Of a DNA stretch of 64,000 bases, positions 1-64,000 are shown piece after piece. The position numbers were made by a program, and so were the translations under genes. This DNA is from Candidatus Woykebacteria bacterium (lineage in GTDB: Bacteria > Patescibacteriota > Microgenomatia > Woykebacterales > RBG-16-39-9b): contig JBBDPN010000001.1 in NCBI GenBank assembly GCA_040876265.1, forward strand, positions 118,208 to 182,207. Reading direction: 5' to 3'. Within the stretch, counting starts at the first letter, position 1. The number at the start of each line of letters is the position of its first letter. The notes under the pieces were generated by a model. It was not told the DNA's origin. It saw nothing but the letters and a program-made list of their open reading frames with translations, and ran no database searches.

Positions 1-11
1 GCACAGCGCCT

Positions 12-341
12 ATGGGAGATGATATATTTAATTATCTGAGCCAGAGACAAGGAAGATTTGGTTTTATACTTGGTAGCGAAAATAAACTTATACTGCCTGA
101 TCTGGAAGAGCCAGCAGAAGTTAGAGAATTGTCAACGCCGACCCAGGTTTGGAGAGAATTGTCCGTTGGTGATAAAGTAAGGTATCTGCGGAAAGAAAGT
201 GGCGATCTGTTGGGAGTAGTAAAAGAACTTCCAGGGGAGCAGATAATAAATTCTGGTATTTTGGCACAAGTAGCAAAAGTAGCTTTTAACTCCAAACAGG
301 AATTACTTTTGCCAGCAGCCAATTTAGAAATAATTGAGTAA
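12..341 (+). CDS. hypothetical protein; the frame is open to the window edge, so it may be 5'-partial
   Basis: Six-frame ORF with no recognisable motifs. No in-frame stop lies between position 3 and the ATG at 12. Confidence 0.3.
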   Translation: MGDDIFNYLSQRQGRFGFILGSENKLILPDLEEPAEVRELSTPTQVWRELSVGDKVRYLRKESGDLLGVVKELPGEQIINSGILAQVAKVAFNSKQELLLPAANLEIIE

Positions 342-346
342 TTTTT

Positions 347-1582
347 ATGGAGCAAACTCATACGCAAGAAAAGAAAACTTCGGGCCAAAAAATCACTCGA
401 TTTTTGCCTAAACTAGCGTTTATCGCAATAGTGTTTGTTTTTGGTATCTGGGTCGGGCAAAGTGTTGTCCTACCGTTTGCACCAGAGAGACCACCGCTTT
501 TTAATATCTCCGGTAAAGAGACACCCAATCAAATAAAAGCTGATTTTACTCCGTTTTGGCAAGCTTGGGACAAGGTTACCACCGAGTATTTAGAAAGAAA
601 TAAACTAGACCCGCAAGATCTGATCTACGGTGCTATCTCGGGTATGGTCCGAGCCATAGGCGATCCGTATACTGTTTTCCTTGACCCACAGCAGAATAGC
701 GAGTTTGAACTTTCACTTTCAGGCACCTATGAAGGAGTGGGTATAGAGCTTGATGTTCGGGACGAGCAGCTTGTGGTTGTAGCTCCAATCGATGGCACAC
801 CGGCTCAAAAAGCTGGGGTGAAAGCTGGGGATAAGATACTTGAAATTGATGGAACGGATACACGGGCCTTGACTATACAGGAAGCTGTTCAAAAGATCCG
901 TGGTGAAAAGAATACAGATGTTGTTTTGAAGTTGCAACGTAACGGAAAGACGCTAGATATTAAAATAACTCGGGCAAGAATAGTCATCGAGAGTGTCAAG
1001 TTTGAAGATCTTGGTGGAAAAGCGGCGAAAATCCAAATCACTCGGTTTGGCGATAACACCTTGCCTGAATGGAGTAAAGCAGTAAATAAATTTGTTGCTG
1101 GTAATTACAAAAAGTTAGTTCTTGATTTGCGCAATAACCCTGGTGGTAGGTTGGATCTTGCAATATCGATCTCAGCCGATTTTGTTGACAAAGGCACGAT
1201 TACAATGCTGGAGGAAGAAGCCTCTGGAAAGCAAATACCTTTCAAGACAGAGTCTGTTCCACGACTAAAAAATATAGAAACAGTCGTTTTAATCAATGAA
1301 GGTAGTGCTTCAGCTTCGGAGATAGTCGCTGGTGCTCTGCGAGATATTTTGGGAACAAAATTGGTAGGCCAGACCTCATTTGGTAAGGGTACCATCCAGA
1401 GAGTTGATGGTTTACCAAAAGGTGCTGGACTACATATCACGTTCGCTAAATGGCTCACTCCTAAAGGTACTTGGGTAAACAAAAAAGGCTTGAAGCCAGA
1501 TGTGCAAGTGAAGTTGACTGATAAAGATATAGCCGCAAAACGCGATCCCCAACTATCCAAAGCTCTCCAACTCCTCAAATAG
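347..1582 (+). CDS. ctpA: C-terminal processing (tail-specific) peptidase, S41 family
   Basis: N-terminal TM anchor, a PDZ-like segment (GVKAGDKILEIDG) and S41 motifs (LRNNPGG; catalytic-region EGSASASE). Typical Ctp length. Confidence 0.85.
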   Translation: MEQTHTQEKKTSGQKITRFLPKLAFIAIVFVFGIWVGQSVVLPFAPERPPLFNISGKETPNQIKADFTPFWQAWDKVTTEYLERNKLDPQDLIYGAISGMVRAIGDPYTVFLDPQQNSEFELSLSGTYEGVGIELDVRDEQLVVVAPIDGTPAQKAGVKAGDKILEIDGTDTRALTIQEAVQKIRGEKNTDVVLKLQRNGKTLDIKITRARIVIESVKFEDLGGKAAKIQITRFGDNTLPEWSKAVNKFVAGNYKKLVLDLRNNPGGRLDLAISISADFVDKGTITMLEEEASGKQIPFKTESVPRLKNIETVVLINEGSASASEIVAGALRDILGTKLVGQTSFGKGTIQRVDGLPKGAGLHITFAKWLTPKGTWVNKKGLKPDVQVKLTDKDIAAKRDPQLSKALQLLK

Positions 1583-1596
1583 ATCTCGGACAGTCG

Positions 1597-1615
1597 GACA
1601 GGGTCCGTCCCTGTC
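1597..1615. repeat. Palindromic hairpin GACAGGG-TCCGT-CCCTGTC, a variant member of a four-copy intergenic family
   Basis: Read directly: a 7-bp inverted repeat just after the ctp stop codon, preceded by a GGACAG direct repeat. Related copies lie at 14067, 59747 and 61135. Confidence 0.5.
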
Positions 1616-1724
1616 ATCATATATTTATGGCTCCAATTGATTGGACTTTGTGATAAACTAATCTTCTTCGGCCTGCTGGTCGATTTTTCATTTGCACACT
1701 TACAACATAAGGAGGAGATAGGCG

Positions 1725-2684
1725 ATGGTCGATCAACCTGAAAGTGTGGTTGTTCATACCCCAGAGATCCCAGAGTTGAAGAAGGTTAAGGACGGGAAGG
1801 TTCGGAGTATCTTCGAGTTTGACGGAGGGCTCCTGCTCTTTGTGGCCTCTGACAGGATCAGTGCCCGGGATAAGGTGCTGCGGCCAGGCATCCCAGGTAA
1901 AGGCCGGGTGCTAAACAGCATGAGTACCCTCTTCTTTCAGTTAACCTTTGGTATAGCCCCGAACCATATGGTGAGGGAAGAGCAGCTGCCACCACCCTCG
2001 CGTCAGAGGTTGGCTGAGCTCTACGAGGCCTACCCCTGGCTTTCTGGTCGAACGATGGTTGTCCGGGCTGGTCAGGTAGTGCCGATCGAGTTCATCTTCC
2101 GTGCTCACAGCACTGGGTCGTTCTATAAGGCTTACACAGAGTCCGGGGGTTTCGAGAAAGGGGCGACAGTCCTGGGGTACTATTGTCCTCTGGGGATGAA
2201 AAACGGAGATCCGTTCCCGGAGCCAATCTTTACCCCTTCTACGAAGGCTCCCGCCGGAGAACACGACGTTAACGTTACCTATGAAAAGGCCTACGAGCAC
2301 CTGTTGAGAGAGACTGATCTAGGCGTTTCCAAGGCTCGCAGAGTGCTCAACTGGGGTCAGACGCGCGGCCTAGCCCTTACGACATGGGGTTACCGATACG
2401 CTCGAGAACATGGGTTTATCCTGGCTGACCACAAGATCGAAGTGGTTCTGGTTCAAGGTGGAGTCGAGTTGATCGGCGACGAACTTTTTACGCCTGACTC
2501 GTCCCGCTTTCTTCGGCTTGAGGATTTCGAGCGCGGGAACATCGTTCATTACGATAAAGAGCCAGTTAGGGAAGAACTCGACGAAATGTGGGCTGGGAAA
2601 AGCACCCCGCCCAGATTACGTCAGGGCGCCGTGGAGGAAACCGCGCAAAGGTACAGGGCCATCCACGATGCTCTAGTCGTATAA
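1725..2684 (+). CDS. purC: SAICAR synthetase-like protein (long, ADE1-type PurC) with a divergent active-site motif
   Basis: GKVRSIFEFDGGLLLFVASDRISARDKV matches the PurC GKVRDIYE...ATDRISAFD motif with F changed to R. KGRVLNSMSTLFFQ matches KG.LLT..S.FWF, and LADHKIE...DELFTPDSSRF matches the C-terminal PurC motif. Strong RBS AAGGAGGAG. GC content is much higher than the flanks. Confidence 0.7.
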   Translation: MVDQPESVVVHTPEIPELKKVKDGKVRSIFEFDGGLLLFVASDRISARDKVLRPGIPGKGRVLNSMSTLFFQLTFGIAPNHMVREEQLPPPSRQRLAELYEAYPWLSGRTMVVRAGQVVPIEFIFRAHSTGSFYKAYTESGGFEKGATVLGYYCPLGMKNGDPFPEPIFTPSTKAPAGEHDVNVTYEKAYEHLLRETDLGVSKARRVLNWGQTRGLALTTWGYRYAREHGFILADHKIEVVLVQGGVELIGDELFTPDSSRFLRLEDFERGNIVHYDKEPVREELDEMWAGKSTPPRLRQGAVEETAQRYRAIHDALVV

Positions 2685-2741
2685 GAAGAACGAAGAGATG
2701 CAACAACGGCGTCAAGCCTTCTAGCTTGGCGCCTTTCCATT

Positions 2742-2770
2742 TTGACAGACAAGCGGGTGAGATGTATAAT
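2742..2770 (+). promoter_or_regulatory. Perfect consensus sigma70 promoter (TTGACA-17 nt-TATAAT)
   Basis: TTGACA at 2742-2747, a 17-nt spacer, and TATAAT at 2765-2770. An RBS AAGGAG (2794-2799) and a GTG at 2808 follow downstream. Confidence 0.55.
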
Positions 2771-2807
2771 CCTCGGCTATCAAGATCAAGCAGAAGGAGA
2801 GAATACA

Positions 2808-3464
2808 GTGCGTTTCTTCTGGCCAGCGATAACTGTTCTTGTGATCGTTCTCATGGCAATCCTTCTAATGTCCAACAACCGGGAGAGCGGTTCTTGGCAT
2901 CTCTCCGGGGATCGGGATGAGATAGAGATTAAGATTTTGCCCTCTCCTACAACCATCTCCGGCCCAACGGTTGAGGCAGATGAAGAGTTTCCAGGTGGGT
3001 GTCCGCCCCAACAAGTCGTAAAGACGGCGGTGAACTACCAAGGTCAGCCAGTTCAATCGTTCAGTAAGGAGTTTCTAAACCTGCTTGAGCCGATTGAGCT
3101 CCCAAACGGTGTAGTTGGAGCGAAGCTGGAAACAAGTAACTTCTGCGTGTTCGAGATCAACGGGTTGATCTTTGGTGAGTTTGATGGACACCTAGACGTT
3201 GAGGGTCGGTGGGTTTCCGGACAAGAATTTCGTGACTTCCTGGACCAGAGAGGTATTCAGGATGATATCTGCCAGATCATCTGGGCTAGGTGTCAACAAG
3301 AGCCGATCGACCCAGAAACACCTGAGGTACCGAACCAGCAGAGAGATAGAGATCATGGGGCGTTTACCGACCAGTTTGGTAAGCGCCTCTCTTCGTTTGT
3401 TGACATAAAGACTACAAAATGGTTTAATAAATTTTTAGAATGCATCGGTCGGAAAGGGGAATAG
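2808..3464 (+). CDS. hypothetical small membrane/secreted protein (one N-terminal TM helix)
   Basis: The ORF track calls an ATG at 2742, but that codon is the -35 hexamer of the promoter. A GTG at 2808, in frame and 8 nt after AAGGAG, is the more plausible start. TM segment ITVLVIVLMAILLM. No known motifs. Confidence 0.45.
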   Translation: MRFFWPAITVLVIVLMAILLMSNNRESGSWHLSGDRDEIEIKILPSPTTISGPTVEADEEFPGGCPPQQVVKTAVNYQGQPVQSFSKEFLNLLEPIELPNGVVGAKLETSNFCVFEINGLIFGEFDGHLDVEGRWVSGQEFRDFLDQRGIQDDICQIIWARCQQEPIDPETPEVPNQQRDRDHGAFTDQFGKRLSSFVDIKTTKWFNKFLECIGRKGE

Positions 3465-3477
3465 CCAGCATAACTAG

Positions 3478-3501
3478 ATAGCCCGAAGGGGCTATTTTTT
3501 T
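3478..3501 (+). terminator. Intrinsic terminator-like hairpin (TAGCCC-GAAG-GGGCTA) followed by T7
   Basis: A 6-bp GC stem with a GAAG tetraloop and a 7-T run, immediately before the ATG at 3502. Confidence 0.5.
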
Positions 3502-3549
3502 ATGCCTTGGTTTGCCCGAGAGATAAACGCACATTACAAGGAGGTTACG

Positions 3550-4527
3550 GTGCCCAGTAAACCTTGGACAGACTTTCCGGTTGTCGTTTCTGCCAATCAG
3601 TTTGGTCCGAAGTTCCTGATCAAAGAGCTCTTCCCCCTAGCTGATCGCATGAGGGATGTGGCTGAAAATGGAGGCAACAACTCTCTGCAGGGACACGAGG
3701 TGTTCCTGCTTTTCTACGAGGCCTCCACCAGAACTATCACATCTTTCAAACGGGCAACGAAACTTCTTGGCGCCGATTACGACTATACGGAGAGCGCTAG
3801 GCAGTTTTCATCGGCTATCAAAGGCGAAAGTCTTGAGGATACGGTTAGAATCCTCAACGGCTACTACTACAGTCTGATCGTCATTCGTTATGACGAAACA
3901 GGGGGTGCCGCAAGGGCCGCTAGAGCCTCAGAGATCCCCGTGATCAATGCTGGTGATGGTAATGGTGAGCATCCGACCCAAGCGCTGTTGGATCTGTACA
4001 CCATCTATAGCCAGTTCAGTCACTTCGACGGGCTTCGCGTAGCGTTGGTCGGTGATCTGCATAATAGTCGAACTATCCACTCGTTGGCGACGTTACTCGC
4101 CAAGATGGGAGGAGTGGAGCTTTCGCTGGTCTCGCCAAGCAAATTTCGTATAGATGATCACCACACAAGACCCTTTCTCGTCGAGAGTGGTTGCAAATTT
4201 AAGGAGGTAAGCAACCTCATGGAAGTAGCTGGGGAGGTGGATGTTGTTTACCTCACGAGACTTCAGACGGAACGCCTCAAGGCGGTGACCAAAAGTAACG
4301 CCTTGGACTGGGGTGGCGAGGGAAACGTGTGCGTTTGCATTAATGACGAAGTTCTAGGTGCGATGCAGAAAGAAGCAATCATCCTGCACCCCCTGCCTAG
4401 GAGTGATGACTTCGTGGAGCTGCCTGAAAAGCTCGATACCGACCCCCGAGTTCAAATCTTTCAGCAGGCCCAGAACGGACTCTTTGTTCGGATGGCCCTG
4501 TTGGAGATGATACTTGGGGTGTCATAG
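3550..4527 (+). CDS. pyrB: aspartate carbamoyltransferase catalytic chain-like protein (ATCase/OTCase fold)
   Basis: STRT motif (ASTRTITSFK), HPTQALLDL, TRLQTER (Asp-binding R/Q) and HPLPR motifs typical of PyrB. Likely start is the GTG at 3550, 6 nt after AAGGAGG. The alternative ATG at 3502 abuts the terminator T-tract. High-GC island. Confidence 0.7.
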   Translation: MPSKPWTDFPVVVSANQFGPKFLIKELFPLADRMRDVAENGGNNSLQGHEVFLLFYEASTRTITSFKRATKLLGADYDYTESARQFSSAIKGESLEDTVRILNGYYYSLIVIRYDETGGAARAARASEIPVINAGDGNGEHPTQALLDLYTIYSQFSHFDGLRVALVGDLHNSRTIHSLATLLAKMGGVELSLVSPSKFRIDDHHTRPFLVESGCKFKEVSNLMEVAGEVDVVYLTRLQTERLKAVTKSNALDWGGEGNVCVCINDEVLGAMQKEAIILHPLPRSDDFVELPEKLDTDPRVQIFQQAQNGLFVRMALLEMILGVS

Positions 4528-4544
4528 GCTAGAACCTGCCAAGA

Positions 4545-4580
4545 ACCGGAGCGACCGTAGGTTGCTCCGGTTAACTTTTG
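4545..4580 (+). terminator. Hairpin (AACCGGAGC ... GCTCCGGTT) followed by AACTTTT, downstream of the ATCase-like gene
   Basis: 9-bp inverted repeat read directly. The T-tract is weak. Confidence 0.4.
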
Positions 4581-4654
4581 AAAACAATTTAGTTACATTT
4601 TTGATAAAATATCAACAAGGTTGATGTTTTACACCCATTAGTAATGGATATAAA

Positions 4655-5803
4655 ATGAAAATAATGCTCAAAAAGTATAAAAATCAGGTATTTATTATTG
4701 GCGGTTTAGTAGCCGTTTTTTTGCTGGCGGTGATTGTGGGTACGGCTATTGGAGTTTCGTACCCAAATTGGTCAAAAAACCTTTCTTTTCTCCCCGACTT
4801 TTTGAAACCGGCTTCAGGTGTTGAAGAAGTCACTCAAAACGGTGAAAAAGTTATTCGTACAGTAGAGGAGTCGGCTGTTATTGACGTGGCTGACAAGGCC
4901 TCACCAGCCGTTGTTTCAATCGTAGCTTCGCAGGCAACCCTTGATCCGGCTCAAGGTGTTCAAACAGATCAGCAAGGTATCGGGACTGGGTTTATTGTTC
5001 GTAAAGATGGAGTGATCTTGACCGCCTCTCACGTTGTAGATGATGATAGCATCAGCTATAAAGTTGTAACCCGCGATGAAAAACAATTCGACGTTATACA
5101 GATAGATAAAGACCCTTCTGTCGATTTCGCTATTTTAAAAATAAAAGCAGGGGGTTTACCGATCTTAAAATTAGCTGACTCGGATTCTGTAAGAGTTGGT
5201 CAGAAAGTTGTGGCCATCGGTAATGCTCTTGGTCGTTTTAGCAACACCGTGACAGTGGGAGTGGTGTCCGGTGTTGGCCGTGGGGTAGCTGCTTCAAATG
5301 CGTCTGGTATCTCTCAAGGAACCTTAGAAAATGTCATCCAGACAGACGCTGCGCTCAATCCGGGAAACAGTGGTGGTCCACTGCTGGATCTTTCTGCCAA
5401 CGTAATCGGGATAAATTTTGCCACTACTGTTGGCGCGGAGAACATCGGCTTTGTCATACCAGCCAATAGTGTAGAGCCAGTCCTTCAGCAATATCTAGCA
5501 GAGGGTAGAATAATTCGCCCGTTCCTAGGTATTTCTTATGTAATTGTTGACGAGACAACTTCAGTGCTGCAAGGTATTCCTCAAGGTGTCTTTGTCCAAA
5601 GAGTGCTGGCTGGCACACCTGCAGCAAAAGCAGGTTTGGAAGCAGGAGACGTGATAACAAAGTTTGGTGGGCAAAAGTTGGATGAAAATCAAACGCTTTC
5701 TAGAGTGATTGGTAAATTCAAGGTGGGTCAAACAATTGAGTTGGAAGTAAACCGAGATGGGAAGACTGTTAAACTGAAGACAACACTTACAGAAGCCCCA
5801 TGA
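4655..5803 (+). CDS. htrA: HtrA/DegP-family periplasmic serine protease with a C-terminal PDZ domain
   Basis: N-terminal TM helix. Trypsin-like motifs (TASHVV; DAALNPGNSGGPLLD) and a PDZ segment (GLEAGDVITKFGG). Confidence 0.85.
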   Translation: MKIMLKKYKNQVFIIGGLVAVFLLAVIVGTAIGVSYPNWSKNLSFLPDFLKPASGVEEVTQNGEKVIRTVEESAVIDVADKASPAVVSIVASQATLDPAQGVQTDQQGIGTGFIVRKDGVILTASHVVDDDSISYKVVTRDEKQFDVIQIDKDPSVDFAILKIKAGGLPILKLADSDSVRVGQKVVAIGNALGRFSNTVTVGVVSGVGRGVAASNASGISQGTLENVIQTDAALNPGNSGGPLLDLSANVIGINFATTVGAENIGFVIPANSVEPVLQQYLAEGRIIRPFLGISYVIVDETTSVLQGIPQGVFVQRVLAGTPAAKAGLEAGDVITKFGGQKLDENQTLSRVIGKFKVGQTIELEVNRDGKTVKLKTTLTEAP

Positions 5804-5863
5804 TCTATCTGCTTCTTTGACACCTGCGTTTGCAACCCCGTAAAATAAATCCTAAAGGGTTAT

Positions 5864-7141
5864 ATGTTGGAAAAACTAAAATCACACTCGTTTAGGCAGG
5901 ATATTTATCTTTTCTTAACCTTTATTCTTTTTGCCTCTATTGTTATTACGGTAGATAGCCTCTCGACGCTTCGGAACACACAGACCCAAGCTACCCACAC
6001 AATTGAAACTTTACTCTTTGATGATTTCAATTCCTCCTCTTTGAATACAACTTTGTGGGGAAGCGCAGTTACGAGGAGTAATTCTCATGTTCAGATTAGT
6101 AACGGCACCGTGAGAATAAAGGTTGACAACCTGCCGGATACATATGCGCAGCTTTATTCCAAAAAGAGTTTTCCTGTAGGTTCCACTTTCGAAACCAGGA
6201 TAAACGTTACCGGGGGGCAATCATACGATCACAAAACTATTGGTTTCTCCAATTCTAGAGCGGGTAGTGATTGTAGCAATGGGGAAACAGAAGCGGTGGT
6301 GTGGAGAGGTGGGGATAAGGACAAACGCGTCCTAGCTGAAAGCGGGGGTAGTGTTACTTGCCCCATTATACAATCATCTTACCCCGCTGGTTGGCGAACG
6401 ATAAAAATTGTTAGAGTAAGCAGTAGTGAAGCTAGGATTTATGAGGACGGTGTGCTACTAAAAACTTTTAATTCCAATATTCCTACGGGGAATTTACCTG
6501 TTCGAATTAGCGGTTATACTCACGAGACAAGCTGGCCTTCAACAGAAATTTGGATGTACGTGGATTGGGTCAAAGTGACCAAACCAAAAGCTCACTCGAC
6601 CGCACCGCCGCCGTCCCTACCAAAAAGCAGTAAAGGTACCAGCAGTGGTGGATCTTCACCTCCTGCAGCACAACCAAGTCCCACAGATGCTACAAAAACT
6701 TCTTCGAGCAAAAATATTCTGAATTCGCTGAACTTAAAAATTTCTATCCCTTATTTGCTGGGTAAAATAAATTTACCAATTAAATTCTCCAAAGTCTCGA
6801 AGAGCTTGGAAGTTTTACCAGGAAGAGTAGAGTATAGTGTTAATGTGAGAGGGGATGAAATACTGCTGGGCAAGGTCTATACACTTACCGTTGGGGGAGG
6901 TAAGGTTTTAAGTAAGAAAGTTAGATTCAACGCGAAAGCACCGAAAATGAAAGTAAATGTTGGCAGCCTTATTCTAGGTGATGTCAACTCAGATTCGGTG
7001 ATCAATAATGGGGATGATGACCTATTTGTGGATTTTCTGGTTGGTCAAAGTGTAGATGGCGATGTAAATGCCGATGGTGCTACCAATTCACTGGACTGGG
7101 CGATAATTCTTAAGAATTTTGATAAAATAGGAGACAGATGA
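5864..7141 (+). CDS. secreted protein with a ConA-like lectin/glucanase-like domain, a Pro/Ser-rich linker and a C-terminal dockerin-like domain
   Basis: Signal/TM anchor at the N-terminus. The C-terminus carries two dockerin-like Ca-binding repeats (GDVNSDSVINNGDDDLFVDFLVGQ; DGDVNADGATNSLDWAIILKNF). A PSLPKSS...SSPPAAQPSPTD linker lies between the domains. Confidence 0.6.
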   Translation: MLEKLKSHSFRQDIYLFLTFILFASIVITVDSLSTLRNTQTQATHTIETLLFDDFNSSSLNTTLWGSAVTRSNSHVQISNGTVRIKVDNLPDTYAQLYSKKSFPVGSTFETRINVTGGQSYDHKTIGFSNSRAGSDCSNGETEAVVWRGGDKDKRVLAESGGSVTCPIIQSSYPAGWRTIKIVRVSSSEARIYEDGVLLKTFNSNIPTGNLPVRISGYTHETSWPSTEIWMYVDWVKVTKPKAHSTAPPPSLPKSSKGTSSGGSSPPAAQPSPTDATKTSSSKNILNSLNLKISIPYLLGKINLPIKFSKVSKSLEVLPGRVEYSVNVRGDEILLGKVYTLTVGGGKVLSKKVRFNAKAPKMKVNVGSLILGDVNSDSVINNGDDDLFVDFLVGQSVDGDVNADGATNSLDWAIILKNFDKIGDR

Positions 7142-7827
7142 CAATTACAAAACTGCTCATTACCTCCGGGTTAATTATTTTCTCAACCACTTCTTTTAGT
7201 CAAGTTGCTCTCGCCCAGGAAAAAAATTCCGAAATCATACTTTATCCAAGCTATCGGGAGGTCCGAGTTGGGGAGAATTTCAAAATTGATGTGTTGGCCA
7301 AATCTGATGCGCCTCTAATTGGAGGAGATGTAAAGATAAGTTTTGACCCGCGGGTGATTGAGGTCGTTTCTATCGACACCGGTCAGGCTTTTGATAGCGT
7401 ACCTTTGAAAAAGGTGGAAGAAGGGAAGATTACTATCACTGCCATTAACGAGCGTGAGGGAAATCTATTCAGTGGTGTGGGTAGGGTGGTTACTTTGAAT
7501 TTGAAAACAATTGATGCTGGGGATACTAGTCTGAAAGTTGATTTTGATCCAGGAGCTTCAACCGATTCAAATTTAACTAGCGCCGAAGTTTCCGATACTT
7601 TAGCAAAGGTGGATAGCTCAACGTATATTGTTGGCGGCCCGTTGGAGAGAGCAGTTGGATCAGCTAAAAGATTTGTTATGGCGGTAGCTCCGCTCTTTAT
7701 TTTCTTAATTTTCGCAGGAATAGTTGCTTACGTAGGTTTTAGGTGGTGGAAGTACCGAGAGCAGCAACCAAAAGACGTCTTTATTCCTAGAAAAGTCCCG
7801 TTGGACAAGCCCCCAGAGGCGTCTTAA
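7138..7827 (+). CDS. cohesin-domain protein with a C-terminal transmembrane anchor
   Basis: Cohesin-like beta-sandwich signature (VRVGENFKIDVLAKSD...GGDVKISFDPRVIEVVSI; TLNLKTIDAGDTSLKVDFD). C-terminal TM helix (APLFIFLIFAGIVAYVGF) with a basic tail. Its ATGA start overlaps the stop of the dockerin gene. Confidence 0.6.
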   Translation: MTITKLLITSGLIIFSTTSFSQVALAQEKNSEIILYPSYREVRVGENFKIDVLAKSDAPLIGGDVKISFDPRVIEVVSIDTGQAFDSVPLKKVEEGKITITAINEREGNLFSGVGRVVTLNLKTIDAGDTSLKVDFDPGASTDSNLTSAEVSDTLAKVDSSTYIVGGPLERAVGSAKRFVMAVAPLFIFLIFAGIVAYVGFRWWKYREQQPKDVFIPRKVPLDKPPEAS

Positions 7828-8585
7828 TAATTTTTGACAAAAGTATCCCCGTCGATCTCATAAAAAAGTAACCCGTTTGGCTTCAAAACACTTGCGGCCC
7901 GGTCAAAGAGTTTTCGGTAAATCTTTAACCCATCTCTACCGCCATCCAGGGCTATAGTTGGTTCCCAGCGACTTACCTCTGGTTGAAGTTTTTTTAGCCT
8001 GGTAGTTGGTATGTAAGGCAAATTAGCCACAATAAAATCAGCCTTTTCGGTGACAGATTCCAAGAGGTCGCCCTTAAGCAAACTTATTTTTTTCGAAAGC
8101 CCGTGGTGGCTAATGTTTTGTTTTGCGACATTGTAAGCATCATTATCTATCTCAGTTGCAAATATTTTCGCAAACGGGACTGCCTTTGCTAAAGCAATCG
8201 CGATATTTCCGCTGCCGGTCCCGACATCAACAATTGTTAGCTGATCGTGTTTCCAGTGGTTTTTCCGATTTCTGTTTGGAATAGAGTACACTTGCTTTAT
8301 TACTTCGGTAACCAGATCTTCTGTCTCCGGCCTGGGTACCATTACTCTTTTGTCAACGTAGATTTTCAACCCACAAAATTCTTTATAGCCTAAAATGTAA
8401 GCCAACGGCTCACTCTGAGCCCGTCTTTTAACAAATTCTTTAAGTTTTGTTGCGTGGCCTGTTTTTAGCCTGAAGTTGGGAAAAGCTTTTACAAACGATC
8501 GGTCCCTTTTCAGTAGGTGGGAGAGAATTATCTCGGCTTCGGTTAGGTCGATTTCGCTTTGCTGTAAAGCCGCCTCAATTAACAT
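7824..8585 (-). CDS. prmC: release factor glutamine N5-methyltransferase
   Basis: SAM motif VGTGSGNIAIALA and NLPY(I) substrate motif. Immediately downstream of prfA. Confidence 0.85.
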   Translation of the reverse strand: MLIEAALQQSEIDLTEAEIILSHLLKRDRSFVKAFPNFRLKTGHATKLKEFVKRRAQSEPLAYILGYKEFCGLKIYVDKRVMVPRPETEDLVTEVIKQVYSIPNRNRKNHWKHDQLTIVDVGTGSGNIAIALAKAVPFAKIFATEIDNDAYNVAKQNISHHGLSKKISLLKGDLLESVTEKADFIVANLPYIPTTRLKKLQPEVSRWEPTIALDGGRDGLKIYRKLFDRAASVLKPNGLLFYEIDGDTFVKNY

Positions 8586-8607
8586 GTCCTAGTATTATAC
8601 ATGTGTG

Positions 8608-9504
8608 TCAAGTAGAAATCGATTTTTTTGTAGCAGTTAGAATTGGATCCAAGTTACCGGCGAGGATTTCTTCGATATGATGCCAAGATTTGTTTATGCG
8701 GTGGTCAGTGATCCGATCTTGCGGAAAGTTGTAAGTGCGGATTTTTTCGCTTCGCTCCCCAGTGCCCACCTGAAGTTTGCGGGAAAGAGCCACTCCTTCT
8801 TTTTCAGCCGCCTTTTGAGCCTCGTAAATTCTCGACCTTAAGATAGATAGAGCCCTTTCCTTATTTTGAAATTGCGAACGTTCTGATTGACAAGTGACAA
8901 CTACATTCGTTGGCAGGTGAGTCACACGAACAGCTGTTTCTACTTTTTGGACGTTTTGGCCACCATGACCAGAAGCGTGGTAGGTTTCTATCTTCAAATC
9001 TTTTGGATCCAAATGAAATTCCCGGTCGGATATTTCTGGCAGCACAGCGACGGTCGCAGTAGAGGTGTGGATGCGACCCCCGCTTTCCGTCTTTGGTACT
9101 CTTTGAACCCGATGAACACCGGATTCGGCTCTTAAATTTTCATAAACTGGCGCTCCGCTAACTTGGAATACTACTTCTTTGATGTTGCCAATTCCACCCT
9201 CATTGAGAGAAAGTTGCTGGACCTTCCAACCCTTGTTTTCGGAAAAACGCGTGTACATACGATAGAGATCTGCCGCAAAAAGACCAGCCTCACTACCACC
9301 GGCGGCCGCGCGTATTTCCATTATAACGGAACTTGGAGGAGACTCCACTGATGGTTTTGAAGACCCAAGCAGCTGCTTTTTCTGACTTTCCAAGGCCGCG
9401 ATTTCCTCCTTGGCAAGAGCCTCCATAGAAGGGTCGGCCAACAATCGCTGGGCTTCTTGCATTTTTTTATCCAGCTCTTCTATTTGTTTTTCTAAATAGT
9501 TCAT
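8608..9504 (-). CDS. prfA: peptide chain release factor 1
   Basis: GGQ motif (SGHGGQNVQKVETAVRVTHLPT) and an RF1-type PxT region (RVQRVPKTESGGRIHTS). Confidence 0.85.
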   Translation of the reverse strand: MNYLEKQIEELDKKMQEAQRLLADPSMEALAKEEIAALESQKKQLLGSSKPSVESPPSSVIMEIRAAAGGSEAGLFAADLYRMYTRFSENKGWKVQQLSLNEGGIGNIKEVVFQVSGAPVYENLRAESGVHRVQRVPKTESGGRIHTSTATVAVLPEISDREFHLDPKDLKIETYHASGHGGQNVQKVETAVRVTHLPTNVVVTCQSERSQFQNKERALSILRSRIYEAQKAAEKEGVALSRKLQVGTGERSEKIRTYNFPQDRITDHRINKSWHHIEEILAGNLDPILTATKKSIST

Positions 9505-9557
9505 GTCTTTATTTTACTATTATTTACCGAGAAGTTTTAAGTTGTGGGTTTGGTAAT

Positions 9558-9875
9558 CTAATTTTGTTTGCGGAGAAGCTCCATCATTTCACGTAGGGTC
9601 TGGGGTCGCTGCTTTTCCTCTTTCTCTTTACCTTTATCTTCTTTCTTTGCTTTTAGCACTTGCGCGCTGCTAGTAGCTTCTTTTTCCTGTCTTTGGAAAC
9701 GTTCAACTCTTCCTTCGGTGTCAATAAATTTTGCGCTCCCTGTGTAGAAAGGGTGACAATTACTACAAATCTCCACGCGGATTTCCTCCTTGGTGCTACC
9801 AGTGGTAAAGCTGTTACCACAAGCACAGGTTACGCGGGCCTGCTGAAAATATGTTGGGTGAGTATCTGCCTTCAT
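9558..9875 (-). CDS. rpmE: 50S ribosomal protein L31 (zinc-binding type) with a Lys/Glu-rich C-terminal extension
   Basis: MKADTHPTY...CACGNSF...[10 protein letters not shown]. The likely start is the second Met of the track ORF 9558..9896. Confidence 0.8.
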
Positions 9876-9941
9876 GTTAGATCGAAAGTTTATCATAAAA
9901 ATTTGGGTTTAACAAGGATGGGGGCTGGGGTTTCATATGAA

Positions 9942-9969
9942 TTGATTTGGCGCACACTATTGTTATAAA
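9942..9969 (+). promoter_or_regulatory. sigma70-like promoter (TTGATT-16 nt-TATAAA) ahead of the locus-1 operon
   Basis: Hexamers and spacer read directly. The ATG at 9981 follows with almost no leader. Confidence 0.4.
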
Positions 9970-9980
9970 ATCAAGTTAAT

Positions 9981-10670
9981 ATGGACAATCTGCCGTCTGC
10001 CCCGGAGGGTACTGAGCCACAAATAGAAGAAGATCACACTTCCGCCGAAACTCCTGTGGAAAGAGAACCGTCCAAGCCTTCTCCAGATGATTACGAGAAA
10101 GAGATGCTTAAAAATATAAATAGCGCCTTTGAGCAGGATGGTGCTGGTACGGAAGCGCATCGAGAAGAGGCTCGGCAGGAAGGGGTAGAAAAGGCAAAGG
10201 AATTACTGAGACCAGAAGAAGCATTAGATCCGACGCAGCCTGTTCCGGGGCGACCAATTCAATCCCAAGCTGATAGGTCTGAGGGTGAGGTAAACGAAGT
10301 AAGAGCAGGGGAGGCGGCAGTACCAGAAATATCGGTAAGAGAGGTGCAGCCATTACCTCCTCGACCAATAGAGAAGCAACCGCCTGTGTTAGCTGAAGAA
10401 GTAATGGAAAGACCACCGTCGCCATCTGTAGATGAGATGCCTGTCGGTCCACCTAGCCCCACCGAACCTCAGCAAGTGGAAATTTCGCAGGACGTACCTT
10501 CACAGATCCAGGAGAGACCACTGCCAGTTGTTGAACCCGCTCCTTCAAGATCAGACCCTTCTCCAGGGAGAGTACCAGCTGCAAAAAGACCAGATTTGGG
10601 TTTGGGTGATTCAGCGCCAACCATGTATAAGGAAAGACAAGAATTAAGGGCCGCGGCTGGCCAAAAGTAA
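9981..10670 (+). CDS. hypothetical Pro/Glu-rich low-complexity protein
   Basis: No TM helix and no catalytic motifs. Highly acidic and proline-rich. Lies directly upstream of the ATPase. Confidence 0.4.
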   Translation: MDNLPSAPEGTEPQIEEDHTSAETPVEREPSKPSPDDYEKEMLKNINSAFEQDGAGTEAHREEARQEGVEKAKELLRPEEALDPTQPVPGRPIQSQADRSEGEVNEVRAGEAAVPEISVREVQPLPPRPIEKQPPVLAEEVMERPPSPSVDEMPVGPPSPTEPQQVEISQDVPSQIQERPLPVVEPAPSRSDPSPGRVPAAKRPDLGLGDSAPTMYKERQELRAAAGQK

Positions 10671-10673
10671 TAT

Positions 10674-13217
10674 ATGCAACTATTAATTACTATCGTCACT
10701 GTATTTTTCTTTTTTATCTTCTTTTTTATTCTCATCATTGCTCTGGCGATGCTGCTTCGTTTTCGGAACCGAAAAGAAAAATCACTCGAATACACTCAAC
10801 TTGAAGTTAAACTCCCTCGGAACAACGAAATAAAAATAGAGTCAACTGAAAGTTTTTTCACCTCGCTTTACAGTTTGTTTCGGCATGGTGTTCAGGGGTT
10901 TTTATCAGGTCAGGAGCATATCGGTTTTGAGATAGTATCTCAAGGAGGAGTAATAAAATTTTTTGTTACTGCGCCAAATCCACTGCTTTCCTTGGTCGAA
11001 AAGCAAATACATTCTTTTTACCCGGAAGCAGAAATTAATTCGGTGGAGGAATACAACATTTTTCAGCCCGGTCTCTATGTTGATCTGGTCGAACTTTCTT
11101 TACGCTCCCCAGCCTTCCGACCGATAATTCGCTACAACCAATTGAAGGAAGTCGAGACGATGAACGCGATTACGACCGCGATGAGTAAGCTCGATAGTGA
11201 AGAAGCGATGGCGTTACAAATACTTATTTCTCCGGCTGGAATTGGGTGGCAGGGTGCTGGTTTTTCCCAGATACACAAGGCGCAAACAGTTGAGAAAAAG
11301 GGAATAATGACGCCATTTAATTTACCTCCCTCCTACCAACAGCAGCAAGAGGCTCCACCGCAACCGGAAGCGAGAACCGAAAGTATTACTCAGGAACCTT
11401 ACAAAAAAATTGAGGAAAAAGTCTCTAAGCCTGGATTTGAGACGGTAATACGAATTGTGGTTTCAGCGAAAAATAAGCTGACCGCTCTCGCCTACATAGA
11501 AAACATGGTTGGGGCTTTTGGTCAATTTAATGATCCGACCGCCAATGGTTTCAGAAAACGTCGGTTTCCCTGGACTCTCACGAAAGTTCTTTCCTTGCGC
11601 CAATTTATTTATAAAATGATGCCTTTTTGGTTTGGTAAAATGATTTTAAACTCAGAAGAACTAGCAACCATATTTCATTTTCCAAACAAAAACGTGGTAA
11701 CACCAAATATTGATTGGCTGCTTTACAAAAAGGCAGCCGCTCCAAACGTAGTGCCAAAAGAAGGGCTTTATCTTGGAAAAAGCATATTCCGAGGTGTAGA
11801 AACAAAAATCTATATTCAGCCAGATGATCGCCGGCGCCACATGTATATTATTGGGCAAACCGGTACCGGGAAGAGCGAATTTATGAAAATTATGGCGGTC
11901 CAGGATATAAAAGAGGGTAAAGGGGTTTGCTTTATAGATCCTCACGGAGGTGCGATTGAGGATATTTTGTTACAAATTCCACCGGAGCGGGCCGAAGATG
12001 TAATTCTTTTCGACGCTGGTGATACCGAAAGACCTCTTGGGATAAATATTCTAGAAACTCGGACTGAAGAGGGGAAACACCAAATGGTAAACCATTTCAT
12101 CCACCTTCTTTACAAACTTTATGACCCAAAGCGCACCGGTATCATGGGTCCGCGACTCGAGCGAGCAATCCGAAATGTGATGCTCACGGCAATGAGTGAG
12201 CCAGGTAGTACCTTGGTTGAAGTCCTGCGGCTGCTGATCGATCCTCAGTTTGTGAAAGAAACCCTACCAAAAGTTACCGACCCGTTAGTTCGTCGCTACT
12301 GGACTGATGAGGTGGCCCAAACCACCACTTTTCACAAAAGTGAAGTAATGGGTTATTTTGTTTCCAAATTTGATCGTTTTGTGACTGAAAAGCTAATGCG
12401 AAATATTATTGGGCAAAGCAAAAGCGCTTTTGATTTTCGGGACGTGATGGATAGTGGCAAAATTCTCCTTGTTGATCTATCAAAAGGAAAAATAGGCGAG
12501 GAAAATTCTAACTTTCTTGGGCTTGTGCTCGTACCGCGTATTTTGGTTGCGGCGATGAGTAGGGTGGATGTGCCCGAAGAGCAGCGACGAGATTTTCACC
12601 TTTACGTGGATGAGTTTCAAAATTTTGCCACTCCTGATTTTGCCCAGATACTTTCAGAGGCCCGAAAATACCATCTGGATTTGACGGTGGCCAATCAATT
12701 TATCGCCCAAATACAGGAGGAGGGAATACGCGAAGCCGTATTTGGTAACGTGGGTACCCTGATTGCTTTTCGGGTTGGCGTGGACGATGCTAAGTATTTG
12801 GAGTTCCAATTTGATCCGGTATTCAAAAAAGAAGATTTGATCAATAACGCTTTAGGGCACGCCTACGTCCGACTGCTTGTCGACGGGCAGCCCTCGTATC
12901 CATTTTCCATGGCGACAGATTGGGAAATGATGCAGGCGGTTACCAGAAACAAAGAAGTCGCCGAATCTATCGTCGAGCTGTCAAGGCTCAAATACGGTCG
13001 CGATCGGCAAATAGTTGAGGCGGAGATAAACCAACGAGCCGGCCTCGACGAGACGCCCACCACCATGCCAGAACCAGCTAAACCAGTTCCACCCCAAGCT
13101 GCCAAATCCGCCCCGACGCAACAACCGTTGCCGCAAGCCCAACCAGTTCAACAACCCACACCAGCCGTTCAAGAAACTTCCCTTCAACAAAACCTCCAAA
13201 AAACCGGAGGCGGGTAA
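10674..13217 (+). CDS. membrane-anchored P-loop ATPase of the FtsK/HerA/VirB4/TrwB (T4SS coupling protein-like) superfamily
   Basis: N-terminal TM helix. Walker A GQTGTGKSEF (compare TrwB GATGTGKS), Walker B HLYVDEFQNF, and EARKYHLDLTVANQ (RKY-type motif of DUF87/VirB4/HerA). Gln/Pro-rich C-terminal tail. Paralog of 34633..37401. Confidence 0.7.
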   Translation: MQLLITIVTVFFFFIFFFILIIALAMLLRFRNRKEKSLEYTQLEVKLPRNNEIKIESTESFFTSLYSLFRHGVQGFLSGQEHIGFEIVSQGGVIKFFVTAPNPLLSLVEKQIHSFYPEAEINSVEEYNIFQPGLYVDLVELSLRSPAFRPIIRYNQLKEVETMNAITTAMSKLDSEEAMALQILISPAGIGWQGAGFSQIHKAQTVEKKGIMTPFNLPPSYQQQQEAPPQPEARTESITQEPYKKIEEKVSKPGFETVIRIVVSAKNKLTALAYIENMVGAFGQFNDPTANGFRKRRFPWTLTKVLSLRQFIYKMMPFWFGKMILNSEELATIFHFPNKNVVTPNIDWLLYKKAAAPNVVPKEGLYLGKSIFRGVETKIYIQPDDRRRHMYIIGQTGTGKSEFMKIMAVQDIKEGKGVCFIDPHGGAIEDILLQIPPERAEDVILFDAGDTERPLGINILETRTEEGKHQMVNHFIHLLYKLYDPKRTGIMGPRLERAIRNVMLTAMSEPGSTLVEVLRLLIDPQFVKETLPKVTDPLVRRYWTDEVAQTTTFHKSEVMGYFVSKFDRFVTEKLMRNIIGQSKSAFDFRDVMDSGKILLVDLSKGKIGEENSNFLGLVLVPRILVAAMSRVDVPEEQRRDFHLYVDEFQNFATPDFAQILSEARKYHLDLTVANQFIAQIQEEGIREAVFGNVGTLIAFRVGVDDAKYLEFQFDPVFKKEDLINNALGHAYVRLLVDGQPSYPFSMATDWEMMQAVTRNKEVAESIVELSRLKYGRDRQIVEAEINQRAGLDETPTTMPEPAKPVPPQAAKSAPTQQPLPQAQPVQQPTPAVQETSLQQNLQKTGGG

Positions 13218-14068
13218 TGAGTGAAGAAGCCCCTGGTCCAAGTGAAGAAGATTTGAGCCCAAGTGATTTGGAGAGCGACGGGGGAGAGAAAGGCGAATCG
13301 GGATTTGAGGCTAAGAGATTTTTGGATTCTGAGAAGAGCAGGATCTCAGATGAATGGAAAGCGGCTGTAGTCGAGTCGATTGAGCAAAGCAATGAATTTG
13401 GTAAAAACCCATTAAAACCAGTTATTCAGCAATACTACGATGGTTCTTCAGCTTCTCACGCTGTTCAGTGCGCGACCAATAGGGTGGTTTATAGCGGGTT
13501 TATGAGTGAGACACTTCAAGGAGTTCTTGAGTCCGAAGAAAGCGCAGGCGCAGAAAAAGAAATTGCCGCCGAAATACTTCCAGAAGTCGAGTTTCAAAAT
13601 CAGCTGAATTCTACCTTGTCGCAGTTGATGGTTGCCGATCTTTTGACTTACAAACAAGTTCACGACCCCGCTTATCCAGCAGAGAAGAAAATAGGGATTG
13701 TCGATAGCGATCCAAAAAGAGAGCGGGGGAGTTTCCCGATTGTCTCTCGGGAGCTACAAAGACTAAAATCTGACCTTGAAAAGTTACAACCGCAGTTGCG
13801 GGCCAGACTAGAGAGTCTGCACGAAAAATATCCTGATGAATTTTCAGAAAATCCCCAAGTTGCTGAAATCTACGAAAGATTTATAGCTGAGACAAAAAGT
13901 GCAGGCCAGATGGTTGAAGCGGCAGTGCAAGCCAATGATGTTGGCCAAGCCAGCGATCTAGACATAGCAATGAAAAGGCTAGTCGGCCATTTTGCAGATG
14001 GCGCATTTGTCGCCGAAGACGTCGTCAGCGCACATGCTTTAAGAAAAATGAAAGAGGTAGAGAAGTGA
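13217..14068 (+). CDS. hypothetical acidic protein translationally coupled to the ATPase
   Basis: Its ATG overlaps the ATPase stop (TAATG). No recognisable motifs. Confidence 0.45.
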   Translation: MSEEAPGPSEEDLSPSDLESDGGEKGESGFEAKRFLDSEKSRISDEWKAAVVESIEQSNEFGKNPLKPVIQQYYDGSSASHAVQCATNRVVYSGFMSETLQGVLESEESAGAEKEIAAEILPEVEFQNQLNSTLSQLMVADLLTYKQVHDPAYPAEKKIGIVDSDPKRERGSFPIVSRELQRLKSDLEKLQPQLRARLESLHEKYPDEFSENPQVAEIYERFIAETKSAGQMVEAAVQANDVGQASDLDIAMKRLVGHFADGAFVAEDVVSAHALRKMKEVEK

Positions 14069-14085
14069 CAGGGCCTGGCCCTGTC
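14067..14085. repeat. Palindromic hairpin GACAGGG-CCTGG-CCCTGTC, followed by GGTTGGTGGG
   Basis: Perfect 7-bp inverted repeat overlapping the stop of 13217..14068, sited between convergent genes. Confidence 0.55.
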
Positions 14086-14098
14086 AGGGGTTGGTGGG

Positions 14099-14419
14099 TC
14101 AGGATTTTTTGGAGGAAAGTCTTTGCTGGTGGTACTGCGTGAGAAAGCCAGTGACGAAACTATCTAACATCTCATCGCTTACCGCTGCAACATCTTTATC
14201 AGTTTTTTGTTTATATAATTTTGCTATTTCTACTTTCATTTCTTCGGGAGGGAGAGAATTGAGTCGAGACATTTCTTTTTCATCATTCAATGCGGTAGCA
14301 ACTTCTAGATAGAGTTTTTGTGACAATAAATTATTCAAATTAATTATAAAGGTCCGCGCGTCATCATCTTTGACACCATTTTCTTTGAGAATTTTAATTA
14401 CCTTATTTAAGTCAGCCAT
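14099..14419 (-). CDS. hypothetical small helical protein
   Basis: ORF only. Downstream of the 776-aa gene on the same strand. Confidence 0.4.
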   Translation of the reverse strand: MADLNKVIKILKENGVKDDDARTFIINLNNLLSQKLYLEVATALNDEKEMSRLNSLPPEEMKVEIAKLYKQKTDKDVAAVSDEMLDSFVTGFLTQYHQQRLSSKKS

Positions 14420-14425
14420 AGTTTT

Positions 14426-16756
14426 TTAACCTCCTGGTTGTAGTATTCTTCTAGCTTGTTCCAATCCTTCGGGAGTCAAGACATTGAAATTACCACCAGC
14501 TGGTACCCAGTGAAGAGCCTCGGTGAGTTGGTGCATCGCTACTGGGTCACCAGCTTCCGCTTGGGTGACCAAAGTTGCAATCTCTGCTTGAGTAGGGAAG
14601 TCTTCGACGGGTATTCCAGAAGCGGCAACATTGGTATGCATCTCCTGAAGCATATCATAATTGGCTTGGATGTGAGCGCCAAAAAGCTGCGCATTATCCG
14701 GGCCCCAGTCGATACTATGACCAGAATTGGCGAGTAATTCACCAACAGTAGTTCCTTGAGGTATTTCGACAGATTGGGCAAATTCTGGATTTGCTAGTAC
14801 CTCTGAGAGTGTTGGTGCTTCTGCCACAGGTGGTTGGTCAACACCAGTGGGTACTTCTTCTCCTGGTGTTACCACATCTCCTGGTTCAGGCTCGGGTGTT
14901 GGTGTAGGTGTTGGTGTCTCTTCCGGTACTGGAACTGGTTCAGGAGTTGGGGTTTCAGTGGGTACGGCAGCTTCTTCACCAGGTCCAACTGGACCGTGCT
15001 GCTCGCCAGGACCATGAACATGGGCAGCGTCGCCACCTCCACGGGTTGCATCAAACAGGTCCCAGCCTAGGGAACCCAAACTAGTAATCATTGAAATACC
15101 TCGCATACCGGCAGTAAAACTTCTTAATACGTTGTTATAATTTGCAAATCGGGTGTTCAGTGTTTCGAGGAGACTTATTTGAGCTGCTCGGGAGAGATCC
15201 GTGGCCCAGTTTTCGGCTTGTCCTTTCTTAAGCAGAGATTGTCTGGTTACCTCATTCATAGTCGCGTCGTATCTATCTAGCTCCCCACTTTCTTTGTATT
15301 TCAAAGCCTCTTCAGATCTTTTGACAAGGATCTCGACTTTTGACTCATCCTCGATACCAGCTCTGTCTCTAAATATTTTCCTCATGTTGCTTAGTCGAAA
15401 CTTGTCAATAATACTGCTACCGACCCGACTCAAACCAACACCAACTAACGAGCGTAAAAACCTGCTGGCAAATATACCAGAGCCAGGAAGGAGAAGGGTT
15501 GGTAGGACAGTGGTTACGCCACCAACGGCTCCGCCGGTTAGCCACGCAGCCAAATTTTTGTCACTTAAGTTAATATTATCCAGCGCGGCTCTACCTTGAT
15601 TTAAAAGAAGTCTGCCGACAGGAGTTTTCTCAATACCTTCCTTTAGAGCTGCTCTTTTCTTGTCCAGAGCGCTTTCCTCGCGTTTCTCAGGTTTTTCTTG
15701 GAAACGCTCATGAGCCCGTGCCCTTTTTTGTCTTTCCTTTTCAGCCCTGGTCTCCTCTTTACTGAGTACTTTATCCTCTTGTTTCGACTCTTCTTGAATA
15801 GTTTTTTGCTCAGCCGCACCTTTATAACGATCAGCCATTGCTTGAGCAAGCATATTTTGTGTTTCAAAACTATCTTTATGGTATGTTTGGCCGTTCTCAT
15901 CTTGCAGTGTGAAAAGTTCGCGGTGGGGAGGTACATCTTCTGTTTCTCGTCTCAAGATTGTGTAAGTGTGATGACCAACAGTAAAACTGTTTACCTTACC
16001 TTCCTCGGTTCCCAGCTGGTCAAAAGTATTTTGGACTTGTTGTCGAGTACTTTCATCATAAAGTTCTGGGCGCTGACCACTCAGCAGCCCTCTTAATCTC
16101 GTACCGATCCTGCTGGCCCATTCCTGAAATGCAGATTGGTTTGCTGGTACTTCTTGGTCGGTAACTATGTGGCCTTGAGCCTTACCTACCAGATCCTCTA
16201 CAGCCTGTTGCGGACCCTCAGGTTCTTCAGGGACCTTTTCAGTTGGTTCTTCTGGGGGTGGGGGAGGGCTTGGTGCACCTTCATCACCCTCAGGTTGTGA
16301 CTCTACTGGTGGGGAGGCATCTTCTGGTGCTGGCATCGGCGGCAATTCCTCTTCAGCTTTTTCTGTTGGATACTCGATCTCATCCAAGGGGACCCCAGCA
16401 TCAGATCCTCCAACACTTATATAATGTCGGCCCTCTTTTTCGCCGAGGTATCCAAGTACTGTGATCGGTTGATCGGTGTCTTTGTTTTTCCAGGTAGCTT
16501 CGCCTAGTTTGATATCAGGTGGTTGTTCTGCTTGTGCACCAGGACCATTTGCCCTCAAATCTTCAAGTTGCTCACGAGAAGCGGCAGGTTCGCCGTCGTG
16601 TCCTTCTTCAGACCCGTCTTTTTTCCTGCCTTTATCTGGGGGTTTTCTGCCGGGAGAAGCTTCAAATTGGATATTTTGATCCTCTGGGTCGTTATCGACC
16701 GCACTGTCTAGCGATTCGTCTTGAGGAAGTTCTGGGCCGGTTTCTGGTAGCATCAA
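14426..16756 (-). CDS. large hypothetical protein (776 aa) with acidic/Pro-rich disordered regions, PT-repeat linkers and a central hydrophobic segment
   Basis: PTETPTPEPVPVPEETPTPTPTPEPEP linker and a PPPPPEEPTEKVPEEPE stretch. Hydrophobic segment GGAVGGVTTVLPTLLLPGSGIF. No catalytic motifs. Confidence 0.5.
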   Translation of the reverse strand: MMLPETGPELPQDESLDSAVDNDPEDQNIQFEASPGRKPPDKGRKKDGSEEGHDGEPAASREQLEDLRANGPGAQAEQPPDIKLGEATWKNKDTDQPITVLGYLGEKEGRHYISVGGSDAGVPLDEIEYPTEKAEEELPPMPAPEDASPPVESQPEGDEGAPSPPPPPEEPTEKVPEEPEGPQQAVEDLVGKAQGHIVTDQEVPANQSAFQEWASRIGTRLRGLLSGQRPELYDESTRQQVQNTFDQLGTEEGKVNSFTVGHHTYTILRRETEDVPPHRELFTLQDENGQTYHKDSFETQNMLAQAMADRYKGAAEQKTIQEESKQEDKVLSKEETRAEKERQKRARAHERFQEKPEKREESALDKKRAALKEGIEKTPVGRLLLNQGRAALDNINLSDKNLAAWLTGGAVGGVTTVLPTLLLPGSGIFASRFLRSLVGVGLSRVGSSIIDKFRLSNMRKIFRDRAGIEDESKVEILVKRSEEALKYKESGELDRYDATMNEVTRQSLLKKGQAENWATDLSRAAQISLLETLNTRFANYNNVLRSFTAGMRGISMITSLGSLGWDLFDATRGGGDAAHVHGPGEQHGPVGPGEEAAVPTETPTPEPVPVPEETPTPTPTPEPEPGDVVTPGEEVPTGVDQPPVAEAPTLSEVLANPEFAQSVEIPQGTTVGELLANSGHSIDWGPDNAQLFGAHIQANYDMLQEMHTNVAASGIPVEDFPTQAEIATLVTQAEAGDPVAMHQLTEALHWVPAGGNFNVLTPEGLEQARRILQPGG

Positions 16757-16776
16757 CTACAATTATATAAAGTAAC

Positions 16777-17988
16777 TCACTTACTAGTCAATTTTCGCAG
16801 GAGTTCACTCTCTTTGATGGTTTCTTGCTTACCGGTAGAAAGATCCTTAATAGTAACTAGGCCACTTTTTACTTCATTTGGGCCGAGAATAGCGGTGTAG
16901 GGTATCTTTTTATTATCGGCGTATTTTAGTTGTTTATCGAGTTTTTCGTCAGGTTCCAAATAAATTTCGGCACTTACACCTCGGCTGCGTAACCGCGATA
17001 CAAGAGCAAGAGAGTCGTTCAAAAGATTTTCCTTAAAAATAGTAACTAGTATTTGAGTGGACGGGGAGTAATTTGGTAATAGCTTCTGCTCGTCGGCTGC
17101 CTCTATTAGCCGATCAAAGCCGAATGAAAATCCAACCGCTGGCGTTTTACTACCAGTAAATTTACCGATCAGATCATCATAGCGACCACCACCTCCGACA
17201 GAGCCACCGGTGTAACCTTCGACTTCCATTTCAAAGATCAAGCCTGTGTAGTAGTCAAGGCCTCGAGCAAGAGTAGGATCAAAAGCATAAGTATCTTTGT
17301 CCATTTTTGAGTCCTCTAGGTATCCAAAAACCTTCTCTACGTTTTTAGTTGGGGAAGAATCTTTTATTCTTTTCAAGAGCGCTTTTGCTTCACGAGCGTC
17401 ATAGCCGGTCCTTTTGAGCTGTTCGATCACCCCTACCTCACCCACCTTTTGTATCTTATCTAATATTCTTACCACTTCTACCGGCAGAGAGCGGAAAGTA
17501 TCACGATCATTTATTTTCATAACGAAATTTTTGAACCCAATGTTTTGCATTGAGACAATTGCTCCTTTCACGATTTCGGCATCGGCTAATAGGGAAGAGG
17601 TACCAATGGTGTCAAAATCTACTTGTAGGAATTCCCTAAAACGCCCCCTCTGAGGATTTTCTGCTCGCCAGACCGGTTGGATTTGATAGCGGTTAAACGG
17701 TTTTTGCAGAGATGGGTATTGTGTGATCAGACGGGCCAACGGGACGGTTTGATCAAACCTCAAGGCGACTTGCCGGCCGCCGCGATCGGTAAATTCGAAA
17801 ATAAGTTTTTCTTCCTCGCCGTACTTGCCACGCAGTGTCTCGGCAAATTCAATAGCCGAAGTTTCAAGTGGTTCAAAACCAAATTTTTCCAGGGAAGACT
17901 TTACTTTTTCCAGAACAAAAATCCGCAGTTTTGCATCCTGCGGTAAAAAATCCCTAAAACCTTTTGGTGTGGCAACTTTTACTGCCAT
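16777..17988 (-). CDS. hisS: histidine--tRNA ligase
   Basis: Class II motifs PKGFRDFLP, RYQIQPVWRAENPQRGRFREFLQ and GGGRYDDL. Confidence 0.9.
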   Translation of the reverse strand: MAVKVATPKGFRDFLPQDAKLRIFVLEKVKSSLEKFGFEPLETSAIEFAETLRGKYGEEEKLIFEFTDRGGRQVALRFDQTVPLARLITQYPSLQKPFNRYQIQPVWRAENPQRGRFREFLQVDFDTIGTSSLLADAEIVKGAIVSMQNIGFKNFVMKINDRDTFRSLPVEVVRILDKIQKVGEVGVIEQLKRTGYDAREAKALLKRIKDSSPTKNVEKVFGYLEDSKMDKDTYAFDPTLARGLDYYTGLIFEMEVEGYTGGSVGGGGRYDDLIGKFTGSKTPAVGFSFGFDRLIEAADEQKLLPNYSPSTQILVTIFKENLLNDSLALVSRLRSRGVSAEIYLEPDEKLDKQLKYADNKKIPYTAILGPNEVKSGLVTIKDLSTGKQETIKESELLRKLTSK

Positions 17989-18040
17989 ATGAAGAACATT
18001 CTAACACAGCTTTAAGGCTAATTTCTACTCAGAAAAGGTG

Positions 18041-19183
18041 TTATTGGTTTGCCGAGGGGGTAGCAGAGCTGGTTGATTCTGTTGGTTTTGAAATTTCACG
18101 TTTTGCGATAGCGATAAAGACTTTAGTTGCGGTCATTTGCCCTTTTGTATCTACGCTGCCAACCGCAACAATTACATCGCCCACTTTGATGTCGGTAATA
18201 GTTGCAGCATTTTCTTGACCCTTGGTTTCTATACTTACATTCTTTGCAGCGACGACAGAAAATTCTCTATCGGTTTGAACAAGGTGAGTGAGGGTTATAG
18301 AGTTTCCATCGATCTCCTTAACATTTCCCAAGACCGCGTGTCTTTTAGCTAGTGCTTTCTTCACGACAACAACAAATTTCGCGGTTCCACTTGTATCGTC
18401 GTTGCTTATACCGACGACAGAAATTTTATCTCCAGCTCTTAAATTTTCTAAAGCTACCGTGGATTTTCCTTTGGTAGATATGGAGAGGAACTTGGTGAAA
18501 TCGTCCGTAAAGATGTTTTTTATGTCCCCTTGGGCCGTTTCTATAGTAAGAGTAGAGGAGCCTAATGCGGTGAGGGTTCCAAAGACGTGGGTTTTCTTGA
18601 AAGTGGTAGCGGCTTTTTTAAGTTCGGACGATTGTGTTGCGAGTTTATCCTTCAAGTCCTCAATTCGCTCTTTGTTTTTCTCCACAACATCAGTGGTTTC
18701 GGCGGCGACCAGCACTCGTCTGGCTGCAATTATTTCTTGAAGATAAAGCACATTTACCGTTGCTTGGGAACTTTCACCAGTCTTTTCATCAAAGGCGTAA
18801 ATGCTAACCTGTGTCTCACCTTCAGCTAAGTTTATTTTTGCTTCAAACCGGCCGCCTTTTGTCTCGGCGATTACATCTTCTTTGCCGCCGGTGATCGCCA
18901 CCACTGCGTCTTTTCCAGTTGTGCCCTCTACACTGATACTGCTTTCGTCAGTAACAACACCATCGGCTGGGGAGGTGATATTTAACAGGATGCCGGCGAT
19001 TTCAACGGTCGGAGCCTTTGCATCCTGACTATCTTTGGAAAAATTCTTAGCGATCATCAATATGCCAACCAAAAGAGTAATGAGTAGGAAAACAATGAAA
19101 ATTATAAGAAGCTTGGAAATGCCTTTTTGGCGTTCTGACATAGGAAACTTTACTATCTTAACTAGTATTTGTAGTCTAGTCAA
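18041..19183 (-). CDS. hypothetical secreted/membrane-anchored protein with Thr/Ser-rich beta-type repeats
   Basis: N-terminal TM helix. No enzymatic motifs. Confidence 0.45.
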   Translation of the reverse strand: MTRLQILVKIVKFPMSERQKGISKLLIIFIVFLLITLLVGILMIAKNFSKDSQDAKAPTVEIAGILLNITSPADGVVTDESSISVEGTTGKDAVVAITGGKEDVIAETKGGRFEAKINLAEGETQVSIYAFDEKTGESSQATVNVLYLQEIIAARRVLVAAETTDVVEKNKERIEDLKDKLATQSSELKKAATTFKKTHVFGTLTALGSSTLTIETAQGDIKNIFTDDFTKFLSISTKGKSTVALENLRAGDKISVVGISNDDTSGTAKFVVVVKKALAKRHAVLGNVKEIDGNSITLTHLVQTDREFSVVAAKNVSIETKGQENAATITDIKVGDVIVAVGSVDTKGQMTATKVFIAIAKREISKPTESTSSATPSANQ

Positions 19184-19302
19184 GTGAGCTTGTCAGTCGA
19201 AAATTTCTATGCTAGTATCGTTCTACCCATAAGTTATAACTTGTAAGTTTTGAAGTCTTGAGATATCTTAAATCTTACATCTTAGAACTTAGATCTGAAA
19301 AA

Positions 19303-19962
19303 ATGGATATAACTTTTCTAGATAACTCTTCATTTAGGATCAAGGGGAAAACAGCCGTTGTAATCTTGGATCCTTACGAGGATTTAAACGGTAAAAAATT
19401 TCCCAAACAAACCGCCGATATAGTGACGGTTAGTCACGATCACGAGGGTCATAACGCTTACCTTTCTGTGGATGGGGATCCAATTGTGCTTACAGGACCA
19501 GGGGAGTACGAGATAAAAGAAATAAAAGCAGTGGGTGTTCCTTCTTTTCATGACGAAAAGGAGGGTAAGAGCCATGGGAAGAACACCATCTTCAACATGA
19601 AGATAGACGGGCTCTCGGTTTGCCATCTGGGTAGTTTTGGACAAGGAGAGCTCACAACAAGCCAGATGGAAACAATCGGCAATGTTGATATTTTACTTAT
19701 TCCAACTGGTGGGGTGGATACTATGGATGCAGCAACTGCGACAAAAATAATTTCCGAGCTGGAACCGAAGATTGTTATCCCAATGCATTACTTGGAAGCT
19801 GTTGGACAAAAGAATAAGGTCGGGCGAGCGGAACTTGAACCAGTCGAGAATTTCCTAAAAGAGATGGGGTCGGAAAAAGCGCAACCACAAGACAAGCTGA
19901 CTATTTCTAAGGAAAAATTACCAGAAGAGTTGCAAGTGGTGCTATTACAAGGCAAAGGCTAA
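19303..19962 (+). CDS. metallo-beta-lactamase-fold metal-dependent hydrolase (UPF0173-like)
   Basis: HDHEGH metal-binding motif and an overall MBL-like pattern. The likely start is the Met at 19303 rather than the track start at 19258. Confidence 0.65.
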   Translation: MDITFLDNSSFRIKGKTAVVILDPYEDLNGKKFPKQTADIVTVSHDHEGHNAYLSVDGDPIVLTGPGEYEIKEIKAVGVPSFHDEKEGKSHGKNTIFNMKIDGLSVCHLGSFGQGELTTSQMETIGNVDILLIPTGGVDTMDAATATKIISELEPKIVIPMHYLEAVGQKNKVGRAELEPVENFLKEMGSEKAQPQDKLTISKEKLPEELQVVLLQGKG

Positions 19963-19985
19963 TAGAAGTCGGGGATTTGTAAGCT

Positions 19986-21338
19986 ATGGCAACTAAAACG
20001 AATAAAGAAACAAGTAAATGGATGACCGCTGTTGGTGGTAGGATACCGCCCCAAAGTATTGATGCAGAAATTGGGGTACTAGGTTCATTGCTTATCGATA
20101 AAGACGCGGTAGTAAAAATTGCAGAAGCTTTGTCAGCCGAACATTTTTACCAAGACCGCCATAGCCAAATATATAAGGCGATCCTTTCACTTTACGAAAA
20201 AAGGTTACCCAGTGATCTGGTTACGTTGACGGAGGAACTCAAAAAAGCCAAAAATTTTGAAGAAGTTGGAGGGGCCAGTTACTTAACCACTTTAGTAAAT
20301 TCGGTACCAACTAGCGGACATATCGAACATTACGCACAGCTTGTGCGCGAGGCCGCAACGAAAAGAGCCTTGATTAGCGCCTCTGGTACAATAAGTGAGG
20401 CTGCCTTTGACCCGGATGCTGATGCTAAAGATTTGCTTGAGTTTGCCGAGACAACCCTTTTTGGAATAAGCCAACAACACCTGAAGCAGAACTTTGTCCC
20501 TCTACGAGAAGCTCTAGCGTCTAGTTTTGATAGGCTAGACGAACTCCACAAAAAAGGCTCTGGTTTGCGGGGTATAGCGACAGGATTTGGCGACCTGGAT
20601 AAAAAACTTTCTGGAATGCAGACCGCCAACCTTCTGATACTGGCGGCCCGGCCTAGTGTTGGTAAAACTACTTTGGCGATGAATATTGCCGAACAGGTAG
20701 GGATAAATGAAAAAATCCCAGTTGGGATCTTCTCACTTGAAATGAGTCAGGGTCAGCTGGTTGATCTCATGCTGGCTTCTCAGAGCGATATTGATGCCTG
20801 GAAGATAACGACGGGTAATCTCTCGGAAAGTGACTTTGAGGCAATTTCGACAGCCATGGGTACTTTGGCCGAGGCTCCGATATTTGTAGATGACACACCG
20901 GGAATTAGTGTAATGGAGATACGGACGAAAGCCAGGAGGCTGCAACTCGAATATGGGATGCAACTACTTGTAGTTGATTATTTACAATTGATACGCGGGC
21001 GTAATTTGGAAAATCGGGTACAGGAAGTTTCAGAAATATCACAAGCGTTGAAAAACCTTGCCAGGGAGCTAAATATTCCAGTTTTAGCTATCTCACAGTT
21101 ATCCCGGGCCGTTGAGGCTCGTCAAGCAAAAATACCGCAACTTGCAGATCTACGGGAGTCTGGAGCGATAGAACAAGACGCCGACGTGGTGATGTTTCTT
21201 TATCGAGAAGACCCAGACCATCTTGAAAATATTAAACTCTCAGTCGCTAAACACCGTAATGGGCCTCTAGGAGAGGTGGATCTACGCTTTGTGGGCGAAC
21301 GCCGCCGCTTCTACGGCGTCGAAAAAACCCGTGGGTAA
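19986..21338 (+). CDS. dnaB: replicative DNA helicase
   Basis: DnaB N-terminal motif (DAEIGVLGSLLID), Walker A (ARPSVGKTT), SLEMS, and the RecA-like C-terminal motifs LSQLSRAVE and ADLRESGAIEQDAD. Confidence 0.9.
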   Translation: MATKTNKETSKWMTAVGGRIPPQSIDAEIGVLGSLLIDKDAVVKIAEALSAEHFYQDRHSQIYKAILSLYEKRLPSDLVTLTEELKKAKNFEEVGGASYLTTLVNSVPTSGHIEHYAQLVREAATKRALISASGTISEAAFDPDADAKDLLEFAETTLFGISQQHLKQNFVPLREALASSFDRLDELHKKGSGLRGIATGFGDLDKKLSGMQTANLLILAARPSVGKTTLAMNIAEQVGINEKIPVGIFSLEMSQGQLVDLMLASQSDIDAWKITTGNLSESDFEAISTAMGTLAEAPIFVDDTPGISVMEIRTKARRLQLEYGMQLLVVDYLQLIRGRNLENRVQEVSEISQALKNLARELNIPVLAISQLSRAVEARQAKIPQLADLRESGAIEQDADVVMFLYREDPDHLENIKLSVAKHRNGPLGEVDLRFVGERRRFYGVEKTRG

Positions 21339-22586
21339 ATGCTAAATTCCAAACTCCAAATACCAAATTTTCTAAAATCGAAAAAACTGATTTTCTTTGG
21401 TTTGTTGATTATTGTATTGGGCGTTGGTGCTTTGTTGATAAAAACTTACGTTGGAGACCTGCGGCCGGCGATTTTACCGCCGAAGGAAGATCTGCCGGAA
21501 ATAATTGAAAAGCAAAATACTGGTGAGGGAGTAGATTTTCCTCTAGAAATAGCTGGAGATTTCAAAATCGGCGTCTTTGCTAAAGACATGGGCAGCGCTC
21601 GCGATTTGCAATTCTCTCCTGGCGGTACATTACTAGTTTCCTCAAAAGAGAGTGGTACTGTTTACGCTTTGCCAGACAAAAATAAGAACGGTAAGGCAGA
21701 TGAAAAGGTGGAAGTTCTAACTGGTTTGGATAAACCGCACGGACTTGCGTTTTACCCATTCGACACAGCTACAGGTAAACAAGTTAAACTTTTTGTAGCG
21801 GAGCTGCGAAGAGTTTCAAGGTATTCCTGGGACGAAAAAAATCTCAAAGCAACATTTGAAAAAAAGCTTTTTGATCTGCCTTACAGCGGGGGACATAGTA
21901 CTCGCAGTGTTGTGATTGATAACGACGGTAAGCTCTTTGTATCCATTGGTTCTTCATGTAACGTGTGTGTGGAAGAACATCCCTGGCTCACAACGATTGT
22001 TGTCTCAGATACGCAAGGTAGCGACCCAAAAGTTTACGCCGAGGGGCTACGCAACAGCGTTTTTATGACGATAAACCCCGCAACCGGACAACTTTGGGCT
22101 ACAGAAATGGGCAGAGATTGGCTTGGCGATGATTTGCCACCTGATGAAATAAATATTATTCGAGAGAGTGCAGACTACGGGTGGCCTTACTGCTGGGGGG
22201 ATAAAGTACACGATGCCGATTTTGATCCAGAGGGTAAATTCAAAGGTAGATGCGAAAAAAGCGTTGCCCCAGCCTTTAAAATCCAAGCCCATTCTGCGCC
22301 ACTTGGTTTGATATTTATAAACTCTGCTCAATTTCCAGAAAGTTGGCAAGGAGATCTGCTAGTTAGCTATCATGGAAGTTGGAACCGTAGCGTTCCGACA
22401 GGCTACAAAGCGGTTCGATTAAAAGTTGACGGTGAAAAAGTAACTGGTCAAGAGGATTTCATCTTGGGATTTCTACAAGGTTCAAACGCTCTAAGCAGAC
22501 CGGTTGATCTCGAATTTGATAAAAACGGAAGTCTTTTTATTTCTGACGACAAAATCGGTGTGATCTACAAGGTAGTCAAGAATTAA
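21339..22586 (+). CDS. PQQ-dependent sugar (glucose/sorbosone) dehydrogenase-like beta-propeller protein
   Basis: N-terminal TM/signal. C-terminal SRPVDLEFDKNGSLFISDDKIGVIYKV resembles the YliI/sGDH family blade motif. Overall identity is weak. Confidence 0.55.
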   Translation: MLNSKLQIPNFLKSKKLIFFGLLIIVLGVGALLIKTYVGDLRPAILPPKEDLPEIIEKQNTGEGVDFPLEIAGDFKIGVFAKDMGSARDLQFSPGGTLLVSSKESGTVYALPDKNKNGKADEKVEVLTGLDKPHGLAFYPFDTATGKQVKLFVAELRRVSRYSWDEKNLKATFEKKLFDLPYSGGHSTRSVVIDNDGKLFVSIGSSCNVCVEEHPWLTTIVVSDTQGSDPKVYAEGLRNSVFMTINPATGQLWATEMGRDWLGDDLPPDEINIIRESADYGWPYCWGDKVHDADFDPEGKFKGRCEKSVAPAFKIQAHSAPLGLIFINSAQFPESWQGDLLVSYHGSWNRSVPTGYKAVRLKVDGEKVTGQEDFILGFLQGSNALSRPVDLEFDKNGSLFISDDKIGVIYKVVKN

Positions 22587-22673
22587 TGGTGGGCAAGGAG
22601 GGATTCGAACCCTCAAGGTGTTGCCACCATAGGTTTTTGAGACCTACGCGTATACCAGTTCCGCCACTTGCCC
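22587..22673 (-). tRNA. tRNA-Leu (anticodon CAA), type II with a long variable arm
   Basis: Manual fold of the minus strand: acceptor GGGCAAG/CTTGCCC, D-stem GCG/CGC, anticodon stem TAGGT/ACCTA with loop CTCAAAA (anticodon CAA), long variable arm, T-arm GAGGG-TTCGAAT-CCCTC, discriminator A, encoded CCA. Confidence 0.85.
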
Positions 22674-22692
22674 GCGAGGTTGATAGAAGGCA

Positions 22693-22721
22693 ATTATATC
22701 TAATTTAGGTGTGAGTATCAA
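22693..22721 (-). promoter_or_regulatory. sigma70 consensus-like promoter (TTGATA-17-TATAAT) driving tRNA-Leu
   Basis: Read on the minus strand about 20 nt upstream of the tRNA 5' end. Confidence 0.5.
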
Positions 22722-22825
22722 TGAAAGATGATAATGAGAAAATGTGGTGGGTAGACCGACGCAGCGGTAGTTGGTTTCGCTTCGAGGGTCTACCCAAGTG
22801 TGTCTTTAGACAAACCGCCTCCCTT

Positions 22826-23086
22826 CTAGTTATTATGGTTTGACGTTTGGCCAGTCAGAGACGGATCACTCAGCATCCGCTTGGCTTTATCCTCCTGTCG
22901 TTCACCGAGACTATGAAGCGCATAGAACGCATCGTATATGGCGTGGTTGATTAAATTCACGCCTTGCTCGTTGAGTTCCTGCGCTTGGTCTCGGCGTAAG
23001 CGGAGAAAGCGGTGGAGTCGGCGGAAAAGCTCCTCCTCCAAGTCCAGACTACTCCTATCTGAGATTTGAGCCGTTGGAGTGTACAT
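22826..23086 (-). CDS. hypothetical small protein in a GC-richer patch next to the tRNA
   Basis: ORF only. Local GC is above the genome background. Confidence 0.3.
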   Translation of the reverse strand: MYTPTAQISDRSSLDLEEELFRRLHRFLRLRRDQAQELNEQGVNLINHAIYDAFYALHSLGERQEDKAKRMLSDPSLTGQTSNHNN

Positions 23087-23195
23087 GCCCCATCATCTCC
23101 TTTCTGGACTTAATTTTACTATTTTTAGGCTCAAAAAAGCAAACAAGCGTAGAGTTGGTAGACAGCAGCTGGCAGTTTGTAGTAAATTTTTCTCT

Positions 23196-23756
23196 ATGAT
23201 TTCGGTTACAGAACTTAGAGCCGGTACTACTTTTAAAGATTCCCAGGGCATCTGGGAGGCAATTAAATACTCTCATACTAAGATGGGACGGGGAAGCGCC
23301 AGTATAAAAGTGAAAGTAAAAAATTTAAAAACAGGGACCATTGTCGATAAGACATTTACATCCGGTCAGAAGGTAGATGATCTGAGCGTCACCAAGAAGG
23401 AGGGCCAGTTCCTCTATGCAGACGGTAGCAACCTTGTTTTTATGGAGAAGAAGACTTTTGAACAATTCACTTTACCGAAAACAGCCGTTTTCCAGGCAGA
23501 AAAATTTCTAAAGGAAAGCGAAACTTATGATCTTACCTTTGCCGAAGATAGCGTGATTGGTGTTGAAATACCGCGAACAGTTGTTCTCAGAGTAGACGAG
23601 ACGGGACCGGCGATAAAAGGGGATAGTGTTTCGGCTGCTTCCAAAGACGCTACGCTCGAAAACGGTTTGAGCTTAAAGGTTCCGTTATTTATTAAAACAG
23701 GGGATAAAATCAAAGTAGATGCACGGGCAGGAAAATACGTGGAGAGAGTCAGGTAG
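23196..23756 (+). CDS. efp: elongation factor P
   Basis: MISVTELRAGTTFKDSQG ... KMGRGSASIKVKVKNLKTG matches the EF-P domain I KOW region. About 187 aa from the internal Met of track ORF 23079..23756. Confidence 0.85.
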   Translation: MISVTELRAGTTFKDSQGIWEAIKYSHTKMGRGSASIKVKVKNLKTGTIVDKTFTSGQKVDDLSVTKKEGQFLYADGSNLVFMEKKTFEQFTLPKTAVFQAEKFLKESETYDLTFAEDSVIGVEIPRTVVLRVDETGPAIKGDSVSAASKDATLENGLSLKVPLFIKTGDKIKVDARAGKYVERVR

Positions 23757-23765
23757 AGATAGAGG

Positions 23766-24206
23766 TTACCTAATCAGAAAAACTAATGCTGCTGCACTTA
23801 CCGCCACACCAGTTACTAACCCTGAAGCGAAATTTACGTTTACTTGTATGTGTTTGTGGTATTTGTTGAAGAGAGAGACAAGCGGTAGTTTTATTAGTGG
23901 AGTTTGGATATGACGCGAAAAAGCCATTATAAAATCTGGTAGGGTTGCCAAAAAAGCACCTAGGATAATTATTGCTTGACGCGGATCACCTTGGGAGATC
24001 AGAAAAACTAAAGCTATCCCAAAAATGTAATCGACAACTACACCACCGATCACCTTCTTACTAAAAGGCGCTTCAGGTGAGCCATCCCAGTGGGGAGTTG
24101 CATCCAGCACAAAGTGCGACGCAAAAGCTACCGGAAGAGCGATGGTAGGTTCGGGGATGGAATGAGCGATAGCTGCCCCAACGAGCAAGTGAGGTGTTGA
24201 TAACAT
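23766..24206 (-). CDS. hypothetical integral membrane protein (possibly YdjM/DUF457-like)
   Basis: Several TM helices. HxxxD-like segment FASHFVLDATPHWDG. Weak assignment. Confidence 0.4.
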   Translation of the reverse strand: MLSTPHLLVGAAIAHSIPEPTIALPVAFASHFVLDATPHWDGSPEAPFSKKVIGGVVVDYIFGIALVFLISQGDPRQAIIILGAFLATLPDFIMAFSRHIQTPLIKLPLVSLFNKYHKHIQVNVNFASGLVTGVAVSAAALVFLIR

Positions 24207-24308
24207 GTTAAGTTTAAATTTTACTTCAAATATGATAATATGTCAATCGCTTCGCGATTAGTAATTCGTTAGAATTAGCAAGCGCTTTGAGTTTAACAAA
24301 ATAAAAAT

Positions 24309-24932
24309 ATGCTAGCTGAGATTATAAGTTTTTTGGCAAATAGTTTAACCATCACGGTGCTCGTCGCTTATGTGTTTGCGTTGTGGGCGGCACTGGTAGC
24401 TTGGACTTGGATAGATATAGTCTCCCGAACCGATAGCCCGCTGTATCGTCTGGGAGCGATTTTGATAGTGGCGACTGGAGCTATTCTTGGGTTCGCTATT
24501 TATTTGCTTTTGCGACCAAATATCACCAAAGATGAAGTACAACTGCGAGAGATAGAGGAAGCACTACTAGCCTCCCAAACTTCCTGGCAAAGCTGCCCGA
24601 AGTGTAACTACCCAGTAAAAGAGGAATTTTTGTATTGTACCAATTGTTCGGAAAAGCTGATGTTGGAGTGTAAAAACTGTAATCGGGAAATAAATATTTC
24701 GTGGAATATCTGTGCCTACTGTGGGAGCCGACAAAGAGAGGAAGAGGTAAAGATTGTTATTTCGACAAGACCAAAACTGAACCTCAGGGAGACAGGAGTG
24801 GCAGTTTTCTCCAGCATAAGCGGCCTTTTGCGGAAATTGAATGAAAGTAGAAACAGTCTTACCAAAACTCAGAATGGGCCCGGCGCAAAGAGTAGAAAGA
24901 GCAAAAGAGCAATTAAAAGCAAACAGGTGTGA
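24309..24932 (+). CDS. membrane protein with a C-terminal double zinc-ribbon
   Basis: Two N-terminal TM helices, then CPKCNYP...CTNCSEKL...CKNCNREI...CAYCG (four CxxC pairs). Confidence 0.5.
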   Translation: MLAEIISFLANSLTITVLVAYVFALWAALVAWTWIDIVSRTDSPLYRLGAILIVATGAILGFAIYLLLRPNITKDEVQLREIEEALLASQTSWQSCPKCNYPVKEEFLYCTNCSEKLMLECKNCNREINISWNICAYCGSRQREEEVKIVISTRPKLNLRETGVAVFSSISGLLRKLNESRNSLTKTQNGPGAKSRKSKRAIKSKQV

Positions 24933-25959
24933 TGCTCTTCTAGTATCAAACACTGTCAACCGTTACTACCTATCTGGTTGGCAGGGCGATGCGGAAAGTG
25001 GTTACATTCTGGTAACTGCGAAAAAACCAATTCTTATTACCGACTCCAGGTACACCGAACACGCTACTAGCCAGACAAATGGATTTGAAATTGTTGAAGC
25101 AAATGAAGGTATTGGCCCGACCTTAAAAAAATTAGTCGAAGGCTATCACCTCTCTTCCGTTGGGTTTGAATCTCACGATTTATCTGTTTTTGAACACAAA
25201 AGAACAAAAGAATTTATTAAGCCAGTACAGTTGGTTCCTGTGGCGCATTTGATCGAGGAAATAAGGGCAGTCAAGGATGAAACTGAGATTGAAAATATAA
25301 AAAAGGCAATAGCGACCGCCGAAAAAGCCTTCAAGCATATCCTTACGTTCATCCGGCCCGGGTTAACAGAGAAAGAAGTTGCTTGGGAAATGGAGAAATA
25401 TATGAGGGAGGACGGAGCTGCGAAAATGGCTTGGGAACCTTTTATTGTGGCAGCTGGAACAAACGCTTCGATGGCACATTATGGAGCGGGGGAGACAAAA
25501 ATAGAAAAAGGGGATATGGTGCAGATAGATTACGGCTGTGTATATGAGGGATATCACTGTGATATCTCCCGAGTTGTTTTTGTCGGCAAGCCAACGGACA
25601 AACAAAAAGAAATTTACAACCTGGTGTATGAAGCGCAGAAAATCGGTATAGAGTTGGTAAAGAGTGGACGAGACGCACAATTGATTGACAGAAAGGTGAT
25701 TGATTTCTTGAAAAAGCGAACGCGATACTACTACAAACACTCACTTGGTCACGGAGTTGGATTGGAGGTGCATGAGCCCCCTTACGTGAGCAGCCGCCGG
25801 AAAAATAAACTGGCTGCGGGTAATGTAATTACGATAGAGCCAGGGGTTTACATACCAGGTTGGGGTGGAGTGCGAATTGAGGACATGATTCTTGTAACCA
25901 AAACTGGTAGCGAGGTGCTTACCAAACTCCCTAAAAAAATCGAAGAAGTAACTATTTAG
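24874..25959 (+). CDS. pepP: Xaa-Pro aminopeptidase / prolidase, M24B family
   Basis: M24 metal-ligand motifs DYGCVYEGYHCDISRVV, HSLGHGVGLEVHEPPYV and EPGVYIPG. The start is ambiguous (ATG at 24841 or 24874). Either overlaps the previous gene by 59-92 nt. Confidence 0.8.
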   Translation: MGPAQRVERAKEQLKANRCDALLVSNTVNRYYLSGWQGDAESGYILVTAKKPILITDSRYTEHATSQTNGFEIVEANEGIGPTLKKLVEGYHLSSVGFESHDLSVFEHKRTKEFIKPVQLVPVAHLIEEIRAVKDETEIENIKKAIATAEKAFKHILTFIRPGLTEKEVAWEMEKYMREDGAAKMAWEPFIVAAGTNASMAHYGAGETKIEKGDMVQIDYGCVYEGYHCDISRVVFVGKPTDKQKEIYNLVYEAQKIGIELVKSGRDAQLIDRKVIDFLKKRTRYYYKHSLGHGVGLEVHEPPYVSSRRKNKLAAGNVITIEPGVYIPGWGGVRIEDMILVTKTGSEVLTKLPKKIEEVTI

Positions 25960-26504
25960 TCATGTATTTTAAATGAATCGGCTACTTGAGTGCATAAGTT
26001 AATGAGGTCTTTATTATTGGGTGGGGAAGTGTGACAGTCAAATACTAAAAATTGGTCGTCTCGGATATTTTCGGCACCGTTTACATAATAAACTAGGGTA
26101 TGAGCGTTGTCCTGATTAACTATAGCTTTTTTCGCCGGTAGTCCAGAAAAAATAGCGTCAGTGAAGGTCAAGTTTTTGTGCGAAGGGTCTGCCTGGTTTA
26201 TTTCGTCCAATACGGCAATGATTAGCAGCACATCGCCGTCTTTAAATCCGGGTAGGAGTGTGTTTCTCTCTAGATCCAAGTTACCAATAGTGTGGTAATC
26301 CGTACCTTTTATTTGGATCGTTCTTGGTACTAAATTTGTTGGATAGTTGAAAGAAAATTTAATTGCTGCAATTTGGCCGGTGTACGTGCGCCAGCCTGAT
26401 TTTAAATCGACGGAATAATTTGTCCGGTTGAAGCTACTATAGACCCCAAATCCAGCCAGAACTATAAGCAATAAACCTACGATCACAAGTGATATCTTGA
26501 CCAT
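25956..26504 (-). CDS. hypothetical secreted protein (N-terminal TM/signal)
   Basis: ORF with an N-terminal hydrophobic segment. No motifs. Confidence 0.4.
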   Translation of the reverse strand: MVKISLVIVGLLLIVLAGFGVYSSFNRTNYSVDLKSGWRTYTGQIAAIKFSFNYPTNLVPRTIQIKGTDYHTIGNLDLERNTLLPGFKDGDVLLIIAVLDEINQADPSHKNLTFTDAIFSGLPAKKAIVNQDNAHTLVYYVNGAENIRDDQFLVFDCHTSPPNNKDLINLCTQVADSFKIHD

Positions 26505-26508
26505 TGGT

Positions 26509-26796
26509 TTAATTTGAGGACGATGGTGTAGCTGTTTGTGATGACTGCGTGGCGGTTTTTGCTGATGGGGTGGCCTCGGAAGAGGGTGTAGCTATTTGGC
26601 TGCTGTTGGTTCCTGTTTTGATTTCAACGCTTGGAACAGGAGTTGCGTCTGGATCATAAAAATAAAGAGCGGTTGTGATGATGGCTAGCATTAGAACACC
26701 AATCACGCTCCCCGCGACTACATTGCGCCAATCTATTCTCAGAGGACTGTAAACTACGGTCGGTTTGTTCTGGGCGGGCTCTTCGGGCATATACAT
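26509..26796 (-). CDS. hypothetical small membrane protein with a Ser/Thr-rich tail
   Basis: ORF with one TM helix. Confidence 0.35.
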   Translation of the reverse strand: MYMPEEPAQNKPTVVYSPLRIDWRNVVAGSVIGVLMLAIITTALYFYDPDATPVPSVEIKTGTNSSQIATPSSEATPSAKTATQSSQTATPSSSN

Positions 26797-26862
26797 TTAT
26801 TTTGTCCAAATTTGCCAACCTTGTCAATGACAGGTTGAATTTGGTAGAATTCTGAAGTCCAA

Positions 26863-28368
26863 ATGAAAATATCGATAGAAAAAGAAAATTTGAGCAAAGT
26901 AAGAGCAGATGCTCTAGCAGTTTTTTTGTTCGCTGGAGAAAAACCCTCTGGCGAAATGCAAAATCTAGATAAAGCCTTGGCGGGAGCAATAGGCGAGGCT
27001 ATAAAGCTTGGTGATTTTAAAGGCAAACTTTACGAAGTCACCTCAATTTATACTCACGGTAAAATCAACGCAACCCGTATCTTCCTAGTTGGGAAAGGAA
27101 AGAAAGGTGATTTTGAACCTCGTTACGCGCGTAATTTGGCCGGGAGCGCCGCGAGAAAAGCCCTTAGTGTAGGGGCAAAAAAAATAGCTATACACCTTGG
27201 TGATCTGGTAGATGGTGAGCGAGCAATTGAAGGGGTTGGTTTAGCTGTCTTTGACCCAGCTCTTTATAAGACGAAAAAAGAAGATAAAAGTGAAATAGAT
27301 GAGTTAATACTTGTCGGCGACGTGAATTTACAAGCGATAAAACACTCACAAGCGGCTGTAGAATCAATAAATTGGGTAAGGAAATTAATTAGCGAACCGG
27401 CCAACGTAATGACTCCGAAAGAAATGGTTCTAGAGGCAAGGAAATTGGCCAAGGAATACAAATTTGACTTAGAGGTGATCGACGAGGAGGAAGCAAAAAA
27501 GAAAGGAATGGGCGCTTTTGCAGGTATTGCTAGGGGGAGTGAGGAACCTTCGTATTTGGTTATCTTCAAGTATAATCCGCTTCGCGGCTTGCGACCACTT
27601 CGTGGGCTACAAGCTTCAGGTATCAAAAAGAAGCCAACGCTTGGAGTGGTAGGTAAGGGAATTACTTTCGATAGCGGTGGGATTTCGATAAAACCAAGTG
27701 AGAAAATGCACGAGATGAAAATGGATATGTCGGGCGCGGCAGCAGTATTTGGTTTTATGAGGTTGGTTGGGGAGCTGCGGCCAAAAATAAACGTGCTTGG
27801 AGTAACTCCTTTGACAGAAAATTTACCTGGCGGTAAAGCCCTAAAACCTGGTGATGTTCTCAAGGCATTCAACGGTAAGACAATCGAAGTTTTAAATACT
27901 GATGCCGAAGGTCGTGTGGTCCTTGCCGACGGTCTCTCTTACGCAGCAAAACTCGGCGCGACACATTTGGTAGATTTAGCCACTCTGACAGGTGCAGTGG
28001 TAGTTGCGCTAGGGTTTGAGGCTTCTGGGTTAATGGGCCGTCCCAATTCTTGGGTGGACGATGTGCAAAATGCAGGTGAAGCAGCCGGGGAGAGAATTTG
28101 GCAGCTGCCAATTTACCCAGAGCATAAAGAACTTTTACGCAGTGAAATTGCTGACGTTGCCAACCTTCCGCCAAGTAGAGCTGCTGGAACAATTGCCGGT
28201 GGCGTGTTTTTGCAAGAATTTGTACCAGAAAAAATTCCTTGGGCCCATCTGGATATAGCTGGAACTGCATATCTTGAAAGCGAAAAGCCTTTTATGGCGA
28301 AAGGCCCAACCGGTGTTGGAGTTCGGACCTTGATAAAGCTGGTCGAACAACTAGAGAAGGAGAAGTAA
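26863..28368 (+). CDS. pepA: leucyl aminopeptidase, M17 family
   Basis: M17 signature NTDAEGRVVLAD plus upstream metal-binding region GKGITFDSGG. Confidence 0.85.
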   Translation: MKISIEKENLSKVRADALAVFLFAGEKPSGEMQNLDKALAGAIGEAIKLGDFKGKLYEVTSIYTHGKINATRIFLVGKGKKGDFEPRYARNLAGSAARKALSVGAKKIAIHLGDLVDGERAIEGVGLAVFDPALYKTKKEDKSEIDELILVGDVNLQAIKHSQAAVESINWVRKLISEPANVMTPKEMVLEARKLAKEYKFDLEVIDEEEAKKKGMGAFAGIARGSEEPSYLVIFKYNPLRGLRPLRGLQASGIKKKPTLGVVGKGITFDSGGISIKPSEKMHEMKMDMSGAAAVFGFMRLVGELRPKINVLGVTPLTENLPGGKALKPGDVLKAFNGKTIEVLNTDAEGRVVLADGLSYAAKLGATHLVDLATLTGAVVVALGFEASGLMGRPNSWVDDVQNAGEAAGERIWQLPIYPEHKELLRSEIADVANLPPSRAAGTIAGGVFLQEFVPEKIPWAHLDIAGTAYLESEKPFMAKGPTGVGVRTLIKLVEQLEKEK

Positions 28369-28377
28369 ACCCGACAA

Positions 28378-29199
28378 ATGTTACCAATTTTACTAAAGAT
28401 CGGTCCTATTACAGTCTACTCATTTGGTTTTTTCCTCATCCTAGCTTACTTTGCGGCTACATTTATCCTTTGGCGGGAGGGTAAGCGACAAGGTTATAAT
28501 GAGGAAAGACTGCTCGACCTTTCAGTTATTTCTTTGGTAGCGGCGTTGGTTGGTGGTAGGCTATACTACGTTATTTTAAACTGGCCGCTTTTCGCTGACG
28601 AACCGCTTAGTAGCCTTTCATTTTGGCAAGGCGGCTTCGCTTACCACGGCAGCTTAATTGCCGTCCTTTTGGTTAGTATCTACTTTATCTTAAGGTGGAA
28701 ATGGACTTTCTTTCAAATAGCGGATATTGGAGCAATATCGGCTTCAGCTGCGCTTACCTTGGGCAAAATTGGTAGTTTCTTGGCTGGAGTGGATTTTGGT
28801 GCCAGTTCTTCACTTCCGTGGGCGGTCCGGCTTCCAGGTTTGGTTGGTGCCCGTCATCCAGTACAGCTGTATGAAGCTGGTGCATATTTTATAATTTTTT
28901 TGGTCCTTTATTTTCTTTATTTTAAATACTTAGCTTCAAAGAATATGAGAAGTGGCAGAGTTTTTTTTATCTTTCTGGTCGCGACCAGTATAATTAGGGC
29001 AATACTAGAATTTTATAGAGCCGATCCACATACGCTGCTGGGTGTTCCCACCGCGACAATAGTCAGCGTATTGATTGCAGCGGCCTCTTTAATTGCTATA
29101 TACTATTTTCAGATTCGGGACGCGCGGAGTGATCTCAAAGGGTTTTTGGAGATTTTTTTTGGTATCAACACCAGATTTCTTAAAAGGATAAAATTTTAA
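28378..29199 (+). CDS. lgt: prolipoprotein diacylglyceryl transferase
   Basis: Lgt N-terminal motif (IGPITVYSFGFFLILAYF), WQGGFAYHGSLIA signature, multiple TM helices. Confidence 0.8.
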   Translation: MLPILLKIGPITVYSFGFFLILAYFAATFILWREGKRQGYNEERLLDLSVISLVAALVGGRLYYVILNWPLFADEPLSSLSFWQGGFAYHGSLIAVLLVSIYFILRWKWTFFQIADIGAISASAALTLGKIGSFLAGVDFGASSSLPWAVRLPGLVGARHPVQLYEAGAYFIIFLVLYFLYFKYLASKNMRSGRVFFIFLVATSIIRAILEFYRADPHTLLGVPTATIVSVLIAAASLIAIYYFQIRDARSDLKGFLEIFFGINTRFLKRIKF

Positions 29200-29202
29200 A
29201 CT

Positions 29203-29541
29203 ATGTTGGAGGGGTTGAAACAACAGCTTGAAGCGGAAAGAAATAATCTTGCAGGACAGCTGGATATCTATAAAAAAGATGATCCATTGCGTGATCCGGA
29301 TCAAAGCCTATCTCATACCCAAGATGATGTGATTACAGTTTCTGAAGGCCACGATCGTATAGACGCGACCCGTAGAGAGCTAAAGATTAGATTGCGAGAA
29401 GTGGAAAAGGCTTTGGGAAAAATCGAAAACGGTAAATATGGTATTTGCGAAAATTGCGGAAATAAAATTGTCCCAGAGCGTCTCAAAGCAAACCCAACAG
29501 CAGTATTTTGTATGGATTGTGAGAGGAAAGTTCAGCGCTAA
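29203..29541 (+). CDS. DksA/TraR-family C4 zinc-finger protein
   Basis: CENCGNKI...CMDCE C4 finger after a coiled-coil N-terminus. Confidence 0.7.
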   Translation: MLEGLKQQLEAERNNLAGQLDIYKKDDPLRDPDQSLSHTQDDVITVSEGHDRIDATRRELKIRLREVEKALGKIENGKYGICENCGNKIVPERLKANPTAVFCMDCERKVQR

Positions 29542-29605
29542 GCTGTTGGGGGTACTTGATCAGTTTAGCTTTATGGTTTATAAATAAAGTTAGGGAGTTT
29601 AGTTT

Positions 29606-29995
29606 ATGGCAGCAAAAATATTAGTTGTAGAAGACGACCAATTTCTAAGGGAGCTATATGACGAGCTATTAAAGGGAGAAGGGTACGATGTGGATCTTGC
29701 CCCTGATGGCGAGATAGGGCTCTCGAAACTTCAACAGGGCGGTTACGATCTAGTCCTTTTAGACATCATGCTACCAAAGATAGATGGTCTGGAGATACTT
29801 CGTCGGGTTAAAAACAAGCCCGCCGAAAAACCAAACGGTACAGTAATCTTGCTTACCAACCTTGGTCAAGACTCAATAATTAAAGAAGGCTTTAATTTGG
29901 GAGCGAGCGGCTACCTGATTAAAAGTGCGATGAACCCAGATCAAGTGCTTTCAGAGATCAAAGTATTTCTATCAAAGGGAAGTGCCCCCAAATAA
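29606..29995 (+). CDS. stand-alone response regulator receiver domain (CheY-like)
   Basis: ILVVEDD...DLVLLDIMLP (phospho-acceptor Asp) ... conserved K in LIKS. No output domain and no adjacent kinase. Confidence 0.8.
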   Translation: MAAKILVVEDDQFLRELYDELLKGEGYDVDLAPDGEIGLSKLQQGGYDLVLLDIMLPKIDGLEILRRVKNKPAEKPNGTVILLTNLGQDSIIKEGFNLGASGYLIKSAMNPDQVLSEIKVFLSKGSAPK

Positions 29996-30027
29996 AATGC
30001 TACTTTAGACCGCCTCTGGGTTTTTAA

Positions 30028-30939
30028 ATGCAGCAGTTTACTGTCAGAGTGAAACCAAAAGAAGCAAGAGTTGATAAATATTTGGCACGGGTTTCAAAAT
30101 CACTTTCTCGATCTCAAGCAAAAAAACTCATCAAGAAAAATTTGGTGTGGGTAAACGAAAGAAAAATAGATCCCGATTATGAGATTCGAAAGGGCGATAA
30201 AATCAAATTCGAAATACCCCTGCCAACACCGTCTGAAATTATCCCTCAAAATATCCCACTAGATGTTGTTTATGAGGATGAGGATGTATTGGTAATCGAC
30301 AAAGAAGCCGGTATGGTGGTACATCCAACAGTTGGGCACCCAAAAGATACCCTGGTCAACGCTCTGCTTTTTTATTTGAAGAATAGTTTGGGAGAAAGTG
30401 AAAAAAGTTTTCGTCCTGGAATTGTACATAGACTTGATAAGGGTACCTCCGGCCTTATGGTTTTGGCAAAAAACGAGGTGGCCCTGGCCAACTTAAAAAA
30501 ACAATTCAAAGACCGAAAAGTTGGTAAGAAATATTTAGCGTTGGTAGCAGGTAAGGTCGAGCCTTCCATCGGAATTATAAAAAAACCCATTGGTCGCCAC
30601 CCGGTGAAAAGGCAAAAATTTACTGTAGCCCAGCAAGGTAGGGAAGCGTTAACGACTTATAAGGTACTTGAGAATATCGGAAATAAATTTTCGCTGGTGG
30701 AGGTAGAGCCAAAAACCGGTCGGACCCACCAGATCCGAGTACATCTTTCTTCAATTGGGTACCCGATTGTTGGCGATAAACTATACGGTGGAAAGCCGGC
30801 GCCGAGAATTTTTTTGCACGCAGCTTTTTTGGAATTTAGCCACCCTAAACATAAGAAAAAACTTAAGTTTGAAAGCGAACTTCCCATAAAATTGAAAGAG
30901 ATGCTAGATAAAACTCAATTCGGAAAAATCAAAAAATGA
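30028..30939 (+). CDS. rluD: 23S rRNA pseudouridine synthase, RluA/RluD family (S4 domain plus catalytic domain)
   Basis: HRLDKGTSGLMVLAKN catalytic Asp motif with an N-terminal S4-like domain. Confidence 0.85.
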   Translation: MQQFTVRVKPKEARVDKYLARVSKSLSRSQAKKLIKKNLVWVNERKIDPDYEIRKGDKIKFEIPLPTPSEIIPQNIPLDVVYEDEDVLVIDKEAGMVVHPTVGHPKDTLVNALLFYLKNSLGESEKSFRPGIVHRLDKGTSGLMVLAKNEVALANLKKQFKDRKVGKKYLALVAGKVEPSIGIIKKPIGRHPVKRQKFTVAQQGREALTTYKVLENIGNKFSLVEVEPKTGRTHQIRVHLSSIGYPIVGDKLYGGKPAPRIFLHAAFLEFSHPKHKKKLKFESELPIKLKEMLDKTQFGKIKK

Positions 30940-32627
30940 CAACCGTTTTCGTTGATATTGCCTTGATTTTAACTCTTACCGCAGTTGCCGCCGCGATTTT
31001 TTCCAGGTTGAAACAACCGATACTTCTAGCCTATTTGCTGGTTGGGATAATCGCTGCTTCCAGTGGGATATTCTCTCAAGTAACTAGTGGGGAAACCCTA
31101 GATTTTTTGGCAGAGCTAGGAATCGCCTTTGCCTTATTTCTAATTGGTTTGGAACTAAAATTTTCAAACGTCAAACATATTGGAAAAGCATCGATATTTG
31201 TTGGTCTTGGTCAAGTAATTTTTACAACTGCCGTTGGATTTTTGGTTGTTCAAAGACTTGGGTTTAGTTTTACCGAAGCTGCATATCTAGCTGTAGCGTT
31301 GACTTTTTCAAGCACGATTATTGTTATAAAGCTTTTAGAGCAAAAGAGGGATCTAGACTCGCTTTATGGAAAGATCACGACCGGTTATTTAATTGTTCAA
31401 GATTTTGTTGCGGTAGGTGCTCTTATATTAGTTGCTTCTATTGGAAAGGGGGGCGGAGCAGGCGAATTCCTCTATACAGCGGCGGCTGGCGTATTTTTGG
31501 TGGCCTCGGTTTTAATTTTAAACAAATACGTTCTGCAAAATCTGTTTGATCTCCTGGCAAAAAATTCAGAGGTACTTTTCGTAGCTAGTATTGCTTGGGC
31601 GTTGATTTTCGCTGCCGTTTCGACTTTTTTGGGGTTTTCGATCGAGATAGGAGCTTTTTTGGCAGGTCTTGGTTTGGCGAGCCTACGAGAAGAGCAGCAA
31701 ATAGCTTCTTGGATAAGGCCGCTGCGAAACCTTTTCGTTATTTTGTTTTTTCTTAGTATTGGTCTTCAGCTTTCAATCACAACCATTTTATCAGTAGCGG
31801 CTGCTGTAGCAGTTCTCTCCGTTTTTGTTCTTGTTGGAAATCCGCTGATCATGATGATTATTATGGGGGTTTTGGGATTTAGGCGGAGAACATCTTTTCA
31901 CGTAGCCACAACAAGTGCTCAAATTTCCGAATTTTCATTGATATTTGTCGCCCTTGGCCTAAAGCTTGGGTTTGTGGGGGACCGAGTGGTAAATTTGACT
32001 ACCTCAGTGGCGCTTGTAACAATAGTTTTTTCTACCTATCTTATCGCATACTCTTCCAAAATCTATAGAACACTCTCCCCTTACTTGAAATTTTTTGAGC
32101 GAAAAGCTCTGCAAGAGAGGGCAACTACCGGAGGAAAAGATTTTAGCGATCATGTAGTTTTAATAGGGGCGGGTAGACTTGGACTGAATATATTGAAAGC
32201 GCTGAGAAAGAAAGGGTTAGAAGTAGTTGTGGTCGAGTTTAACCCTACGATTGCGAAGGGCCTGGAGAGCGAGCAGGTACCGGTGGTTTATGGAGATATC
32301 TCTGATCCTGAAATCTTCGAGAAGGCGATTGGTAGGGGTTCTATGTTGGTAATCTCAACAGTTTTTGACGTGGAAGATACTCAAACTTTACTTGATGAGG
32401 TAAAAAAATTACCACGAAGACCGCCTGTGGTTGTTACCAGCCCACTACCAGAGACCGCCTTAGAGTTTTATAAAGCTGGTGCTGCTTACGTAATTATCCC
32501 CAGAATACTTAGCTCCCATTTGGTTGAGCAGTATGTTCTTTCGGAAAGATTCGAAGATCTGAAAGACGGGAAACTACGTAAGGAGCATATTGAGGAGTTG
32601 ACGAGTAGAGAGTTGAAGCCGATTTAA
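30936..32627 (+). CDS. CPA2-family cation/proton antiporter with a C-terminal RCK/TrkA-N domain (Kef-like)
   Basis: About 11 TM helices, then a Rossmann GxGxxG (VVLIGAGRLGLNILKAL). Confidence 0.8.
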   Translation: MTTVFVDIALILTLTAVAAAIFSRLKQPILLAYLLVGIIAASSGIFSQVTSGETLDFLAELGIAFALFLIGLELKFSNVKHIGKASIFVGLGQVIFTTAVGFLVVQRLGFSFTEAAYLAVALTFSSTIIVIKLLEQKRDLDSLYGKITTGYLIVQDFVAVGALILVASIGKGGGAGEFLYTAAAGVFLVASVLILNKYVLQNLFDLLAKNSEVLFVASIAWALIFAAVSTFLGFSIEIGAFLAGLGLASLREEQQIASWIRPLRNLFVILFFLSIGLQLSITTILSVAAAVAVLSVFVLVGNPLIMMIIMGVLGFRRRTSFHVATTSAQISEFSLIFVALGLKLGFVGDRVVNLTTSVALVTIVFSTYLIAYSSKIYRTLSPYLKFFERKALQERATTGGKDFSDHVVLIGAGRLGLNILKALRKKGLEVVVVEFNPTIAKGLESEQVPVVYGDISDPEIFEKAIGRGSMLVISTVFDVEDTQTLLDEVKKLPRRPPVVVTSPLPETALEFYKAGAAYVIIPRILSSHLVEQYVLSERFEDLKDGKLRKEHIEELTSRELKPI

Positions 32628-32634
32628 CTAGCGG

Positions 32635-33657
32635 ATGAACACCGTAAGAGCCGCCCGAACCCCAATCTGGGAAAAACAAAAATCAAAGAAAAAACGAGCC
32701 AGAATTATCAGATTAGCTATTTTCATAGTGATTTTGTTTGTTTTGGTAAATCTGGTAATTAAACTGCCTGGAGTATACAAGGACCTGAACACCCCTTTCC
32801 CGCAACTACCGAGAACAGAAGAAAGAAATTTCAGTGTGGATGTTTCTTTCCGAACGAATATATTGCTGGTTTCTTTTGAAGACGAAAATCGCTTGGTAGA
32901 TACCGCGATAGCTACCTACGAGCCGGTGGATAAAAAACTGAGTGTTGTTTTTTTCGATCTGGGAGAGCTTAAAAAGCTTCGCATCAAAACAAATAATGTT
33001 TTCAGAAACCAAGGGATAGATGGGCTGGAGCAATTTGTAACTAGTGGTTTGGGTGTGCCAATCGATGGCTATCTTGCCTTTGAGGACCCAACGCTGAGGT
33101 TTGATAGTAAGAACACAGCGGCAGCGGTCGAGAGTATGAAAAGTGTTGTAGCTCCCTTCAAATTGATTTCCGCTAAGGGTGATTTAAACAATACACTAAA
33201 AACTGATTTAACCTCAGGTCAACTACTTAAGCTAGTCTTTGTGGTAAGAGGAGCAAATTATTCTGAGGATAACAATTTTTCACTTACCGATAGAGACACT
33301 GGTAATTTGCAAACTGAGAAAATAGACGACCTAATAGCGGGTTTATTTTTCGATCAAAAAGTTTTGCAAGAGGGAGCGGCGATTACGATAGTAAACGCTT
33401 CTCAGGTGATAGGGGTCGGTAGTACTCTTGGTCGATATTTAACCAACCTTGGAGCTAACGTTGTAGGTATAGAGGCTCAAGAGAGCGTCAGCAAAGAAAC
33501 CCGCTTAATTGTTCAGAATGAAAAACCAGAAGTTACGAAGAGATTGGAATCTATATTAAAATTTAAAAAGGAGAGGGCGAGGGATGAAGATCAATTTCCT
33601 GGTGATATCCAAATTATCATCGGTCGGGACGAGGCTGAGAAGTTGACTTTACCTTAG
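32635..33657 (+). CDS. LytR-CpsA-Psr (LCP) family cell-envelope phosphotransferase-like protein
   Basis: Basic N-terminus with a TM anchor. LCP-like core (RTNILLVSFEDENR...DTAIATY). Confidence 0.5.
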   Translation: MNTVRAARTPIWEKQKSKKKRARIIRLAIFIVILFVLVNLVIKLPGVYKDLNTPFPQLPRTEERNFSVDVSFRTNILLVSFEDENRLVDTAIATYEPVDKKLSVVFFDLGELKKLRIKTNNVFRNQGIDGLEQFVTSGLGVPIDGYLAFEDPTLRFDSKNTAAAVESMKSVVAPFKLISAKGDLNNTLKTDLTSGQLLKLVFVVRGANYSEDNNFSLTDRDTGNLQTEKIDDLIAGLFFDQKVLQEGAAITIVNASQVIGVGSTLGRYLTNLGANVVGIEAQESVSKETRLIVQNEKPEVTKRLESILKFKKERARDEDQFPGDIQIIIGRDEAEKLTLP

Positions 33658-33734
33658 AGGTTTTGGTATAATAAATGTGATCTCTCTCCTTTCTTCCGAG
33701 GAACGGCCAAAATTAGCCGTTCCTAAAGATGAGA

Positions 33735-33764
33735 AGCCCCGCTTTGCGGGGTTTCTCGTATTTT
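33735..33764 (+). terminator. Intrinsic terminator-like hairpin (GCCCCGC-TTT-GCGGGG) followed by a T-rich tract
   Basis: Read directly, downstream of the LCP gene. Confidence 0.45.
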
Positions 33765-33771
33765 GGGGTGG

Positions 33772-33801
33772 TTGACTAAACAGGGGCCGAATAAATACAA
33801 T
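33772..33801 (+). promoter_or_regulatory. sigma70-like promoter (TTGACT-18-TACAAT) ahead of locus 2; the mRNA is nearly leaderless
   Basis: Hexamers read directly. The ATG at 33810 lies 8 nt after the -10. Confidence 0.45.
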
Positions 33802-33809
33802 ATATCTTA

Positions 33810-34496
33810 ATGCCAAAAGAACTTTCTCACGAGGCGGATCCGGAGCATGTTCCTGACGTAGTTTTTGCCTCACCGTTTGAATTAAAACCACGCAGAGTAC
33901 TGGTAACGCTACTTATTGGTGCTATCATAATTGCGCTTGGGTTTATCGGTTACTACGCAATCGAGACCTTCTTCCTAAAAGAGGCAACTCCACTGCCACC
34001 GATTGTAATAAAGAGTGGCACCCAAACCGCCCAAAAAGCCACTTCCTCCGCCAAAAAATCCGAAACAACGAAGTTAACGAAAAGTTTTAAAGATAGTTTT
34101 TATAATATTTCGTTCAACTATCCAGAAAACTGGGAGGAGAAATCAAAATCTGAGGTAGAAGCTTGTCAACCTAGTGTTGGCCCCAAGGACATAAAAAACT
34201 CTGGTTTCAGTATTTGCGAATTTGGACTGAGTTCAGTTGAAGATACAGCTAATATACCGGATAAGAGTGTAGTTTCCTTGCGGAAAAGTTTAACTGTAGG
34301 GGGTAAAAGTGCTGTTAGGCAAGTTGTGACGGAAAACAGTAAAGACCAGGTGTTTGCTTACGTAGGAGGTGTGACTCACAGCAATCAATCTGGGACATTA
34401 ACAATAATCGGTTGGTCAGAAAATAGCGGTCTAACAACAAGTGAGTTTGTAAACTTATTTGACCAAATTCTTTCAACGTTCAAACCCCTTGATTAG
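33810..34496 (+). CDS. hypothetical secreted protein (TM anchor plus a Ser/Thr/Lys-rich linker)
   Basis: ORF with an N-terminal TM helix. No motifs. Confidence 0.45.
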   Translation: MPKELSHEADPEHVPDVVFASPFELKPRRVLVTLLIGAIIIALGFIGYYAIETFFLKEATPLPPIVIKSGTQTAQKATSSAKKSETTKLTKSFKDSFYNISFNYPENWEEKSKSEVEACQPSVGPKDIKNSGFSICEFGLSSVEDTANIPDKSVVSLRKSLTVGGKSAVRQVVTENSKDQVFAYVGGVTHSNQSGTLTIIGWSENSGLTTSEFVNLFDQILSTFKPLD

Positions 34497-34632
34497 TCGT
34501 TAGTTATAAGCTCCAAGTTTTAAGTAGTAAGCCCTCAGTTCTAAACCTCTTATAACTCGTTGACTTTTAGGTTCGTTTGAGATAAAATTTGGCATGTTGT
34601 AGAATTAAAAGGAGAGGTAGAGAGAGGTTTTT

Positions 34633-37401
34633 ATGTTTATAGCGATCATAGCCGCTATTTTGATCATATCATTTTTGCTGGCCTGGAGAGCGGCCAGAAA
34701 ACTGGAGGGAGGCAAATCCTCGGAAATTTCTAATGGGGTTCTTCTTTCCATTTCACTTCCACGCGAAAATGAAAAGCTTCCAACCGCCGCCGAGCAAATG
34801 TTTGCTTCTCTTCACGGTATTTTAGACTTTACTCCTGGAATACAAGAGCATTTATCACTTGAAATGGCCAGCTCTTTGGATGGAATAAAGTTTTATGTTT
34901 TTGCCCCGACGGCTTTTAAAAATTTCGTCGAGAGTCAAATCTACGCTCAATACCCGGACGCTGAGATACGAGAGGCGGTAGACTACGCTAAAAGTATTCC
35001 GGCAGGCAGCTTTGTTTCATCCACAGAGATAGTTCTCGATAAAGAATTTATATTTCCAATTAAAACATTTCGTGACTTCGAAGTAGATCCGCTTGCGGCT
35101 ATCACCAGCGCTTTGGTTAGTGTCCAGCCTGGGGAACAACTTTGGGTCCAGTTGCTGGTGCGGCCAGTTGATGATTTTTGGCAAGACAGAGGTCACGAAT
35201 ACGTCCAAATGGTTCGGGAGGGAGTTTCGCCAGTTACACTTAGCCCCCAAGACATTATTATTGATGTTGGCAAAAGTTTTATGTCAATTGGTGGCAATGT
35301 CGCTACCCACATTATGAAGGGGCCGCAGCCTTACGAGGAACCAAGGGGTGGGGTACAGCAGTACGTGCGACTTTCGGCTGGGCAAGAGCTGACTTTAAAG
35401 ATGCTTGAAAACAAGTTGTCTAAGATAGGCTTTGAGACGAAAATTCGTCTGGTTGCCGTTTCAAACTCGAAAGAGGGTGCCGAGTCCAGACTATCTGGTC
35501 TGATCAGCTCGTTTAAACAATACGCCACCGCCAACCTAAATAGTTTCGTCGCCGACCCCGAAAGTCCGGAACCAGACACCCTGGTTAAGCAGTATCAAGA
35601 CAGGAGTTTTCCGGAGAGAGAAGCTGGAAATTACATTTTGACAACCGAGGAGCTAGCTTCCATCTACCACCTTCCAAATGTATCGGTAGAGACACCAACT
35701 ATTAGCTGGACGGGTGCCAAAAAAGGCGAACCCCCGCTAAATATACCTACGACTTCAGCGACGATGCTCGGCGAGACTTACTACCGAGACTACAGAACAA
35801 AATTTGGAATTAAAAGAAGTGATCGAAGAAAGCACATGTATATTATTGGTAAGACAGGTACGGGAAAAAGTACGCTAATAAAAAACATGATAATACAGGA
35901 TATGAGGTCTGGTGAGGGAGTCGCCGTGCTTGATCCTCACGGGCAGCTTATCGACGAGTTGCTCGAATTTGTGCCCGAGAACCGGATAGAGGACGTGGTA
36001 ATCTTAAACCCAGCTGATGCTGAATACCCAATTTCCCTAAACATGTTGGAAATGGTAGATCCAAAGCAGCGCACGTTGATGGGCGATACGATGTTGGATG
36101 TTTTTAAAAAATATTTTGCTGATAGCTGGGGTCCCAGGCTTGAATATATTTTAAAAAATTGTATTCTAACGCTATTAGAAGTTCCAAACACGTCGCTCCT
36201 TTCTGTTACTAGACTTTTGACAGATCGAGATTACAGAAAGCACATAGTAGGGCTAATTAAAGATCCGCAAATGAAACTTTTTTGGAATAATGAATTTGCT
36301 CGTATGGAACAAAACGAGAGGTTGATCACCGAAGCTATTAGTCCAATTCAAAACAAAGTCGGTCAATTTTTAAATTCTGAATTGATTAGAAATATTGTCG
36401 GTCAACCAAAAAGTAGTATCAAAATGGATGATATTATTAATTCCGGAAAGCTTTTCTTTATAAATTTGGCGACGGGAAGAATCGGCGGTAATAATACGGC
36501 GTTGCTTGGCGCCATGATTGTTTCCCAACTGCAGTTTGCGGCGATGAGACGCGTGGATGTTCCCGAAGAACAAAGACGGGATTTCTTTCTTTACGCTGAC
36601 GAATTCCAAAACTTTGCTACCGATTCCTTTGCGACAGTTTTATCTGAAGCAAGAAAATATCGCCTTGATCTTACCTTGACCCACCAGTATATTGAGCAAA
36701 TGCCCGAGACAGTAAAGGAAGCTGTGTTTGGTAATATAGGGACTCTCATTTGTTTTACAGTTGGACCGACCGACGCTCGTTTTTTGGAGCGGGAGTTTAC
36801 CCCAGTCTTTCTGGAAAATGATCTAATTACTTTGGGTAGGTACGAGATGTATCTAAAATTGCAAATAGATGATACTCAAAGCCAGCCTTTTTCCGCAGTT
36901 AGCCTAGCTCCGGCGACCGATGCGACTAATACTAAAGAAAGAGCTATTTCTGCTTCTAGGACAAAGTACGGTCGTGGTGTGGAGAACGTAGAAAAAATTA
37001 TCAAAAAATGGATCGAAACAAGATTTAAGGCTGGCCAACCGCCACAACCGCCAGCTTGGGCAACAGCAGAGGAGACGAGAATCAAAGAATCTCCGGTCGA
37101 GGGTGACAAAAAGGAAGAGGAGGCCATGGTTATCGGTACGCAGAAAAGTGAGGGTGTTTATACACCACCAAAACCCTTTACTAGGGAGAGTATTCCGGGG
37201 TTATCGGCCGAAAGTAGCCCGGAGACTACAGGTTTAAGACCGCAAGAGGCGGATAATGGAGAAGTTGATATATACAGATTTCCGGAAATAAACACCCAAC
37301 CAGAAGCTGCACAGCAAGACGCAAAAGTACCTGGAGGGAGTTCGGGCCATGAAAGAACCGACGATTATCATGGGAAGCAAAACTTTCCCAAGGATACATA
37401 A
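34633..37401 (+). CDS. membrane-anchored FtsK/HerA/VirB4/TrwB-superfamily P-loop ATPase, paralog of 10674..13217
   Basis: Same architecture and motifs as locus 1: RRKHMYIIGKTGTGKST, DFFLYADEFQNFATD, EARKYRLDLTLTHQ, AVFGNIGTLICFTVG. Collinear similarity along the N-terminal domain as well. Confidence 0.7.
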   Translation: MFIAIIAAILIISFLLAWRAARKLEGGKSSEISNGVLLSISLPRENEKLPTAAEQMFASLHGILDFTPGIQEHLSLEMASSLDGIKFYVFAPTAFKNFVESQIYAQYPDAEIREAVDYAKSIPAGSFVSSTEIVLDKEFIFPIKTFRDFEVDPLAAITSALVSVQPGEQLWVQLLVRPVDDFWQDRGHEYVQMVREGVSPVTLSPQDIIIDVGKSFMSIGGNVATHIMKGPQPYEEPRGGVQQYVRLSAGQELTLKMLENKLSKIGFETKIRLVAVSNSKEGAESRLSGLISSFKQYATANLNSFVADPESPEPDTLVKQYQDRSFPEREAGNYILTTEELASIYHLPNVSVETPTISWTGAKKGEPPLNIPTTSATMLGETYYRDYRTKFGIKRSDRRKHMYIIGKTGTGKSTLIKNMIIQDMRSGEGVAVLDPHGQLIDELLEFVPENRIEDVVILNPADAEYPISLNMLEMVDPKQRTLMGDTMLDVFKKYFADSWGPRLEYILKNCILTLLEVPNTSLLSVTRLLTDRDYRKHIVGLIKDPQMKLFWNNEFARMEQNERLITEAISPIQNKVGQFLNSELIRNIVGQPKSSIKMDDIINSGKLFFINLATGRIGGNNTALLGAMIVSQLQFAAMRRVDVPEEQRRDFFLYADEFQNFATDSFATVLSEARKYRLDLTLTHQYIEQMPETVKEAVFGNIGTLICFTVGPTDARFLEREFTPVFLENDLITLGRYEMYLKLQIDDTQSQPFSAVSLAPATDATNTKERAISASRTKYGRGVENVEKIIKKWIETRFKAGQPPQPPAWATAEETRIKESPVEGDKKEEEAMVIGTQKSEGVYTPPKPFTRESIPGLSAESSPETTGLRPQEADNGEVDIYRFPEINTQPEAAQQDAKVPGGSSGHERTDDYHGKQNFPKDT

Positions 37402-37428
37402 TACAAATTTGACGAAAGGAGGCCACCC

Positions 37429-38160
37429 GTGTCAGCAAACAAAATTGATCTTATAAGACAAGCGCTTTCAGCAGCGGAAAGTAGTATAAAATTAGCTAGA
37501 CAGCTACTCTCTGAAATTGAATCTGAAAAAGGTAAGGGAAGACAAAGAGCAAAGGAACTGCCTGGGCTGGTAGGGATATTCGACGGTAAGGACATGACTA
37601 CTGAAAAAGGGGAAAAACACCCAGTTCCAGAAAACTACGCGTCCAAAAGTATTTTAGTGGTAGGGGACACATTAAAATTGGTTGAGGGTGGTGGAGAAAA
37701 GAGATTTAAACAAATAGAGCATGTAAAGAGGCACAAAACTACTGGGATTTTGGCCAAAAAGGAAGGCAAATGGACTGCAGTGACGTCCGAAGGTTCTTAC
37801 CGACTTTTACCGGCTGCGGTTGATCACTTTGGAGGGGATGTCAGTGACGAGGTGCTAATACAGTTGCCGGCAAGCAATCTCCAAACTACTTGGGCGGCGG
37901 TAGAAAAAATAATGAAAAAAGGGCCGTCTCAGAAAGGGGAAGATAAGAAACCACCGGTGGCTGAGGAAAAAGTAAAAATAGAGAAAAAAGAAGAAGAAGT
38001 TAGAGGTAAAAGCGAGGCTAAAGAAGATGGGAAAGACAAACTACCACAAAAGACTGAGCAACCGAAGGAGGAAAAAGAGCCAGAGAAGAGTAAACCAGAA
38101 GTCAAGGAAGATGTAAAAGAGCCTGTAGCCGCTACCACAACCGAAGAGGAGCTACAATGA
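37429..38160 (+). CDS. hypothetical protein with a Lys/Glu-rich low-complexity C-terminus
   Basis: Begins 27 nt after the ATPase stop. No motifs. Confidence 0.45.
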   Translation: MSANKIDLIRQALSAAESSIKLARQLLSEIESEKGKGRQRAKELPGLVGIFDGKDMTTEKGEKHPVPENYASKSILVVGDTLKLVEGGGEKRFKQIEHVKRHKTTGILAKKEGKWTAVTSEGSYRLLPAAVDHFGGDVSDEVLIQLPASNLQTTWAAVEKIMKKGPSQKGEDKKPPVAEEKVKIEKKEEEVRGKSEAKEDGKDKLPQKTEQPKEEKEPEKSKPEVKEDVKEPVAATTTEEELQ

Positions 38161-38162
38161 AT

Positions 38163-39008
38163 CTATTCTTCTAAATCATCGTCGGCTTCGCGTTCTTTCT
38201 CGGCAAGGGATTCCAAAGATTGATCTTGGTTGCTAGAGAGAAGTGTAGAAACCTCTACTTCTTCGATATCATCATCAGCCTCTGTCGGTAGAGGAGCCTG
38301 GCTTGAAAGTAAGTTCAGAGTTTCTTCTCGGACATAGGGGGTGAAAGGGGAGTTGGTAGTAGGAAACGGGGAAGAGGATACTTTTTTTGATCTATAGACC
38401 TCGCGTAAAAAAATTGCGACCTGAGGCTTTGGGTTTTCCGATTTTTCGCTCTTTATATATACCGATTTGATAATCCCTTCAAACTTACTTCCTATTTTGA
38501 TATCTTGCATCATTCTTTTTGCTAAACCCCCCGGGATCTTACCAAGCCTTCTACCACCGCTAGAAAGGACTACAAGATTGCTTTTTTGAGGAGAAAGCTG
38601 AGTTTTATCACCGGTTCGCAAGGCTACTAAAATCGAAGTCATAGCGGTATCCTCCAAAATACTGGTGCAAGTTTTGCCCGATTCTTCCAAAAATAAGTCA
38701 CCTTTTAGCGACGAAAAAATCTGACCCTCGTTAACCTCTGTTTTTCTTATCGAAGATAGTTTAGCTAGGTTTTTAGCGGCTATGGAATTGTAGGGATCCA
38801 ACTCCAACACTTTCCTATAAAGTTTCTTTGACTCAGCAACTTTTCCTGTCTCAGCGAGAGATCTAGCTAACCTATTGAGAGTATCCACATCTTCGGGGTA
38901 TTTCTTTAACAGTTCCTGATTTAGTTGTAGGGCCTTTTGCCAATTGTTTTCCAAAGCAGCATCTATTGCTTCGTCAACTAAAGGATCGATTGATATCTGA
39001 CTAACCAT
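38163..39008 (-). CDS. TPR-repeat protein
   Basis: N-terminal TPR-like helices (ALQLNQELLKKYPEDVDTLNRLARSLAETGKVAESKKLYRKVLELDPYN). C-terminal region unassigned. Confidence 0.5.
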   Translation of the reverse strand: MVSQISIDPLVDEAIDAALENNWQKALQLNQELLKKYPEDVDTLNRLARSLAETGKVAESKKLYRKVLELDPYNSIAAKNLAKLSSIRKTEVNEGQIFSSLKGDLFLEESGKTCTSILEDTAMTSILVALRTGDKTQLSPQKSNLVVLSSGGRRLGKIPGGLAKRMMQDIKIGSKFEGIIKSVYIKSEKSENPKPQVAIFLREVYRSKKVSSSPFPTTNSPFTPYVREETLNLLSSQAPLPTEADDDIEEVEVSTLLSSNQDQSLESLAEKEREADDDLEE

Positions 39009-39103
39009 GGTGAGATTTCTTCCTTAGTCTAAAGTATAATGAAATAAGTGCAGCTTTTGTCAAGAGGTATTATAGTTTAAATAAATTTGTATAATACTAG
39101 TCT

Positions 39104-39871
39104 ATGTCTGGTCACAGTAAATGGTCGACAATAAAGAGACAAAAAGGAGCAACTGACGCCAAGCGTGGTGCTGCTTTTACAAAGGCGGCTAATGCAATTA
39201 CTATTGCAGCGAGGGAGGGTGGGGCGAACCCGGAAACCAATTTTAAACTAAGACTCGCGGTAGATTCCGCTAAACGGGTTAACATGCCTAAGGGCAATAT
39301 TGAACGGGCGATTGCTAGGGGTAGCAGTGTAGGGAAAGACGGGCCAAATCTTGAAGAAGTTACTTATGAGGGCTTTGGACCTGGTGGAGTTGGTATTTTG
39401 GTGGAAGCGGTAACAGATAACCGTCAACGCACTGCTCAGGAGGTACGCAGCGCCTTTGATAGAAGCGGCGGTAGGCTTTCCGGACCAGGTTCCGTGGATC
39501 ATTTTTTTAAGCCAGTGGCAGAAATTGTGTTGCGCGTTGACAGTAATATAGATCCCGATCAGCTACTTTTGACAGCAGCAGAAGCTGGAGCGGAAGATGT
39601 TGAAGCCAGTGGCAGTGAGGCGGTTGTTTACTGTAAAGTTACCGATCTGGAAAGAGTTAAAAATAATCTTTCCGCACGGGGTTTGGAAGTAATTGAAACC
39701 AAAATAAGCCGCCAGCCAACAACTACGATAAAAATCGAGGAGGAAAAACTAGCTGCTTCTGTCCTTTCTCTGGTCGACAAACTGGAGGAACTTGCGGACG
39801 TACAAACAGTGTACGCCAATTTTGACATTCCGGAAGAGGTTTTAAAAAAGGAGGTGTACGGATCTAAATGA
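39104..39871 (+). CDS. yebC: YebC/PmpR-family transcriptional regulator
   Basis: MSGHSKWSTIKRQKGATDAKRG N-terminal signature. Confidence 0.85.
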   Translation: MSGHSKWSTIKRQKGATDAKRGAAFTKAANAITIAAREGGANPETNFKLRLAVDSAKRVNMPKGNIERAIARGSSVGKDGPNLEEVTYEGFGPGGVGILVEAVTDNRQRTAQEVRSAFDRSGGRLSGPGSVDHFFKPVAEIVLRVDSNIDPDQLLLTAAEAGAEDVEASGSEAVVYCKVTDLERVKNNLSARGLEVIETKISRQPTTTIKIEEEKLAASVLSLVDKLEELADVQTVYANFDIPEEVLKKEVYGSK

Positions 39872-39905
39872 ATCAGTAAGACAAACGCAGAAGATTGCGC
39901 TTAAA

Positions 39906-40172
39906 ATGCCCGGTAATGAGAGTTGGGGTGTACATACAAGATTCGTTGAATTAATCGAAGAAGTTGGAGAGCTTGCCAACGCAATTCAGACAGAAGAAGG
40001 GTACAAAACAAAAAATCGGAAGAAATCAGAAATTATTGATTCGATTTGCGATGTACTTTGGGAGATATTGCTAATCGCGGGTATTTATAAGATCGACTTA
40101 AACAAAGAGTATCCAAAAGTTATAAAACAAATTAACGAACGCCGCGAAAAGGGTGAGTTTGATTATGTATAA
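39906..40172 (+). CDS. MazG-like nucleotide pyrophosphohydrolase domain protein (small)
   Basis: EEVGELANAIQ ... DVLWEILLIA matches the MazG EExxE/D helix pair. Confidence 0.55.
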   Translation: MPGNESWGVHTRFVELIEEVGELANAIQTEEGYKTKNRKKSEIIDSICDVLWEILLIAGIYKIDLNKEYPKVIKQINERREKGEFDYV

Positions 40173-40199
40173 ACCGTATAATTATACCTATATTCGAGG

Positions 40200-40739
40200 T
40201 TGGATATGCTAATTATTGGGGTAGATCCTGGTACCGCCACAACAGGGTGGGGGGTTATACGAAAAACAAAGGGTAAGAGTGAAAATGCCAAAAATGGTAA
40301 TTCACTGCAACTTATTGATTTTGGCTGTATTCTCACAAAGTCTACCGACGAAATGGGTGATAGGCTGTTTATCCTGAGGAGAAGTTTACAAAAAATAATA
40401 AAAGAGCACCGGCCAGAGATGATGGTGATTGAAAGATTATTTTTTGGGGCCAATGCAACCAGTGCTCTTTCAGTTGGGCAGGCGAGGGGAGTGGTATTAC
40501 TAGTCGCCAGGGAGAATAAATTAAAAACTTACGAGTACACTGGTCTACAGGTAAAACTCACTGTCGCCGATCATGGTCGAGCGGATAAAAAGGCTGTCCA
40601 AAGAGCAGTAAAGAAGCACTTGGGAATTACTCGTTTACGAAACCCGAAAGATCAATTTGGTCGCGAGGTTTTCCGTTTTAGAGATGATGCTTACGACGCG
40701 GTCGCTGCGACTATCTGCCATGTCATAAAAACGTTTTAG
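40200..40739 (+). CDS. ruvC: crossover junction endodeoxyribonuclease RuvC
   Basis: IIGVDPGTATTGWGVI catalytic Asp motif, ERLFFGAN, DAVAATICH. Confidence 0.85.
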   Translation: MDMLIIGVDPGTATTGWGVIRKTKGKSENAKNGNSLQLIDFGCILTKSTDEMGDRLFILRRSLQKIIKEHRPEMMVIERLFFGANATSALSVGQARGVVLLVARENKLKTYEYTGLQVKLTVADHGRADKKAVQRAVKKHLGITRLRNPKDQFGREVFRFRDDAYDAVAATICHVIKTF

Positions 40740-40749
40740 TGTGTAGTTT

Positions 40750-41526
40750 ATGGTAATCACCAAAAGGCAAAAGATATTTGTCAGCAGTTTACTTTTATCG
40801 GCAACAACATCGTCCTTGCCTTTTGTTGGCGAAGGAAATGAGCTACCGTTCTTAGCGGTGGTCTTGATTGCCAGCTATTTTCTTTCAGTATGGTCGATTT
40901 ATGGACAATTTTCGATCTTTGAGTTGGTAAGTCTATTCGTATTGCCAGTCACACTCACAGCAAGCTTTGGCCTTTTTTTAACTCAATTTGAGGTTGGTAC
41001 GCTAACACGGATAATTTTAGCAATAGGTTACGTGGTGGCAATTTACACTATTTTACTTTCCGAGAACATTTTCAATGTTTCGGTGGAGCGAAACATACCA
41101 CTTATCCGGGCGGCCAGAACTGTAGGATATTTAGCAACTCTTTTCGTCTCGTTTGCTTTCTTTACGTTGCTTTTCGGGCTGGACTTAAATAACTTAATTT
41201 TTTCAGTAGCTTCCACCGTAGTTGCCGTCCTATTGTTTGCCCAGGGAATTTGGCAGATTGAATTAAAATATACTGACCCAAAGCGGCTTATCTATTACTC
41301 GTTAATTCTAGGTCTTATCACTGGTGAGATTGCCGCGGCTCTCAGTTTTTGGCCTTTGGAACCGCCGAAACTTGGAATTGCTATGACTACTGCCGTCTAT
41401 GTTTTACTCGGAGTTTCTGGCCACCATATAAGAGAGGATTTGAGTAAGCGCACCGTCACAGAGTATTTGTTGGTTGCCGGTGGAGTAATACTGCTTCTTA
41501 TCCTTACGACCAGTTGGGGTATTTAA
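40750..41526 (+). CDS. hypothetical polytopic membrane protein
   Basis: Six to seven predicted TM helices. No motifs. Confidence 0.45.
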   Translation: MVITKRQKIFVSSLLLSATTSSLPFVGEGNELPFLAVVLIASYFLSVWSIYGQFSIFELVSLFVLPVTLTASFGLFLTQFEVGTLTRIILAIGYVVAIYTILLSENIFNVSVERNIPLIRAARTVGYLATLFVSFAFFTLLFGLDLNNLIFSVASTVVAVLLFAQGIWQIELKYTDPKRLIYYSLILGLITGEIAAALSFWPLEPPKLGIAMTTAVYVLLGVSGHHIREDLSKRTVTEYLLVAGGVILLLILTTSWGI

Positions 41527-42305
41527 TTATTTTAAAAAATTCCCCAGGGTTGCGCACCCAAATTATTTATAAAAGTCAGCCCAGTTATTTTTTTGCTACA
41601 CAGATCCGAGAGTGGAGGAGTAAAATAGAAAGGCGGAAAGATCCCCCATCAAGAGTAGTACGAGCCCAAGGCAGCTAAATGATATAGTATGATATAGTTA
41701 GTTTTCACGCGTGGAAAGTATCAAAACTATAGGGTAGGGTAAGCGGTTGGTTTTTCGGGTTTGATCATAAAAAACCCGAATGAGTTGTGCCTGAACTTCC
41801 TAAGACTCATGGGGGCCCTCTCCTCCGAGGGAAGAAGGTTAAAAAGTAGCCACGAAATTGATATTTTACCCATATGTAACAATCAATTTTGACATTGTTT
41901 TTATAAGTGAGTAATAAAATTACAGCTACCGTGAGTCCGGCTTAAAGCTAAAATCATTAAAATCTACTGTTATAACGAGCAAAACATCGATTGGACTGCT
42001 AAAGGCCGTGGGCCGAAGGCCCCATCTATCTAAGATCCACCAGTATAAAAACGAGGCGCTCAGATGCTCTAGGCGAGGTTTTTATCTACTAGGAGCATAC
42101 TAGCATCCCCGCCGAAGGGAAAATAGAAACCCTATCAAATAGAAAGTAAAGAGGACTAAACAGCTTTTGTTTTACGAGCCAAAATAGTACACCCCTCTCT
42201 TGACAGCGTAACCAGGGTGTGGTTAAATTTATACAGACTGAGTATAATCACCATTACACTCAGTCGATTAAGCTCCCCCGGATGGAGATTTGTTAAAATA
42301 AAATT

Positions 42306-43247
42306 ATGCTGCCGCACATCGAAGATTTTCTTTTATCCTTGCAGACTAACAACTATTCCCCCGAAACTGTCTATAATTATGATCGTGATTTAAAAGTTTT
42401 CGACCAATTTTTATCCGAAGCTGGCACTTCCTTTGATAAAGTTGATAAAACCACCATCGCCCGCTATAAGGCCTACCTCACGTCTCGCGACAGAAAAACG
42501 CCAATTAGCTTGAAAGAACAAGAAAAAATTCTAGTTTCACGTTCGGTAAATAGAATGCTGTCTAGTTTACGCAGCTTCTTAAAATTCCTTATTGAGATGG
42601 ATAAGCCGGTGCCCGTGCCGCCAGAAGCAGTGAAGCTAACCAAGACGGAGAGAAAGCACCCACAGGTGGCTGAGATGAACGAACTGATCAGCCTTATTGA
42701 GGCTCCAAATAAGTTTGAGAAAGATAAGCTAGTGACGCTGCGTAATCGGGCGATACTTGAAGTCCTTTTTGCCACCGGTATGCGCATTTCGGAACTTTGT
42801 TCATTAAATAGAAACCAGATTGACGATTCTGGAAAAATATTTATTATGGGTAAGGGTAAGAAGCAGAGGTTCGTCTATCTCACGCCCCGTGCTACCGAGC
42901 ATCTAAATAGGTACCTTTCTACCCGAAAGGACATTCTACCCGCTCTTTTTATCCCCTATGCCGGTCAAAATGTGAATAGCGCCAAAAAAAGAATCGCGAC
43001 AAATTATTTACAAGCTAAGATAAAGGAGTATCGGGAGAAATTGAAAATAAACGTTCCTACGAGTGCTCACAGTCTGCGGCATGGCTTTGCGACGTACCTG
43101 GCGGAGGAGGGAGCCTCACCAGCGGCAATTCAGATCCTTCTTGGTCACGAGTCGCTGGATACGACTACCCGTTATGTTCACGCCAGTGATCGCTTCGCCC
43201 AAGAAACTCACCGCAAATACCACCCCCTGGCTGAGGCTGATGATTAA
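42306..43247 (+). CDS. tyrosine site-specific recombinase, XerC/XerD-like
   Basis: Tyrosine recombinase catalytic residues in ATGMRISE, HSLRHGFATYL and LLGHESLDTTTRYVH. Confidence 0.8.
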   Translation: MLPHIEDFLLSLQTNNYSPETVYNYDRDLKVFDQFLSEAGTSFDKVDKTTIARYKAYLTSRDRKTPISLKEQEKILVSRSVNRMLSSLRSFLKFLIEMDKPVPVPPEAVKLTKTERKHPQVAEMNELISLIEAPNKFEKDKLVTLRNRAILEVLFATGMRISELCSLNRNQIDDSGKIFIMGKGKKQRFVYLTPRATEHLNRYLSTRKDILPALFIPYAGQNVNSAKKRIATNYLQAKIKEYREKLKINVPTSAHSLRHGFATYLAEEGASPAAIQILLGHESLDTTTRYVHASDRFAQETHRKYHPLAEADD

Positions 43248-43279
43248 ACTATTTCCAGAAGCTATGCGCTACCAAAAAA

Positions 43280-44869
43280 TCAAATAGAAATAATGTACCC
43301 TTCATTCGGTTTTAATTTAAACCGTGATAGATCTACCACCTTACCTATTTCGTCACCCAATGAAGTATCGCAGATAATTTTAGGGTTTGGGTATTCTATA
43401 GAAATACTGCAGTTCTTATTAGAAAAATTTAATAATACTAATACCTTTTCCTTTCCGTCCCTTCGAATATAGGCGAAAACATCTTTACCCGGCATTGGTA
43501 ATGGAACGTAGGATCCCCTTCTAAGTGCCTCGTTCTTGTTGCGAAGACTGATGAGCTTCTTATAAAGTGAAAGCATTGAGTGCCGGTTTTTACTTTGGTT
43601 TCTTACATTTACTTTACGATAGTTTCCAGCAACTGGTAACCAAGGCTCGACTCTAGAAAAACCGGCATATTTACTACTGTCCCATTGCATAGGCGTCCTT
43701 ACAGGGTCACGCCCACCCTCTAAGCCTTCTTGCCCCGCAGAATTTCTATCGGTAATTTTTTCTTTTGGTATACGGACGTTTTTTAACCCTAACTCATCAC
43801 CATAATAAATAAAAGGAATCCCCCTCAACGTGAGTAAAAGCATAGCCGCCACTCGTGCAGCGCTTTGATCTAGTCTGCTAGATACTCTAGCGCGATCATG
43901 GTTGCTCAGAACATAGTTTGGGATGTGATGAGGTTTTAATGATCGTTCGTAAGTGTCGATAAATTTTTTAAAGCTTTTTGCATTCCAAGGAAGAAGTAAT
44001 AAATTAAGATTCAATGGCGCACAACGCGATGAATTATAATTTTTATAATAATCTATCATTCCTGGAATATCGGTGTAGTCTTCTGTTACCATAAATTTAT
44101 CTTCATAACTTTCTAGTAACTTACAAAACCTTATCAGTATTTTAAATCTTTCGGGCTGATTCATACTGTAAACATGATTCAGTTTCTTATACGGATCATC
44201 TACACCATCTTGGTAGTTATAATTAGGTAGGTCATCTCTAAACAAGGCATCTTTAACGAGCATATGGACCGCGTCAACTCTAAACCCGTCCACTCCTATA
44301 TCCATCCAAAACTTTAAGATTTTTGTCATCTCCTTCAGAATTGCTGGATTTCTCCAATTTAAGTCTGGTTGTTCTTTATAAAAAGAATGAAGATAGTATT
44401 GTCCCGTTCGCTTATCATATTCCCAAGCAGATCCACCGAATACACTTAACCAATTATTCGGAGGGGAGCCGTCTTCTTTAGGGTCCGCCCAAATATAATA
44501 ATCCCGTTTAGGATTATATTTTGAGGACTTAGATTCTAAAAACCATTTATGTTGTTCAGAGGTATGATTTGGAACAAAATCAAGAAGCACCTTTATATTT
44601 CTTTTATGCGCCTCCCCTATTAACTTGTTAAACTTGCTTAAGTTACCAAAAACAGGATCAATTTCTAAATAATCTGCTACATCATAACCCCCGTCAAGCA
44701 TAGGCGATTTAAAAATAGGCGAAAGCCAAATGGCGCCAACGTTTAGACAGTTTTCGGCATTATTACTTAAATAATCAAGTTTTTGGATAAGACCGGCTAA
44801 ATCTCCCACCCCATCGTTGTTAGAATCTTTAAAACTTTTTGGGTAAATTTGATATACTACCATAGTCAA
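43280..44869 (-). CDS. GH13 alpha-glucosidase (oligo-1,6-glucosidase / trehalose-6-phosphate hydrolase-like)
   Basis: GH13 regions I (VLLDFVPNHTS) and II (DGFRVDAVHML). N-terminus typical of oligo-1,6-glucosidases (YQIYPKSFKDSNNDGVGD). Confidence 0.85.
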   Translation of the reverse strand: MTMVVYQIYPKSFKDSNNDGVGDLAGLIQKLDYLSNNAENCLNVGAIWLSPIFKSPMLDGGYDVADYLEIDPVFGNLSKFNKLIGEAHKRNIKVLLDFVPNHTSEQHKWFLESKSSKYNPKRDYYIWADPKEDGSPPNNWLSVFGGSAWEYDKRTGQYYLHSFYKEQPDLNWRNPAILKEMTKILKFWMDIGVDGFRVDAVHMLVKDALFRDDLPNYNYQDGVDDPYKKLNHVYSMNQPERFKILIRFCKLLESYEDKFMVTEDYTDIPGMIDYYKNYNSSRCAPLNLNLLLLPWNAKSFKKFIDTYERSLKPHHIPNYVLSNHDRARVSSRLDQSAARVAAMLLLTLRGIPFIYYGDELGLKNVRIPKEKITDRNSAGQEGLEGGRDPVRTPMQWDSSKYAGFSRVEPWLPVAGNYRKVNVRNQSKNRHSMLSLYKKLISLRNKNEALRRGSYVPLPMPGKDVFAYIRRDGKEKVLVLLNFSNKNCSISIEYPNPKIICDTSLGDEIGKVVDLSRFKLKPNEGYIISI

Positions 44870-44988
44870 GAGATGAATTTAATAATTGTGTTAAGCAACT
44901 TATGTTCGAGAAGTCCATAAATGCAGATTGTACTTCAAAAACGCTTCCTTATAATATTGGGTTTACTTGCTAAAATTATTATAACAAA

Positions 44989-46137
44989 ATGAGAATTGCA
45001 GTGATTGGATCAGTTTCAAAACCAACTCGTTATGAGACTCCCGGTGGGGTAGAAGTTTGGACCTCCCTATTTTTGTTAGAGTCTATAAAAAGAGGACATG
45101 TATTTGATTTATACTCCCTTAGGGATTCGCTACAAATACCAAATAAAATTAATCTAATCACAGTGTCTAACAAGGGAGTTGACGAGATTAAAAACTCTAA
45201 ATCGTTTGGGGAAAAACACCAACGAGAATATGATAGCGCCTCCTTACTAGGTATATTCTTTTCAAGAATAACGCTACTTATCAAAGAAAACGAACAGAGC
45301 TATGATATTGTTATTAACAGTTCGGGAAGCCCGTTATTAACTGTAAACTGGGATTTTTATAAAAAACCACTTTTAACGATTGCACATTTTGCGGCCTTTG
45401 AACCATTTGTAAGTTATTTTGAATATTTTCCTTTACCCAACAATATTTTTTACGCGTTTCCAAGTCTTCGTGAGTCTGAACTAGCTAAGGAAATACCTGG
45501 AAAGCAAAAATTTCATATTCCACACGGGGTAGACGTTGAAAAAATTACATTTAGGGAAAATGGAGCTAGAAACATACTTTGGTTTGGGCGGCTAGATCCA
45601 ACAATGCCTAAGGGTCTTATTGAAGCAATTCATATTTCCAATAAAATGGAGATCCCTATAGATATATACACACACGTTGAAGATATTAGTTATTTTAAGA
45701 GAACCGTTAAGCCACTTTTAACAAAATATACTAATTTTCAAATTAATACACCGCGTAATGATTTTTTTAATAAGGCTAAACTTTTCCTTTTACCATTAGG
45801 TTGGGAAGAGCCTTTTGGCTTAACGATACTTGAATCTATGGTTAGTGGAACACCAGTAGTTGCTTATGCGAAAGGAGCTGTTCCAGAGATAGTGAGGGAC
45901 GGTGAAACTGGTTTTATCGTAAACTCTTCAGACGATGATTTAAGAGGTGACTGGATTATTAAAAAAACTGGAATCGAGGGTTTGTGTGAAGCAGTTAAAA
46001 AGATCTATAAGATGCCAGACTCTCAGTACGCAGCAATGAGAAAAGCTTGCAGAAAGAATGCAGAAACCAACTTTACCACCGGTAAAATGGTAGATTCATA
46101 TGAAACTGCTTACCGAAAGATATTATCAGGTCATTAG
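44989..46137 (+). CDS. glycosyltransferase family 4 (GT-B, group 1)
   Basis: EPFGLTILESMVSGTPVV...GETGFIV (E-x7-E region). Confidence 0.7.
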   Translation: MRIAVIGSVSKPTRYETPGGVEVWTSLFLLESIKRGHVFDLYSLRDSLQIPNKINLITVSNKGVDEIKNSKSFGEKHQREYDSASLLGIFFSRITLLIKENEQSYDIVINSSGSPLLTVNWDFYKKPLLTIAHFAAFEPFVSYFEYFPLPNNIFYAFPSLRESELAKEIPGKQKFHIPHGVDVEKITFRENGARNILWFGRLDPTMPKGLIEAIHISNKMEIPIDIYTHVEDISYFKRTVKPLLTKYTNFQINTPRNDFFNKAKLFLLPLGWEEPFGLTILESMVSGTPVVAYAKGAVPEIVRDGETGFIVNSSDDDLRGDWIIKKTGIEGLCEAVKKIYKMPDSQYAAMRKACRKNAETNFTTGKMVDSYETAYRKILSGH

Positions 46138-46183
46138 GAGATCTATATTCAATTGAGTTTGTATTTAACTGCTGCCCCTTTAT

Positions 46184-47488
46184 TTATGTGGTGAAGTCTA
46201 GTATTGTGGCGGCGGTCCAAGCCTGTTCGTGGGCCCCGTAATGGCCTCCGTGTTCCACGTACTCTTTTATCTTCCCATCAAAAGCACAATAAAGCTCTAG
46301 CATTGTACCAAACTGACTAACCGCGTTGATCACGGAACTTTTTATTTGCTGGGCCTCTTTTTTATAGCCAAAATTTTCAAACCCCTCTGCGATAAGACCG
46401 TTATCAAAAGGCCAAACAGAACCATTGTGGTAGCTGCAGGGATCAAAAAACTTTGATTCTGTACTCAGTGTACGGATTCCTGCGCCCTCAACAAAAAGAT
46501 CTGGATTTAGTAATCTATGTACAACGTCTGGCATATACTGATCCTCAATTATAGACTCTGGCTTGCCGTTCTCTATAATAGACGCCCACATACAATGACC
46601 AGGGTTGCTTCTTACCGAAAGTATGTGTGCTATTTGGCCAAAGATGGCATAAACAAAGTAGTACAAATCCTTGCTGCGCATGAGAAACTTATTATTAAAC
46701 TCCTTTTTTAATTGATCGGCTCTACTTTTTAGGGTCTCTGCTCTGGTTTTATCTATATTTTCGTAGATCCTTGACCAGAGTCTCAGAGCCTTCCAGTAAT
46801 AACTTTGAACTTCAACCAAAGCGATTGGTTCTTTTGGAGGCTCTCCATAGATGAGAATAGAGTCAATGCTATCCATCCAGCCTTGATTTACCAAACCTCC
46901 GTGATCTTCTGGTCTCTGAAGTTGATATTCGAGAAAAAGTTTGTTGCCACTTTTTGGACTAAATTTTGTTAAATATTCAAAGGCTTTTTCGGCGGCAGGC
47001 AAGATATCCTCAAACAAATTCTTGTCGTTCGTAGCGTTATAATATTCCGCTGCCAGAATGAGGAAAAGAGGGGTAGCATCAACAGAGTCGTAGTTTCTTA
47101 TTGTTTTATTTGGGTAAACATACCAGTTTATTGGTTTTTTTGTGAGATAATCATACCCTTTCTCGCGGTATTCATGAACCATTTTTCCGGGTTTCTCCCC
47201 ACTTTTCAGATTTATTTCTTTTCCCCGCAACCTGATTGCTGTCCGGATAGTGTGTCGAATGATCCGTAGGAATATCTCGTCTGGTTTTTTCTCGTAGACT
47301 CTTAGTAATTTCAGACAGGTGATCATCGAGTCCCGTCCAAAATAAGCAGCGTAGCGGTCGTCCTTTCCAGAGGCGTTTATGCCAAGCGGGGTTTCTAATT
47401 CTAAGATAGCTTTATAAGCTAGATCACGTAGGGATTTTAGACCTTGTCTTTGTAGTGGTTTGTGTTGTTGATGCAGCTTTTTTGCCAT
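46184..47488 (-). CDS. (alpha/alpha)6-barrel glycoside hydrolase, GDE_C / amylo-alpha-1,6-glucosidase-like
   Basis: FGRDSMI, NQGWMD and YHNGSVWPFDN motifs as in the GDE_C family. The start overlaps the upstream GT4 gene by 65 nt; an internal alternative start is possible. Confidence 0.55.
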   Translation of the reverse strand: MAKKLHQQHKPLQRQGLKSLRDLAYKAILELETPLGINASGKDDRYAAYFGRDSMITCLKLLRVYEKKPDEIFLRIIRHTIRTAIRLRGKEINLKSGEKPGKMVHEYREKGYDYLTKKPINWYVYPNKTIRNYDSVDATPLFLILAAEYYNATNDKNLFEDILPAAEKAFEYLTKFSPKSGNKLFLEYQLQRPEDHGGLVNQGWMDSIDSILIYGEPPKEPIALVEVQSYYWKALRLWSRIYENIDKTRAETLKSRADQLKKEFNNKFLMRSKDLYYFVYAIFGQIAHILSVRSNPGHCMWASIIENGKPESIIEDQYMPDVVHRLLNPDLFVEGAGIRTLSTESKFFDPCSYHNGSVWPFDNGLIAEGFENFGYKKEAQQIKSSVINAVSQFGTMLELYCAFDGKIKEYVEHGGHYGAHEQAWTAATILDFTT

Positions 47489-48500
47489 TTACTATTTCAT
47501 AATACAATTTTTCGTACTCATCTACCATCCTCTTTAAATTAAAGGTTTCTTTAACATGGTTTCTGCAGTCTCTCCTTGAAATTGATCGAATTTTTTTGAT
47601 TGCTTTTAGCATATCTTTTTCTTTTTCGACAATAAAGCCAGTTTTTCTACTTACAATAATCTCTGGCACCGAGCCTTTATTAAACGCTACAACCGGGCAA
47701 CCACAGGCCATTGCCTCGATCATTGTAAGTCCAAAGGGTTCACTCCAAGTGATGGGGTGCAGTAAACACAGGGCCTCCTTCATCAATTTGTTTCTTTCCG
47801 CCTCGTCAACTTCTCCGATCCATCTTATTTTTCCATTTGAGAGTCTGGGTGCGACGTACTGGTTGAAATAAGCGACGTCGAATTTATCCAATTTAGCGGC
47901 TATGATAAGCTCCATTTTCAGAGCCATGGCAATATCCATCGCGATATGTGTCCCCTTCTCCAAAGAAATTCTACCAACAAAAAGTAAATAATTTTTTGGC
48001 CGAGCGCTGAAAGGAAATTTTTCGATCGGAATACCATGGTGAATTGTTTTCCGCCAATTTAATTTCGGTCCTCCTTTTCGCTGCGAGTCAGAGATAGAAA
48101 CAAACTTTAGGTTTTTGTATTCTTCATAGATGTTTCTGTTTTCCAAATTGAAGGCGCCGTGGAAAGTAGTAATAGTAGGTATTGGTGAGAAATACGCTGC
48201 GGAGAAGCTATAATAATCGAGATGATTGTGGATCACATCAAACTGGGTAGCCCCCTTGTACGCTCTAGCGACGTTTAGTAGTGTGAAAGCCGCTTCATCG
48301 GCGGTGTGCATTGCTCTAAGTGAGTGTGAGGATCCAGGTATTAATTTTGCAGATGTCTCTGAATCCCCAGAAGCAAAAAGAGTTACATCGTGGCCTCTCT
48401 TAACGAGTTCTTCAGTTAGATAATAAACAATGCGCTCAGTTCCACCGTACCGTCTTGGCGGTACCCTTTCAATAAGAGGAGCTATTTGTGCAATTTTCAT
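47424..48500 (-). CDS. glycosyltransferase family 4 (GT-B, group 1)
   Basis: N-terminus MKIAQIAPLIERVPPRRYGGTE...GHDVTLFASGD and C-terminus EPFGLTMIEAMACGCPVV...KTGFIV. Confidence 0.8.
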   Translation of the reverse strand: MKIAQIAPLIERVPPRRYGGTERIVYYLTEELVKRGHDVTLFASGDSETSAKLIPGSSHSLRAMHTADEAAFTLLNVARAYKGATQFDVIHNHLDYYSFSAAYFSPIPTITTFHGAFNLENRNIYEEYKNLKFVSISDSQRKGGPKLNWRKTIHHGIPIEKFPFSARPKNYLLFVGRISLEKGTHIAMDIAMALKMELIIAAKLDKFDVAYFNQYVAPRLSNGKIRWIGEVDEAERNKLMKEALCLLHPITWSEPFGLTMIEAMACGCPVVAFNKGSVPEIIVSRKTGFIVEKEKDMLKAIKKIRSISRRDCRNHVKETFNLKRMVDEYEKLYYEIVNGKKAASTTQTTTKTRSKIPT

Positions 48501-48614
48501 TGGGTGTGGTTGTTTTGGGCAACCGGTTGGGCGGGATAAAATATTTTAACCCATTTTGGGTATTTATTCAAGTTGAAACGCCTCCCGACCGCTCATAGAG
48601 CAAATCAGGAGGCG

Positions 48615-49097
48615 TTAAAGATGTAGCCTACCGTGTCTGGGTCGGTAGCGCCGCTGTCGCTGGTTTTCACTGTCTCGATCTACCTCCAAAGAAGCAGTAG
48701 CACCGAACTCATATACATAGCCACATGCGAGGCACGTGCTGAACGCACCATACAGGTCTTCTTCGAACAACATGGACCCATTGCAGCGTGGGCAACTCCT
48801 GGGTGGCTTGCCGTCGGCGACAAGGTCGTTTGGTGAACTAGGAGCTTCTGCGGCGGATTGTTTTACCTTCTCTTCCACCATTGGCCCTTCGACGGCAGTT
48901 GCGTGAAGTGGTAGTGGGAGTTCCAGGGTAAAGGTTTTCAGAGGCGGTTGGGTTTCTGCTGAAGGAATCGCTGGCGGTGGTGCTACCGCTGCCGACTCTT
49001 TCACTTCAGCTGGTTCTACTAGTTCCAAACCTCGATCCGTGGGCAGTTTTCGCTGTTTGGAAAAAAACCTGTGGATCCACTCTCCCAACTGGGACAT
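48615..49097 (-). CDS. hypothetical protein with a C-terminal zinc ribbon
   Basis: CPRCNGS...CLACGY. Confidence 0.4.
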   Translation of the reverse strand: MSQLGEWIHRFFSKQRKLPTDRGLELVEPAEVKESAAVAPPPAIPSAETQPPLKTFTLELPLPLHATAVEGPMVEEKVKQSAAEAPSSPNDLVADGKPPRSCPRCNGSMLFEEDLYGAFSTCLACGYVYEFGATASLEVDRDSENQRQRRYRPRHGRLHL

Positions 49098-49358
49098 GGT
49101 AACACCTCCTTTCTTCGTGGTGCGTCCCCTCTGGTGGCTATTTGGTTGTTAAAGAAGCGCGTCTGATCAAGATATTATCAAGGCTGCTTCCCAATTACAA
49201 TAAGTATTTTTAAGCCCCTATTTTTCTATGGGATAAATGTAGTTTTGGATATGAAATGTCCTGTAGTATTGACAAGTGGGACGATAAAATATAAACTATA
49301 GGACTGTTAATTTGCAGGTTCGTTGCTTGCAATTGCTGCTTTTTGCAGCTCTAACAAC

Positions 49359-49401
49359 AAAGCCCCTAACCCGCCAACCGGCGGGAGGGGCTTTGCCTTT
49401 T
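49359..49401. terminator. Strong GC-rich hairpin with flanking A/T tracts; a bidirectional terminator candidate downstream of 49428..50246
   Basis: AAAGCCCCTAACCCGCC-AACC-GGCGGGAGGGGCTTT then GCCTTTT, read directly. Confidence 0.5.
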
Positions 49402-49427
49402 ACTAATTAACAAATCGAAATTTTGGC

Positions 49428-50246
49428 TTAAACCTTCTCGAGTAGTCGTACACCGAAAACACGTTCGATTATTTTCAGAGCAACTCCTACTGCGATTAGA
49501 AGCAACGGCCAGTTTGGCAAGTTGCCACCAGTTACTGGTAGTCCTTCAGCGGCGGCTAAGACTTGTCCTGGTCTTGGAGCCGGACCTGGGAGTACGGCAG
49601 TTGGTTGATCGCCGGGATCCATAGGTTCACCGCCCCTGTCAGGTAGCGGACCGCCTATTACACTGTGATTTACATCGTTATCGATATTTATTTCGAAGTT
49701 GATGTCCCCAGTTTTGATTGATGCATCTCCAGTGTTCTTATTTGCTTCATTTTCACCCGTGTTAAGGTCTGCTCCTATATTGTTTTGCAAATCCACATTG
49801 TTATTCACATTAATATTCAGGTTATTCTTGATCCTAGTTTCGGCTTTGTTTACTGAGTCTGCACCAGTGTTCTCATTGCTGGATGTTAGGAATGGACCGC
49901 AACAAATAAGGTTGGTGTTGGTATTGAACACGTCAGCACCATTAGCCTTGTTTGTTATATTTACATGGCCGCTTATATCCCCTGTTTGAATAGACGCATC
50001 ACCAGTGTTTTTATTAGCTTCATTCTTTCCCGTGTTCGCTTTTACGCTTATGTTGTTAGTTATATTTGCGTTGTTGGTACTATTAATTGTTGTGTTGTTT
50101 TCTACAGAAACTTCAGCCTTGTTTACTGAGTCTGCACCGGTGTTGGTGTTACTAGCAGTACTAGCGAGAGCTGCAGTACCGATAAGAAGTACGCTGGCAC
50201 CTGCAGCGGCAGAAGATGTTATAACTTTTGTCCAGATGTCTTTCAT
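49428..50246 (-). CDS. secreted Asn/Thr-rich repeat protein with a C-terminal LPxTG-type sortase anchor
   Basis: Signal peptide. Two copies of the NTGADSxNKAE...NTGxNEANKNTGDASIxTGD module. C-terminal LPVTGG, then a hydrophobic helix, then a KIIERVFGVR tail. Confidence 0.6.
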   Translation of the reverse strand: MKDIWTKVITSSAAAGASVLLIGTAALASTASNTNTGADSVNKAEVSVENNTTINSTNNANITNNISVKANTGKNEANKNTGDASIQTGDISGHVNITNKANGADVFNTNTNLICCGPFLTSSNENTGADSVNKAETRIKNNLNINVNNNVDLQNNIGADLNTGENEANKNTGDASIKTGDINFEINIDNDVNHSVIGGPLPDRGGEPMDPGDQPTAVLPGPAPRPGQVLAAAEGLPVTGGNLPNWPLLLIAVGVALKIIERVFGVRLLEKV

Positions 50247-50252
50247 GGTTAC

Positions 50253-52511
50253 TTAACGTTTCACCCCCTTAAATAATGCCCTCCTTGTCAATGAAAATAC
50301 TATTCCAAGTGCCACCGGATACATCAAGTTCATGAGATTGAAATCATCAAACAGCCCTCTCTCAGAGTTGAAGCGGGCTATTGGCGGAGCTTGTCCATCG
50401 TTATCCGTACCTAGAACCAGTGTTTGTACATCTGCATCTCCAGGTGATTTAGCTGTGTTTGATCCACCGTTTGTTTCAAGGCTAGGTCCACTAGCTGCTC
50501 CAAATGCAAGTAGCGTCTGATTTGCTCCGTTTATAGTAGAGCTGGTCGGTCTGGAAGAACTTTTACTGCTACTTGCGGATTTGCTGAGAGGCTCGTTGAT
50601 ATTTACACCAGACAGGGTTTTTTCGCCGTTCACGATGTCGCCGTTAAACTGACCAAAAATATTCACAATTGTCAGTAAAAATCTGCTGCCAATGAAGGTA
50701 TTGTTTAGAAAGTTGGCGATGTTGGCAGCTATATTTACGTCACCGGTTTTTATCGAACCGCTTCCTGTATTGTATGAAGCACTATTATCACCAGTGTTCG
50801 CATTTAGGTTTACGTTGTTTACGAGCGTTCCAGTGTTGTTGACAGTGATATCAGTTTCGTTCTCGACATTATTTGCTGCTTCATTGAAACTATCTGCACC
50901 AGTGGTATCATTGGCCGCTACTATACTTCCGTCTGGGTTTACAGTGAAAGTGAAGAATGGTGAGTAGACGCTGCCCTGCTCCCCTCCGAAGAGCTGTCCT
51001 GTCCAACTACCCATGTTGTTTATAAGTACCATCCAGATATCGCCACCGCTGCCAACTGCCGAGGTGTTGGCTACAGTAGAGACGTTTAAGTTTGCATCCA
51101 CATCACCAGTGTCGATGTAACCACCACCGGTGTTTTTACTGGCGTCATTACCACCAGTGTTGCCGTTTAAATTTACATTGTTCTGTACGTCGGCAAGGTT
51201 GTTGAGGTCGATACTGGTATTGTTGCTTGTTGAATTGTTTGCTGTATTTTCTGAACCCGCGCCGGTAGTTGAATTACCAGCTAGTAAGTCTAAACCAGAA
51301 CCATTGGTACCTGTTCCACCTTCATTTATACCTTTTAGAACGATATCTCCGTCCAGGGTGCCAAAAATGTTCACCACTCCCAGCAGCAGTTCTCCGCCAC
51401 CGCCAAGAAACACATTATTGAGGAAGTTTATAAGGTTAAAAGCAATGTTGGCATCCCCGGTCGTAACGCTTCCGTTGCCAGTATTTTTATCAGCAGTATT
51501 GTTTCCTGTATTTGAGGTGAGGTCATAATTATTTATTAAGTTTCCGAAATTATCGACCAATATAGTGTTTGAGTTGTTCGAAGTGTTAGTTGCGCTGTTT
51601 AAAGAATCTTCTCCAGTAGCATTGTTTCCAGCAAAGGCACCACCGCCCGGAATATAAGTGGGGGTTATTTTGCTGTAATCAATGACGATATCGCCGGTCT
51701 GATCATCCATTACGTTGAAGACAGAGGCGCCAACGTTTACGTTGTTAGCTGTATTTACGGCCGTTAATATTACGTCAGAGTCACCGGTGGTAACTATCCC
51801 GTTCCCTGTGTTTTTATCAGCGCTATTGTTACCTGTGTTGCTATCAAAATCAACATAGTTGTAAAGATCGGCGTCATTATCTATACTCGTGCCCGTTTCA
51901 TTGTTTGTATTATTGTCGGCCATATTAAATGATCCAGAGCCTGTCTTATCATTTGCCGCTTCTAGATCCTTTATACTTACAGTTCCACAACTGCCACCGC
52001 TTCCACATGAGCCCACCGAACCAATGCTAATAGTGTTAGCGGTTGTTTCGACGTTGCCTGCTAAGCTAGCGTTTCCAGTATTGACTAGACCGTTCCCAGT
52101 ATTTTTATTAGCACTGTTGTCGCCGGTATTACTATCTCCCTCAACCAGATTATCTATTTTAGCTGTATTATTTATATCGGTGTTACTCGTATTATTAGTG
52201 TTCGTACCAGCTTCGTTGTAAGAATCTGCGCCGGTATTGCTGTTTATTGCTGCCGCGGCAGCTGCAGCCTCAGCGGCGGCCTTTTTAGCCTCCTGACCAG
52301 CCTTCCATTGCTGGTACCAATTATTTGGATCTTTCCAATTTACTTCTTGAGTTGTGCTAGTTGTCTGGGTTGACGGAGTGGCTTCTTGGGCCATCACTAC
52401 GCTAGCCGGAAGCACAAAAGTATAAGAAAATGCAACAAGGACACTTATAAATATGCGTAATATTTTATTTCTTAAGTTAGTTCTCATCTTCTCGTTATTC
52501 TTTAAGGGCAT
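50253..52511 (-). CDS. large secreted Asn/Thr/Gly-rich repeat protein, paralogous to its neighbours
   Basis: Signal peptide. Many degenerate copies of the same module (SNTGDNSANKNTGNGxVTTGDA). C-terminal hydrophobic segment plus basic tail, with no LPxTG. Confidence 0.6.
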   Translation of the reverse strand: MPLKNNEKMRTNLRNKILRIFISVLVAFSYTFVLPASVVMAQEATPSTQTTSTTQEVNWKDPNNWYQQWKAGQEAKKAAAEAAAAAAAINSNTGADSYNEAGTNTNNTSNTDINNTAKIDNLVEGDSNTGDNSANKNTGNGLVNTGNASLAGNVETTANTISIGSVGSCGSGGSCGTVSIKDLEAANDKTGSGSFNMADNNTNNETGTSIDNDADLYNYVDFDSNTGNNSADKNTGNGIVTTGDSDVILTAVNTANNVNVGASVFNVMDDQTGDIVIDYSKITPTYIPGGGAFAGNNATGEDSLNSATNTSNNSNTILVDNFGNLINNYDLTSNTGNNTADKNTGNGSVTTGDANIAFNLINFLNNVFLGGGGELLLGVVNIFGTLDGDIVLKGINEGGTGTNGSGLDLLAGNSTTGAGSENTANNSTSNNTSIDLNNLADVQNNVNLNGNTGGNDASKNTGGGYIDTGDVDANLNVSTVANTSAVGSGGDIWMVLINNMGSWTGQLFGGEQGSVYSPFFTFTVNPDGSIVAANDTTGADSFNEAANNVENETDITVNNTGTLVNNVNLNANTGDNSASYNTGSGSIKTGDVNIAANIANFLNNTFIGSRFLLTIVNIFGQFNGDIVNGEKTLSGVNINEPLSKSASSSKSSSRPTSSTINGANQTLLAFGAASGPSLETNGGSNTAKSPGDADVQTLVLGTDNDGQAPPIARFNSERGLFDDFNLMNLMYPVALGIVFSLTRRALFKGVKR

Positions 52512-52606
52512 TTAGAAATTCACATATTTTGAACTTTTAAATACCCTTCTGGGTTCCCCCGCCCTCTGTAAAGAGGGCGGGGTCCACCAGAAAAAGCAAT
52601 TACGCT

Positions 52607-53737
52607 TTAAACCTCCTCACCGTTGAGGATGTTTTCGTTGACTTCGGTAGTTACTTCTACCTCAACGTCAGTGTCACCAGTGTCGATATCGTCACCGGTG
52701 TTTTTGTTGGTTTCGTTCTTACCAGTGTTAGCTTTGACTTCGCCGTTGTTGTCAACGTCTGAGTTGTTGTTTTGGTTGACGTCTAGGTCGTTTTTGACCT
52801 CTGCTTCTGCTTTGTTGTAGGAATCGTTTCCAGTTTTTTCGTTGGAGCTTTCCAATTCAACATCGCAGCAAACGTCTACATCAGCTTCGTTGGAGTTAGC
52901 TTTGTTTTCGATAACTACTTCAACGTCGGCATCACCAGTATCGACTTCACCTTCACCGGTGTTTTTGTTAGCTTCGTTGTAGCCGGTGTTTGCCCAAACA
53001 TCAACGTTGTTGTCAATATCAGCGTTGTTGTTTTGGTTGATATCGGTGTAGTTCTTAATCTCAACCTCAGCTTCGTTGTAGGAGTCTGCTCCAGTGGTAT
53101 CGTTGGAAGCGCTTACGCTACCTCCACTGCCACCACCAACGCTGGCTTTATTCTCGTTTACCATATTAGTAATGCTGACGACTACGTCGGCATCACCAGT
53201 ATCAACACTACCGCCACCGGTATTTTTGTTGGCTTCGTTGCCACCGGTGTTGGCTTTTACGCTAACGTTATTGTCTACGTCAGCGTTGTTGTTTTGGTTA
53301 AGGTCCAATTTGTTCTTAACCTCAACTTCAGCCTTGTTTTTGGAGTCAGCACCTGTTTTGTTGTTAGAAGCTGACAAGTCACCTTCACAACCACAATTTT
53401 CCACACTGACAACATTGGAGTTGGCTTGGTTACTGATTGAAACAGTAGCGTTTGCATCTCCTGTCTTTACGGAACCTTCACCAGTATTTTTGTTGGCTTC
53501 GTTTTTACCAGTGTTGGATTTTACGCTGATGTTGTTAGTGATGGATGCGTTGTTGTTTTGGTTGACGTTTACGTAGGTTTCTGATTCCACTTCAGCTTTG
53601 TTGTAGGAATCAGCCCCAGTAGTGTCGTTGCTTGCAGTTGCTGCCATGGCCGGAGCAATTGCAAAGGCCAAAGATGCAGCACCGCTCAGAGCTGCGTGGA
53701 TTAGTTTTGTCTTTGTCATGTTTTCACCCCCTTTCAT
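52607..53737 (-). CDS. secreted repeat protein with four tandem modules of about 88 aa
   Basis: Signal peptide. Four near-identical units (TGADSYNKAEVE..NQNNNADxDNNVSVKANTGxNEANKNTGxGSVDTGDADV), each ending in a Cys pair (CGCEGD; CCDVELE). Confidence 0.6.
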   Translation of the reverse strand: MKGGENMTKTKLIHAALSGAASLAFAIAPAMAATASNDTTGADSYNKAEVESETYVNVNQNNNASITNNISVKSNTGKNEANKNTGEGSVKTGDANATVSISNQANSNVVSVENCGCEGDLSASNNKTGADSKNKAEVEVKNKLDLNQNNNADVDNNVSVKANTGGNEANKNTGGGSVDTGDADVVVSITNMVNENKASVGGGSGGSVSASNDTTGADSYNEAEVEIKNYTDINQNNNADIDNNVDVWANTGYNEANKNTGEGEVDTGDADVEVVIENKANSNEADVDVCCDVELESSNEKTGNDSYNKAEAEVKNDLDVNQNNNSDVDNNGEVKANTGKNETNKNTGDDIDTGDTDVEVEVTTEVNENILNGEEV

Positions 53738-54174
53738 TTGTTAATGTTTCTTTGCTTGTAATTAGTTTTCCCTCGCGCCAAACGTGCCTTAATCAAATAC
53801 TGGCAGATAAGCAGAAATAAGTACTTCCTAAGTCGGTCTTGACTTGGCAGAAGATGAGCAGACAGACCAATTATTATTAGTCTGATAGGAAAAACTCTTA
53901 AGTTACATCTCCTATTCTAAATACAAAGAACCTGCCCTGTCAATACTCTTCTTATTTTAGATAGATACGTCCATCAATGTCAACTACCAATCGAGCAATT
54001 GTATTGATATATTAATGCTTTTTGTCAAGGCGACTCTATAATCAAATATAAATAATGAGAAAACCCTATTCGTATAAGGTGTTCTAAGTATATGACGATA
54101 GTAATGAAAAGTTTGTTACAACTAAAAAGAAAAGTGGCTGCTAGTTATTTGCTGAGGGTTATCGAGAAAATGGA

Positions 54175-54762
54175 TTAGAAAGTAATCACCAAAGTTTCCT
54201 TTGGGTCGCTGACATCGCCAACTTCTAGCTTAAATTTCTTCTCGCTGGGAAAAACAACAAACCCAACGTTGCTTTTTTTTGTTGATTCTGGCCTAATCTG
54301 GACGGACCCTTGATGAACTGAAGGCGCAAATTTACTACCGTCCTCTCTTACAAGCCTGAAAAGGTCTACTGGAAACGCATAAAGCGCTACCGGGTAGGGA
54401 TTTTCTACCTCCATATTGATAACTAAAAATACTTTACCCTCTATTGGGTTAGCTCTTTTTCCCTGAACAAGTATATAGTCGCCAAATTCGGCGTTTGTAA
54501 TGCGGAGCTTAAAATTACCATCGGTCCTTAGTCTTTCTTCGGTTCTGGCAACTACCTCATAGGATTTATTTATCTCGATAACTTTGCTGCCATTTATCCC
54601 ACTAGGTTTTATGAAGACAAATAGTAAAACAATCAGAGCTAATACCGCACCCGAACCTAAAAGGATTTTTTTTATGTTCTTATTTAGCAGCTGTCTATAA
54701 GCAATAAATTTGTTCAACATAAAGCGCCGCCTATTATGCTTTATAGTCTTATAGTTTGTCAA
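54175..54762 (-). CDS. hypothetical secreted protein (N-terminal TM anchor), last gene of the Clp-like operon
   Basis: Overlaps the upstream ATPase gene by 4 nt. No motifs. Confidence 0.45.
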   Translation of the reverse strand: MTNYKTIKHNRRRFMLNKFIAYRQLLNKNIKKILLGSGAVLALIVLLFVFIKPSGINGSKVIEINKSYEVVARTEERLRTDGNFKLRITNAEFGDYILVQGKRANPIEGKVFLVINMEVENPYPVALYAFPVDLFRLVREDGSKFAPSVHQGSVQIRPESTKKSNVGFVVFPSEKKFKLEVGDVSDPKETLVITF

Positions 54763-57212
54763 GTGGAAAATAAAAGTTGGTTATTTTGTAGGGAAATGTT
54801 AACCGCCGAGCCGCGCCTTAGTTCTCCGGATAGTATTTTTTGGGCTATGTGACCCTCAATATTGTCTGCCAAAAATCGCTTTAACGGCCTTGCCCCGTAC
54901 GTTGGGTCGAAACCAGATTTGGCGATCCAAGCAGTAGCTTGCGGCTCGATTGTAAGAACCACATCCTGTTTTTTGAGGCGTCCAGCGAGCTCCTTTATCA
55001 AAAGGCCAACTACTTCTACTATTTCGCTTTCGGTTAGGGGTTTGTAAACAATAATATCGTCAAATCGGTTTAGAAATTCGGGCTTAAAAACCCCCTCGCG
55101 TTGCAGCTTCTCTAAAAGCAATTTTTTTAAATCTTCTATCGGGACATTTTGCTGGACGGATTCCCGGATGTACTCGGCTCCAGCGTTTGAAGTGGCGATG
55201 ATTATGGTATTGGAAAAAACTATTTTTCGACCAGTTACATCCTCCAAGACGCCGTCATCCAAAACCGGTAAAAAGGCTTCCTGTATTTTTGGCTCTGCTT
55301 TCTCCATCTCATCAAGCAGCACTAGTGAGTATGGGTTGCGTCTTATTTTTTCAGTAAAATCGCCGCCCTCTTCATATTGGCCAGTGCCTGGAGGTGCGCC
55401 GATTAGTCGATTTATTGCCTGCTCTGATTGGTACTCACTCATATCAATCCGGATTATTTTTTCCTCATCGCCAAAGTAAAGAGATGCTAACGCTTTGGCA
55501 GTTTCGGTTTTTCCAACACCAGTGGGTCCCAAAAATAAGAAGCTGCCGATTGGTTCACTCCCACTCCTTTCGATACTTCGCGCCCGTCTTAGAGCATTGG
55601 ATATAGCTTTGACCGCTTCTTCTTGGTCAACTATTCTTTGGTGGACCACCTTTTCTAGGTGGATCAGCTTTTCCGCTTCCTCTCCACCGGCGAGTTTAAC
55701 CGGCATTTTGGTTTTTTGACTAATCACGTCCTCGAGGTCGGAAACTTCTAACAAGTGTTTTTTCTGCAAGGAGATGGCAGCAGCTGCTTCGTCAAGTAAA
55801 TCTATTGCTTTTCCAGGTAAAACTCGATCCACAAAATATCTTTCCGAAAGTTCAACGACTCGTTGGATTGCTTTGTAAGTGATAATTACCTTGTTTCTTT
55901 TTTCTATTGCTGGTACCGCCTGCTCCAAAATGCGGATTGCAACATCTCCAGTCGGTTCTTCCAGATTAACGGTCTCAAACACAGATGCGAACGTGCCTTG
56001 GGGTTCAATAAAGCGGCGGTAAGCTTCTCTTGTACTGGTAGCAATTACTTGGAGACGACCAGAACCCAGAGAGTTGATTAAGTGACCGGTTATGTTTACA
56101 CCTGTACCAGAGCCGCCGGCGATGTTTTCAATACCTGGCATATACAAAATTACATTGCCAGCGTGGGTTAGTTCGTTTAAAAGATTTTGCAATCTTTGCT
56201 CTAGTTCCCCCGGTGCAGCTCCAGCCAAAAGAGAAGTGACGTCGATTTCGATAAACCGTTTGTATTCCAGAGCCGGTGGTAGTAACCCACTCATGGATCG
56301 CACGGCCAGGCCGCGTACTATCGTGTTTTTACCGATCCCGGGGGGTCCCAAAAGTAGCACATTCTTCTTGACACTGCGGGCTAAAACTTCCTGTACTTGA
56401 GCTATTTCAGCATCTTTACCAACCAGTGTTTCATGTTCTCGGCTCTTGCGAATATCCTTTGATAAATCTACCGAGTAGCTTTCGGTCTCTGGTGTCCAAC
56501 CACCAAGCCAAGATTCACTTATCCCCGGACCTAAACTATCAACCGGCTTCTCCCAGAAGTGACTTTTGTCAGCGTCAAAGTAGTCTCGCGCCCAGAAAAC
56601 GATGTTGAGTAGATCGTTATCCTTCACCTCTTTGTTAAAAAGTAAATTTTTTAGTTCGGGCGTTTGCGATATCAAAGCCAGCAAAATATCCAGCTTGTCT
56701 AGGTAATTTCTGGATTCTTTTTCGGCCCAGGCTCGAGCGTAAGAAAGGGTTTCGTCAAAGTTTATTTTCCGCCCAGTCAGCTGTGGGTCTTGAAACAGCT
56801 TGTTGAGCTCTTCCATTGAAATATCTGCCTTCTCAATCACAAAAAGGACTTTTTTGTTTCTCAGTAAAGGGAGAAGAAGTCGGTGCAAATCCTGTCTGTT
56901 GCCGGCATTGGAAAGTAATTTTGCCGCCTCCAGCGAGATACTGTTAGCCAAATTTTGACCAGACGTAAAAGGTGTGGGCCTTTCCTTCAAAATTTTCTCG
57001 CGATAAAAGATCTCAAAAACAAAAAATATGATTGACACAGCTAGTACCAGATAAAAGATTTTATTACCCCCGGTGCTGCTGGTGAGTATCAGCATCAGTA
57101 GAAGGGCTGCGGCGAGAAGAACGCGGACGGCTACTACCAAAATAGTAGAGTACAGACTAGAAAAAGCAGCCGCGCCAAATATTCTGGATGTGTTAGGCGA
57201 AAATTGCTCCAT
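54759..57212 (-). CDS. membrane-anchored Clp/Hsp100-family AAA+ ATPase (ClpB/ClpC-like) with a degenerate first nucleotide-binding domain
   Basis: Two N-terminal TM helices, then Clp_N-like repeats. D1 carries GPPGIGKNT (Lys kept, Thr changed to Asn) and the Walker B position reads VILYMPGIEN, with no DE pair. D2 is canonical: GPTGVGKTETAKALA, LLDEMEKA, ATSN. Confidence 0.75.
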   Translation of the reverse strand: MEQFSPNTSRIFGAAAFSSLYSTILVVAVRVLLAAALLLMLILTSSTGGNKIFYLVLAVSIIFFVFEIFYREKILKERPTPFTSGQNLANSISLEAAKLLSNAGNRQDLHRLLLPLLRNKKVLFVIEKADISMEELNKLFQDPQLTGRKINFDETLSYARAWAEKESRNYLDKLDILLALISQTPELKNLLFNKEVKDNDLLNIVFWARDYFDADKSHFWEKPVDSLGPGISESWLGGWTPETESYSVDLSKDIRKSREHETLVGKDAEIAQVQEVLARSVKKNVLLLGPPGIGKNTIVRGLAVRSMSGLLPPALEYKRFIEIDVTSLLAGAAPGELEQRLQNLLNELTHAGNVILYMPGIENIAGGSGTGVNITGHLINSLGSGRLQVIATSTREAYRRFIEPQGTFASVFETVNLEEPTGDVAIRILEQAVPAIEKRNKVIITYKAIQRVVELSERYFVDRVLPGKAIDLLDEAAAAISLQKKHLLEVSDLEDVISQKTKMPVKLAGGEEAEKLIHLEKVVHQRIVDQEEAVKAISNALRRARSIERSGSEPIGSFLFLGPTGVGKTETAKALASLYFGDEEKIIRIDMSEYQSEQAINRLIGAPPGTGQYEEGGDFTEKIRRNPYSLVLLDEMEKAEPKIQEAFLPVLDDGVLEDVTGRKIVFSNTIIIATSNAGAEYIRESVQQNVPIEDLKKLLLEKLQREGVFKPEFLNRFDDIIVYKPLTESEIVEVVGLLIKELAGRLKKQDVVLTIEPQATAWIAKSGFDPTYGARPLKRFLADNIEGHIAQKILSGELRRGSAVNISLQNNQLLFST

Positions 57213-57552
57213 ATATTGAAAAAATTGCCAGTAGCGGCAACACCATCCAAATAATAAAAATCCCCGTCTCGATTATTAAAATCAATCCAAGAATTACGAT
57301 ATCAAATAAAATTATTATACTTTTGAAAAAGGCACCAATAAATATCGCTGTGCGCACCAGTCCCTCACGGTATTCATTTTTCCAGGGCCGGAAAAAAGTT
57401 GTGAAAAGCTCCTTAAAAGAAAAAAGGTGAACAAATGCAGCAAATACCCAACGTAAAATTTTTATCAAAGTTATCGGAGCTTCCAAAAACCACCAGCGGA
57501 GGAATTCAATTGGAAGTTTGGCCAAATATAGAGAGACGGCAGGCGCGTTCAT
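57193..57552 (-). CDS. hypothetical small polytopic membrane protein, first gene of the Clp-like operon
   Basis: Three to four TM helices. Overlaps the ATPase start by 20 nt. Confidence 0.4.
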   Translation of the reverse strand: MNAPAVSLYLAKLPIEFLRWWFLEAPITLIKILRWVFAAFVHLFSFKELFTTFFRPWKNEYREGLVRTAIFIGAFFKSIIILFDIVILGLILIIETGIFIIWMVLPLLAIFSIYGAIFA

Positions 57553-57659
57553 AATTTTGAGTATAGCGAAAAATTACATCTGGCTTCAGCTAGTTATAAT
57601 TTCGAACCTCAGCGAGATATAATTTAATTAACTCTAGTTTAACAAAATTGAGGTTTTTG

Positions 57660-58940
57660 TTAAACCAACTCGTCGTAGAGACGGAGGTGGTCAAGGAGGA
57701 GGCGGGTTATCAGGAATTTGTGGCGGACACGTTCTCTTCCTTTCTCCCCCATTTCTTTTTCCCTATCGGGATTTCTTATTAAATAAACTATTTTTTCAGC
57801 GGTCTCAGCTGCAGTGGTAACTAAAAACCCTGTTTCCCCGTCAACTATTTGCTCGACTATTCCGCCAGCTTTACCACCGATTACTGGCTTTCCCTTCCAC
57901 ATCCCTTCACTTACGGTGAGACCAAAGCCTTCGCGGGTGGATTTTTGAATTATTGCGTCGCTAGCCACTTGAAAAGCGTTTACAGCCATATCCCCCACTC
58001 CGTCGAGATTGCTGAGAATAAAAATTCCTGGATCGCTTTTAGCGTATTTTTTCAAATCCACGATGATATCGGTTGCTTCTGGATCGTCTGGAGCAAAAGC
58101 ACCTATGAGAGCTAGCTGTAAATCTGGTATTTCTTTTTTGGCGGCACGGTATGCATCCATCACCCCCCATGGATCTTTCCAGGGGTCAAAGCGTGAAATT
58201 TGAGAGACTAGTGGTTTATCTGGCTTTAACCCAAATCTATCTACTACTTGGTCGGCTGCAAATTTGTCCAAGGGATTATTTTTTTGGCTGAGAGGATCGA
58301 TAGCTGGAGCAATTATTCGAGCCTTTTCGTAATCTAAATCCGGCCCCAGATACTTTCTCATTGTAAAGATGTAGCGATCGTATTTTTGAATGTATGGCAA
58401 CAGGAAGCGCCAGGTAAAAAGATTTGGATGCGATGTATCTATATGACAGCGCCAGATGGCTGGGTGGAGATTTTTGTGAAACTCGCTTATTGCAACAAAC
58501 TGAGGATCGTGAATTACCCATACATCGGAGCGTTTATCGTTGAAGAACTCTGCTACCTCCTCGTTTGTCTTTAGAAATTCGTCTTTTTGAACGTCAGTGA
58601 GTTCCCCCTTTTTCCCCTGCAGCTGGTTGTGGATTTCTTTGGTGATCCGAAAAAAATTGTTATCTTTTCTGGATACAAACCAGTCGGCATCCAAACCGAG
58701 CCCTTTGAGAAGAGGAACAAGGGAGCGTAGTATTTCGGCAACTCCCCCACCCGAGGGTGAAGTGTTTAGGTGGATGACGCGGATACCTTTGAGCTTTTTA
58801 GCTAGTTTTTCGATCTCAGCGTAGGTCTGCCCTGGAGCAACATCTTTATAATTTGCAATAGGAATTGGATCAAAAGGGACTTCTCGTATCATGGCAGGCG
58901 TACCTTTCGCTTTTGTTTGGAAACCTTTGCTTTGAACCAA
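57660..58940 (-). CDS. treT: trehalose glycosyltransferring synthase TreT-like (GT4)
   Basis: Collinear similarity to archaeal/bacterial TreT: HLNTSPSGGGVAEILRSLVPLL, WRCHIDTS, VSQISRFDPWKDP, REGFGLTVSEGMWKGKPVIGG...VDGETGFLV. Confidence 0.75.
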   Translation of the reverse strand: MVQSKGFQTKAKGTPAMIREVPFDPIPIANYKDVAPGQTYAEIEKLAKKLKGIRVIHLNTSPSGGGVAEILRSLVPLLKGLGLDADWFVSRKDNNFFRITKEIHNQLQGKKGELTDVQKDEFLKTNEEVAEFFNDKRSDVWVIHDPQFVAISEFHKNLHPAIWRCHIDTSHPNLFTWRFLLPYIQKYDRYIFTMRKYLGPDLDYEKARIIAPAIDPLSQKNNPLDKFAADQVVDRFGLKPDKPLVSQISRFDPWKDPWGVMDAYRAAKKEIPDLQLALIGAFAPDDPEATDIIVDLKKYAKSDPGIFILSNLDGVGDMAVNAFQVASDAIIQKSTREGFGLTVSEGMWKGKPVIGGKAGGIVEQIVDGETGFLVTTAAETAEKIVYLIRNPDREKEMGEKGRERVRHKFLITRLLLDHLRLYDELV

Positions 58941-59115
58941 CTCGGGGTTCGTAGCCCACGGAGTGGTCGCAGCATCGCGGAGTACTCGGCTTCGGCACGA
59001 AGTGCTGATGGCATAGAATACGAGCGTGCTATAGCAGGTCCTTTTCCGCGTTTCTTCACTATAGTTTCTACTTTAACAAAAATTGGTTGACGTGTGAAGC
59101 AGGCCGTTAGATAAT

Positions 59116-59472
59116 GTGTCTATGATACGGCTGGCTGATAAAAAATGCGTGCCTTGTGACGACCCTTCCATCCCCAAGCTATCTCAAGAAGAGGCGGAAA
59201 ATTTGAACCAAGAGGTGGACGGTTGGGATTTGGAAGAAAAAAATGGTCACTTGCAGATTTCGAAGCAGTTTAAGTTTAAAGATTTTAAGGAGTCGCTGGG
59301 GTTCGTGAACAGGGTTGGAAATACCGCCGAGGAGCAAAATCACCATCCCAACCTATACATTATTTATAACAAAGTAAAAGTAATTCTCTACACCCACGTT
59401 ATAGCCGGTTTACACGAAAACGACTTCATCATGGCAGCAAAGATTGACGAACTGATAAAACAGAGAATATAG
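59116..59472 (+). CDS. phhB: pterin-4-alpha-carbinolamine dehydratase (PCD/DCoH)
   Basis: EEQNHHPNLYIIYNKVKVILYTH matches the PCD [E]-x3-H-H-P signature. Confidence 0.8.
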   Translation: MSMIRLADKKCVPCDDPSIPKLSQEEAENLNQEVDGWDLEEKNGHLQISKQFKFKDFKESLGFVNRVGNTAEEQNHHPNLYIIYNKVKVILYTHVIAGLHENDFIMAAKIDELIKQRI

Positions 59473-59545
59473 TCTCCTTTTTATAGATTAGAGGAGATTG
59501 GTAGTAACCGAGAAGAATTGGAGAATCAAAGATTAGGTGTGAAAC

Positions 59546-59665
59546 TTACTTGCGGCGTTTGCTAGCTTTTTTTGCCAGCATCTCAGCCTTTATTGCAAGT
59601 CTTTTCTTGGTCTTTTTTGAACGGGATTTCTTTTTCTTACCCACGCCCGTACTTCTTTTTGCCAT
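59546..59665 (-). CDS. candidate small, highly basic protein (39 aa), not in the ORF track
   Basis: Manual translation: MAKRSTGVGKKKKSRSKKTKKRLAIKAEMLAKKASKRRK. Intergenic. Ribosomal-protein-like composition but no family recognised. Confidence 0.3.
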   Translation of the reverse strand: MAKRSTGVGKKKKSRSKKTKKRLAIKAEMLAKKASKRRK

Positions 59666-59746
59666 ATACGTAACTATACACTATTTACCTTCCGCTACTC
59701 TACTATAGAATTTTTGGTGTAAGATACGAAATAATATGCTTAGCTT

Positions 59747-59765
59747 GACAGGGCCTGGCCCTGTC
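59747..59765. repeat. Palindromic hairpin GACAGGG-CCTGG-CCCTGTC, followed by CTGGGTTGATAGG
   Basis: Identical 19-mer to the copy at 14067. Located just beyond the intrinsic terminator of 59826..60425. Confidence 0.55.
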
Positions 59766-59825
59766 CTGGGTTGATAGGACGGGAAAAACTGAAAGCAGCC
59801 CCTGCGTTTCACGCGAAAGAGCTGC

Positions 59826-60425
59826 TTATTTTGGGCCGAGAACTTGATCGAGCCAGGGTTTGTCCTTTCTTACCTCTCGGACAGCTTGCACCCACTCCTC
59901 ACCGTGCTTTATCAATTCAGAATAGATGTCGGGACCCCTCCTGTTCAGGGGTATAGGTCCGTTTATAGAAGTCGTGGCAAAGAAGAAGTCAGTTGTATCT
60001 TCATCCACCCAAGCTTGGATTTTTCTTCTCCAGTGGGCATATCTGGCGACTTTGTCCACGCAATCTTGCTGGTGAAAGCCGCCAAGGACCAGCTCGTCAA
60101 TTGGCGTGGGAAGTTGGTCAAAGACGAACTTGAGCCGCGGGTACAGCCTAAATTCACAATGTTCCGCAAATGAAACCCCATACCCTATCACTAGATCAGA
60201 CGGCGCTACTTCGATGAGTTCTGAAGTGCGTGTCAAATCTGGCGTTTTTGACCCTGTATGCGCAGAGAAAAAGAGCCAGGTAACCTGGAATCCCCCTCTT
60301 CTGTAGCGGTAGTCGATTATTTTGTTCAACCTGCGTGGGTCTCTACCTCTCTCCTTCAGGTATCTTCCTTCGAGTGACGTTTCCACATATTCTCTAATTG
60401 GGTACAAGAACAGATAGACTTTCAT
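59826..60425 (-). CDS. hypothetical protein
   Basis: ORF with a good downstream hairpin plus T-tract terminator (59790-59826 on the minus strand). No confident family. Confidence 0.45.
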   Translation of the reverse strand: MKVYLFLYPIREYVETSLEGRYLKERGRDPRRLNKIIDYRYRRGGFQVTWLFFSAHTGSKTPDLTRTSELIEVAPSDLVIGYGVSFAEHCEFRLYPRLKFVFDQLPTPIDELVLGGFHQQDCVDKVARYAHWRRKIQAWVDEDTTDFFFATTSINGPIPLNRRGPDIYSELIKHGEEWVQAVREVRKDKPWLDQVLGPK

Positions 60426-60523
60426 CTTCCTCCCCCTTCTTGGTTGGGAGTATTATAGCAAATTATTTGCTCTGCAATTTTGGTATTATTAAAATAATCA
60501 AGGTCAGGAACGGAGGAGATCAT

Positions 60524-60991
60524 ATGACTAGGACTGCGTTTAGACTATACAGACTCCCAAGAGATGCGGACGAGCTGGGAGAGAGATTTGCCAAATACCT
60601 GGAGGCTCCAGAGATGGAGTCTGTCATTGTATATTTTCTCAATGCGGTCCCAAAAGCACCCTCGCTTCAGGGAGTAGCAATGGTCGTGCAGGTATCCGAA
60701 AAGTCAGGGTTCAAAATTCTAACTTTTTATTGCCTGGACGATACTGAAAAATGGGAGAACGGAGAACCGTCTACCACCTACTTGAGCACTGCCTATGGGA
60801 ATATATCAAAGACCTTTGAATTGGTGCCCGGAGTGGAGGTGACCGTACTCTTCTACAAAACAAGAGGAAGGGAAATAGTACAGGTCGCGGAGGATCTCGA
60901 GGAAGAACTCGAGAAAAGGAATCCGTTGCGCGACCAACTGTTTGGCGATGCATCGCCATTCCATCTCGCCGCCGCAAGCGTAGACAGGTAA
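60524..60991 (+). CDS. hypothetical protein, divergent from 59826..60425
   Basis: The Met at 60524 follows RBS GGAGGAG by 6 nt. The track start at 60398 lacks an RBS. Confidence 0.45.
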   Translation: MTRTAFRLYRLPRDADELGERFAKYLEAPEMESVIVYFLNAVPKAPSLQGVAMVVQVSEKSGFKILTFYCLDDTEKWENGEPSTTYLSTAYGNISKTFELVPGVEVTVLFYKTRGREIVQVAEDLEEELEKRNPLRDQLFGDASPFHLAAASVDR

Positions 60992-61134
60992 ACTAGAAAC
61001 ACCATTAGAGGGCGGTCCTTTGGATCGCCTTTCTTCTTTTTGGAACTTGAGATATTTTAGGCAGCGGTCTACTACGATACTGCGCAGTATCGTAGTTGAA
61101 AAAGTTATGTGTGGAAAGGGTGCAGACAAGTCCT

Positions 61135-61153
61135 AACAGGGTCTGGCCCTGTC
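61135..61153. repeat. Palindromic hairpin AACAGGG-TCTGG-CCCTGTC, followed by CTAGGTTGATAGG
   Basis: Six of seven stem positions match the family. Located directly 3' of rarA between convergent genes. Confidence 0.5.
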
Positions 61154-61174
61154 CTACTGTCCTAGGTTGATAGG

Positions 61175-62497
61175 TCAGTCTTTTTTGTTTTTGAGCTTTT
61201 CGAGGTGATCGCGGATGTAGCGTTCGTAGCCGATGGCTTTTGGTTCGTAATAGCGGCGACCCTTTAGTTTATCGGGCAGAAATTGTTGGGTCACGTGACC
61301 GCCGGGAAAATCGTGAGCGTATTTGTAACCCCGACCGTACCCTACCCCCTTCATTAAATCAGTCACTGGATTGCGCAAGTGCAAAGGTACTGGTTCGTTG
61401 AGAGTCCTTTTTACGTCAGACTTCGCGCGTTTCAGAGCCATGTATGAAGCATTGGATTTCGGAGTCGTCGCCAGATAAGTTGCCGCGTGAGCCAGGTTGA
61501 GAGCGGCCTCTGGAAGGCCGACGAATTGTACCGCTTGCGATGCAGCTACAGCAAGAGGTAGCGCTTTTGGATCAGCGTTGCCCACGTCCTCACTAGCAAG
61601 AATGATCATGCGACGAGCAATAAATTCTGGATCTTCCCCAGCTTCCAGCATCCGCGCTAGCCAATAGACAGACGCGTCTGGATCCGAGCCTCTCATGGAT
61701 TTGATAAAAGCAGAAATGGTGTTGTAGTGCTCTTCCCCGCCCTTGTCATAGAGAAGTTTTTTACTCCCAAGGGCTTGAGTAATTTTTGGCAGATCAATCA
61801 GTCTTTTCCCGGCTTTGGTCCGAGTAAGGTTGGTCGCAATTTCCAAAGCATTTAGAACGATACGGCTGTCACCATTGGAAGCCTCCAAGAGTAGGTCCAA
61901 CGCTTCCTTTGTTGCAGTTGCTTTAAAAATTCCTAAACCCTTGTCTTTATCTTTTAAAGCCCTCTCAACTATGATTTTAATGTCTTCCCTACCCAACCGA
62001 TCAAGAGTTAAGACTTTGCTTCGCGAAAGTAGCGGGCCAATCACCTCAAAAGAAGGGTTTTCGGTTGTCGCACCGATTAAAATAACAGTCCCGTCTTCAA
62101 CGTGCGGAAGCAAATAAGCTTGTTGGGCTTTATTCCAGCGGTGGATCTCATCTATACAAAGAATGGTTCGTGTGTTCTCGCTTTCCGAGCGCTCTTTAGC
62201 CTCTTTTACCACTTTCTTAATCTCGTTTACGCCCACCTCAACAGCTGAATAAAAAACAAAACGACTTTTTGTTTCATTGGCGATTATCTTTGCGAGCGTC
62301 GTCTTACCGCTGCCTGGTGGTCCCCAAAATATTAGACTCGGGATTTTATCTTGTCTCAGCAGGGTTGAAATTAGTTTGCCCCTGCCCACTAGATGTTTTT
62401 GACCCACAAACTCGCTCAATTTTTGCGGCCGCAGACGGTCTGCCAGAGGTTTGTTCGTCACAGGGTGAATATTATCGGGTTTTTTACGTTTCGTCAA
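61175..62497 (-). CDS. rarA: replication-associated recombination protein A (MgsA/RarA AAA+ ATPase)
   Basis: FWGPPGSGKTTLAKIIA, ILCIDEIHRWNKAQQ, LIGATTENPSFEV. Confidence 0.85.
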   Translation of the reverse strand: MTKRKKPDNIHPVTNKPLADRLRPQKLSEFVGQKHLVGRGKLISTLLRQDKIPSLIFWGPPGSGKTTLAKIIANETKSRFVFYSAVEVGVNEIKKVVKEAKERSESENTRTILCIDEIHRWNKAQQAYLLPHVEDGTVILIGATTENPSFEVIGPLLSRSKVLTLDRLGREDIKIIVERALKDKDKGLGIFKATATKEALDLLLEASNGDSRIVLNALEIATNLTRTKAGKRLIDLPKITQALGSKKLLYDKGGEEHYNTISAFIKSMRGSDPDASVYWLARMLEAGEDPEFIARRMIILASEDVGNADPKALPLAVAASQAVQFVGLPEAALNLAHAATYLATTPKSNASYMALKRAKSDVKRTLNEPVPLHLRNPVTDLMKGVGYGRGYKYAHDFPGGHVTQQFLPDKLKGRRYYEPKAIGYERYIRDHLEKLKNKKD

Positions 62498-62513
62498 CGA
62501 GGCAGCAGCGGAT

Positions 62514-63107
62514 TTATTTCATTTCAGTGTAAGAGGTTTCCACAAGACGGCAGTTTTCGTCAAAAACAAAACTAGTGATCGAGGCCATGGAAATATTGTA
62601 AGAGCGCAGTAGTTGCAATGGTTTTTCCTCTAGCGAAAGTCGCAATGCTAAGATGGGAAACTCGTGAGAAACGCAGATAATTTCTTGACCAGTGTGTTTC
62701 TGGCAAATGGTAAGGGCAAATTTTTTCATTCGCTCTGCCAAGGCGGTGAGATTTTCCGGCAGATCTGGTGCGTCTGGGTCGGTAAGAAAAGCCTCGTAGT
62801 AATTGTTGTTAAAAAGCATTTCGTATTTGTAGGCTTGCCAGTAAGTGGAGTCTGCCTCCGTCAATTCGTAAGAATGAGTGATCGGTACTTTTGGAAAGGC
62901 CTTGGCGATTATGTTGGCGGTTTCGTAAGCTCGTTCAAGCGGTGATGTGTAAATATGAACGATGGGTTTTCCTTTAAAAAAACGGACTGTCTTCTCGGCC
63001 TTTTTCTCGCCAGGGGCAGTTAAGTGGAGCCCGGGAATTCTACCTGGTTCAATCCCATCCGGGTTATCGTAAACCGAGTGGCGTACGTAGTGGGCTGTAC
63101 TTCTCAT
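62514..63107 (-). CDS. histidine phosphatase superfamily protein (phosphoglycerate mutase-like, branch 1)
   Basis: N-terminal RH(S) motif (YVRHSVYDN) and a second His in CVSHEFPI. Modest confidence. Confidence 0.55.
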   Translation of the reverse strand: MRSTAHYVRHSVYDNPDGIEPGRIPGLHLTAPGEKKAEKTVRFFKGKPIVHIYTSPLERAYETANIIAKAFPKVPITHSYELTEADSTYWQAYKYEMLFNNNYYEAFLTDPDAPDLPENLTALAERMKKFALTICQKHTGQEIICVSHEFPILALRLSLEEKPLQLLRSYNISMASITSFVFDENCRLVETSYTEMK

Positions 63108-63268
63108 TTAATTTTCCAAAAATGGGATATACCCCAGAGTAAAAGAAGGATACCAAATATGATCGTGAAGTTGATTTTTAGTAGGTCTAGGCCGTTTAAA
63201 ATGAGGGCAACGCCAAAGATGATAAGGACTATTGGCAGAAACCTTGGACCTTCATGGTGGAAAATCAT
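63104..63268 (-). CDS. candidate small membrane protein (54 aa), not in the ORF track
   Basis: Manual translation: MIFHHEGPRFLPIVLIIFGVALILNGLDLLKINFTIIFGILLLLWGISHFWKIK. RBS GGAGGTGA lies 9 nt upstream. Its stop overlaps the ATG of the phosphatase gene (ATGA). Confidence 0.4.
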   Translation of the reverse strand: MIFHHEGPRFLPIVLIIFGVALILNGLDLLKINFTIIFGILLLLWGISHFWKIK

Positions 63269-63328
63269 AAAACCCGTCACCTCCTATGGGAAACTTTAAA
63301 CTAAACAGTGCTAAGTTTCAAGCTAGGG

Positions 63329-64000
63329 CTAGAGAATTTTCATGGTGTGCTGGTAGCTTTCTTCGATCACAGTTTCAGCAATTTCTGGTGTGAAATCGTA
63401 TGGAGCCAGGGTCAGGCCTGCTTTTGGTTCTATCGGGACAATATTTATGTTTGGGTACATACATTTTATGAGTTCAATTTCGTAGCGGATGGTCTGGTAC
63501 TGGGCGATATCCCGAGCGTCAAGAATAGCTTCAATAAAGTTTCTTGGCGGCTTTTTGACATCCCCAGCGTACCCGGCGTTTATAGCGTAGATGACGCCGC
63601 AGCCCTCTTTTGCTAGTTCAAAAAGCGGTAGATTGTCGGTGACTCCCCCATCGGTGTAAACCTTATCGCCGATTTGAACTGGCGGGAAAATACCAGGAGT
63701 AGCACTACTGGCCATAAGGGCGGGAATAATTTCACCAGTGCGAAACCAGGCGTCTTGGCCAGTTTCAAAATCGGTTGCTCCTATAGCAAGTTTGGTTTTC
63801 AGATCTTCAAACTCTCGAAACGGCAACCGCTTTCCCAAAAATTCCTCTATTTTGCTTGAATCACCAAGGCTTTTGGCGTTTAGACCCTGCGAAGCAAACC
63901 TTTTTAATAGTTGCAACGGTGAAAGACCGATAAAGGATTTTGTGACAAAAGAAAAAAGTATTTTCAGATCAGTGAAGGAATTAAAGGTGTGGGGATCGTA
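63329..64000 (-). CDS. patatin-like phospholipase, 5' end beyond the window
   Basis: C-terminal catalytic DGG motif (VYTDGGVTDNLPL). The track start at 63916 is a TTG. The reading frame stays open upstream to the window edge (..FIGLSPLQLLKR..). Confidence 0.6.
   Translation of the reverse strand, partial: YDPHTFNSFTDLKILFSFVTKSFIGLSPLQLLKRFASQGLNAKSLGDSSKIEEFLGKRLPFREFEDLKTKLAIGATDFETGQDAWFRTGEIIPALMASSATPGIFPPVQIGDKVYTDGGVTDNLPLFELAKEGCGVIYAINAGYAGDVKKPPRNFIEAILDARDIAQYQTIRYEIELIKCMYPNINIVPIEPKAGLTLAPYDFTPEIAETVIEESYQHTMKIL

Follow-up and report, generated by a model that had tools for sequence, protein, structure and literature searches.

Two anciently diverged chromosomal T4CP-family ATPases of Candidatus Woykebacteria and a conserved OB-fold partner encoded beside one of them

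A stretch of DNA of 64,000 nucleotides from Candidatus Woykebacteria (referred to here as the window) encodes two large ATPases, A1 at locus 1 and A2 at locus 2, and raises the question whether locus 2 is a second copy of a functional module, part of a mobile element or something else. The three open reading frames that a first-pass annotation had assigned to locus 2, up2 (228 aa), A2 (922 aa) and dn2 (243 aa), are located exactly where it had placed them (Table 1). A2 is identical to the NCBI MAG protein 'type IV secretion system DNA-binding domain-containing protein [Candidatus Woykebacteria]'.

Table 1. Features of locus 1, locus 2 and the upstream neighbour of locus 2; positions are counted from the first nucleotide of the window.
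Feature	Position	Strand	Remarks
up1, 229-aa P/E-rich ORF	9981..10670	+	probably disordered; ends 3 nt before A1
A1, 847-aa paralog of A2	10674..13217	+	ORF; same architecture, short Q/P-rich tail; NCBI name 'DUF87 domain-containing protein [Candidatus Woykebacteria]'
dn1, 283-aa acidic/helical protein	13217..14068	+	downstream of A1
LytR_C-domain membrane protein	32635..33657	+	Pfam; conserved neighbour upstream of the block small RNA-A2-dn2
Promoter-like site of small-RNA candidate	33643-33672	+	
Candidate small structured RNA gene	33679..33764	+	between LytR_C gene and module; fold z-score -5.6
Promoter-like TTGACT-18-TACAAT before up2	33772-33801	+	consensus match only; ends 8 nt before ATG at 33810
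up2, signal-anchored membrane protein	33810..34496	+	228 aa; weak PsbP_2 match (Pfam)
A2 promoter-like hexamers and Shine-Dalgarno	34560..34627	+	TTGACT-17-TAAAAT, TTGAGA-17-TAGAAT (34560-34605); AAGGAGAGG; consensus only
A2, membrane-anchored T4CP-family ATPase	34633..37401	+	922-aa ORF
A2 N-terminal transmembrane helix	34636..34707	+	aa 2-25, then RAARK; hydrophobic; AF2 model
A2 DUF8128 domain	34735..35667	+	aa ~35-345; structurally like VirB4 N-terminal domain
A2 T4CP-like P-loop ATPase domain	35800..37002	+	aa ~390-790; Pfam/NCBIfam T4CP matches
A2 Walker A GKTGTGKS	35848-35871	+	aa 406-413
A2 Walker B D656-E657	36598-36603	+	SEARKY at aa 671-676
A2 acidic C-terminal tail, disordered	37030..37398	+	aa ~800-922; PKPFTRESIPG and GEVDIYRFP conserved in alignment
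dn2, conserved partner	37429..38160	+	243 aa; GTG start; preceded by AAAGGAGG
dn2 tandem OB folds	37558-37923	+	aa ~44-165; preceded by helix aa 3-33, followed by K/E/P-rich disordered tail
dn2 acidic C-terminal tip EEELQ	38143-38157	+	

A BLASTP comparison of both ATPases yielded a single HSP, which connects residues 38-792 of A2 with residues 43-787 of A1 (36% identity over 779 aa, E 1e-151). The proposed collinearity was thereby confirmed; the similarity is far beyond the P-loop level and includes the N-terminal domain of about 330 aa, which had also been predicted to be shared. The motifs had been called identical, which is correct for SEARKY, whereas Walker A (GKTGTGKS in A2, GQTGTGKS in A1) and Walker B (LYADEFQNFAT and LYVDEFQNFAT) each differ at one residue and are near-identical. 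The C-terminal tails differ as described, with 123 acidic, P/G-containing residues in A2 and 58 Q/P-rich residues in A1. This difference extends to the orthologs, with a median tail length of 131 aa for A2 and 17 aa for A1; the motif [VIL][FY]RFP was found in the tails of 33 out of 116 A2 orthologs. Only A2, not A1, has a long disordered tail that carries short conserved motifs. In a neighbor-joining analysis of 140 non-redundant sequences, A1 and A2 were separated in 50 of 50 bootstraps, and each clade spans several lineages of the Patescibacteria. Orthologs of both are located together on contigs of 586188, 938369, 131449, 99571 and 56938 bp and in the CPR3 genome GWE2_35_7, and both paralogs co-occur in Woykebacteria and CPR3 genomes. 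A1 and A2 are anciently diverged true paralogs of the T4CP/HerA-FtsK kind, which form two deep orthologous clades.

A protomer of either ATPase has a single N-terminal transmembrane anchor, a DUF8128 domain on the cytoplasmic side that is probably folded like the N-terminal domain of VirB4, and a P-loop motor of the T4CP type in which the Walker A, Walker B and SEARKY motifs are intact. The transmembrane helix suggested previously was recovered in the AF2 model (pLDDT 92-94 in this block), and the rest of the protein is predicted to be cytoplasmic, because the helix is followed by RAARK (positive-inside rule). Pfam identified TrwB_AAD_bind (E 1.5e-12), DUF87 and T4SS-DNA_transf, and NCBIfam also matches A2 as a T4CP; the residues of Walker A, Walker B and SEARKY are invariant in an alignment of the A2 orthologs with the paralog. 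Precomputed PF26449 (DUF8128) matches are present on A1, A2 and all listed homologs. Searching the PDB with the A2 sequence gave weak matches, to TrwB and DotL only. In a Foldseek search the top 14 matches were all TrwK/VirB4, and this similarity probably belongs to the N-terminal domain, since no other P-loop proteins were among the matches. Compared with VirB4 (TrwK of R388; PDB 7o42, 8rtd), the ATPase domain of A2 scores as a T4CP: no CagE_TrbE_VirB match was found on A2, and TIGR00929 reached 19.9 bits against a cut-off of 643. A profile comparison with a VirB4-like protein aligned the ATPase domain alone.

The flanking genes do not bear out the idea that a whole module was duplicated along with its mini-operon layout: the neighbours of A1 and those of A2 are mutually unrelated. 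Conservation together with the ATPase, which had been expected for the flanking proteins, was found for dn2, but not for up2, dn1 or the sequence of up1. A search for dn1 in relatives revealed no conservation, and up1 showed no BLASTP similarity between genomes; its position alone is conserved, as a disordered ORF of 117 to 229 aa that abuts or overlaps the A1 start. In L172-L174 these ORFs measure 181, 185 and 117 aa, extend over the A1 start and show no mutual BLASTP similarity.

The protein dn2 had been described as Lys/Glu-rich and of low complexity. This is true for the last ~78 residues, but residues 1-165 fold into a conserved domain, and dn2 is not merely low-complexity because it carries tandem OB folds. 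The closest structural neighbours of these folds are S1/cold-shock (CSD) domains of RNA-binding proteins and not SSB, so the ligand of dn2 could be RNA, or the fold could bind protein. Within the dn2 family the K/E/P linker is hypervariable, and the acidic C-terminal tip [DE]3-L-x is present in 89% of the members. dn2 was found in all nine A2-ortholog loci fetched by protein look-up (L082-L090), in two of which it overlaps the stop codon of the ATPase gene; in the window the gap amounts to 27 nt, and A2 and dn2 probably constitute an operon. In other lineages dn2 follows an A1-type ATPase or stands between A1 and A2. It is not universal, since it was detected neither in Saccharibacteria nor in the majority of A1-type loci, and in other classes a DNA-binding protein with Sigma70_r4 and HARE-HTH is instead located directly upstream of A2 (72 loci). 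These data identify dn2 as a conserved cytoplasmic partner of A2, and a partner of a nucleic-acid-binding type makes the role of these ATPases easier to probe.

Taking protein family and mechanism jointly, we consider the following interpretation slightly more probable than all others together. A1 and A2 would be chromosomal T4CP-family proteins (VirD4/TraD/TrwB type, FtsK-HerA superfamily) that arose by an ancient duplication, are inherited vertically and are typical of Patescibacteria, and A2, by analogy, would act at the membrane, to which it is anchored, as a motor for single-stranded nucleic acid or as its receptor, with dn2 as partner. Like TrwB and DotL, A2 may assemble as a membrane-anchored hexamer. 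dn2 would bind ssDNA or RNA and dock via its tip or linker onto the ATPase or its tail, and could thereby fill the place that relaxase or accessory proteins occupy beside T4CP genes in conjugative elements; ATP hydrolysis may then feed or receive the dn2-bound substrate at the membrane. The VirB4-like N-domain would probably be the surface on which inner-membrane components of a T4SS (VirB3, VirB8 or VirB4), with genes at other sites, dock. Comparable arrangements exist in F TraD-TraM and in Legionella DotL-DotM/N/Y/Z-IcmSW, where the T4CP has a long disordered C-terminal tail with conserved short motifs (PMC12857230) and a dedicated partner is encoded adjacent to it. dn2 differs from these adaptors in sequence and fold, and its contact with A2 is putative. 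Its layout of OB domains, hypervariable low-complexity linker and conserved acidic-hydrophobic C-terminal tip resembles that of bacterial SSB, with which we grouped the T4SS-associated ssDNA binders VirE2 and ICEBs1 HelP as comparators; unlike SSB, dn2 shows no SSB Pfam match, has a tip different from DDDIPF and contains an additional N-terminal helix.

A1 and A2 are almost certainly members of the protein set recorded by Quinonero-Coronel et al. 2025 (PMC12102498): 5,713 VirD4-type homologues in 2,918 of 3,035 Patescibacteria genomes, which corresponds to ~1.96 per genome and 96% of genomes. In the same survey only 148 of the 5,713 homologues are near virB4, VirB4 itself occurs in 2,417 genomes, relaxases are nearly absent and an exaptation of the T4CP homologues to other functions is already raised. 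The presence of about two such homologues per genome, unlinked to virB4, was thus published in 2025; relative to the accessible text, the two orthogroups, the VirB4-like N-domain fold, the split-gene forms, the OB partner and the adjacent RNA are additional. The closest known systems are the VirD4-type T4CPs of conjugative elements in monoderms and archaea (MPF-FATA-like), which share with A2 a DUF8128-type N-domain, the Pfam T4CP signatures and the N-terminal anchor. The T4CP of the Embleya sp. plasmid NZ_CP108778 is homologous to A2 over the full length (28% over 711 aa, E 5e-77), and its gene is located in the order TrbL-like, PrgI, VirB4-like, T4CP, Replic_Relax, NlpC/P60. On a haloarchaeal plasmid an N-domain ORF stands in a row with a VirB4-like gene on one side and VirD4 on the other; here VirD4 is split into N-domain and ATPase ORFs, as in many Patescibacteria. 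MPF-FATA-like T4CP genes are thus found on plasmids in T4SS clusters beside VirB4-like, VirB6-like and relaxase-like genes. In contrast, A1 and A2 are chromosomal and belong to two ancient orthogroups; the 64 kb contain neither T4SS nor relaxase genes linked to them, and an OB-fold protein is the partner instead.

From this kinship it is conceivable, at a clearly minor probability, that A1 and A2 are ordinary coupling proteins of the Patescibacterial T4SS (MPF-FATA type, essential for epibiotic growth), which recruit protein effectors or other cargo to its channel, with the OB protein as a secreted substrate instead of an adaptor. In favour are the membership in the same family, the full-length homology to actinobacterial and archaeal T4CPs whose genes adjoin those of VirB4, VirB6 and a relaxase, and the VirB4-like N-domain, which suggests docking on inner-membrane components of the T4SS. 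T4CP genes frequently lie apart from virB4 (PMC12102498), and the long tail of A2, with its short motifs, is similar to the tails by which TraD and DotL bind adaptors (PMC12857230). The link to a T4SS is nevertheless doubtful, because T4SS genes are missing within 64 kb, because in the survey the genomes with T4CP homologues outnumber those with VirB4 by at least 501, and because the homologue of Southlakia epibionticum is reported to have been non-essential although the T4SS genes were essential (PMC12102498, citing Wang et al. 2023). The rarity of homologues near virB4 argues in the same direction, and effector secretion alone leaves two deeply conserved paralogs, housekeeping synteny and a nucleic-acid-type partner unexplained. 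That locus 2 is what is left of a prophage or an integrated conjugative element, or encodes a HerA-type defence ATPase, we regard as extremely improbable. Plasmids and Bacillus phages do carry homologs (phrog_5156, E 4e-84), and PADLOC reported mad8 and HerA (E 1e-13 to 1e-18), but the latter matches are confined to the generic ATPase domain. The tyrosine recombinase 5 kb downstream is a conserved Xer-type neighbour, base composition is uniform across the window, and no VirB4, VirB6, relaxase, phage gene or defence partner was found in the 64 kb. Both A1 and A2 are located in conserved housekeeping synteny and are not mobile-element cargo, in agreement with the first-pass annotation; the order LytR_C, A2, dn2, YebC, RuvC, DUF5656, Xer is kept down to 53-55% identity, in lineages whose ATPases are only 53-76% identical. 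A2 is conserved to the same or a higher degree than most flanking housekeeping genes (at locus L088, 60% for A2, 51% for YebC, 48% for RluD and 38% for RuvC). Locus 2 is not a mobile element, and the pair is chromosomally fixed in a tiny Patescibacteria (Woykebacteria) genome.

The gene neighbourhood also bears on an unlikely alternative, a T4SS-independent, FtsK-like pair of housekeeping DNA translocases that would serve chromosome segregation, recombination or the resolution of dimers at the septum or membrane. A1 and A2 share with FtsK/SpoIIIE the ATPase superfamily and the membrane anchor. Their genes recur in different lineages beside Xer, topoisomerase and other genes of chromosome dynamics and division: in Woykebacteria and CPR3 A2 is accompanied by YebC, RuvC and Xer; elsewhere there are A1-type genes directly beside Xer and DivIC (12 loci) or GyrB-GyrA, and A2 of Saccharibacteria between TopA and FtsQ-MurG-FtsW. 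The family is, in addition, near-universal and strongly conserved. However, housekeeping neighbours are partly expected, as small genomes consist mostly of such genes. A1 and A2 lack the gamma domain, have one transmembrane helix compared with four or more and contain the VirB4-like N-domain; the FtsK_SpoIIIE match does not reach the threshold and is limited to Walker A, BLAST against the E. coli FtsK motor detected no similarity, a separate ftsK is annotated in TM7x (PMC10768705), and the dispensability in S. epibionticum also speaks against this role. Less probable still, and to be judged very unlikely, is a motor for DNA uptake in competence or nucleotide scavenging, functionally analogous to ComFA or to the Ced ATPases of archaea; the OB protein would then shield incoming ssDNA. 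The OB fold and SSB-like layout of the partner would suit this function, and Patescibacteria, which lack nucleotide synthesis, are naturally competent (PMC12857230). Weak NCBIfam matches to the DNA-import ATPases CedD and CedB (E 2e-8 and 1.5e-3) are far under the curated cut-offs (33 vs 600 bits), type IV pili together with ComEC account for the competence of S. epibionticum (PMC12857230), and no com genes are linked to this locus.

The region upstream of A2 is less uniform. up2, previously called secreted, is a signal-anchored membrane protein, but not classically secreted. It was found only in this genome's own record and is absent or replaced in relatives with ATPases 69-76% identical; at locus L083 a PsbP_2-like gene is located downstream instead of upstream. 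up2 is a lineage-specific insertion outside the conserved module. The region contains 12 promoter-like sites (5.9 +/- 2.4 in shuffles). A separate promoter with a near-leaderless mRNA, as had been suggested, is plausible for up2 alone, as its promoter-like site is 8 nt from the ATG, whereas A2 has a normal Shine-Dalgarno sequence and hexamers of its own. The LytR_C gene occupies the same position in L082-L090. The small-RNA candidate behind it matched no Rfam family; its 5' tail is CU-rich and invariant, its hairpin shows covariation, and it has a terminator. In the nine pairs of the hairpin, 98.6% of the cells pair and eight pairs are changed on both sides, a level of covariation that was reached by none of 500 shuffles. 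An exact 16-mer of the candidate is present once in each of 10 loci.

The two ATPases of the window, A2 of locus 2 and A1 of locus 1, had been described in a first-pass annotation as collinear paralogs, and a pairwise BLASTP alignment bore this out. Residues 38-792 of A2 and 43-787 of A1 align in a single collinear segment with 36% identity (E 1e-151), which spans the N-terminal domain of about 330 aa and the ATPase domain. Since the similarity extends across the N-terminal domain as well, it is not the resemblance at the P-loop alone that had been named as speaking against the claim. The motifs said to be identical are so in part: Walker B (DEFQNFAT) and the SEARKY motif are identical or nearly so, whereas Walker A differs at one position (GKTGTGKS in A2, GQTGTGKS in A1). 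The reported difference between the C-terminal tails was confirmed, as the two tails do not align with each other. The tails of A2 orthologs extend for a median of 131 aa past the last conserved motif and contain PKPF[TV]RENIPG and GEVEI[FY]RFP in the Woykebacteria-level clade, and A1 orthologs mostly end about 17 aa past this motif; the Q/P-rich tail of A1 in the window is a local feature. The idea of a near-leaderless mRNA for A2 had to be given up, because the gene has an ordinary Shine-Dalgarno sequence 15 nt upstream; a near-leaderless transcript is possible for up2 only, the gene preceding A2.

Positions of the genes and RNA elements at both loci of the window, and of related features in the collected homologous loci (L numbers).
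Feature	Position or loci	Strand	Remarks
up2, upstream of A2	33810-34496		228 aa
A2, ATPase of locus 2	34633-37401	+	922 aa
dn2, downstream of A2	37429-38160		243 aa; GTG start 6 nt past AAAGGAGG
up1, ORF abutting the A1 start	9981-10670		
A1, ATPase of locus 1	10674-13217	+	847 aa
dn1, downstream of A1	13217-14068		
Near-consensus promoter	33643-33672	+	ahead of the small-RNA candidate
Small-RNA candidate	33679-33764	+	~86 nt; interval from LytR_C gene to A2 module
Small-RNA counterparts	L082 8736-8787; L083 8885-8936; L085 9771-9821; L087 1936-1989; L088 9812-9862; L089 9913-9962		
Small-RNA counterpart	L090 3078-3129	-	
Split A2-type genes	L014, L019, L040, L051, L059, L065, L066, L069, L073, L075, L080, L136, L140, L144, L151, L158, L160, L163-L166, L170		
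Xer-type recombinase beside A1-type ATPase	L092, L093, L096-L099, L101, L103, L105, L112, L119, L143		with DivIC

Both proteins belong to the family of type IV coupling proteins (T4CPs) and have intact catalytic motifs. In Pfam, A2 matches TrwB_AAD_bind with 47.5 bits (cut-off 20.5) and T4SS-DNA_transf with 25.5 bits (cut-off 20.1), and A1 matches TraG-D_C with 26.9 bits (cut-off 22). TrwB and DotL were the sole meaningful sequence matches in the PDB, and the motif residues of the FtsK-HerA-type P-loop domain, including Walker A and B, are invariant in the alignment. The TrwB_AAD_bind match covers aa 395-694 of A2 (profile positions 11-290 of 387), and the interval between Walker A and Walker B, a conceivable site for the all-alpha domain that T4CPs have inserted in the nucleotide-binding domain, comprises about 240 aa. 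Matches to the TraD/VirD4 families of NCBIfam are weak and far under the equivalog cut-offs; none of the specific T4CP equivalogs (SXT_TraD, conj_TOL_TraD, conju_CD1115, TraD_Ftype) reaches its curated threshold, the best scores being 47.5 bits for conju_CD1115 (cut-off 250) and 54.8 bits for SXT_TraD (cut-off 366). Partial Pfam matches to DUF87 (29.7 and 31.8 bits, cut-off 23.2) were also found. Both proteins are already annotated at NCBI, where identical sequences stand on a 532-kb contig of a Candidatus Woykebacteria MAG; A1 bears the name "DUF87 domain-containing protein".

The N-terminal region common to A1 and A2 corresponds to DUF8128 (PF26449), which has precomputed matches in P0001 and P0241, whose sequences are identical to these two, and in nearly every homolog; a literature search for this domain returned no papers. 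In an AlphaFold2 model of A2 residues 1-385 (mean pLDDT 82) a single hydrophobic helix (aa 2-25, pLDDT >90), which serves as N-terminal membrane anchor, is followed by an alpha/beta domain. T4CPs of the TrwB type usually possess two N-terminal transmembrane helices. The Foldseek ranking for this model is headed by 14 TrwK/VirB4 chains, and as no other P-loop proteins occur among the matches, the similarity can be assigned to the N-terminal domain of VirB4, whose fold DUF8128 is thus predicted to adopt. No such relationship is visible at the sequence level: hhalign of DUF8128 with VirB4 N-domains aligns the ATPase part only, and Pfam returned nothing at E values up to 10. A1 and A2 would have this N-domain fold in common with VirB4, but the VirB4-type C-terminal ATPase was not found: CagE_TrbE_VirB (Pfam) gave no match in the ATPases, and TIGR00929 scored 19.9 bits against a cut-off of 643, in A1 only. 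The HerA combination of a HAS-barrel N-domain and a HerA ATPase was not found: the DUF87 match exceeds its cut-off but is partial, and the N-domain resembles that of VirB4 rather than a HAS barrel.

Full-length homologs including the N-domain are encoded on plasmids of Streptomyces, Embleya, Priestia, haloarchaea and Sulfolobus and also in Bacillus phages (phrog_5156, E 4e-84). The homolog on the Embleya plasmid NZ_CP108778 (28% identity over 711 aa, E 5e-77) is located in the gene order TrbL-like, PrgI, VirB4-like, homolog, Replic_Relax and NlpC/P60, and a Haloterrigena plasmid has, in this order, a VirB4-like gene, the N-domain as an ORF of its own and "VirD4". Because full-length homologs occur in such clusters, we place A1 and A2 in the T4CP lineage of monoderm and archaeal conjugation systems, and this whole lineage carries the VirB4-like N-domain. 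Many of the plasmids with homologs in Streptomyces, Priestia, Natrinema and Sulfolobus are typed as non-mobilizable by MOB-suite. The homologs in large Bacillus phages comprise gp156 of Bacillus phage G (JN638751 90946-93072), ORF201 of 0305phi8-36 and proteins of SP-10 and D6E; phrog_5156 is listed with function unknown.

Using genome and metagenome scans and protein look-ups we gathered 170 loci, the ATPases of which sort into an A2-type and an A1-type group. In a neighbour-joining analysis of 140 non-redundant full-length sequences the groups separated in 50 of 50 bootstraps, with mean p-distances of 0.47-0.48 within and 0.63 between groups; the group labels were derived from BLAST scores and the tree test is not fully independent, but the exact bipartition is still robust. 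Several Woykebacteria carry orthologs of both ATPases on one and the same contig, and one CPR3 genome contains both. Genes of the two types are direct neighbours in L107 and L110 and lie near each other in L059. A1 and A2 represent an ancient duplication that is chromosomally fixed and strongly conserved. According to PMC12102498, 2,918 of 3,035 Patescibacteria genomes contain a total of 5,713 VirD4-type homologues, only 148 of which are near virB4; the presence of some two VirD4-like genes per genome without linkage to virB4 is already published there. Our two orthogroups agree with these counts, and the published set is presumably the same family.

In 23 loci of Parcubacteria-like lineages, two genes stand in place of a single A2-type gene, with a constant junction at A2 residues ~373-377: one encodes a protein with the transmembrane helix and DUF8128, which ends in PPxLPxE, and the other a separate ATPase protein. 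The same split of N-domain and ATPase is present on the haloarchaeal plasmids. An alternative code or a frameshift artefact was considered and rejected, since all three stop codons (TAA, TAG and TGA) are used, frequently as consecutive stops, the second ORF starts from a Met of its own and the junction does not vary.

The window is ordinary chromosome of even base composition. Both loci lie amid housekeeping genes, among them PrmC, PrfA, L31, HisRS, DnaB, EF-P, peptidases, Lgt, RluD, Kef, YebC, RuvC, Xer, glycogen/trehalose enzymes, a ClpB-like protein and RarA. No VirB4, VirB6, pilin, relaxase or phage gene was found within the 64 kb, and neither ATPase is linked there to virB4, other T4SS genes or a relaxase. 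The chromosomal fixation, the even composition and the lack of mobile genes in this stretch agree with the first-pass annotation in that A2 is not a single mobile-element gene. The same mini-operon layout proposed for both loci did not hold, as BLASTP against the ORFs of more than 170 loci detected no homologs of up2, up1 or dn1 outside their own genome record. Of the flanking proteins, dn2 alone co-occurs with the ATPase, being present in every related locus with an A2 of 53-76% identity.

In relatives with 53-76% identity in A2 (Woykebacteria, CPR3 and a Patescibacteria MAG without finer classification), locus 2 keeps the order LytR_C, a variable position, A2, dn2 homolog, in part a TPR gene on the minus strand, YebC, RuvC, DUF5656 and, further on, Xer. 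The up2 gene is absent in L085-L090, and in L082 and L083 small genes unrelated to it take its place; in L083 a PsbP_2-like gene is located downstream rather than upstream. At locus 1 the region from PrfA-L31 to HisRS is syntenic in relatives. The ORFs abutting the A1 start (229, 181, 185 or 117 aa) are P/E/Q-rich and show no sequence similarity among genomes, and conservation is likewise lacking in the protein encoded downstream (283, 314 or 991 aa). Elsewhere, in further lineages, A1-type genes adjoin Xer and DivIC or GyrB-GyrA. Directly upstream of the A2-type gene, 72 loci (Saccharibacteria and split-gene lineages) encode a protein of ~350 aa with Sigma70_r4 and HARE-HTH domains, often flanked by TopA or SecD-SecF (for example L158 6812-7837, L011 and L016); in Saccharibacteria its two flanks are formed by TopA and by FtsQ-MurG-FtsW. 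The window does not contain this protein. Identity of the ~350-aa Saccharibacteria ORF with the LytR_C protein was rejected (hhalign probability 0.2%). In Woykebacteria and CPR3 an Xer-type tyrosine recombinase (42306-43247 in the window) follows 5-7 genes after A2. Convergent with dn2, a TPR protein with an acidic tail (...EREADDDLEE) is encoded at 38163-39008 on the minus strand, and six related loci have it at the same position.

The dn2 protein is a conserved adjacent partner of A2 with a fold of the nucleic-acid-binding type and a docking-type tip. In all loci with 53-76% identical A2, dn2 shows 34-63% identity over the first ~165 residues; its gene overlaps the ATPase stop codon in L088 and L089, and A2 and dn2 are probably co-transcribed. 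Members of the family also follow directly after A1-type ATPases in L106, L109 and L114 and lie between A1 and A2 in L110, and none was detected in the Saccharibacteria loci or in the T4SS clusters of Embleya and Haloterrigena. Searches of Pfam, NCBIfam and PDB sequences gave no match. In the AlphaFold2 model an N-terminal helix (aa 3-33) precedes two small beta-barrels (aa 46-162, pLDDT >90), and the tail is disordered (pLDDT <50). A profile search of 1.84 billion representative proteins yielded 1,043 clusters, nearly all of 200-330 aa with the domain at the N-terminus. The linker is hypervariable (18% K, 14% E, 13% P), whereas the extreme C-terminus reads [DE][DE][DE]-L-x (x mostly R, T or S) in 228 of 256 members, and Leu occupies position -2 in 240 of them. 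Such an arrangement, with an OB fold, a disordered linker and an acidic-hydrophobic tip, parallels that of SSB, although dn2 is not a member of the SSB family.

The small-RNA candidate ahead of the A2 module is composed of a promoter, a 5' tail, a hairpin whose conserved loop is CCAAAAUUAG, and a terminator. The 5' tail GAUCUCUCUCCUUUCUUC is an invariant, CU-rich stretch of 18 nt that resembles the 3' end of 16S rRNA (anti-Shine-Dalgarno). Across eight lineages the stem covaries: 98.6% of the cells in its 9 pairs are paired and 8 pairs show changes on both sides, which was matched by 0 of 500 shuffles. All A2-dn2 loci have the element at this same place, with the CPR3 copy on the opposite strand, an arrangement that points to an independent RNA gene. 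Rfam contains no matching family, and the covariance model detected no additional copies; a match antisense inside FtsH was discarded as spurious. Pairing to the ribosome-binding sites of A2 and dn2 extends over 6-9 nt, no better than an ordinary Shine-Dalgarno match, and no convincing target pairing was found.

Much of bacterial diversity belongs to the Patescibacteria, which live on other cells. To our knowledge, no T4SS before theirs had been shown essential for the cell that bears it, and relaxases are missing. Three points speak against a simple T4SS role of A1 and A2: their genes are unlinked to virB4, T4CP homologues occur in more genomes than VirB4 according to PMC12102498, and a homologue is reported there as non-essential in Southlakia epibionticum, where the T4SS genes are essential. 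That A1 and A2 act as ordinary T4CPs for effectors of this T4SS appears rather unlikely to us. An FtsK-like housekeeping translocase is improbable, as A2 scores 17.8 bits with FtsK_SpoIIIE (cut-off 24) over aa 379-421 only, the motor and gamma domains of FtsK/SpoIIIE were not found, and the E. coli FtsK motor used as query had no match in the window or the 170 loci. We attach very little weight to a function as competence motor, and a remnant of a mobile element or defence system is hardly credible, with matches to the generic ATPase domain only and no partner genes.

In the mode of action that we favour with moderate confidence, A2 would assemble into a hexamer as TrwB and DotL do, dn2 would bind single-stranded nucleic acid and dock on A2, and the N-domain would couple to inner-membrane parts of the T4SS. 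The VirB4-like fold of this domain offers a concrete docking hypothesis for a T4CP within the T4SS. In conjugative elements, according to PMC12102498, the gene adjoining the T4CP typically encodes a relaxase or an accessory DNA-binding protein. Because dn2, or the HTH protein in other classes, occupies this position, we read the OB-fold or HTH protein as a possible relaxase-free substrate adaptor. A further-reaching reading, highly speculative and very improbable, is that the block of small RNA, A2 and dn2 could be a domesticated, relaxase-free conjugation motor which moves single-stranded nucleic acid across the epibiont membrane, out to the host cell or in from it. In that case the N-domain would plug the motor into the T4SS, the acidic tip of dn2 would be the recruitment signal, and the cargo could even be the CU-rich small RNA as an RNP with dn2. 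The conserved OB partner with an SSB-like tip and the neighbouring small-RNA candidate make the role of the ATPase testable; should the cargo turn out to be nucleic acid, a domesticated conjugation motor that needs no relaxase would be central to the epibiotic lifestyle. In the literature searched we know of no earlier description of the two orthogroups, the VirB4-like fold of DUF8128, the split genes, the OB partner with its tip or the adjacent RNA.

Two large proteins without Pfam match are encoded on the minus strand of the window at 14426-16756 (776 aa) and 50253-52511 (752 aa). The former has a conserved C-terminal region in common with a protein of 1078 aa that L173 encodes at the corresponding place, and the latter is the positional counterpart of genes for 739-742 aa in L082 and L085. 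On the plus strand, 4655-7827 encodes an HtrA-like protease, a 425-aa protein without Pfam match and a cohesin-domain protein; the counterparts in L172 and L173 contain dockerin and cohesin domains, and these genes suggest a cohesin-dockerin surface assembly.

Follow-up and report, generated by a model that had tools for sequence, protein, structure and literature searches.

In Gram-positive bacteria, LPxTG-anchored repeat proteins often act as adhesins, and the repeats of adhesins usually vary between strains in copy number and sequence. Other systems combine anchored with unanchored proteins: Streptomyces chaplins occur as long forms with an LAXTG anchor and short secreted forms, while the csc clusters of Lactobacillales encode CscA (DUF916, with a TM anchor), CscB/C (WxL) and CscD (LPXTG), thought to form one surface complex. 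Microscopy by Luef et al. in 2015 reportedly revealed surface layers on ultra-small groundwater bacteria.

Here we analysed a locus of Candidatus Woykebacteria, an uncultivated, ultra-small bacterium, in which three paralogous repeat proteins are encoded side by side. We read it as the Woykebacteria copy of an ancient Microgenomates/CPR envelope module, whose three paralogues, placed at three depths, would associate as a coat or fibrillar layer; this is the explanation that we prefer, with a confidence a little short of even.

Three repeat proteins with export signals

The three consecutive minus-strand signal-peptide genes of the initial annotation coincide to the nucleotide with ORFs of 376, 752 and 272 aa, spaced by gaps of 95 bp and 6 bp. 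The features below lie within the window, which is the whole 64,000-nucleotide stretch analysed.

49428..50246, minus strand: A-type protein gene, 272 aa (ORF)
49431..49541, minus strand: 272-aa cell-wall sorting signal (LPVTG, GNLPNWPLLLIAVGVAL, KIIERVFGVRLLEKV)
49542-49640, minus strand: 272-aa Pro-rich spacer
49899-50156, 49641-49883, minus strand: 272-aa repeat units (HMM envelope)
49899-49904, minus strand: CC pair between the two 272-aa units
50253..52511, minus strand: B-type protein gene, 752 aa (ORF)
50262..50336, minus strand: 752-aa C-terminal membrane anchor, residues 726-750, LMNLMYPVALGIVFSL (AlphaFold2 helix 726-750)
50355-50612, minus strand: 752-aa Ser/Thr-rich region, residues 634-719, low-confidence and predicted disordered (pLDDT < 50)
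50682..52250, minus strand: 752-aa repeat span, five units (HMM envelopes)
51996-52250, 51720-51959, 51390-51632, 51036-51281, 50682-50918, minus strand: 752-aa units 1-5
51342-51383, 50991-51032, 50634-50675 (the last just beyond the repeat span), minus strand: B-specific hairpin inserts
51987-52007, minus strand: 752-aa Cys pair C169/C175
52607..53737, minus strand: C-type protein gene, 376 aa (ORF)
53375..53635, minus strand: 376-aa unit 1, residues 35-121 (HMM envelope)
53387-53395, minus strand: CxC pair C115, C117 at the C-terminal border of 376-aa unit 1
53120..53371, minus strand: 376-aa unit 2, residues 123-206 (HMM envelope)
52856..53110, minus strand: 376-aa unit 3, residues 210-294 (HMM envelope)
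52865-52870, minus strand: CC pair C290, C291 at the border of 376-aa unit 3
52613..52849, minus strand: 376-aa unit 4, residues 297-375 (HMM envelope)
53983-53954, minus strand: promoter match 1, TTGACA-18-TAAAAT (sigma-70 consensus scan, 11/12 positions)
53943-53914, minus strand: promoter match 2, TTGACA-18-TAGAAT (sigma-70 consensus scan, 11/12 positions)
54175..54762, minus strand: DUF4352-like membrane protein gene (195-aa ORF from TTG)

All three repeat proteins begin with Sec signal-peptide-like sequences ending in AxA-type sites (ALA/S, VMA/Q and AMA/A), and their predicted surface modes differ, the 376-aa protein being free, the 752-aa protein membrane-anchored and the 272-aa protein wall-anchored. 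Export and anchoring are well supported, as is the original description of paralogous, exported cell-surface repeat proteins, one of them with a sortase-type signal.

The acidic 376-aa protein (pI about 4.05) consists of a signal peptide (residues 1-32) and four repeat units, with a cysteine-free, Gly-rich linker (GGGSGG) after unit 2 and no C-terminal anchor. It lacks the short hydrophobic or aromatic tail with which most four-repeat homologues elsewhere end, and retention may therefore differ between lineages. Its true start is more likely the second ATG (53719), giving 370 aa: a GGGGGTG Shine-Dalgarno sequence precedes this codon, and in an independent Logan assembly the gene called at the position of the ORF has 370 aa. 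Among the window's repeat genes, strong promoter-like sites were seen upstream of this one only; as consensus matches, these putative sigma-70-like promoters (53914..53983) would imply a leader of ~175-235 nt.

In the 752-aa protein (MEX0621547.1, a 'hypothetical protein' in NCBI), a signal peptide (1-41) and an Ala-rich helix (63-85) are followed by five units with hairpin insertions (residues 88-172, 185-264, 294-374, 411-492 and 532-610, on which motif scan and HMM agree), the Ser/Thr-rich region, the TM helix and a basic tail. Insertions following units lengthen its period to 97-121 aa; three of these insertions bear the family-specific hairpin motif (L/M)xV(V/I)N(I/N)(F/M)GxxxG. The distinct hydrophobic-plus-basic C-terminus noticed at the outset was confirmed as the segment LMNLMYPVALGIVFSL, modelled by AlphaFold2 as helix 726-750 and followed by TRRALFKGVKR; such a tail is kept in B-type orthologues, and identity to positional orthologues is 39-48%.

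The 272-aa protein (MEX0621546.1, likewise a 'hypothetical protein') runs from a signal peptide (1-28) through two repeat units and the Pro-rich spacer to the sortase-type sorting signal, every element of which is present as claimed: LPVTG (residues 236-240), the hydrophobic stretch GNLPNWPLLLIAVGVAL and the basic tail KIIERVFGVRLLEKV. This charged tail, 15 aa long and of mixed charge, is longer than in textbook sorting signals, and no NCBIfam LPXTG-anchor model scored against the protein. The DUF4352-like protein (MEX0621549.1, annotated as 181 aa from 54720) has an N-terminal signal-anchor. Its Pfam DUF4352 match is weak, falling short of the cutoff (E 4.9e-4, 20.8 bits vs 25.9), and it is 50-60% identical to its counterparts in loci L002, L003 and L032.

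One Asn/Thr/Gly-rich module of ~85 aa (85-88 aa), with the core NTGxN[ES]A[ND]KNTGxG..TGD, is common to all three repeat proteins, which bears out the conserved ~88-aa module first described. The counts of 2 and 4 copies given for the 272-aa and 376-aa proteins also stand, whereas the 'more than 8' given for the 752-aa protein are 5 by motif scan and HMM. Because the units are 31-65% identical in protein and 60-80% in DNA (where the 376-aa gene shows a 261-264-nt period), and database homologues of the 376-aa protein reach down to E = 1e-103, these repeats are beyond chance. The repeat found no characterised domain in Pfam, NCBIfam or PDB sequences and no match among PDB/BFVD folds; it is an undescribed domain in a module of familiar kind.

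Spurious ORFs arising from collapsed or chimeric repeats, as an assembly or annotation artefact, were also considered, since in an independent Logan assembly of this sample the contig ends just past the 376-aa gene, so the region is hard to assemble. This explanation is effectively refuted already: the DNA copies are too divergent, a search for near-identical DNA repeats in the genes found none, identical 752-aa and 272-aa sequences are recorded from both NCBI and Logan sources, and dozens of independent MAGs hold orthologous clusters of the same architecture.

The paired cysteines reported at unit borders are present as quoted, lying in the inter-repeat linkers (ENCGCEGD and DVCCDVE in the 376-aa, LICC in the 272-aa and SCGSGGSC in the 752-aa protein), and proved to be a family-wide hallmark. 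Of 136 four-repeat homologues, 115 have the Cys pairs of linkers 1 and 3 together and 20 have neither, a co-occurrence that may reflect just one or two evolutionary losses; about 90% of family members contain an even total number of cysteines.

Conserved gene order and adjacent sortase genes

Gene order was surveyed in GTDB species representatives, where 42 loci contained a four-repeat gene and 37 of them had enough downstream sequence to be informative for paralogue order. A DUF4352-like homologue lies directly upstream of the four-repeat gene in 37/42 loci, as the conserved first gene of the module; the large anchored paralogue comes next in 35/37 informative loci, and a third repeat gene is present in 30/37. 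Dozens of species of Microgenomates and Woykebacteria have the order DUF4352-like, four-repeat, ~730-aa anchored and LPxTG protein, and because the set is conserved across so many related species, it probably belongs to the core of their cell envelope, which is still poorly understood.

Each paralogue finds its best whole-protein matches in its positional orthologues, and since such same-order orthologues exist in 30-35 of the 37 informative loci, the triplication is old. The repeat family comprises about 3,069 cluster representatives at 50% identity, and copy number is fixed by class across species at 4, 4-5 and 2-3. These results do not support the initial annotation's view of a lineage-specific, rapidly evolving family maintained by tandem duplication. 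In this genome, units of the 376-aa and 272-aa proteins are 56-65% identical to each other, above their 51-56% identity to positional orthologues, which makes a degree of local homogenisation or duplication plausible.

The 272-aa protein is 45-48% identical to its positional orthologues, with the common tail LAAxxGLPxTGGxLP, and at least 20 of 30 such orthologues carry an LPxTG-type signal. In 16/37 loci a sortase gene directly follows the module; these sortases exceed the TIGR01076 cutoff, contain the ILQTC catalytic motif and have class C and D models as their nearest matches, though with sub-cutoff scores. Neither the window nor its flanks, 10 kb on the left and about 8.5 kb on the right, contain a sortase gene, so that anchoring of the 272-aa protein would depend on a gene outside the examined DNA. 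Nearly all Microgenomates have a sortase (Meheust et al. 2019, PMC6744442).

The three proteins might instead be independent host-attachment adhesins, each binding a host cell, partner cell or substrate by itself, with the anchoring modes serving as display distances and no coat being formed. The frequent adhesin role of Gram-positive LPxTG repeat proteins speaks for this, as does the fusion of a single repeat to CHRD, another extracellular domain, which is expected of a portable binding module. So does the view of CPR bacteria as putative episymbionts, with lineage-enriched families that are tied to cell-cell interaction (PMC6744442; PMC7143001). We consider such adhesins unlikely, if a real contender. 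Unlike in usual adhesin repeats, copy number is fixed by class, and together with the kept gene order (30-35/37 loci) this agrees better with a structural module. The 376-aa protein, moreover, being unanchored, could not attach the cell unless it also bound that cell, and Pfam and further domain searches detected no lectin-like or known binding domain.

Predicted fold of the repeat

AlphaFold2 modelled the 376-aa protein as all-beta with 31-residue strands (pLDDT 86.6, pTM 0.80; pLDDT from 62.9 to 86.6 over five models) and the 752-aa protein with a pLDDT of 68.6 overall and above 90 in the repeat cores, strand lengths in the two being 31-34 residues. Direct-coupling analysis of 888 repeat units yielded an anti-diagonal ladder (i+j about 101-103). 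Together, the models and residue co-variation indicate that the repeat folds as long antiparallel beta-hairpins, and they speak against the parallel-rung beta-solenoid suggested earlier as a possibility. Strands of the predicted hairpins are strictly amphipathic, one face being charged and the other apolar and studded with Asn/Gln; the apolar face would be exposed and so need a partner.

Co-variation also couples the N-terminal TGADS turn to the hairpin apex, and because these lie at opposite strand ends within one unit, a head-to-tail contact between molecules is possible. Such contact would suit an extended pilus- or functional amyloid-like fibre, with the 272-aa protein as base or nucleator and the 376-aa protein as a shaft polymerising end to end, in the manner of curli CsgB/CsgA or long and short chaplins. 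Anchored and free paralogues built of the same repeat, the class C- and D-leaning (though sub-cutoff) sortases beside 16 loci and the FapC and CsgA amyloids as weak top Foldseek matches are consistent with this proposal, which several findings render improbable. First, just one of the three proteins has a sorting signal, so there would be no sortase polymerisation as in true pilins, and Pfam searches found no Cna-type or pilin domains. Second, the Foldseek matches are not significant (TM below 0.1), and hhalign against CsgA gave a probability of 0.1. Lastly, the hairpins are antiparallel as opposed to a parallel cross-beta solenoid, and the turn-apex couplings may be subfamily co-variation.

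Composition raises one more alternative. Asn accounts for 18-20% of residues, the proteins are very acidic (pI about 4) and their turns are rich in Gly, Asp and Asn, as might befit a surface for ions, minerals, ice or polysaccharide on which NTGxN/TGD turns bind Ca2+ or order water or glycans, like RTX or ice-binding adhesins. Foldseek matches to a Ca2+-dependent antifreeze beta-helix and an RTX block would agree with this, but they are distant and not significant; NxS/T sequons are not enriched in the repeat proteins, Pfam returned no HemolysinCabind or other match, and three anchoring modes and a conserved module would be left unexplained. We regard this account as highly improbable.

A candidate envelope layer and comparison with known systems

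In the coat or fibrillar layer that we favour, the DUF4352-like protein would be tethered to the membrane through its N-terminus, and the 752-aa five-repeat protein would be kept there by its C-terminal helix after the Ser/Thr-rich, predicted-disordered region. For the 272-aa protein, a sortase gene located elsewhere in the genome would supply the enzyme that cleaves LPVTG and joins the protein covalently to peptidoglycan. The highly acidic four-repeat 376-aa protein, exported with no anchor of its own, would be retained by like-with-like association with its membrane- and wall-anchored paralogues, sheet-on-sheet or edge-to-edge and possibly with disulfide stapling; MdbA-like and VKOR disulfide machinery is present in CPR bacteria (Meheust et al. 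2019, PMC6744442). The paralogues would jointly form a proteinaceous layer from membrane to surface of a single-membrane envelope. The S-layer-like coat or adhesin suggested at the outset is likewise conceivable.

Compared with staphylococcal and streptococcal LPXTG wall proteins (CWA), the 272-aa protein has the same signal peptide, repeats, Pro-rich spacer and LPVTG-hydrophobic-charged tail, and sortase genes likewise lie beside its orthologues. Its repeat domain, however, shows no relationship to known CWA domains, and in its family the longer charged tail is itself conserved (K/R-x-x-E-x-L-R-x-R-F-L type). It also belongs to a CPR bacterium, where it is just one member of a three-paralogue set. 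SasG/Aap G5-E rods and other single-layer beta-sheet repeats share LPXTG-linked tandem repeats of ~80-130 aa, built almost entirely of long beta-strands with few core hydrophobics; here there is no G5 Pfam match, SasG and Aap structures are absent among the Foldseek matches, and the clearly amphipathic strands reach 31-34 residues. Curli (CsgA/CsgB) and Fap resemble the locus in Asn/Gln/Gly-rich imperfect repeats and a possible nucleator-plus-subunit logic, but differ in showing no sequence relation (hhalign) or fold match of any weight (TM), in their parallel solenoid rungs and in their outer-membrane secretion system, which this single-membrane cell lacks.

Like S-layer proteins, the repeat proteins are acidic, secreted, rich in Asn/Thr/Ala/Val and poor in aromatics, and their own gene set is shared by many species of the lineage. 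By contrast, Pfam found no SLH, CWB2 or other S-layer anchoring domain here, any 2-D lattice would be hypothetical, and three paralogues with covalent and membrane anchors would be unusual for an S-layer. The csc clusters are alike in being conserved operons of membrane-anchored, unanchored secreted and small LPXTG proteins; WxL and DUF916 are absent here (Pfam), and the components are mutual paralogues whereas those of csc come from different families. The nearest organisational analogy is with the chaplins, paralogues of one domain in differing copy numbers, some sortase-anchored and others free, that form a joint surface layer as proposed here. The present repeat has no Pfam match to the chaplin domain and is about 85 aa, hydrophilic and acidic, chaplins by comparison being hydrophobic and about 40 aa long, and the module adds a membrane-anchored third paralogue and a DUF4352-like partner.

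Gene cluster and repeat unit

We recovered the three consecutive minus-strand genes claimed in the initial annotation as ORFs at exactly the positions it gave, together with a fourth gene upstream of them.

52607-53737, minus strand: C-type gene, 376 aa (ORF)
50253-52511, minus strand: B-type gene, 752 aa (ORF; NCBI MEX0621547.1)
49428-50246, minus strand: A-type gene, 272 aa (ORF; NCBI MEX0621546.1)
54175-54762, minus strand: DUF4352-like gene, 195 aa, upstream of the trio and co-oriented, with an N-terminal membrane anchor

The gaps within the trio are 95 bp and 6 bp. MEX0621547.1 and MEX0621546.1, both listed as 'hypothetical protein' on a 532-kb contig, are exact matches of the 752-aa and 272-aa proteins. 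The 376-aa gene probably starts at its second ATG, at 53719, which would give a 370-aa protein; a GGGGGTG ribosome-binding site precedes this ATG, an independent Logan assembly calls a 370-aa gene at the same site, and an exact look-up of the 370-aa form returned no record. Two sigma-70-like sites, each with 11 of 12 consensus positions, lie ~175–235 nt upstream of the 376-aa gene. The stretch between these strong promoter-like sites and the gene (53738-53983, minus strand) would form an untranslated leader of ~175–235 nt with a possible regulatory role; an Rfam scan of the window found one tRNA and no other family. The 195-aa protein matched PF11611 (DUF4352) at E 4.9e-4, and because its score of 20.8 bits falls under the gathering cutoff of 25.9 we call it only DUF4352-like; its orthologue in a related locus, L002, is annotated as 'DUF4352 (weak)'.

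Motif scan, alignment and HMM concur that all three repeat proteins are built from one module of ~85–88 aa, with the consensus ASNxxTGADSxNxAE....N...IN.NNNAD..NNV....NTGxNEANKNTGxGSVxTGD.....NI.N.AN. An alignment of all 11 units has 18 invariant columns, and the units fit the defining pattern N-x-TG-x-x-S-x-N-x-A ... N-N ... NTGxNxAxxNTGxG...TGD ... N-x-x-N. By HMM there are four copies in the 376-aa protein, five in the 752-aa protein and two in the 272-aa protein, and none in the other ORFs of the window. The more than eight copies initially reported for the 752-aa protein were thus reduced to five, by motif scan as well as HMM; its repeat period of 97–121 aa results from insertions following units, three of which bear a family-specific hairpin motif (e.g. 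LGVVNIFGTLDGDI). Since the units are only 31–65% identical in protein and 60–80% in DNA, collapsed repeats, the assembly artefact against which the initial annotation had cautioned, can be excluded, and we consider it extremely improbable that the cluster is an artefact. The mature proteins have a pI of 4.05–4.4, 18–20% Asn and few aromatic residues, with N-glycosylation sequons in the repeat proteins at the frequency expected from composition.

The paired cysteines quoted in the initial annotation are real and sit in the linkers between units. Across the family, linker cysteines are paired and the total is even in about 90% of proteins. Of 136 four-repeat homologues, 115 have the pairs in both linker 1 and linker 3 (the first and last segments between successive units), 20 have neither and 1 is mixed; the Gly-rich linker 2 never contains cysteines. 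The pattern fits disulfides that would couple the two halves of the protein or neighbouring molecules, a case weakened by phylogenetic non-independence. MdbA-like and VKOR oxidoreductases are common in CPR genomes (PMC6744442).

The best whole-protein matches are positional orthologues (51–53% identity for the 376-aa protein, 41–48% for the 752-aa and 45–48% for the 272-aa protein), and the triplication is therefore old. Repeat copy number, which the initial annotation had suggested comparing between strains, is fixed by class (C, B or A) across species. Single units of the 752-aa protein are also closest to their positional orthologues (55–66%). Units of the 376-aa and 272-aa proteins of this genome are 56–65% identical to each other, above the 51–56% they share with orthologues, which suggests some homogenisation or recent unit turnover in these two genes.

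Distribution and architecture of the module

With a profile of the unit, we found 3,069 representatives of 50%-identity clusters at E<=1e-3 and 1,888 at E<=1e-10, the matched representatives having 3–10 units each. Named homologues come from Gottesman-, Davies-, Chisholm-, Woyke-, Woese-, Levyi-, Curtiss- and Roizmanbacteria, other records carry the label 'Patescibacteria group', and all are annotated as 'hypothetical protein'. A scan of viral contigs returned no relatives, and the family is therefore not phage-borne.

To describe gene order, we surveyed 60 loci from species-representative genomes, scanned with an 8-sequence query, and two metagenome loci, all annotated with home-made HMMs. 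The four-repeat gene occurs in 42 loci and is directly preceded by the DUF4352-like gene in 37 of them. Downstream of it, where 4.5 kb or more of sequence is available on that side (37 loci), the next gene encodes a 676–1021-aa paralogue with a hydrophobic-plus-basic C-terminal tail in 35, and a third repeat gene is found in 30, at least 20 of these with an LPxTG-type signal (LPVTG in 10; LPMTG, LPATG, LPLTG and others in the remainder). A sortase gene directly follows the A-type gene in 16/37. These cluster sortases, with the catalytic motif ILQTC, exceed the general TIGR01076 cutoff and no subclass cutoff, scoring 59–71 bits against the class C model (cutoff 160). The module exists in two variants: in 16 loci the anchored protein has 3 repeats and a sortase gene adjoins it, and in 12 loci it has 2 repeats and no sortase gene adjoins it. 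The window is of the second kind, as are its nearest relatives L004, L005 and L032, which have in common with it the tail LAAxxGLPxTGGxLP and a wider gene order that runs TreT, membrane Clp-like ATPase, DUF4352-like, C-, B- and A-type.

Many loci carry further small paralogues, neither kind of which is found in the window. A single-repeat protein of ~115–120 aa lies upstream of the DUF4352-like gene in L002, L009, L010, L017 and L019, and a ~200-aa protein with two repeats, no anchor and a Cys pair in the linker is encoded downstream on the opposite strand after the sortase gene in L013, L014, L018, L020, L029, L034, L037, L045 and L054. Two others (L053 8019-8873; L055 9478-10206) encode a CHRD domain (Pfam E 1e-23 to 1e-24) joined to one copy of the repeat; of these two MAGs, one is from Saccharimonadales and the other is labelled Limnocylindrales (Chloroflexota), so the repeat is also a portable module outside Microgenomates. 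The MAGs of L005-L009, L012, L014, L017-L023, L044 and others are titled 'uncultured Gammaproteobacteria bacterium' or 'Candidatus Nanoarchaeia archaeon'. They carry a typical Microgenomates-type module in genomes of ~0.9 Mb, and this gene content and size suggest that the titles are placeholders or errors. The Logan contig SRR27977662_40932 (L064), an independent assembly of the same sample, ends precisely where the 376-aa gene gives way to the 752-aa gene. Repeat genes thus fragment short-read assemblies, so MAG collections probably contain too few family members, or truncated ones.

In the window, which is chromosomal and comes from a MAG labelled Candidatus Woykebacteria, housekeeping and sugar-metabolism genes (EF-P, RuvC, YebC, Lgt, alpha-amylase, TreT, GT1 enzymes) surround the module. 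Directly upstream of the DUF4352-like gene, with a 4-bp overlap or a 38-bp gap depending on the start codon chosen, 54759-57212 (minus strand) encodes an 817-aa ClpB/ClpC-like double AAA+ ATPase whose N-terminus is unusually hydrophobic, apparently with two membrane segments within residues ~20–70. An ATPase of this kind, at 48–49% identity, also adjoins the DUF4352-like gene in L003, L004, L005 and L032, all Woykebacteria-like loci; it is unusual for a Clp-type unfoldase tethered to the membrane to neighbour a surface-protein module. Immediately past the downstream end of the module, 48615-49097 (minus strand) encodes a 160-aa protein, Pro/Ala-rich in its N-terminal half and with a zinc-ribbon at its C-terminus (weak TFIIB-type match, CxxC...CxxC), which has a counterpart in the equal position in L044, along with a GT (74% identical) and a GDE-like gene (63%). 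Farther away, 44001-46000 has a G+C of 0.349 compared to ~0.43 elsewhere, spans part of a GT1 glycosyltransferase gene (44989-46137) and may be horizontally acquired; a tyrosine recombinase gene (42306-43247) lies near it. The plus strand encodes a 922-aa protein resembling a TrwB/VirD4-type coupling protein or HerA (DUF87) at 34633-37401 and an 847-aa protein, DUF8128/DUF87 by Logan annotation, at 10674-13217; L001 likewise has a DUF8128/DUF87 gene close to its module.

Retention signals and predicted fold

All three proteins open with a signal-peptide-like sequence. In the 272-aa protein, the N-terminus (MKDIWTKVITSSAAAGASVLLIGTAALA/STAS), with n-, h- and AxA regions, qualifies on direct reading as a Sec signal peptide. 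Its C-terminus runs from a Pro-rich spacer through LPVTG (236–240) and 17 mostly hydrophobic residues to a charged tail, KIIERVFGVRLLEKV. The LPxTG-hydrophobic-basic signal described initially is therefore present, with a tail that is long and of mixed charge. None of the NCBIfam anchor models scored on the 272-aa protein (best Microco_LAVTG, E 0.25); by sequence definition it is a predicted sortase substrate. A search by motif, phmmer and a 23-sequence HMM at maximum sensitivity found no sortase gene in the window or about 10 kb on each side; sortase is near-ubiquitous in Microgenomates (Meheust et al., PMC6744442). The 752-aa protein has, as initially described, a different hydrophobic-plus-basic end, modelled by AlphaFold2 as a helix (726–750) followed by a basic tail, and ahead of the helix an 86-residue Ser/Thr-rich segment with pLDDT below 50. 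The 376-aa protein ends in ...NENILNGEEV without an anchor. One repeat would thus be displayed in three ways: unattached, fixed to the membrane and, given a sortase that acts on it, fixed to peptidoglycan.

Two alternatives rival the coat or fibrillar layer proposed below. The proteins could be adhesins acting independently of one another, which we judge unlikely: the fixed architecture of the module and the unanchored 376-aa member both disfavour it. They could instead form an anchored, nucleated fibre, which would not be a true sortase pilus because only one protein bears a sorting signal; this we regard as distinctly improbable.

Most C-type homologues (e.g. P0004, P0009, P0025, P0034; L002 9950-11239) have a short C-terminal tail, either Trp/Phe-rich and hydrophobic (...NGWFLFFMGKISN, ...WWMMWMGMMSH) or amphipathic (...FDLGDLLDALGL), with no basic residues after it. 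No such tail is present in the 376-aa protein or its nearest relatives; elsewhere it may act as a so far unrecognised signal for sorting or docking at the C-terminus.

The best AlphaFold2 model of the 376-aa protein (102 homologues) is all-beta, with pLDDT 86.6 and pTM 0.80 (pLDDT 62.9–80.5 in the remaining four models), and has strands of about 8, 31, 3, 4 and 19 residues per unit. In the model of the 752-aa protein (pLDDT 68.6 overall), 31–34-residue strands have cores above 90. As an independent check of the strand pairing, mean-field DCA of 888 non-identical units (Neff 762, trimmed columns) gave as top couplings an anti-diagonal ladder with i+j of about 101–103, from (24,79) to (47,54), and an additional local N-terminal turn. 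The unit is accordingly best modelled as one long antiparallel hairpin with KNTG at its apex. The beta-solenoid proposed initially is contradicted by this antiparallel pairing and sits poorly with strands of 31–34 residues (DSSP, AlphaFold2); no beta-helix structure matched significantly in Foldseek against PDB and BFVD. The long strands are strictly amphipathic, with one face N-A-V-V-N-L-L-Q-N-A-V-N-V-V-A and the other K/E/D/N, so the apolar face has to be buried inside the molecule or against a partner. A further alternative to the coat, an ion-, ice- or glycan-binding surface, is very unlikely in our estimation. Further DCA couplings connect the apex of the hairpin with the TGADS turn, although a single unit has these two at opposite ends of its strands; they may reflect inter-molecular head-to-tail contacts or subfamily co-variation. 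The Foldseek rmsd of 35–45 Å across about 300 columns suggests that the modelled object would be ~100–120 Å long and not a 400-Å rod.

Candidate surface coat and comparison with known systems

We tentatively favour, at somewhat less than even confidence, a coat or fibrillar layer formed by the three paralogues together. A sortase encoded elsewhere would cut the 272-aa protein at LPVT/G and attach it to peptidoglycan, the 752-aa protein would stand on the membrane, and the free 376-aa protein would be retained by association with both. This proposal draws on four co-oriented, close genes with Sec-type signals, three retention signals on one repeat, the deep conservation of the module and its physical linkage to sortase genes, and a repeat that is all-beta, long-hairpin, amphipathic and acidic. 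The acidity, the amphipathic sheets and the strong promoter-like sites are only indirect hints of a putative 2-D paracrystalline lattice in which repeat proteins would be the most abundant envelope component.

A bolder version, about which we are rather doubtful, is that the module encodes the protein layer or sheath on the surface of Microgenomates and Woykebacteria cells. Long amphipathic hairpin sheets, in a beta fold without a solved relative, would make up the layer, with the free four-repeat protein as lattice or fibre subunit, the wall-linked and membrane-linked paralogues as two tethers, and the array locked by linker disulfides and by head-to-tail contacts between turn ends and apex ends of neighbouring molecules. 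If true, the envelope of a major CPR lineage would become accessible at the molecular level for the first time. As a core envelope structure of Microgenomates-type cells, the four- to five-gene sortase-linked module is a concrete candidate that can be tested, and its proteins would be targets for antibodies, cryo-tomogram interpretation and metaproteome mining. Should the proteins be ordinary adhesins, the gain would be more modest, amounting to one new domain entry and improved annotation for thousands of 'hypothetical proteins'.

The repeat defines an unannotated domain family of about 3,000 cluster representatives, unmatched in Pfam, NCBIfam and PDB. The single-unit domain search called for in the initial annotation returned no characterised family in Pfam or NCBIfam, nor did the full proteins, apart from sub-threshold noise that we rejected (DUF7017, E 0.007–0.03; PsaS, E 0.023). 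A 102-sequence profile had 0 matches among PDB sequences, and Foldseek searches of two AlphaFold2 models against PDB and BFVD gave nothing significant (best FapC amyloid, E 0.044, TM below 0.13). The modelled fold is probably new and may represent a new beta-sheet architecture.

Individual systems were also compared. Curli/Fap amyloid was rejected: hhalign against an approximate E. coli CsgA sequence gave a probability of 0.1, Foldseek hits to FapC/CsgA had E 0.04 or worse with TM below 0.13, and the co-variation is antiparallel. For a sortase-assembled pilus, the sorting signal is confined to the 272-aa protein, the 376-aa and 752-aa proteins being without LPXTG, the three proteins contain no CnaA/CnaB or any other Pfam domain, and the class C sortase cutoff is missed. 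Known S-layer modules (SLH, CWB2 and others) were not matched in Pfam or NCBIfam, and there was no PDB sequence match. PADLOC defence models did not match the module; the reported role of DUF4352/Mpr in phage resistance (PMC12596739) is a lead only. Full-text searches of the literature on CPR/Microgenomates surface proteins, S-layers and sortase turned up no account of either the repeat or the module. Closest in organisation are the chaplins, with their long and short forms, and the csc surface-complex clusters, which have no domain in common with the module; by kind the proteins are surface repeat proteins linked to sortase, set apart by a domain that is so far undescribed and by a conserved module specific to CPR bacteria.

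Follow-up and report, generated by a model that had tools for sequence, protein, structure and literature searches.

Here we describe a membrane-anchored ATPase of the Hsp100/Clp family (hereafter referred to as TM-Clp) that is encoded together with a small membrane protein in Candidatus Woykebacteria (CPR/Patescibacteria). The gene occupies positions 54759..57212 (minus strand) of the 64-kb stretch of DNA that was analysed (the window) and specifies 817 residues, as defined by the open reading frame (ORF) list, Pfam and an alignment to ClpC. A membrane anchor, a dead first AAA+ ring (D1) and an intact second ring (D2) without pore tyrosines are the traits that define a family to which this protein belongs. 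From these sequence features, we consider it about evenly balanced that TM-Clp and the small protein constitute a CPR-specific, membrane-anchored Hsp100/Clp paralogue, two-component and ClpP-independent, that probably does not thread its substrates and acts in proteostasis.

TM-Clp is an Hsp100/Clp double-ring ATPase in which tandem AAA+ modules are followed by a ClpB_D2-small domain. The domain annotation proposed by the initial annotation recovered AAA (residues 285-381), AAA_lid_9 (423-519), AAA_2 (554-720; E 7e-56) and ClpB_D2-small (726-806), all above their Pfam cutoffs; there is no Peptidase_M41 domain in the Pfam results, the protein having two Clp-type modules instead. The best Foldseek matches of the AF2 model (pLDDT 83.6) are ClpC and ClpB (E 3e-55), and the closest relatives in sequence and structure are ClpC/ClpA, at 31-40% identity. 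Scores against the NCBIfam Clp equivalogs all fell far under the cutoffs: 540.5 bits versus 1232.1 for ClpB (TIGR03346, the best match, aligned in two stretches), 469.2 versus 993.15 for ClpA (TIGR02639, aligned in one stretch) and 421.7 versus 884.95 for TssH (TIGR03345). No soluble Clp paralogue is encoded in the 64-kb window.

The anchor is a two-helix transmembrane (TM) hairpin (56991..57143, minus strand; residues 24-74) identified by a hydropathy scan and in the AF2 model, where the helices span residues 24-47 and 50-74 with a pLDDT of about 90. A conserved amphipathic helix (residues 10-21) precedes it. In 43 full-length homologues (40-69% identity), the N-terminus (MEQFSPNxSRIF...) and the two hydrophobic helices are kept from residue 1, and R30 and E67 of the hairpin are invariant. 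Given this conservation, and the recurrence in other genomes of the 20-nt overlap between the TM-Clp start and the upstream gene, the TM segment is real and a mis-called start, raised by the initial annotation as a possible refutation, is ruled out. The hairpin is followed by an N-domain (56574..56951, minus strand; residues 88-213). Pfam did not detect Clp_N (PF02861) either in the whole protein or in the isolated N-domain, and hhalign and a structure model were therefore used. The former aligned the N-domain to canonical Clp_N with 87% probability (E 4e-6); a Foldseek search of the PDB with the N-terminal model returned Clp/Hsp100 N-domains for all top 50 matches, with target TM-scores of 0.5-0.6 and weak E-values of 0.03-0.3. 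The Clp_N repeats noted at the outset thus stand at the level of the fold but not in Pfam: this is a divergent Clp_N-type domain, recognizable only by profile-profile comparison and fold, with a sequence signature below threshold.

D1 (55773..56435, minus strand; residues about 260-480) is a degenerate AAA+ module, as seen in the ClpC alignment, the family alignments and the AF2 model. The motifs quoted in the initial annotation, GPPGIGKN (residues 289-296), ILYMPGIE (355-362), GPTGVGKT (562-569) and LLDEMEKA (632-639), had been read correctly. GPPGIGKN is the D1 Walker A (56325-56348, minus strand), and the D1 Walker B position (56133-56150, minus strand) reads ILYMPG. Both the alignment to Bacillus subtilis ClpC and the AF2 model, in which a strand at 354-358 is followed by P359-G360, place PG at the Asp-Glu sites, and the missing Walker B pair is thus confirmed. 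The degeneracy had, however, been understated. The two D1 arginine fingers are also lost (ERRF to ASVF; ClpC and family alignments), as is the KYR of the pore loop, which reads AGAAPGE and contains no tyrosine. Of the proposed ATP-binding but non-hydrolysing D1, the second half agrees with the loss of the Asp-Glu pair; the first is uncertain, because the residue after GK varies across the family, being N here and T, S, N, E, K, D or R elsewhere, or with GR in place of GK. This variation indicates relaxed constraint on the P-loop.

By its motif content, D2 with its D2-small domain (54762..55655, minus strand; residues 520-817; ClpC and family alignments) is predicted to be ATPase-competent, as it retains Walker A (GPTGVGKT), Walker B (LLDE), sensor-1 (TSNAG), the arginine finger (FLNRFD) and sensor-2 (GARPLKR). 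Its description as canonical holds for these ATPase motifs but not for the pore loop (PPGTGQYEEGG; 55362-55400, minus strand), in which GYVG reads GTGQ and the tyrosine is absent. In some close homologues, an aromatic residue lies 3 or 4 residues past the lost tyrosine (EYEEGG, KFEEGG). Such a residue could still contact substrate, which would count against a non-threading mode; it is unconserved, and distant members lack the loop altogether. The ClpP-docking loop suggested as a check was not found: TM-Clp D2 contains no [ILMV]G[FL] tripeptide, and its loop between sensor-1 and the arginine finger is 32 aa long. The tripeptide is missing in 58/60 family members, with the two regex matches falling inside a helix, and across the family only 32-33 aa remain of the loop that bears the docking motif in ClpC. 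A coiled-coil M-domain is also absent, the D1-D2 linker being 85 aa in length versus 145-208 aa in the ClpC/ClpB references.

These features recur throughout the family; the TM-Clp N-terminal module finds matches in 477 clusters (50% identity). All 78 full-length representatives at 50% identity have TM segments and retain the D2 ATPase motifs (GKT and DE); none keeps the D1 arginine pair, and two keep a D2 pore aromatic. In all 61 species-level TM-Clp genes that adjoin a small-protein gene, the D2 ATPase motifs are invariant and the D1 Walker B aspartate, the D1 arginine pair, the D1 pore tyrosine and the GYVG tyrosine of D2 are absent. As an internal control, 14 soluble Clp paralogues encoded a few kilobases away in related genomes are canonical (GKT, FIDE, ERRF and GYVG).

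The small protein (57193..57552, minus strand; ORF list) is a polytopic membrane protein of 119 aa, in which the conserved motif WWFxEAP...FFxPWKNEYREG is followed by about 52 hydrophobic residues. It matched nothing in Pfam or NCBIfam, and its 806 homologues are all labelled 'hypothetical'. Its gene overlaps the TM-Clp start by 20 nt, and lies directly upstream of the TM-Clp gene, usually overlapping or abutting it, in 67/67 species-level loci with enough sequence; in seven of these the two are fused in frame. When run against 120 Clp hits, the small-protein profile gave matches in six fused Clp proteins only, in each case at the N-terminus; a more distant fused class is picked up by this profile. 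On this genomic pattern, the small protein is predicted to be an obligate partner of TM-Clp. Its topology can be read in two ways, with the positive-inside rule and the fusion architecture pointing in opposite directions.

The conserved unit therefore comprises two genes and not three. All three minus-strand ORFs of the initial annotation were recovered at their coordinates (57193-57552, 119 aa; 54759-57212, 817 aa; 54175-54762, 195 aa). Genes 1 and 2 clearly overlap, as had been described, but gene 3 has its 4-nt overlap only if translation begins at a TTG, which is unlikely. Gene 3 probably starts at the ATG at 54720 (M15), giving 181 aa, because homologue N-termini align from M15; an SD-like AGGCGG accompanies this start, and a promoter-like TTGACA-18-CATAAT lies at 54762-54733 (minus strand; consensus match). 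The gene (54175..54762 as called) encodes a membrane-anchored extracytoplasmic protein whose beta-rich domain weakly resembles DUF4352 (Pfam E 5e-4, below cutoff); neither Pfam nor NCBIfam matched it otherwise. In related loci it is present only where repeat genes are present. The adjacent surface-repeat module begins with this gene, which lies outside the ATPase core, and the suggested conservation of a three-gene arrangement did not hold up.

The repeat module itself (49428..53737, minus strand) encodes three paralogous Asn/Thr/Gly-rich repeat proteins of 376, 752 and 272 aa with signal peptides. Related loci have a small DUF2292-like ORF that separates gene 3 from the first repeat gene; the window has none there. 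In nine loci (L001, L003, L005, L013, L014, L016, L017, L046 and L060) the module lies downstream of the pair, and in L009/L031 it lies upstream; in Woykebacteria, the neighbours of the pair are a glycosyltransferase gene and surface-repeat genes, with no chaperone genes. The surface-repeat neighbourhood is thus conserved in several lineages but lineage-restricted, as in most Levybacteria the pair follows hrcA-grpE-dnaK-dnaJ instead. About 40 loci of the Levybacteria type share the order hrcA-grpE-dnaK-dnaJ-(inserts)-small-TMClp-nusA-infB, and several of them have the small gene starting tens of bases past dnaJ. This adjacency stems from one related clade, and common descent may explain it instead of co-regulation. 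No match to CIRCE, the HrcA operator, was found in the window with up to 3 mismatches; heat-shock regulation of the copy in the window is therefore unsupported.

We propose a mechanism that would accommodate these features. TM-Clp would assemble into a hexamer beneath the cytoplasmic membrane, turning its N-domain/D1 face to the bilayer, and D1 would serve as a structural, non-catalytic assembly ring, as NSF D2 or Pex1/Pex6 D1 do. ATP hydrolysis by D2 would then power conformational work, done either on clients close to the membrane or on the membrane partner itself; neither ClpP nor an M-domain link to DnaK would take part, and processive threading by tyrosines probably would not either. The position after hrcA-grpE-dnaK-dnaJ in Levybacteria would point to membrane-associated proteostasis as the cellular role; of the envelope roles first put forward, quality control fits this context better and export less well. 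The view of the protein as a membrane-anchored Clp unfoldase is borne out as to the anchored Clp/Hsp100 ATPase and its motif-predicted D2 competence, but 'unfoldase' is doubtful, since the gripping tyrosines of both rings are missing family-wide. A more specific version, which we offer as a tentative possibility, is that TM-Clp and its partner form an unrecognized, CPR-widespread class of membrane AAA+ machine, in which the D2 motor, devoid of gripping pore loops, would act through a rigid pseudo-ATPase ring to move a ring of about 30 TM helices, working on membrane or envelope components and not by threading.

Other readings of the pair deserve consideration. TM-Clp could be an ordinary ClpC/ClpA-type unfoldase, tethered to the membrane so as to thread membrane or envelope proteins to ClpP, in effect a quality-control protease that resembles FtsH but is assembled from Clp components. 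Its nearest matches in sequence and structure, ClpC and ClpB, and its public annotation, 'ATP-dependent Clp protease ATP-binding subunit', would agree with this, and an N-terminal anchor would turn the entry face of the ring to the membrane, as in FtsH. Without the [ILMV]G[FL] docking loop, with the equivalent ClpC loop cut short family-wide, with no pore-loop tyrosine in either ring and with equivalog scores far under the cutoffs, we regard this reading as improbable. A dedicated factor for the assembly, export or anchoring of surface-repeat proteins, which might remodel or extract their signal or anchor segments with the DUF4352-like protein as an extracytoplasmic adaptor, is somewhat less improbable but still unlikely. 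The module adjoins the pair in Woykebacteria-type loci and, permuted, in L009/L031, as well as in two Levybacteria loci in which the Clp protein is only about 38% identical to that of the window; in L046 the module is followed by a sortase gene, and in L060 by the cluster homologue of that gene. Yet most Levybacteria loci have the pair with no repeat module within 7-10 kb, and the module is likewise missing from the more distant pair of L007 and the fused form of L008; the repeat proteins bear ordinary N-terminal signal peptides, gene 3 appears to own a separate, putative promoter, and the adjacency could be ancestral gene order.

The initial annotation also suggested a ClpV-like disassembly machine. 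Clp-family precedents exist for such an ATPase or for an export motor of a secretion apparatus, namely ClpV in the T6SS and HSP101 in PTEX, and VirD4/TrwB-like ATPases are also encoded in the window. The ClpV-like role nevertheless finds no support in the TssH score (422 versus a cutoff of 885 bits) or among the annotated neighbours in the window and 67 related loci, which include no T6SS genes. ClpV and HSP101 moreover need pore-loop tyrosines and active rings, and with the anchor at the N-terminus, substrate would leave on the side facing away from the membrane, opposite to what export requires; we give this reading very little weight. Even less credit is due to a functionless remnant of a ClpC/ClpB duplication. 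Such decay would account for the lost catalytic and pore residues and the relaxed D1 P-loop, but the ORF is uninterrupted, neither the 78 representatives nor the 61 species-level loci show any variation in the D2 motifs, and conservation extends to the N-terminal motifs, the TM charges, the gene overlap and the gene fusions. This conservation pattern effectively refutes it. Separately, TM-Clp was rejected as an anti-phage defence ATPase (PADLOC), as only D2 matches the generic ClpB-like DolB and PDC-M37B and the two neighbouring proteins have no hits.

Against known systems, the preferred two-component, ClpP-independent reading finds partial parallels. TM-Clp shares with ClpC/ClpA a Clp_N-fold N-domain, two AAA+ modules and a D2-small domain, and with ClpA the lack of a long M-domain, but differs from them in its TM hairpin, dead D1, missing pore tyrosines, predicted obligate partner and lack of an IGF/IGL/VGF ClpP loop. 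Like ClpB/Hsp104, it would be ClpP-independent, has a strongly similar D2 and, in Levybacteria, lies beside the dnaK operon; by contrast, it has no M-domain for coupling to DnaK and is membrane-anchored, and where ClpB has KYRG (D1), GYVG (D2) and two active sites, TM-Clp has A-APGE, GTGQ, PG at Walker B and SV at the fingers. In NSF and Pex1/Pex6, too, one ring lacks hydrolysis residues and pore aromatics, presumably for assembly, and Pex1/Pex6 also act at the membrane through a membrane-protein anchor; they belong, however, to the classical AAA clade, thread through aromatic pore loops in the active ring and have no TM anchor of their own. FtsH likewise holds a cytoplasmic AAA+ ring at the membrane by an N-terminal two-TM anchor and has a proteostasis role, but has only one AAA module, of the classical type, which carries an aromatic pore loop and is fused to an M41 protease. 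Torsins are related to Clp D2, are membrane-associated, lack aromatic pore-loop residues and need a membrane-protein cofactor (LAP1/LULL1), and to that extent resemble TM-Clp on each count. They differ in being single-ring, lumenal and eukaryotic, and in taking the arginine finger from the cofactor, whereas that of TM-Clp D2 is intact. A precedent for an extra Clp class defined by bioinformatics is ClpI of Actinomycetota (PMC10149685), a double-ring class with a variable N-domain and some sub-classes without a ClpP loop; unlike TM-Clp, ClpI is soluble, has an M-domain and keeps its ATPase modules and translocation motifs intact, and PMC10149685 mentions no transmembrane segments.

With its intact D2, tyrosines dropped in both rings, dead D1, own anchor and small partner, the TM-Clp family would reveal that the Clp motor can be used in a second way. 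The classic example of hand-over-hand polypeptide threading by pore-loop tyrosines is provided by Hsp100/Clp proteins. In the full-text literature that was searched, neither a Clp/Hsp100 with a TM anchor from CPR bacteria nor an Hsp100 devoid of both pore tyrosines is described, an absence that is no proof of novelty. The public annotation of family members as 'ATP-dependent Clp protease ATP-binding subunit (ClpC)' misleads, since the ClpP-docking element is absent. Two of the many core genes of CPR/Patescibacteria that are labelled 'hypothetical' or annotated only generically would also gain a role, in a group whose envelope biology and proteostasis are poorly understood.

Upstream of the pair, a fold of the 5' leader hairpin of the small gene was no better than shuffled sequence (z = -1.5), and an 11-nt perfect inverted repeat (57637-57665) is unconserved in related loci. 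A putative promoter-like site, TTAACA-16-TAAACT with an upstream TG, precedes the small gene (57636..57663, minus strand; consensus match only), and TGnTAAACT-like elements recur 5' of this gene in related Woykebacteria-type loci.

Three minus-strand ORFs occupy the region that the initial annotation had described as a three-gene operon: those of a 119-amino-acid (aa) membrane protein (hereafter referred to as the partner; 57193-57552), of the 817-aa membrane-anchored Clp/Hsp100 ATPase (TM-Clp, with AAA+ rings D1 and D2; 54759-57212) and of a 195-aa protein (gene 3; 54175-54762). The partner and TM-Clp genes overlap by 20 nt (ATGGAGCAATTTTCGCCTAA). The gene 3 product has one transmembrane (TM) segment, and its beta-rich domain matches Pfam DUF4352 only below threshold. 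Its homologues begin at the equivalent of M15, 100-280 nt past the Clp stop codon in other genomes, and ATG 54720 of the window has a TTGACA-18-CATAAT site and AGGCGG upstream of it. Among related loci, gene 3 is present solely where three paralogous repeat-protein genes are present; in L009 and L031 (loci from other genomes), where this repeat module has moved upstream of the partner-TM-Clp pair, gene 3 is still at the module's head. Judged by this start, its own promoter-like site and the co-occurrence, gene 3 is part of the surface-repeat module, and the conserved core thus consists of the partner and TM-Clp genes rather than of all three.

The repeat module of the window comprises three paralogous genes (49428-53737, minus strand; 376, 752 and 272 aa), whose Asn/Thr/Gly-rich products have signal peptides and belong to no Pfam family. 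The repeat unit is about 85 aa long (NTGADSxN...NTGxNxAxKNTGxGxVxTGDA), and upstream of the leading gene are two promoter-like sites, both strong, at 53983 and 53943. Related CPR genomes share this module, accompanied by a DUF4352-like gene and frequently by a small DUF2292 gene. It is followed by a sortase gene in L046 and by a cluster homologue of that gene in L060 (both Levybacteria loci), and may encode a sortase-handled surface fibre or layer.

TM-Clp is 100% identical to a protein of a Candidatus Woykebacteria genome (CPR/Patescibacteria). It matches Pfam AAA (residues 285-381), AAA_lid_9 (423-519), AAA_2 (554-720; E 7e-56) and ClpB_D2-small (726-806), and falls far under the cutoff of every curated NCBIfam Clp model (ClpB, 540 bits versus 1232; ClpA, 469 versus 993; ClpV/TssH, 422 versus 885). 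The features presented here exclude membership of ClpB, ClpA/ClpC or ClpV, as those families are defined, and the ClpV-like role proposed initially gains no support from the TssH score. Motifs were compared residue by residue with B. subtilis ClpC (solved structures) and with 120 database relatives. In D1, Walker A reads GPPGIGKN (canonical GEPGVGKT), the pore loop AGAA-PGELE (AGTKYRGEFE), Walker B ILYMPGIE (ILFIDELH) and the arginine-finger segment FASVFET (ALERRFQ). In an AlphaFold model of TM-Clp (43-sequence alignment; mean pLDDT 83.6, pTM 0.74), the D1 Walker B strand spans residues 354-358; P359 and G360 therefore stand at the Asp-Glu positions. The initial annotation had called D1 degenerate, which the alignment bears out and extends, the pore-loop and arginine-finger residues being lost too. 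D2 retains Walker A (GPTGVGKT), Walker B (LLDE), sensor 1 (TSNAG), the arginine finger (FLNRFD) and sensor 2 (GARPLKR); despite these intact ATPase motifs, its pore-loop tyrosine is gone (GAPPGTGQYEEGG in place of the canonical GSPPGYVGYDEGG). The description of D2 as canonical holds for ATP hydrolysis motifs but not for substrate gripping. No ClpP-docking tripeptide is found in D2, and the loop that bears VGF/IGL in ClpC/ClpA is cut to 32 residues. The D1-D2 linker has 85 residues, versus 145-208 in reference ClpC/ClpB, so TM-Clp has no M-domain.

When 1.84 billion representatives were searched with a profile built from the TM hairpin and N-domain (the N-terminal module), 477 clusters (50% identity) matched, 220 with E <= 1e-10. 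All 78 full-length representatives open to inspection have N-terminal TM segments and a D2 with GKT plus DE, and none has the D1 arginine pair; 9/78 retain D1 DE and 15/78 D1 GK[ST], an aromatic residue of any kind stands in the D1 pore loop of 3/78, and G[YFW] in that of D2 in 2/78. The same pattern recurs across a set of 61 TM-Clp genes taken from species-level genomes, the distant members of which have a partly deleted D2 pore loop. By these comparisons, the pattern is not peculiar to one gene. The residue after D1 GK varies across the family (T, S, N, E, K, D or R, with GR in some members); constraint on D1 thus seems relaxed even for nucleotide binding, and the GKN of the window is apparently one state of P-loop drift. 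Levybacteria genomes provide an internal control, namely 14 soluble Clp paralogues, encoded 3-5 kb away, with GKT, FIDE, ERRF, GYVG and a Pfam-detectable Clp_N. The gene for the soluble paralogue comes after dnaJ and before the TM-Clp pair, about 2.5-5 kb ahead of the partner gene (loci L025, L038, L042, L045, L046, L053, L058-L060, L066, L071 and L073-L075). The protein is 850-920 aa long, begins with a Pro/Gln-rich extension, lacks both an M-domain (the linker is 91 aa) and a ClpP tripeptide, and has SHRGEF where the canonical D1 pore loop has KYRGEF. Its gene is flanked by one that is T4SS-pilin-like, by a subtilase gene and by two large genes that match no Pfam family.

Residues 24-47 and 50-74 of TM-Clp form hydrophobic helices (hydropathy; AF2 pLDDT about 90), preceded by a conserved amphipathic helix (residues 10-21). 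The N-terminus (MEQFSPNxSRIFxAAxFxNLYSS ... FEIFYRxK) is kept from Met1 in 43 full-length homologues (40-69% identity), in all of which R30 and E67 are invariant. This conservation answers the objection that the TM segments might reflect a mis-called start. R30 lies in TM1 (window about 57123-57125) and E67 in the FEIFY motif of TM2 (about 57012-57014), both close to where the hairpin helices end on the cytoplasmic side; in the partner, a Lys within the hydrophobic stretch (K77) is likewise invariant. The three residues may make intramembrane or interfacial charge contacts. Residues 88-213 are all-alpha and have no Pfam match to Clp_N. Profile-profile comparison aligned them with canonical Clp_N at 87% probability (E 4e-6), both repeats in register. 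A separate structure model of residues 1-258 (pLDDT 82) was searched against the PDB with Foldseek, and the best 50 matches were all Clp/Hsp100 N-domains (ClpC1-NTD, ClpA-N, ClpC-N, HSP101-N, Hsp104-N and ClpB-N), with target TM-scores of 0.5-0.6 and weak E-values (0.03-0.3). We conclude that the N-domain has a predicted divergent Clp_N fold; the Clp_N repeats assigned initially stand at fold and profile level and not in Pfam.

The partner belongs to no Pfam family, and its 806 relatives, about 120 aa long, are all annotated as hypothetical. A scan of one genome per species (GTDB) for its conserved motif, PW[KR][NA]E[YR]R[EK]G, yielded 67 loci, assigned to Woykebacteria, Levybacteria/Levyibacteriota, Microgenomates and 'Patescibacteria group'; some of the labels given to third-party MAGs, 'Gammaproteobacteria' and 'Nanoarchaeia' for example, are probably wrong. 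Wherever a locus extends far enough downstream, the gene after the partner is a TM-Clp, mostly overlapping or abutting, and seven loci carry an in-frame fusion of the two. Searched against the 120 Clp relatives, the partner profile matched solely six more distantly related fusion proteins, each at its N-terminus. One relative lies beyond Microgenomates, in Paceibacterota. Gene fusion and invariant adjacency are strong genomic evidence that partner and TM-Clp act together. The conserved loop of the partner is K/R-rich, which suggests that it is cytoplasmic. In the fusions, the partner C-terminus joins one further TM helix and then the cytoplasmic N-domain; this C-terminus must therefore be outside, which conflicts with the topology suggested by the loop. 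About 40 Levybacteria-type loci share the one-strand order hrcA-grpE-dnaK-dnaJ-(variable inserts)-partner-TM-Clp-nusA-infB-...-rpsO-pnp, and in several the partner gene starts tens of bases past dnaJ. No CIRCE element is present within the 64-kb window.

We argue that TM-Clp is probably a membrane-bound, ClpP-independent, M-domain-less ATPase in which D2 would be the sole catalytic ring. Since TM-Clp is anchored by its N-terminus, its D1/N-domain face would be turned toward the membrane. Such a polarity would suit extraction or remodelling of membrane-proximal clients and is the wrong one for export, a role the initial annotation had entertained. We favour, with middling confidence, a membrane-associated proteostasis or remodelling machine that would work without canonical tyrosine-driven threading. 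The main rival, that TM-Clp is dedicated to the neighbouring surface-repeat proteins, seems to us unlikely; the repeat module adjoins the pair in Woykebacteria-type loci, in two Levybacteria loci and, in permuted order, in one lineage, and most Levybacteria lack it in the vicinity of the pair.

Rings without hydrolysis residues and pore aromatics serve as assembly rings in NSF (D2) and Pex1/Pex6 (D1). No precedent was found for loss of the pore aromatic from a ring still hydrolysing ATP; to our knowledge, torsins are the sole Clp relatives without it, and they, too, are membrane-associated and cofactor-dependent. Full-text literature searches yielded no description of a protein such as TM-Clp. 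The closest earlier case of a Clp class newly defined by bioinformatics is ClpI, which is soluble with intact motifs (PMC10149685), whereas TM-Clp is TM-anchored with a degenerate D1. TM-Clp would be relevant to both AAA+ mechanism and CPR biology.

The partner gene is preceded by a leader of ~48 nt (ATTATAACTAGC..GC.AGATGTAATTTTTCG..ACT.AAAATT-ATG; window 57541-57640, minus strand) that is common to L001, a 63%-identical locus, where it is tandemly duplicated (about 5560-5663). A predicted hairpin in the leader was not significant (z = -1.5). Many related loci have a -10-like element, TGnTA[AT]ACT, 8-20 nt upstream of the start codon, a spacing that points to very short leaders. A perfect 11-nt inverted repeat (GTTTAACAAAA-N7-TTTTGTTAAAC; 57637-57665), not conserved among related loci, overlaps a -10-like TAAACT at the junction of the partner gene and a trehalose-synthase-like glycosyltransferase gene. 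This TreT-like gene, directly upstream of the pair, is conserved in Woykebacteria-type loci; it is one of the glycan-metabolism genes around the region (43280-48500 and 57660-58940), together with those for an alpha-amylase, a GDE/MGH1-like glycoside hydrolase and two GT4 glycosyltransferases. Elsewhere in the window, two plus-strand genes encode large VirD4/TrwB/HerA-like coupling-protein ATPases of 847 aa (10674-13217) and 922 aa (34633-37401).
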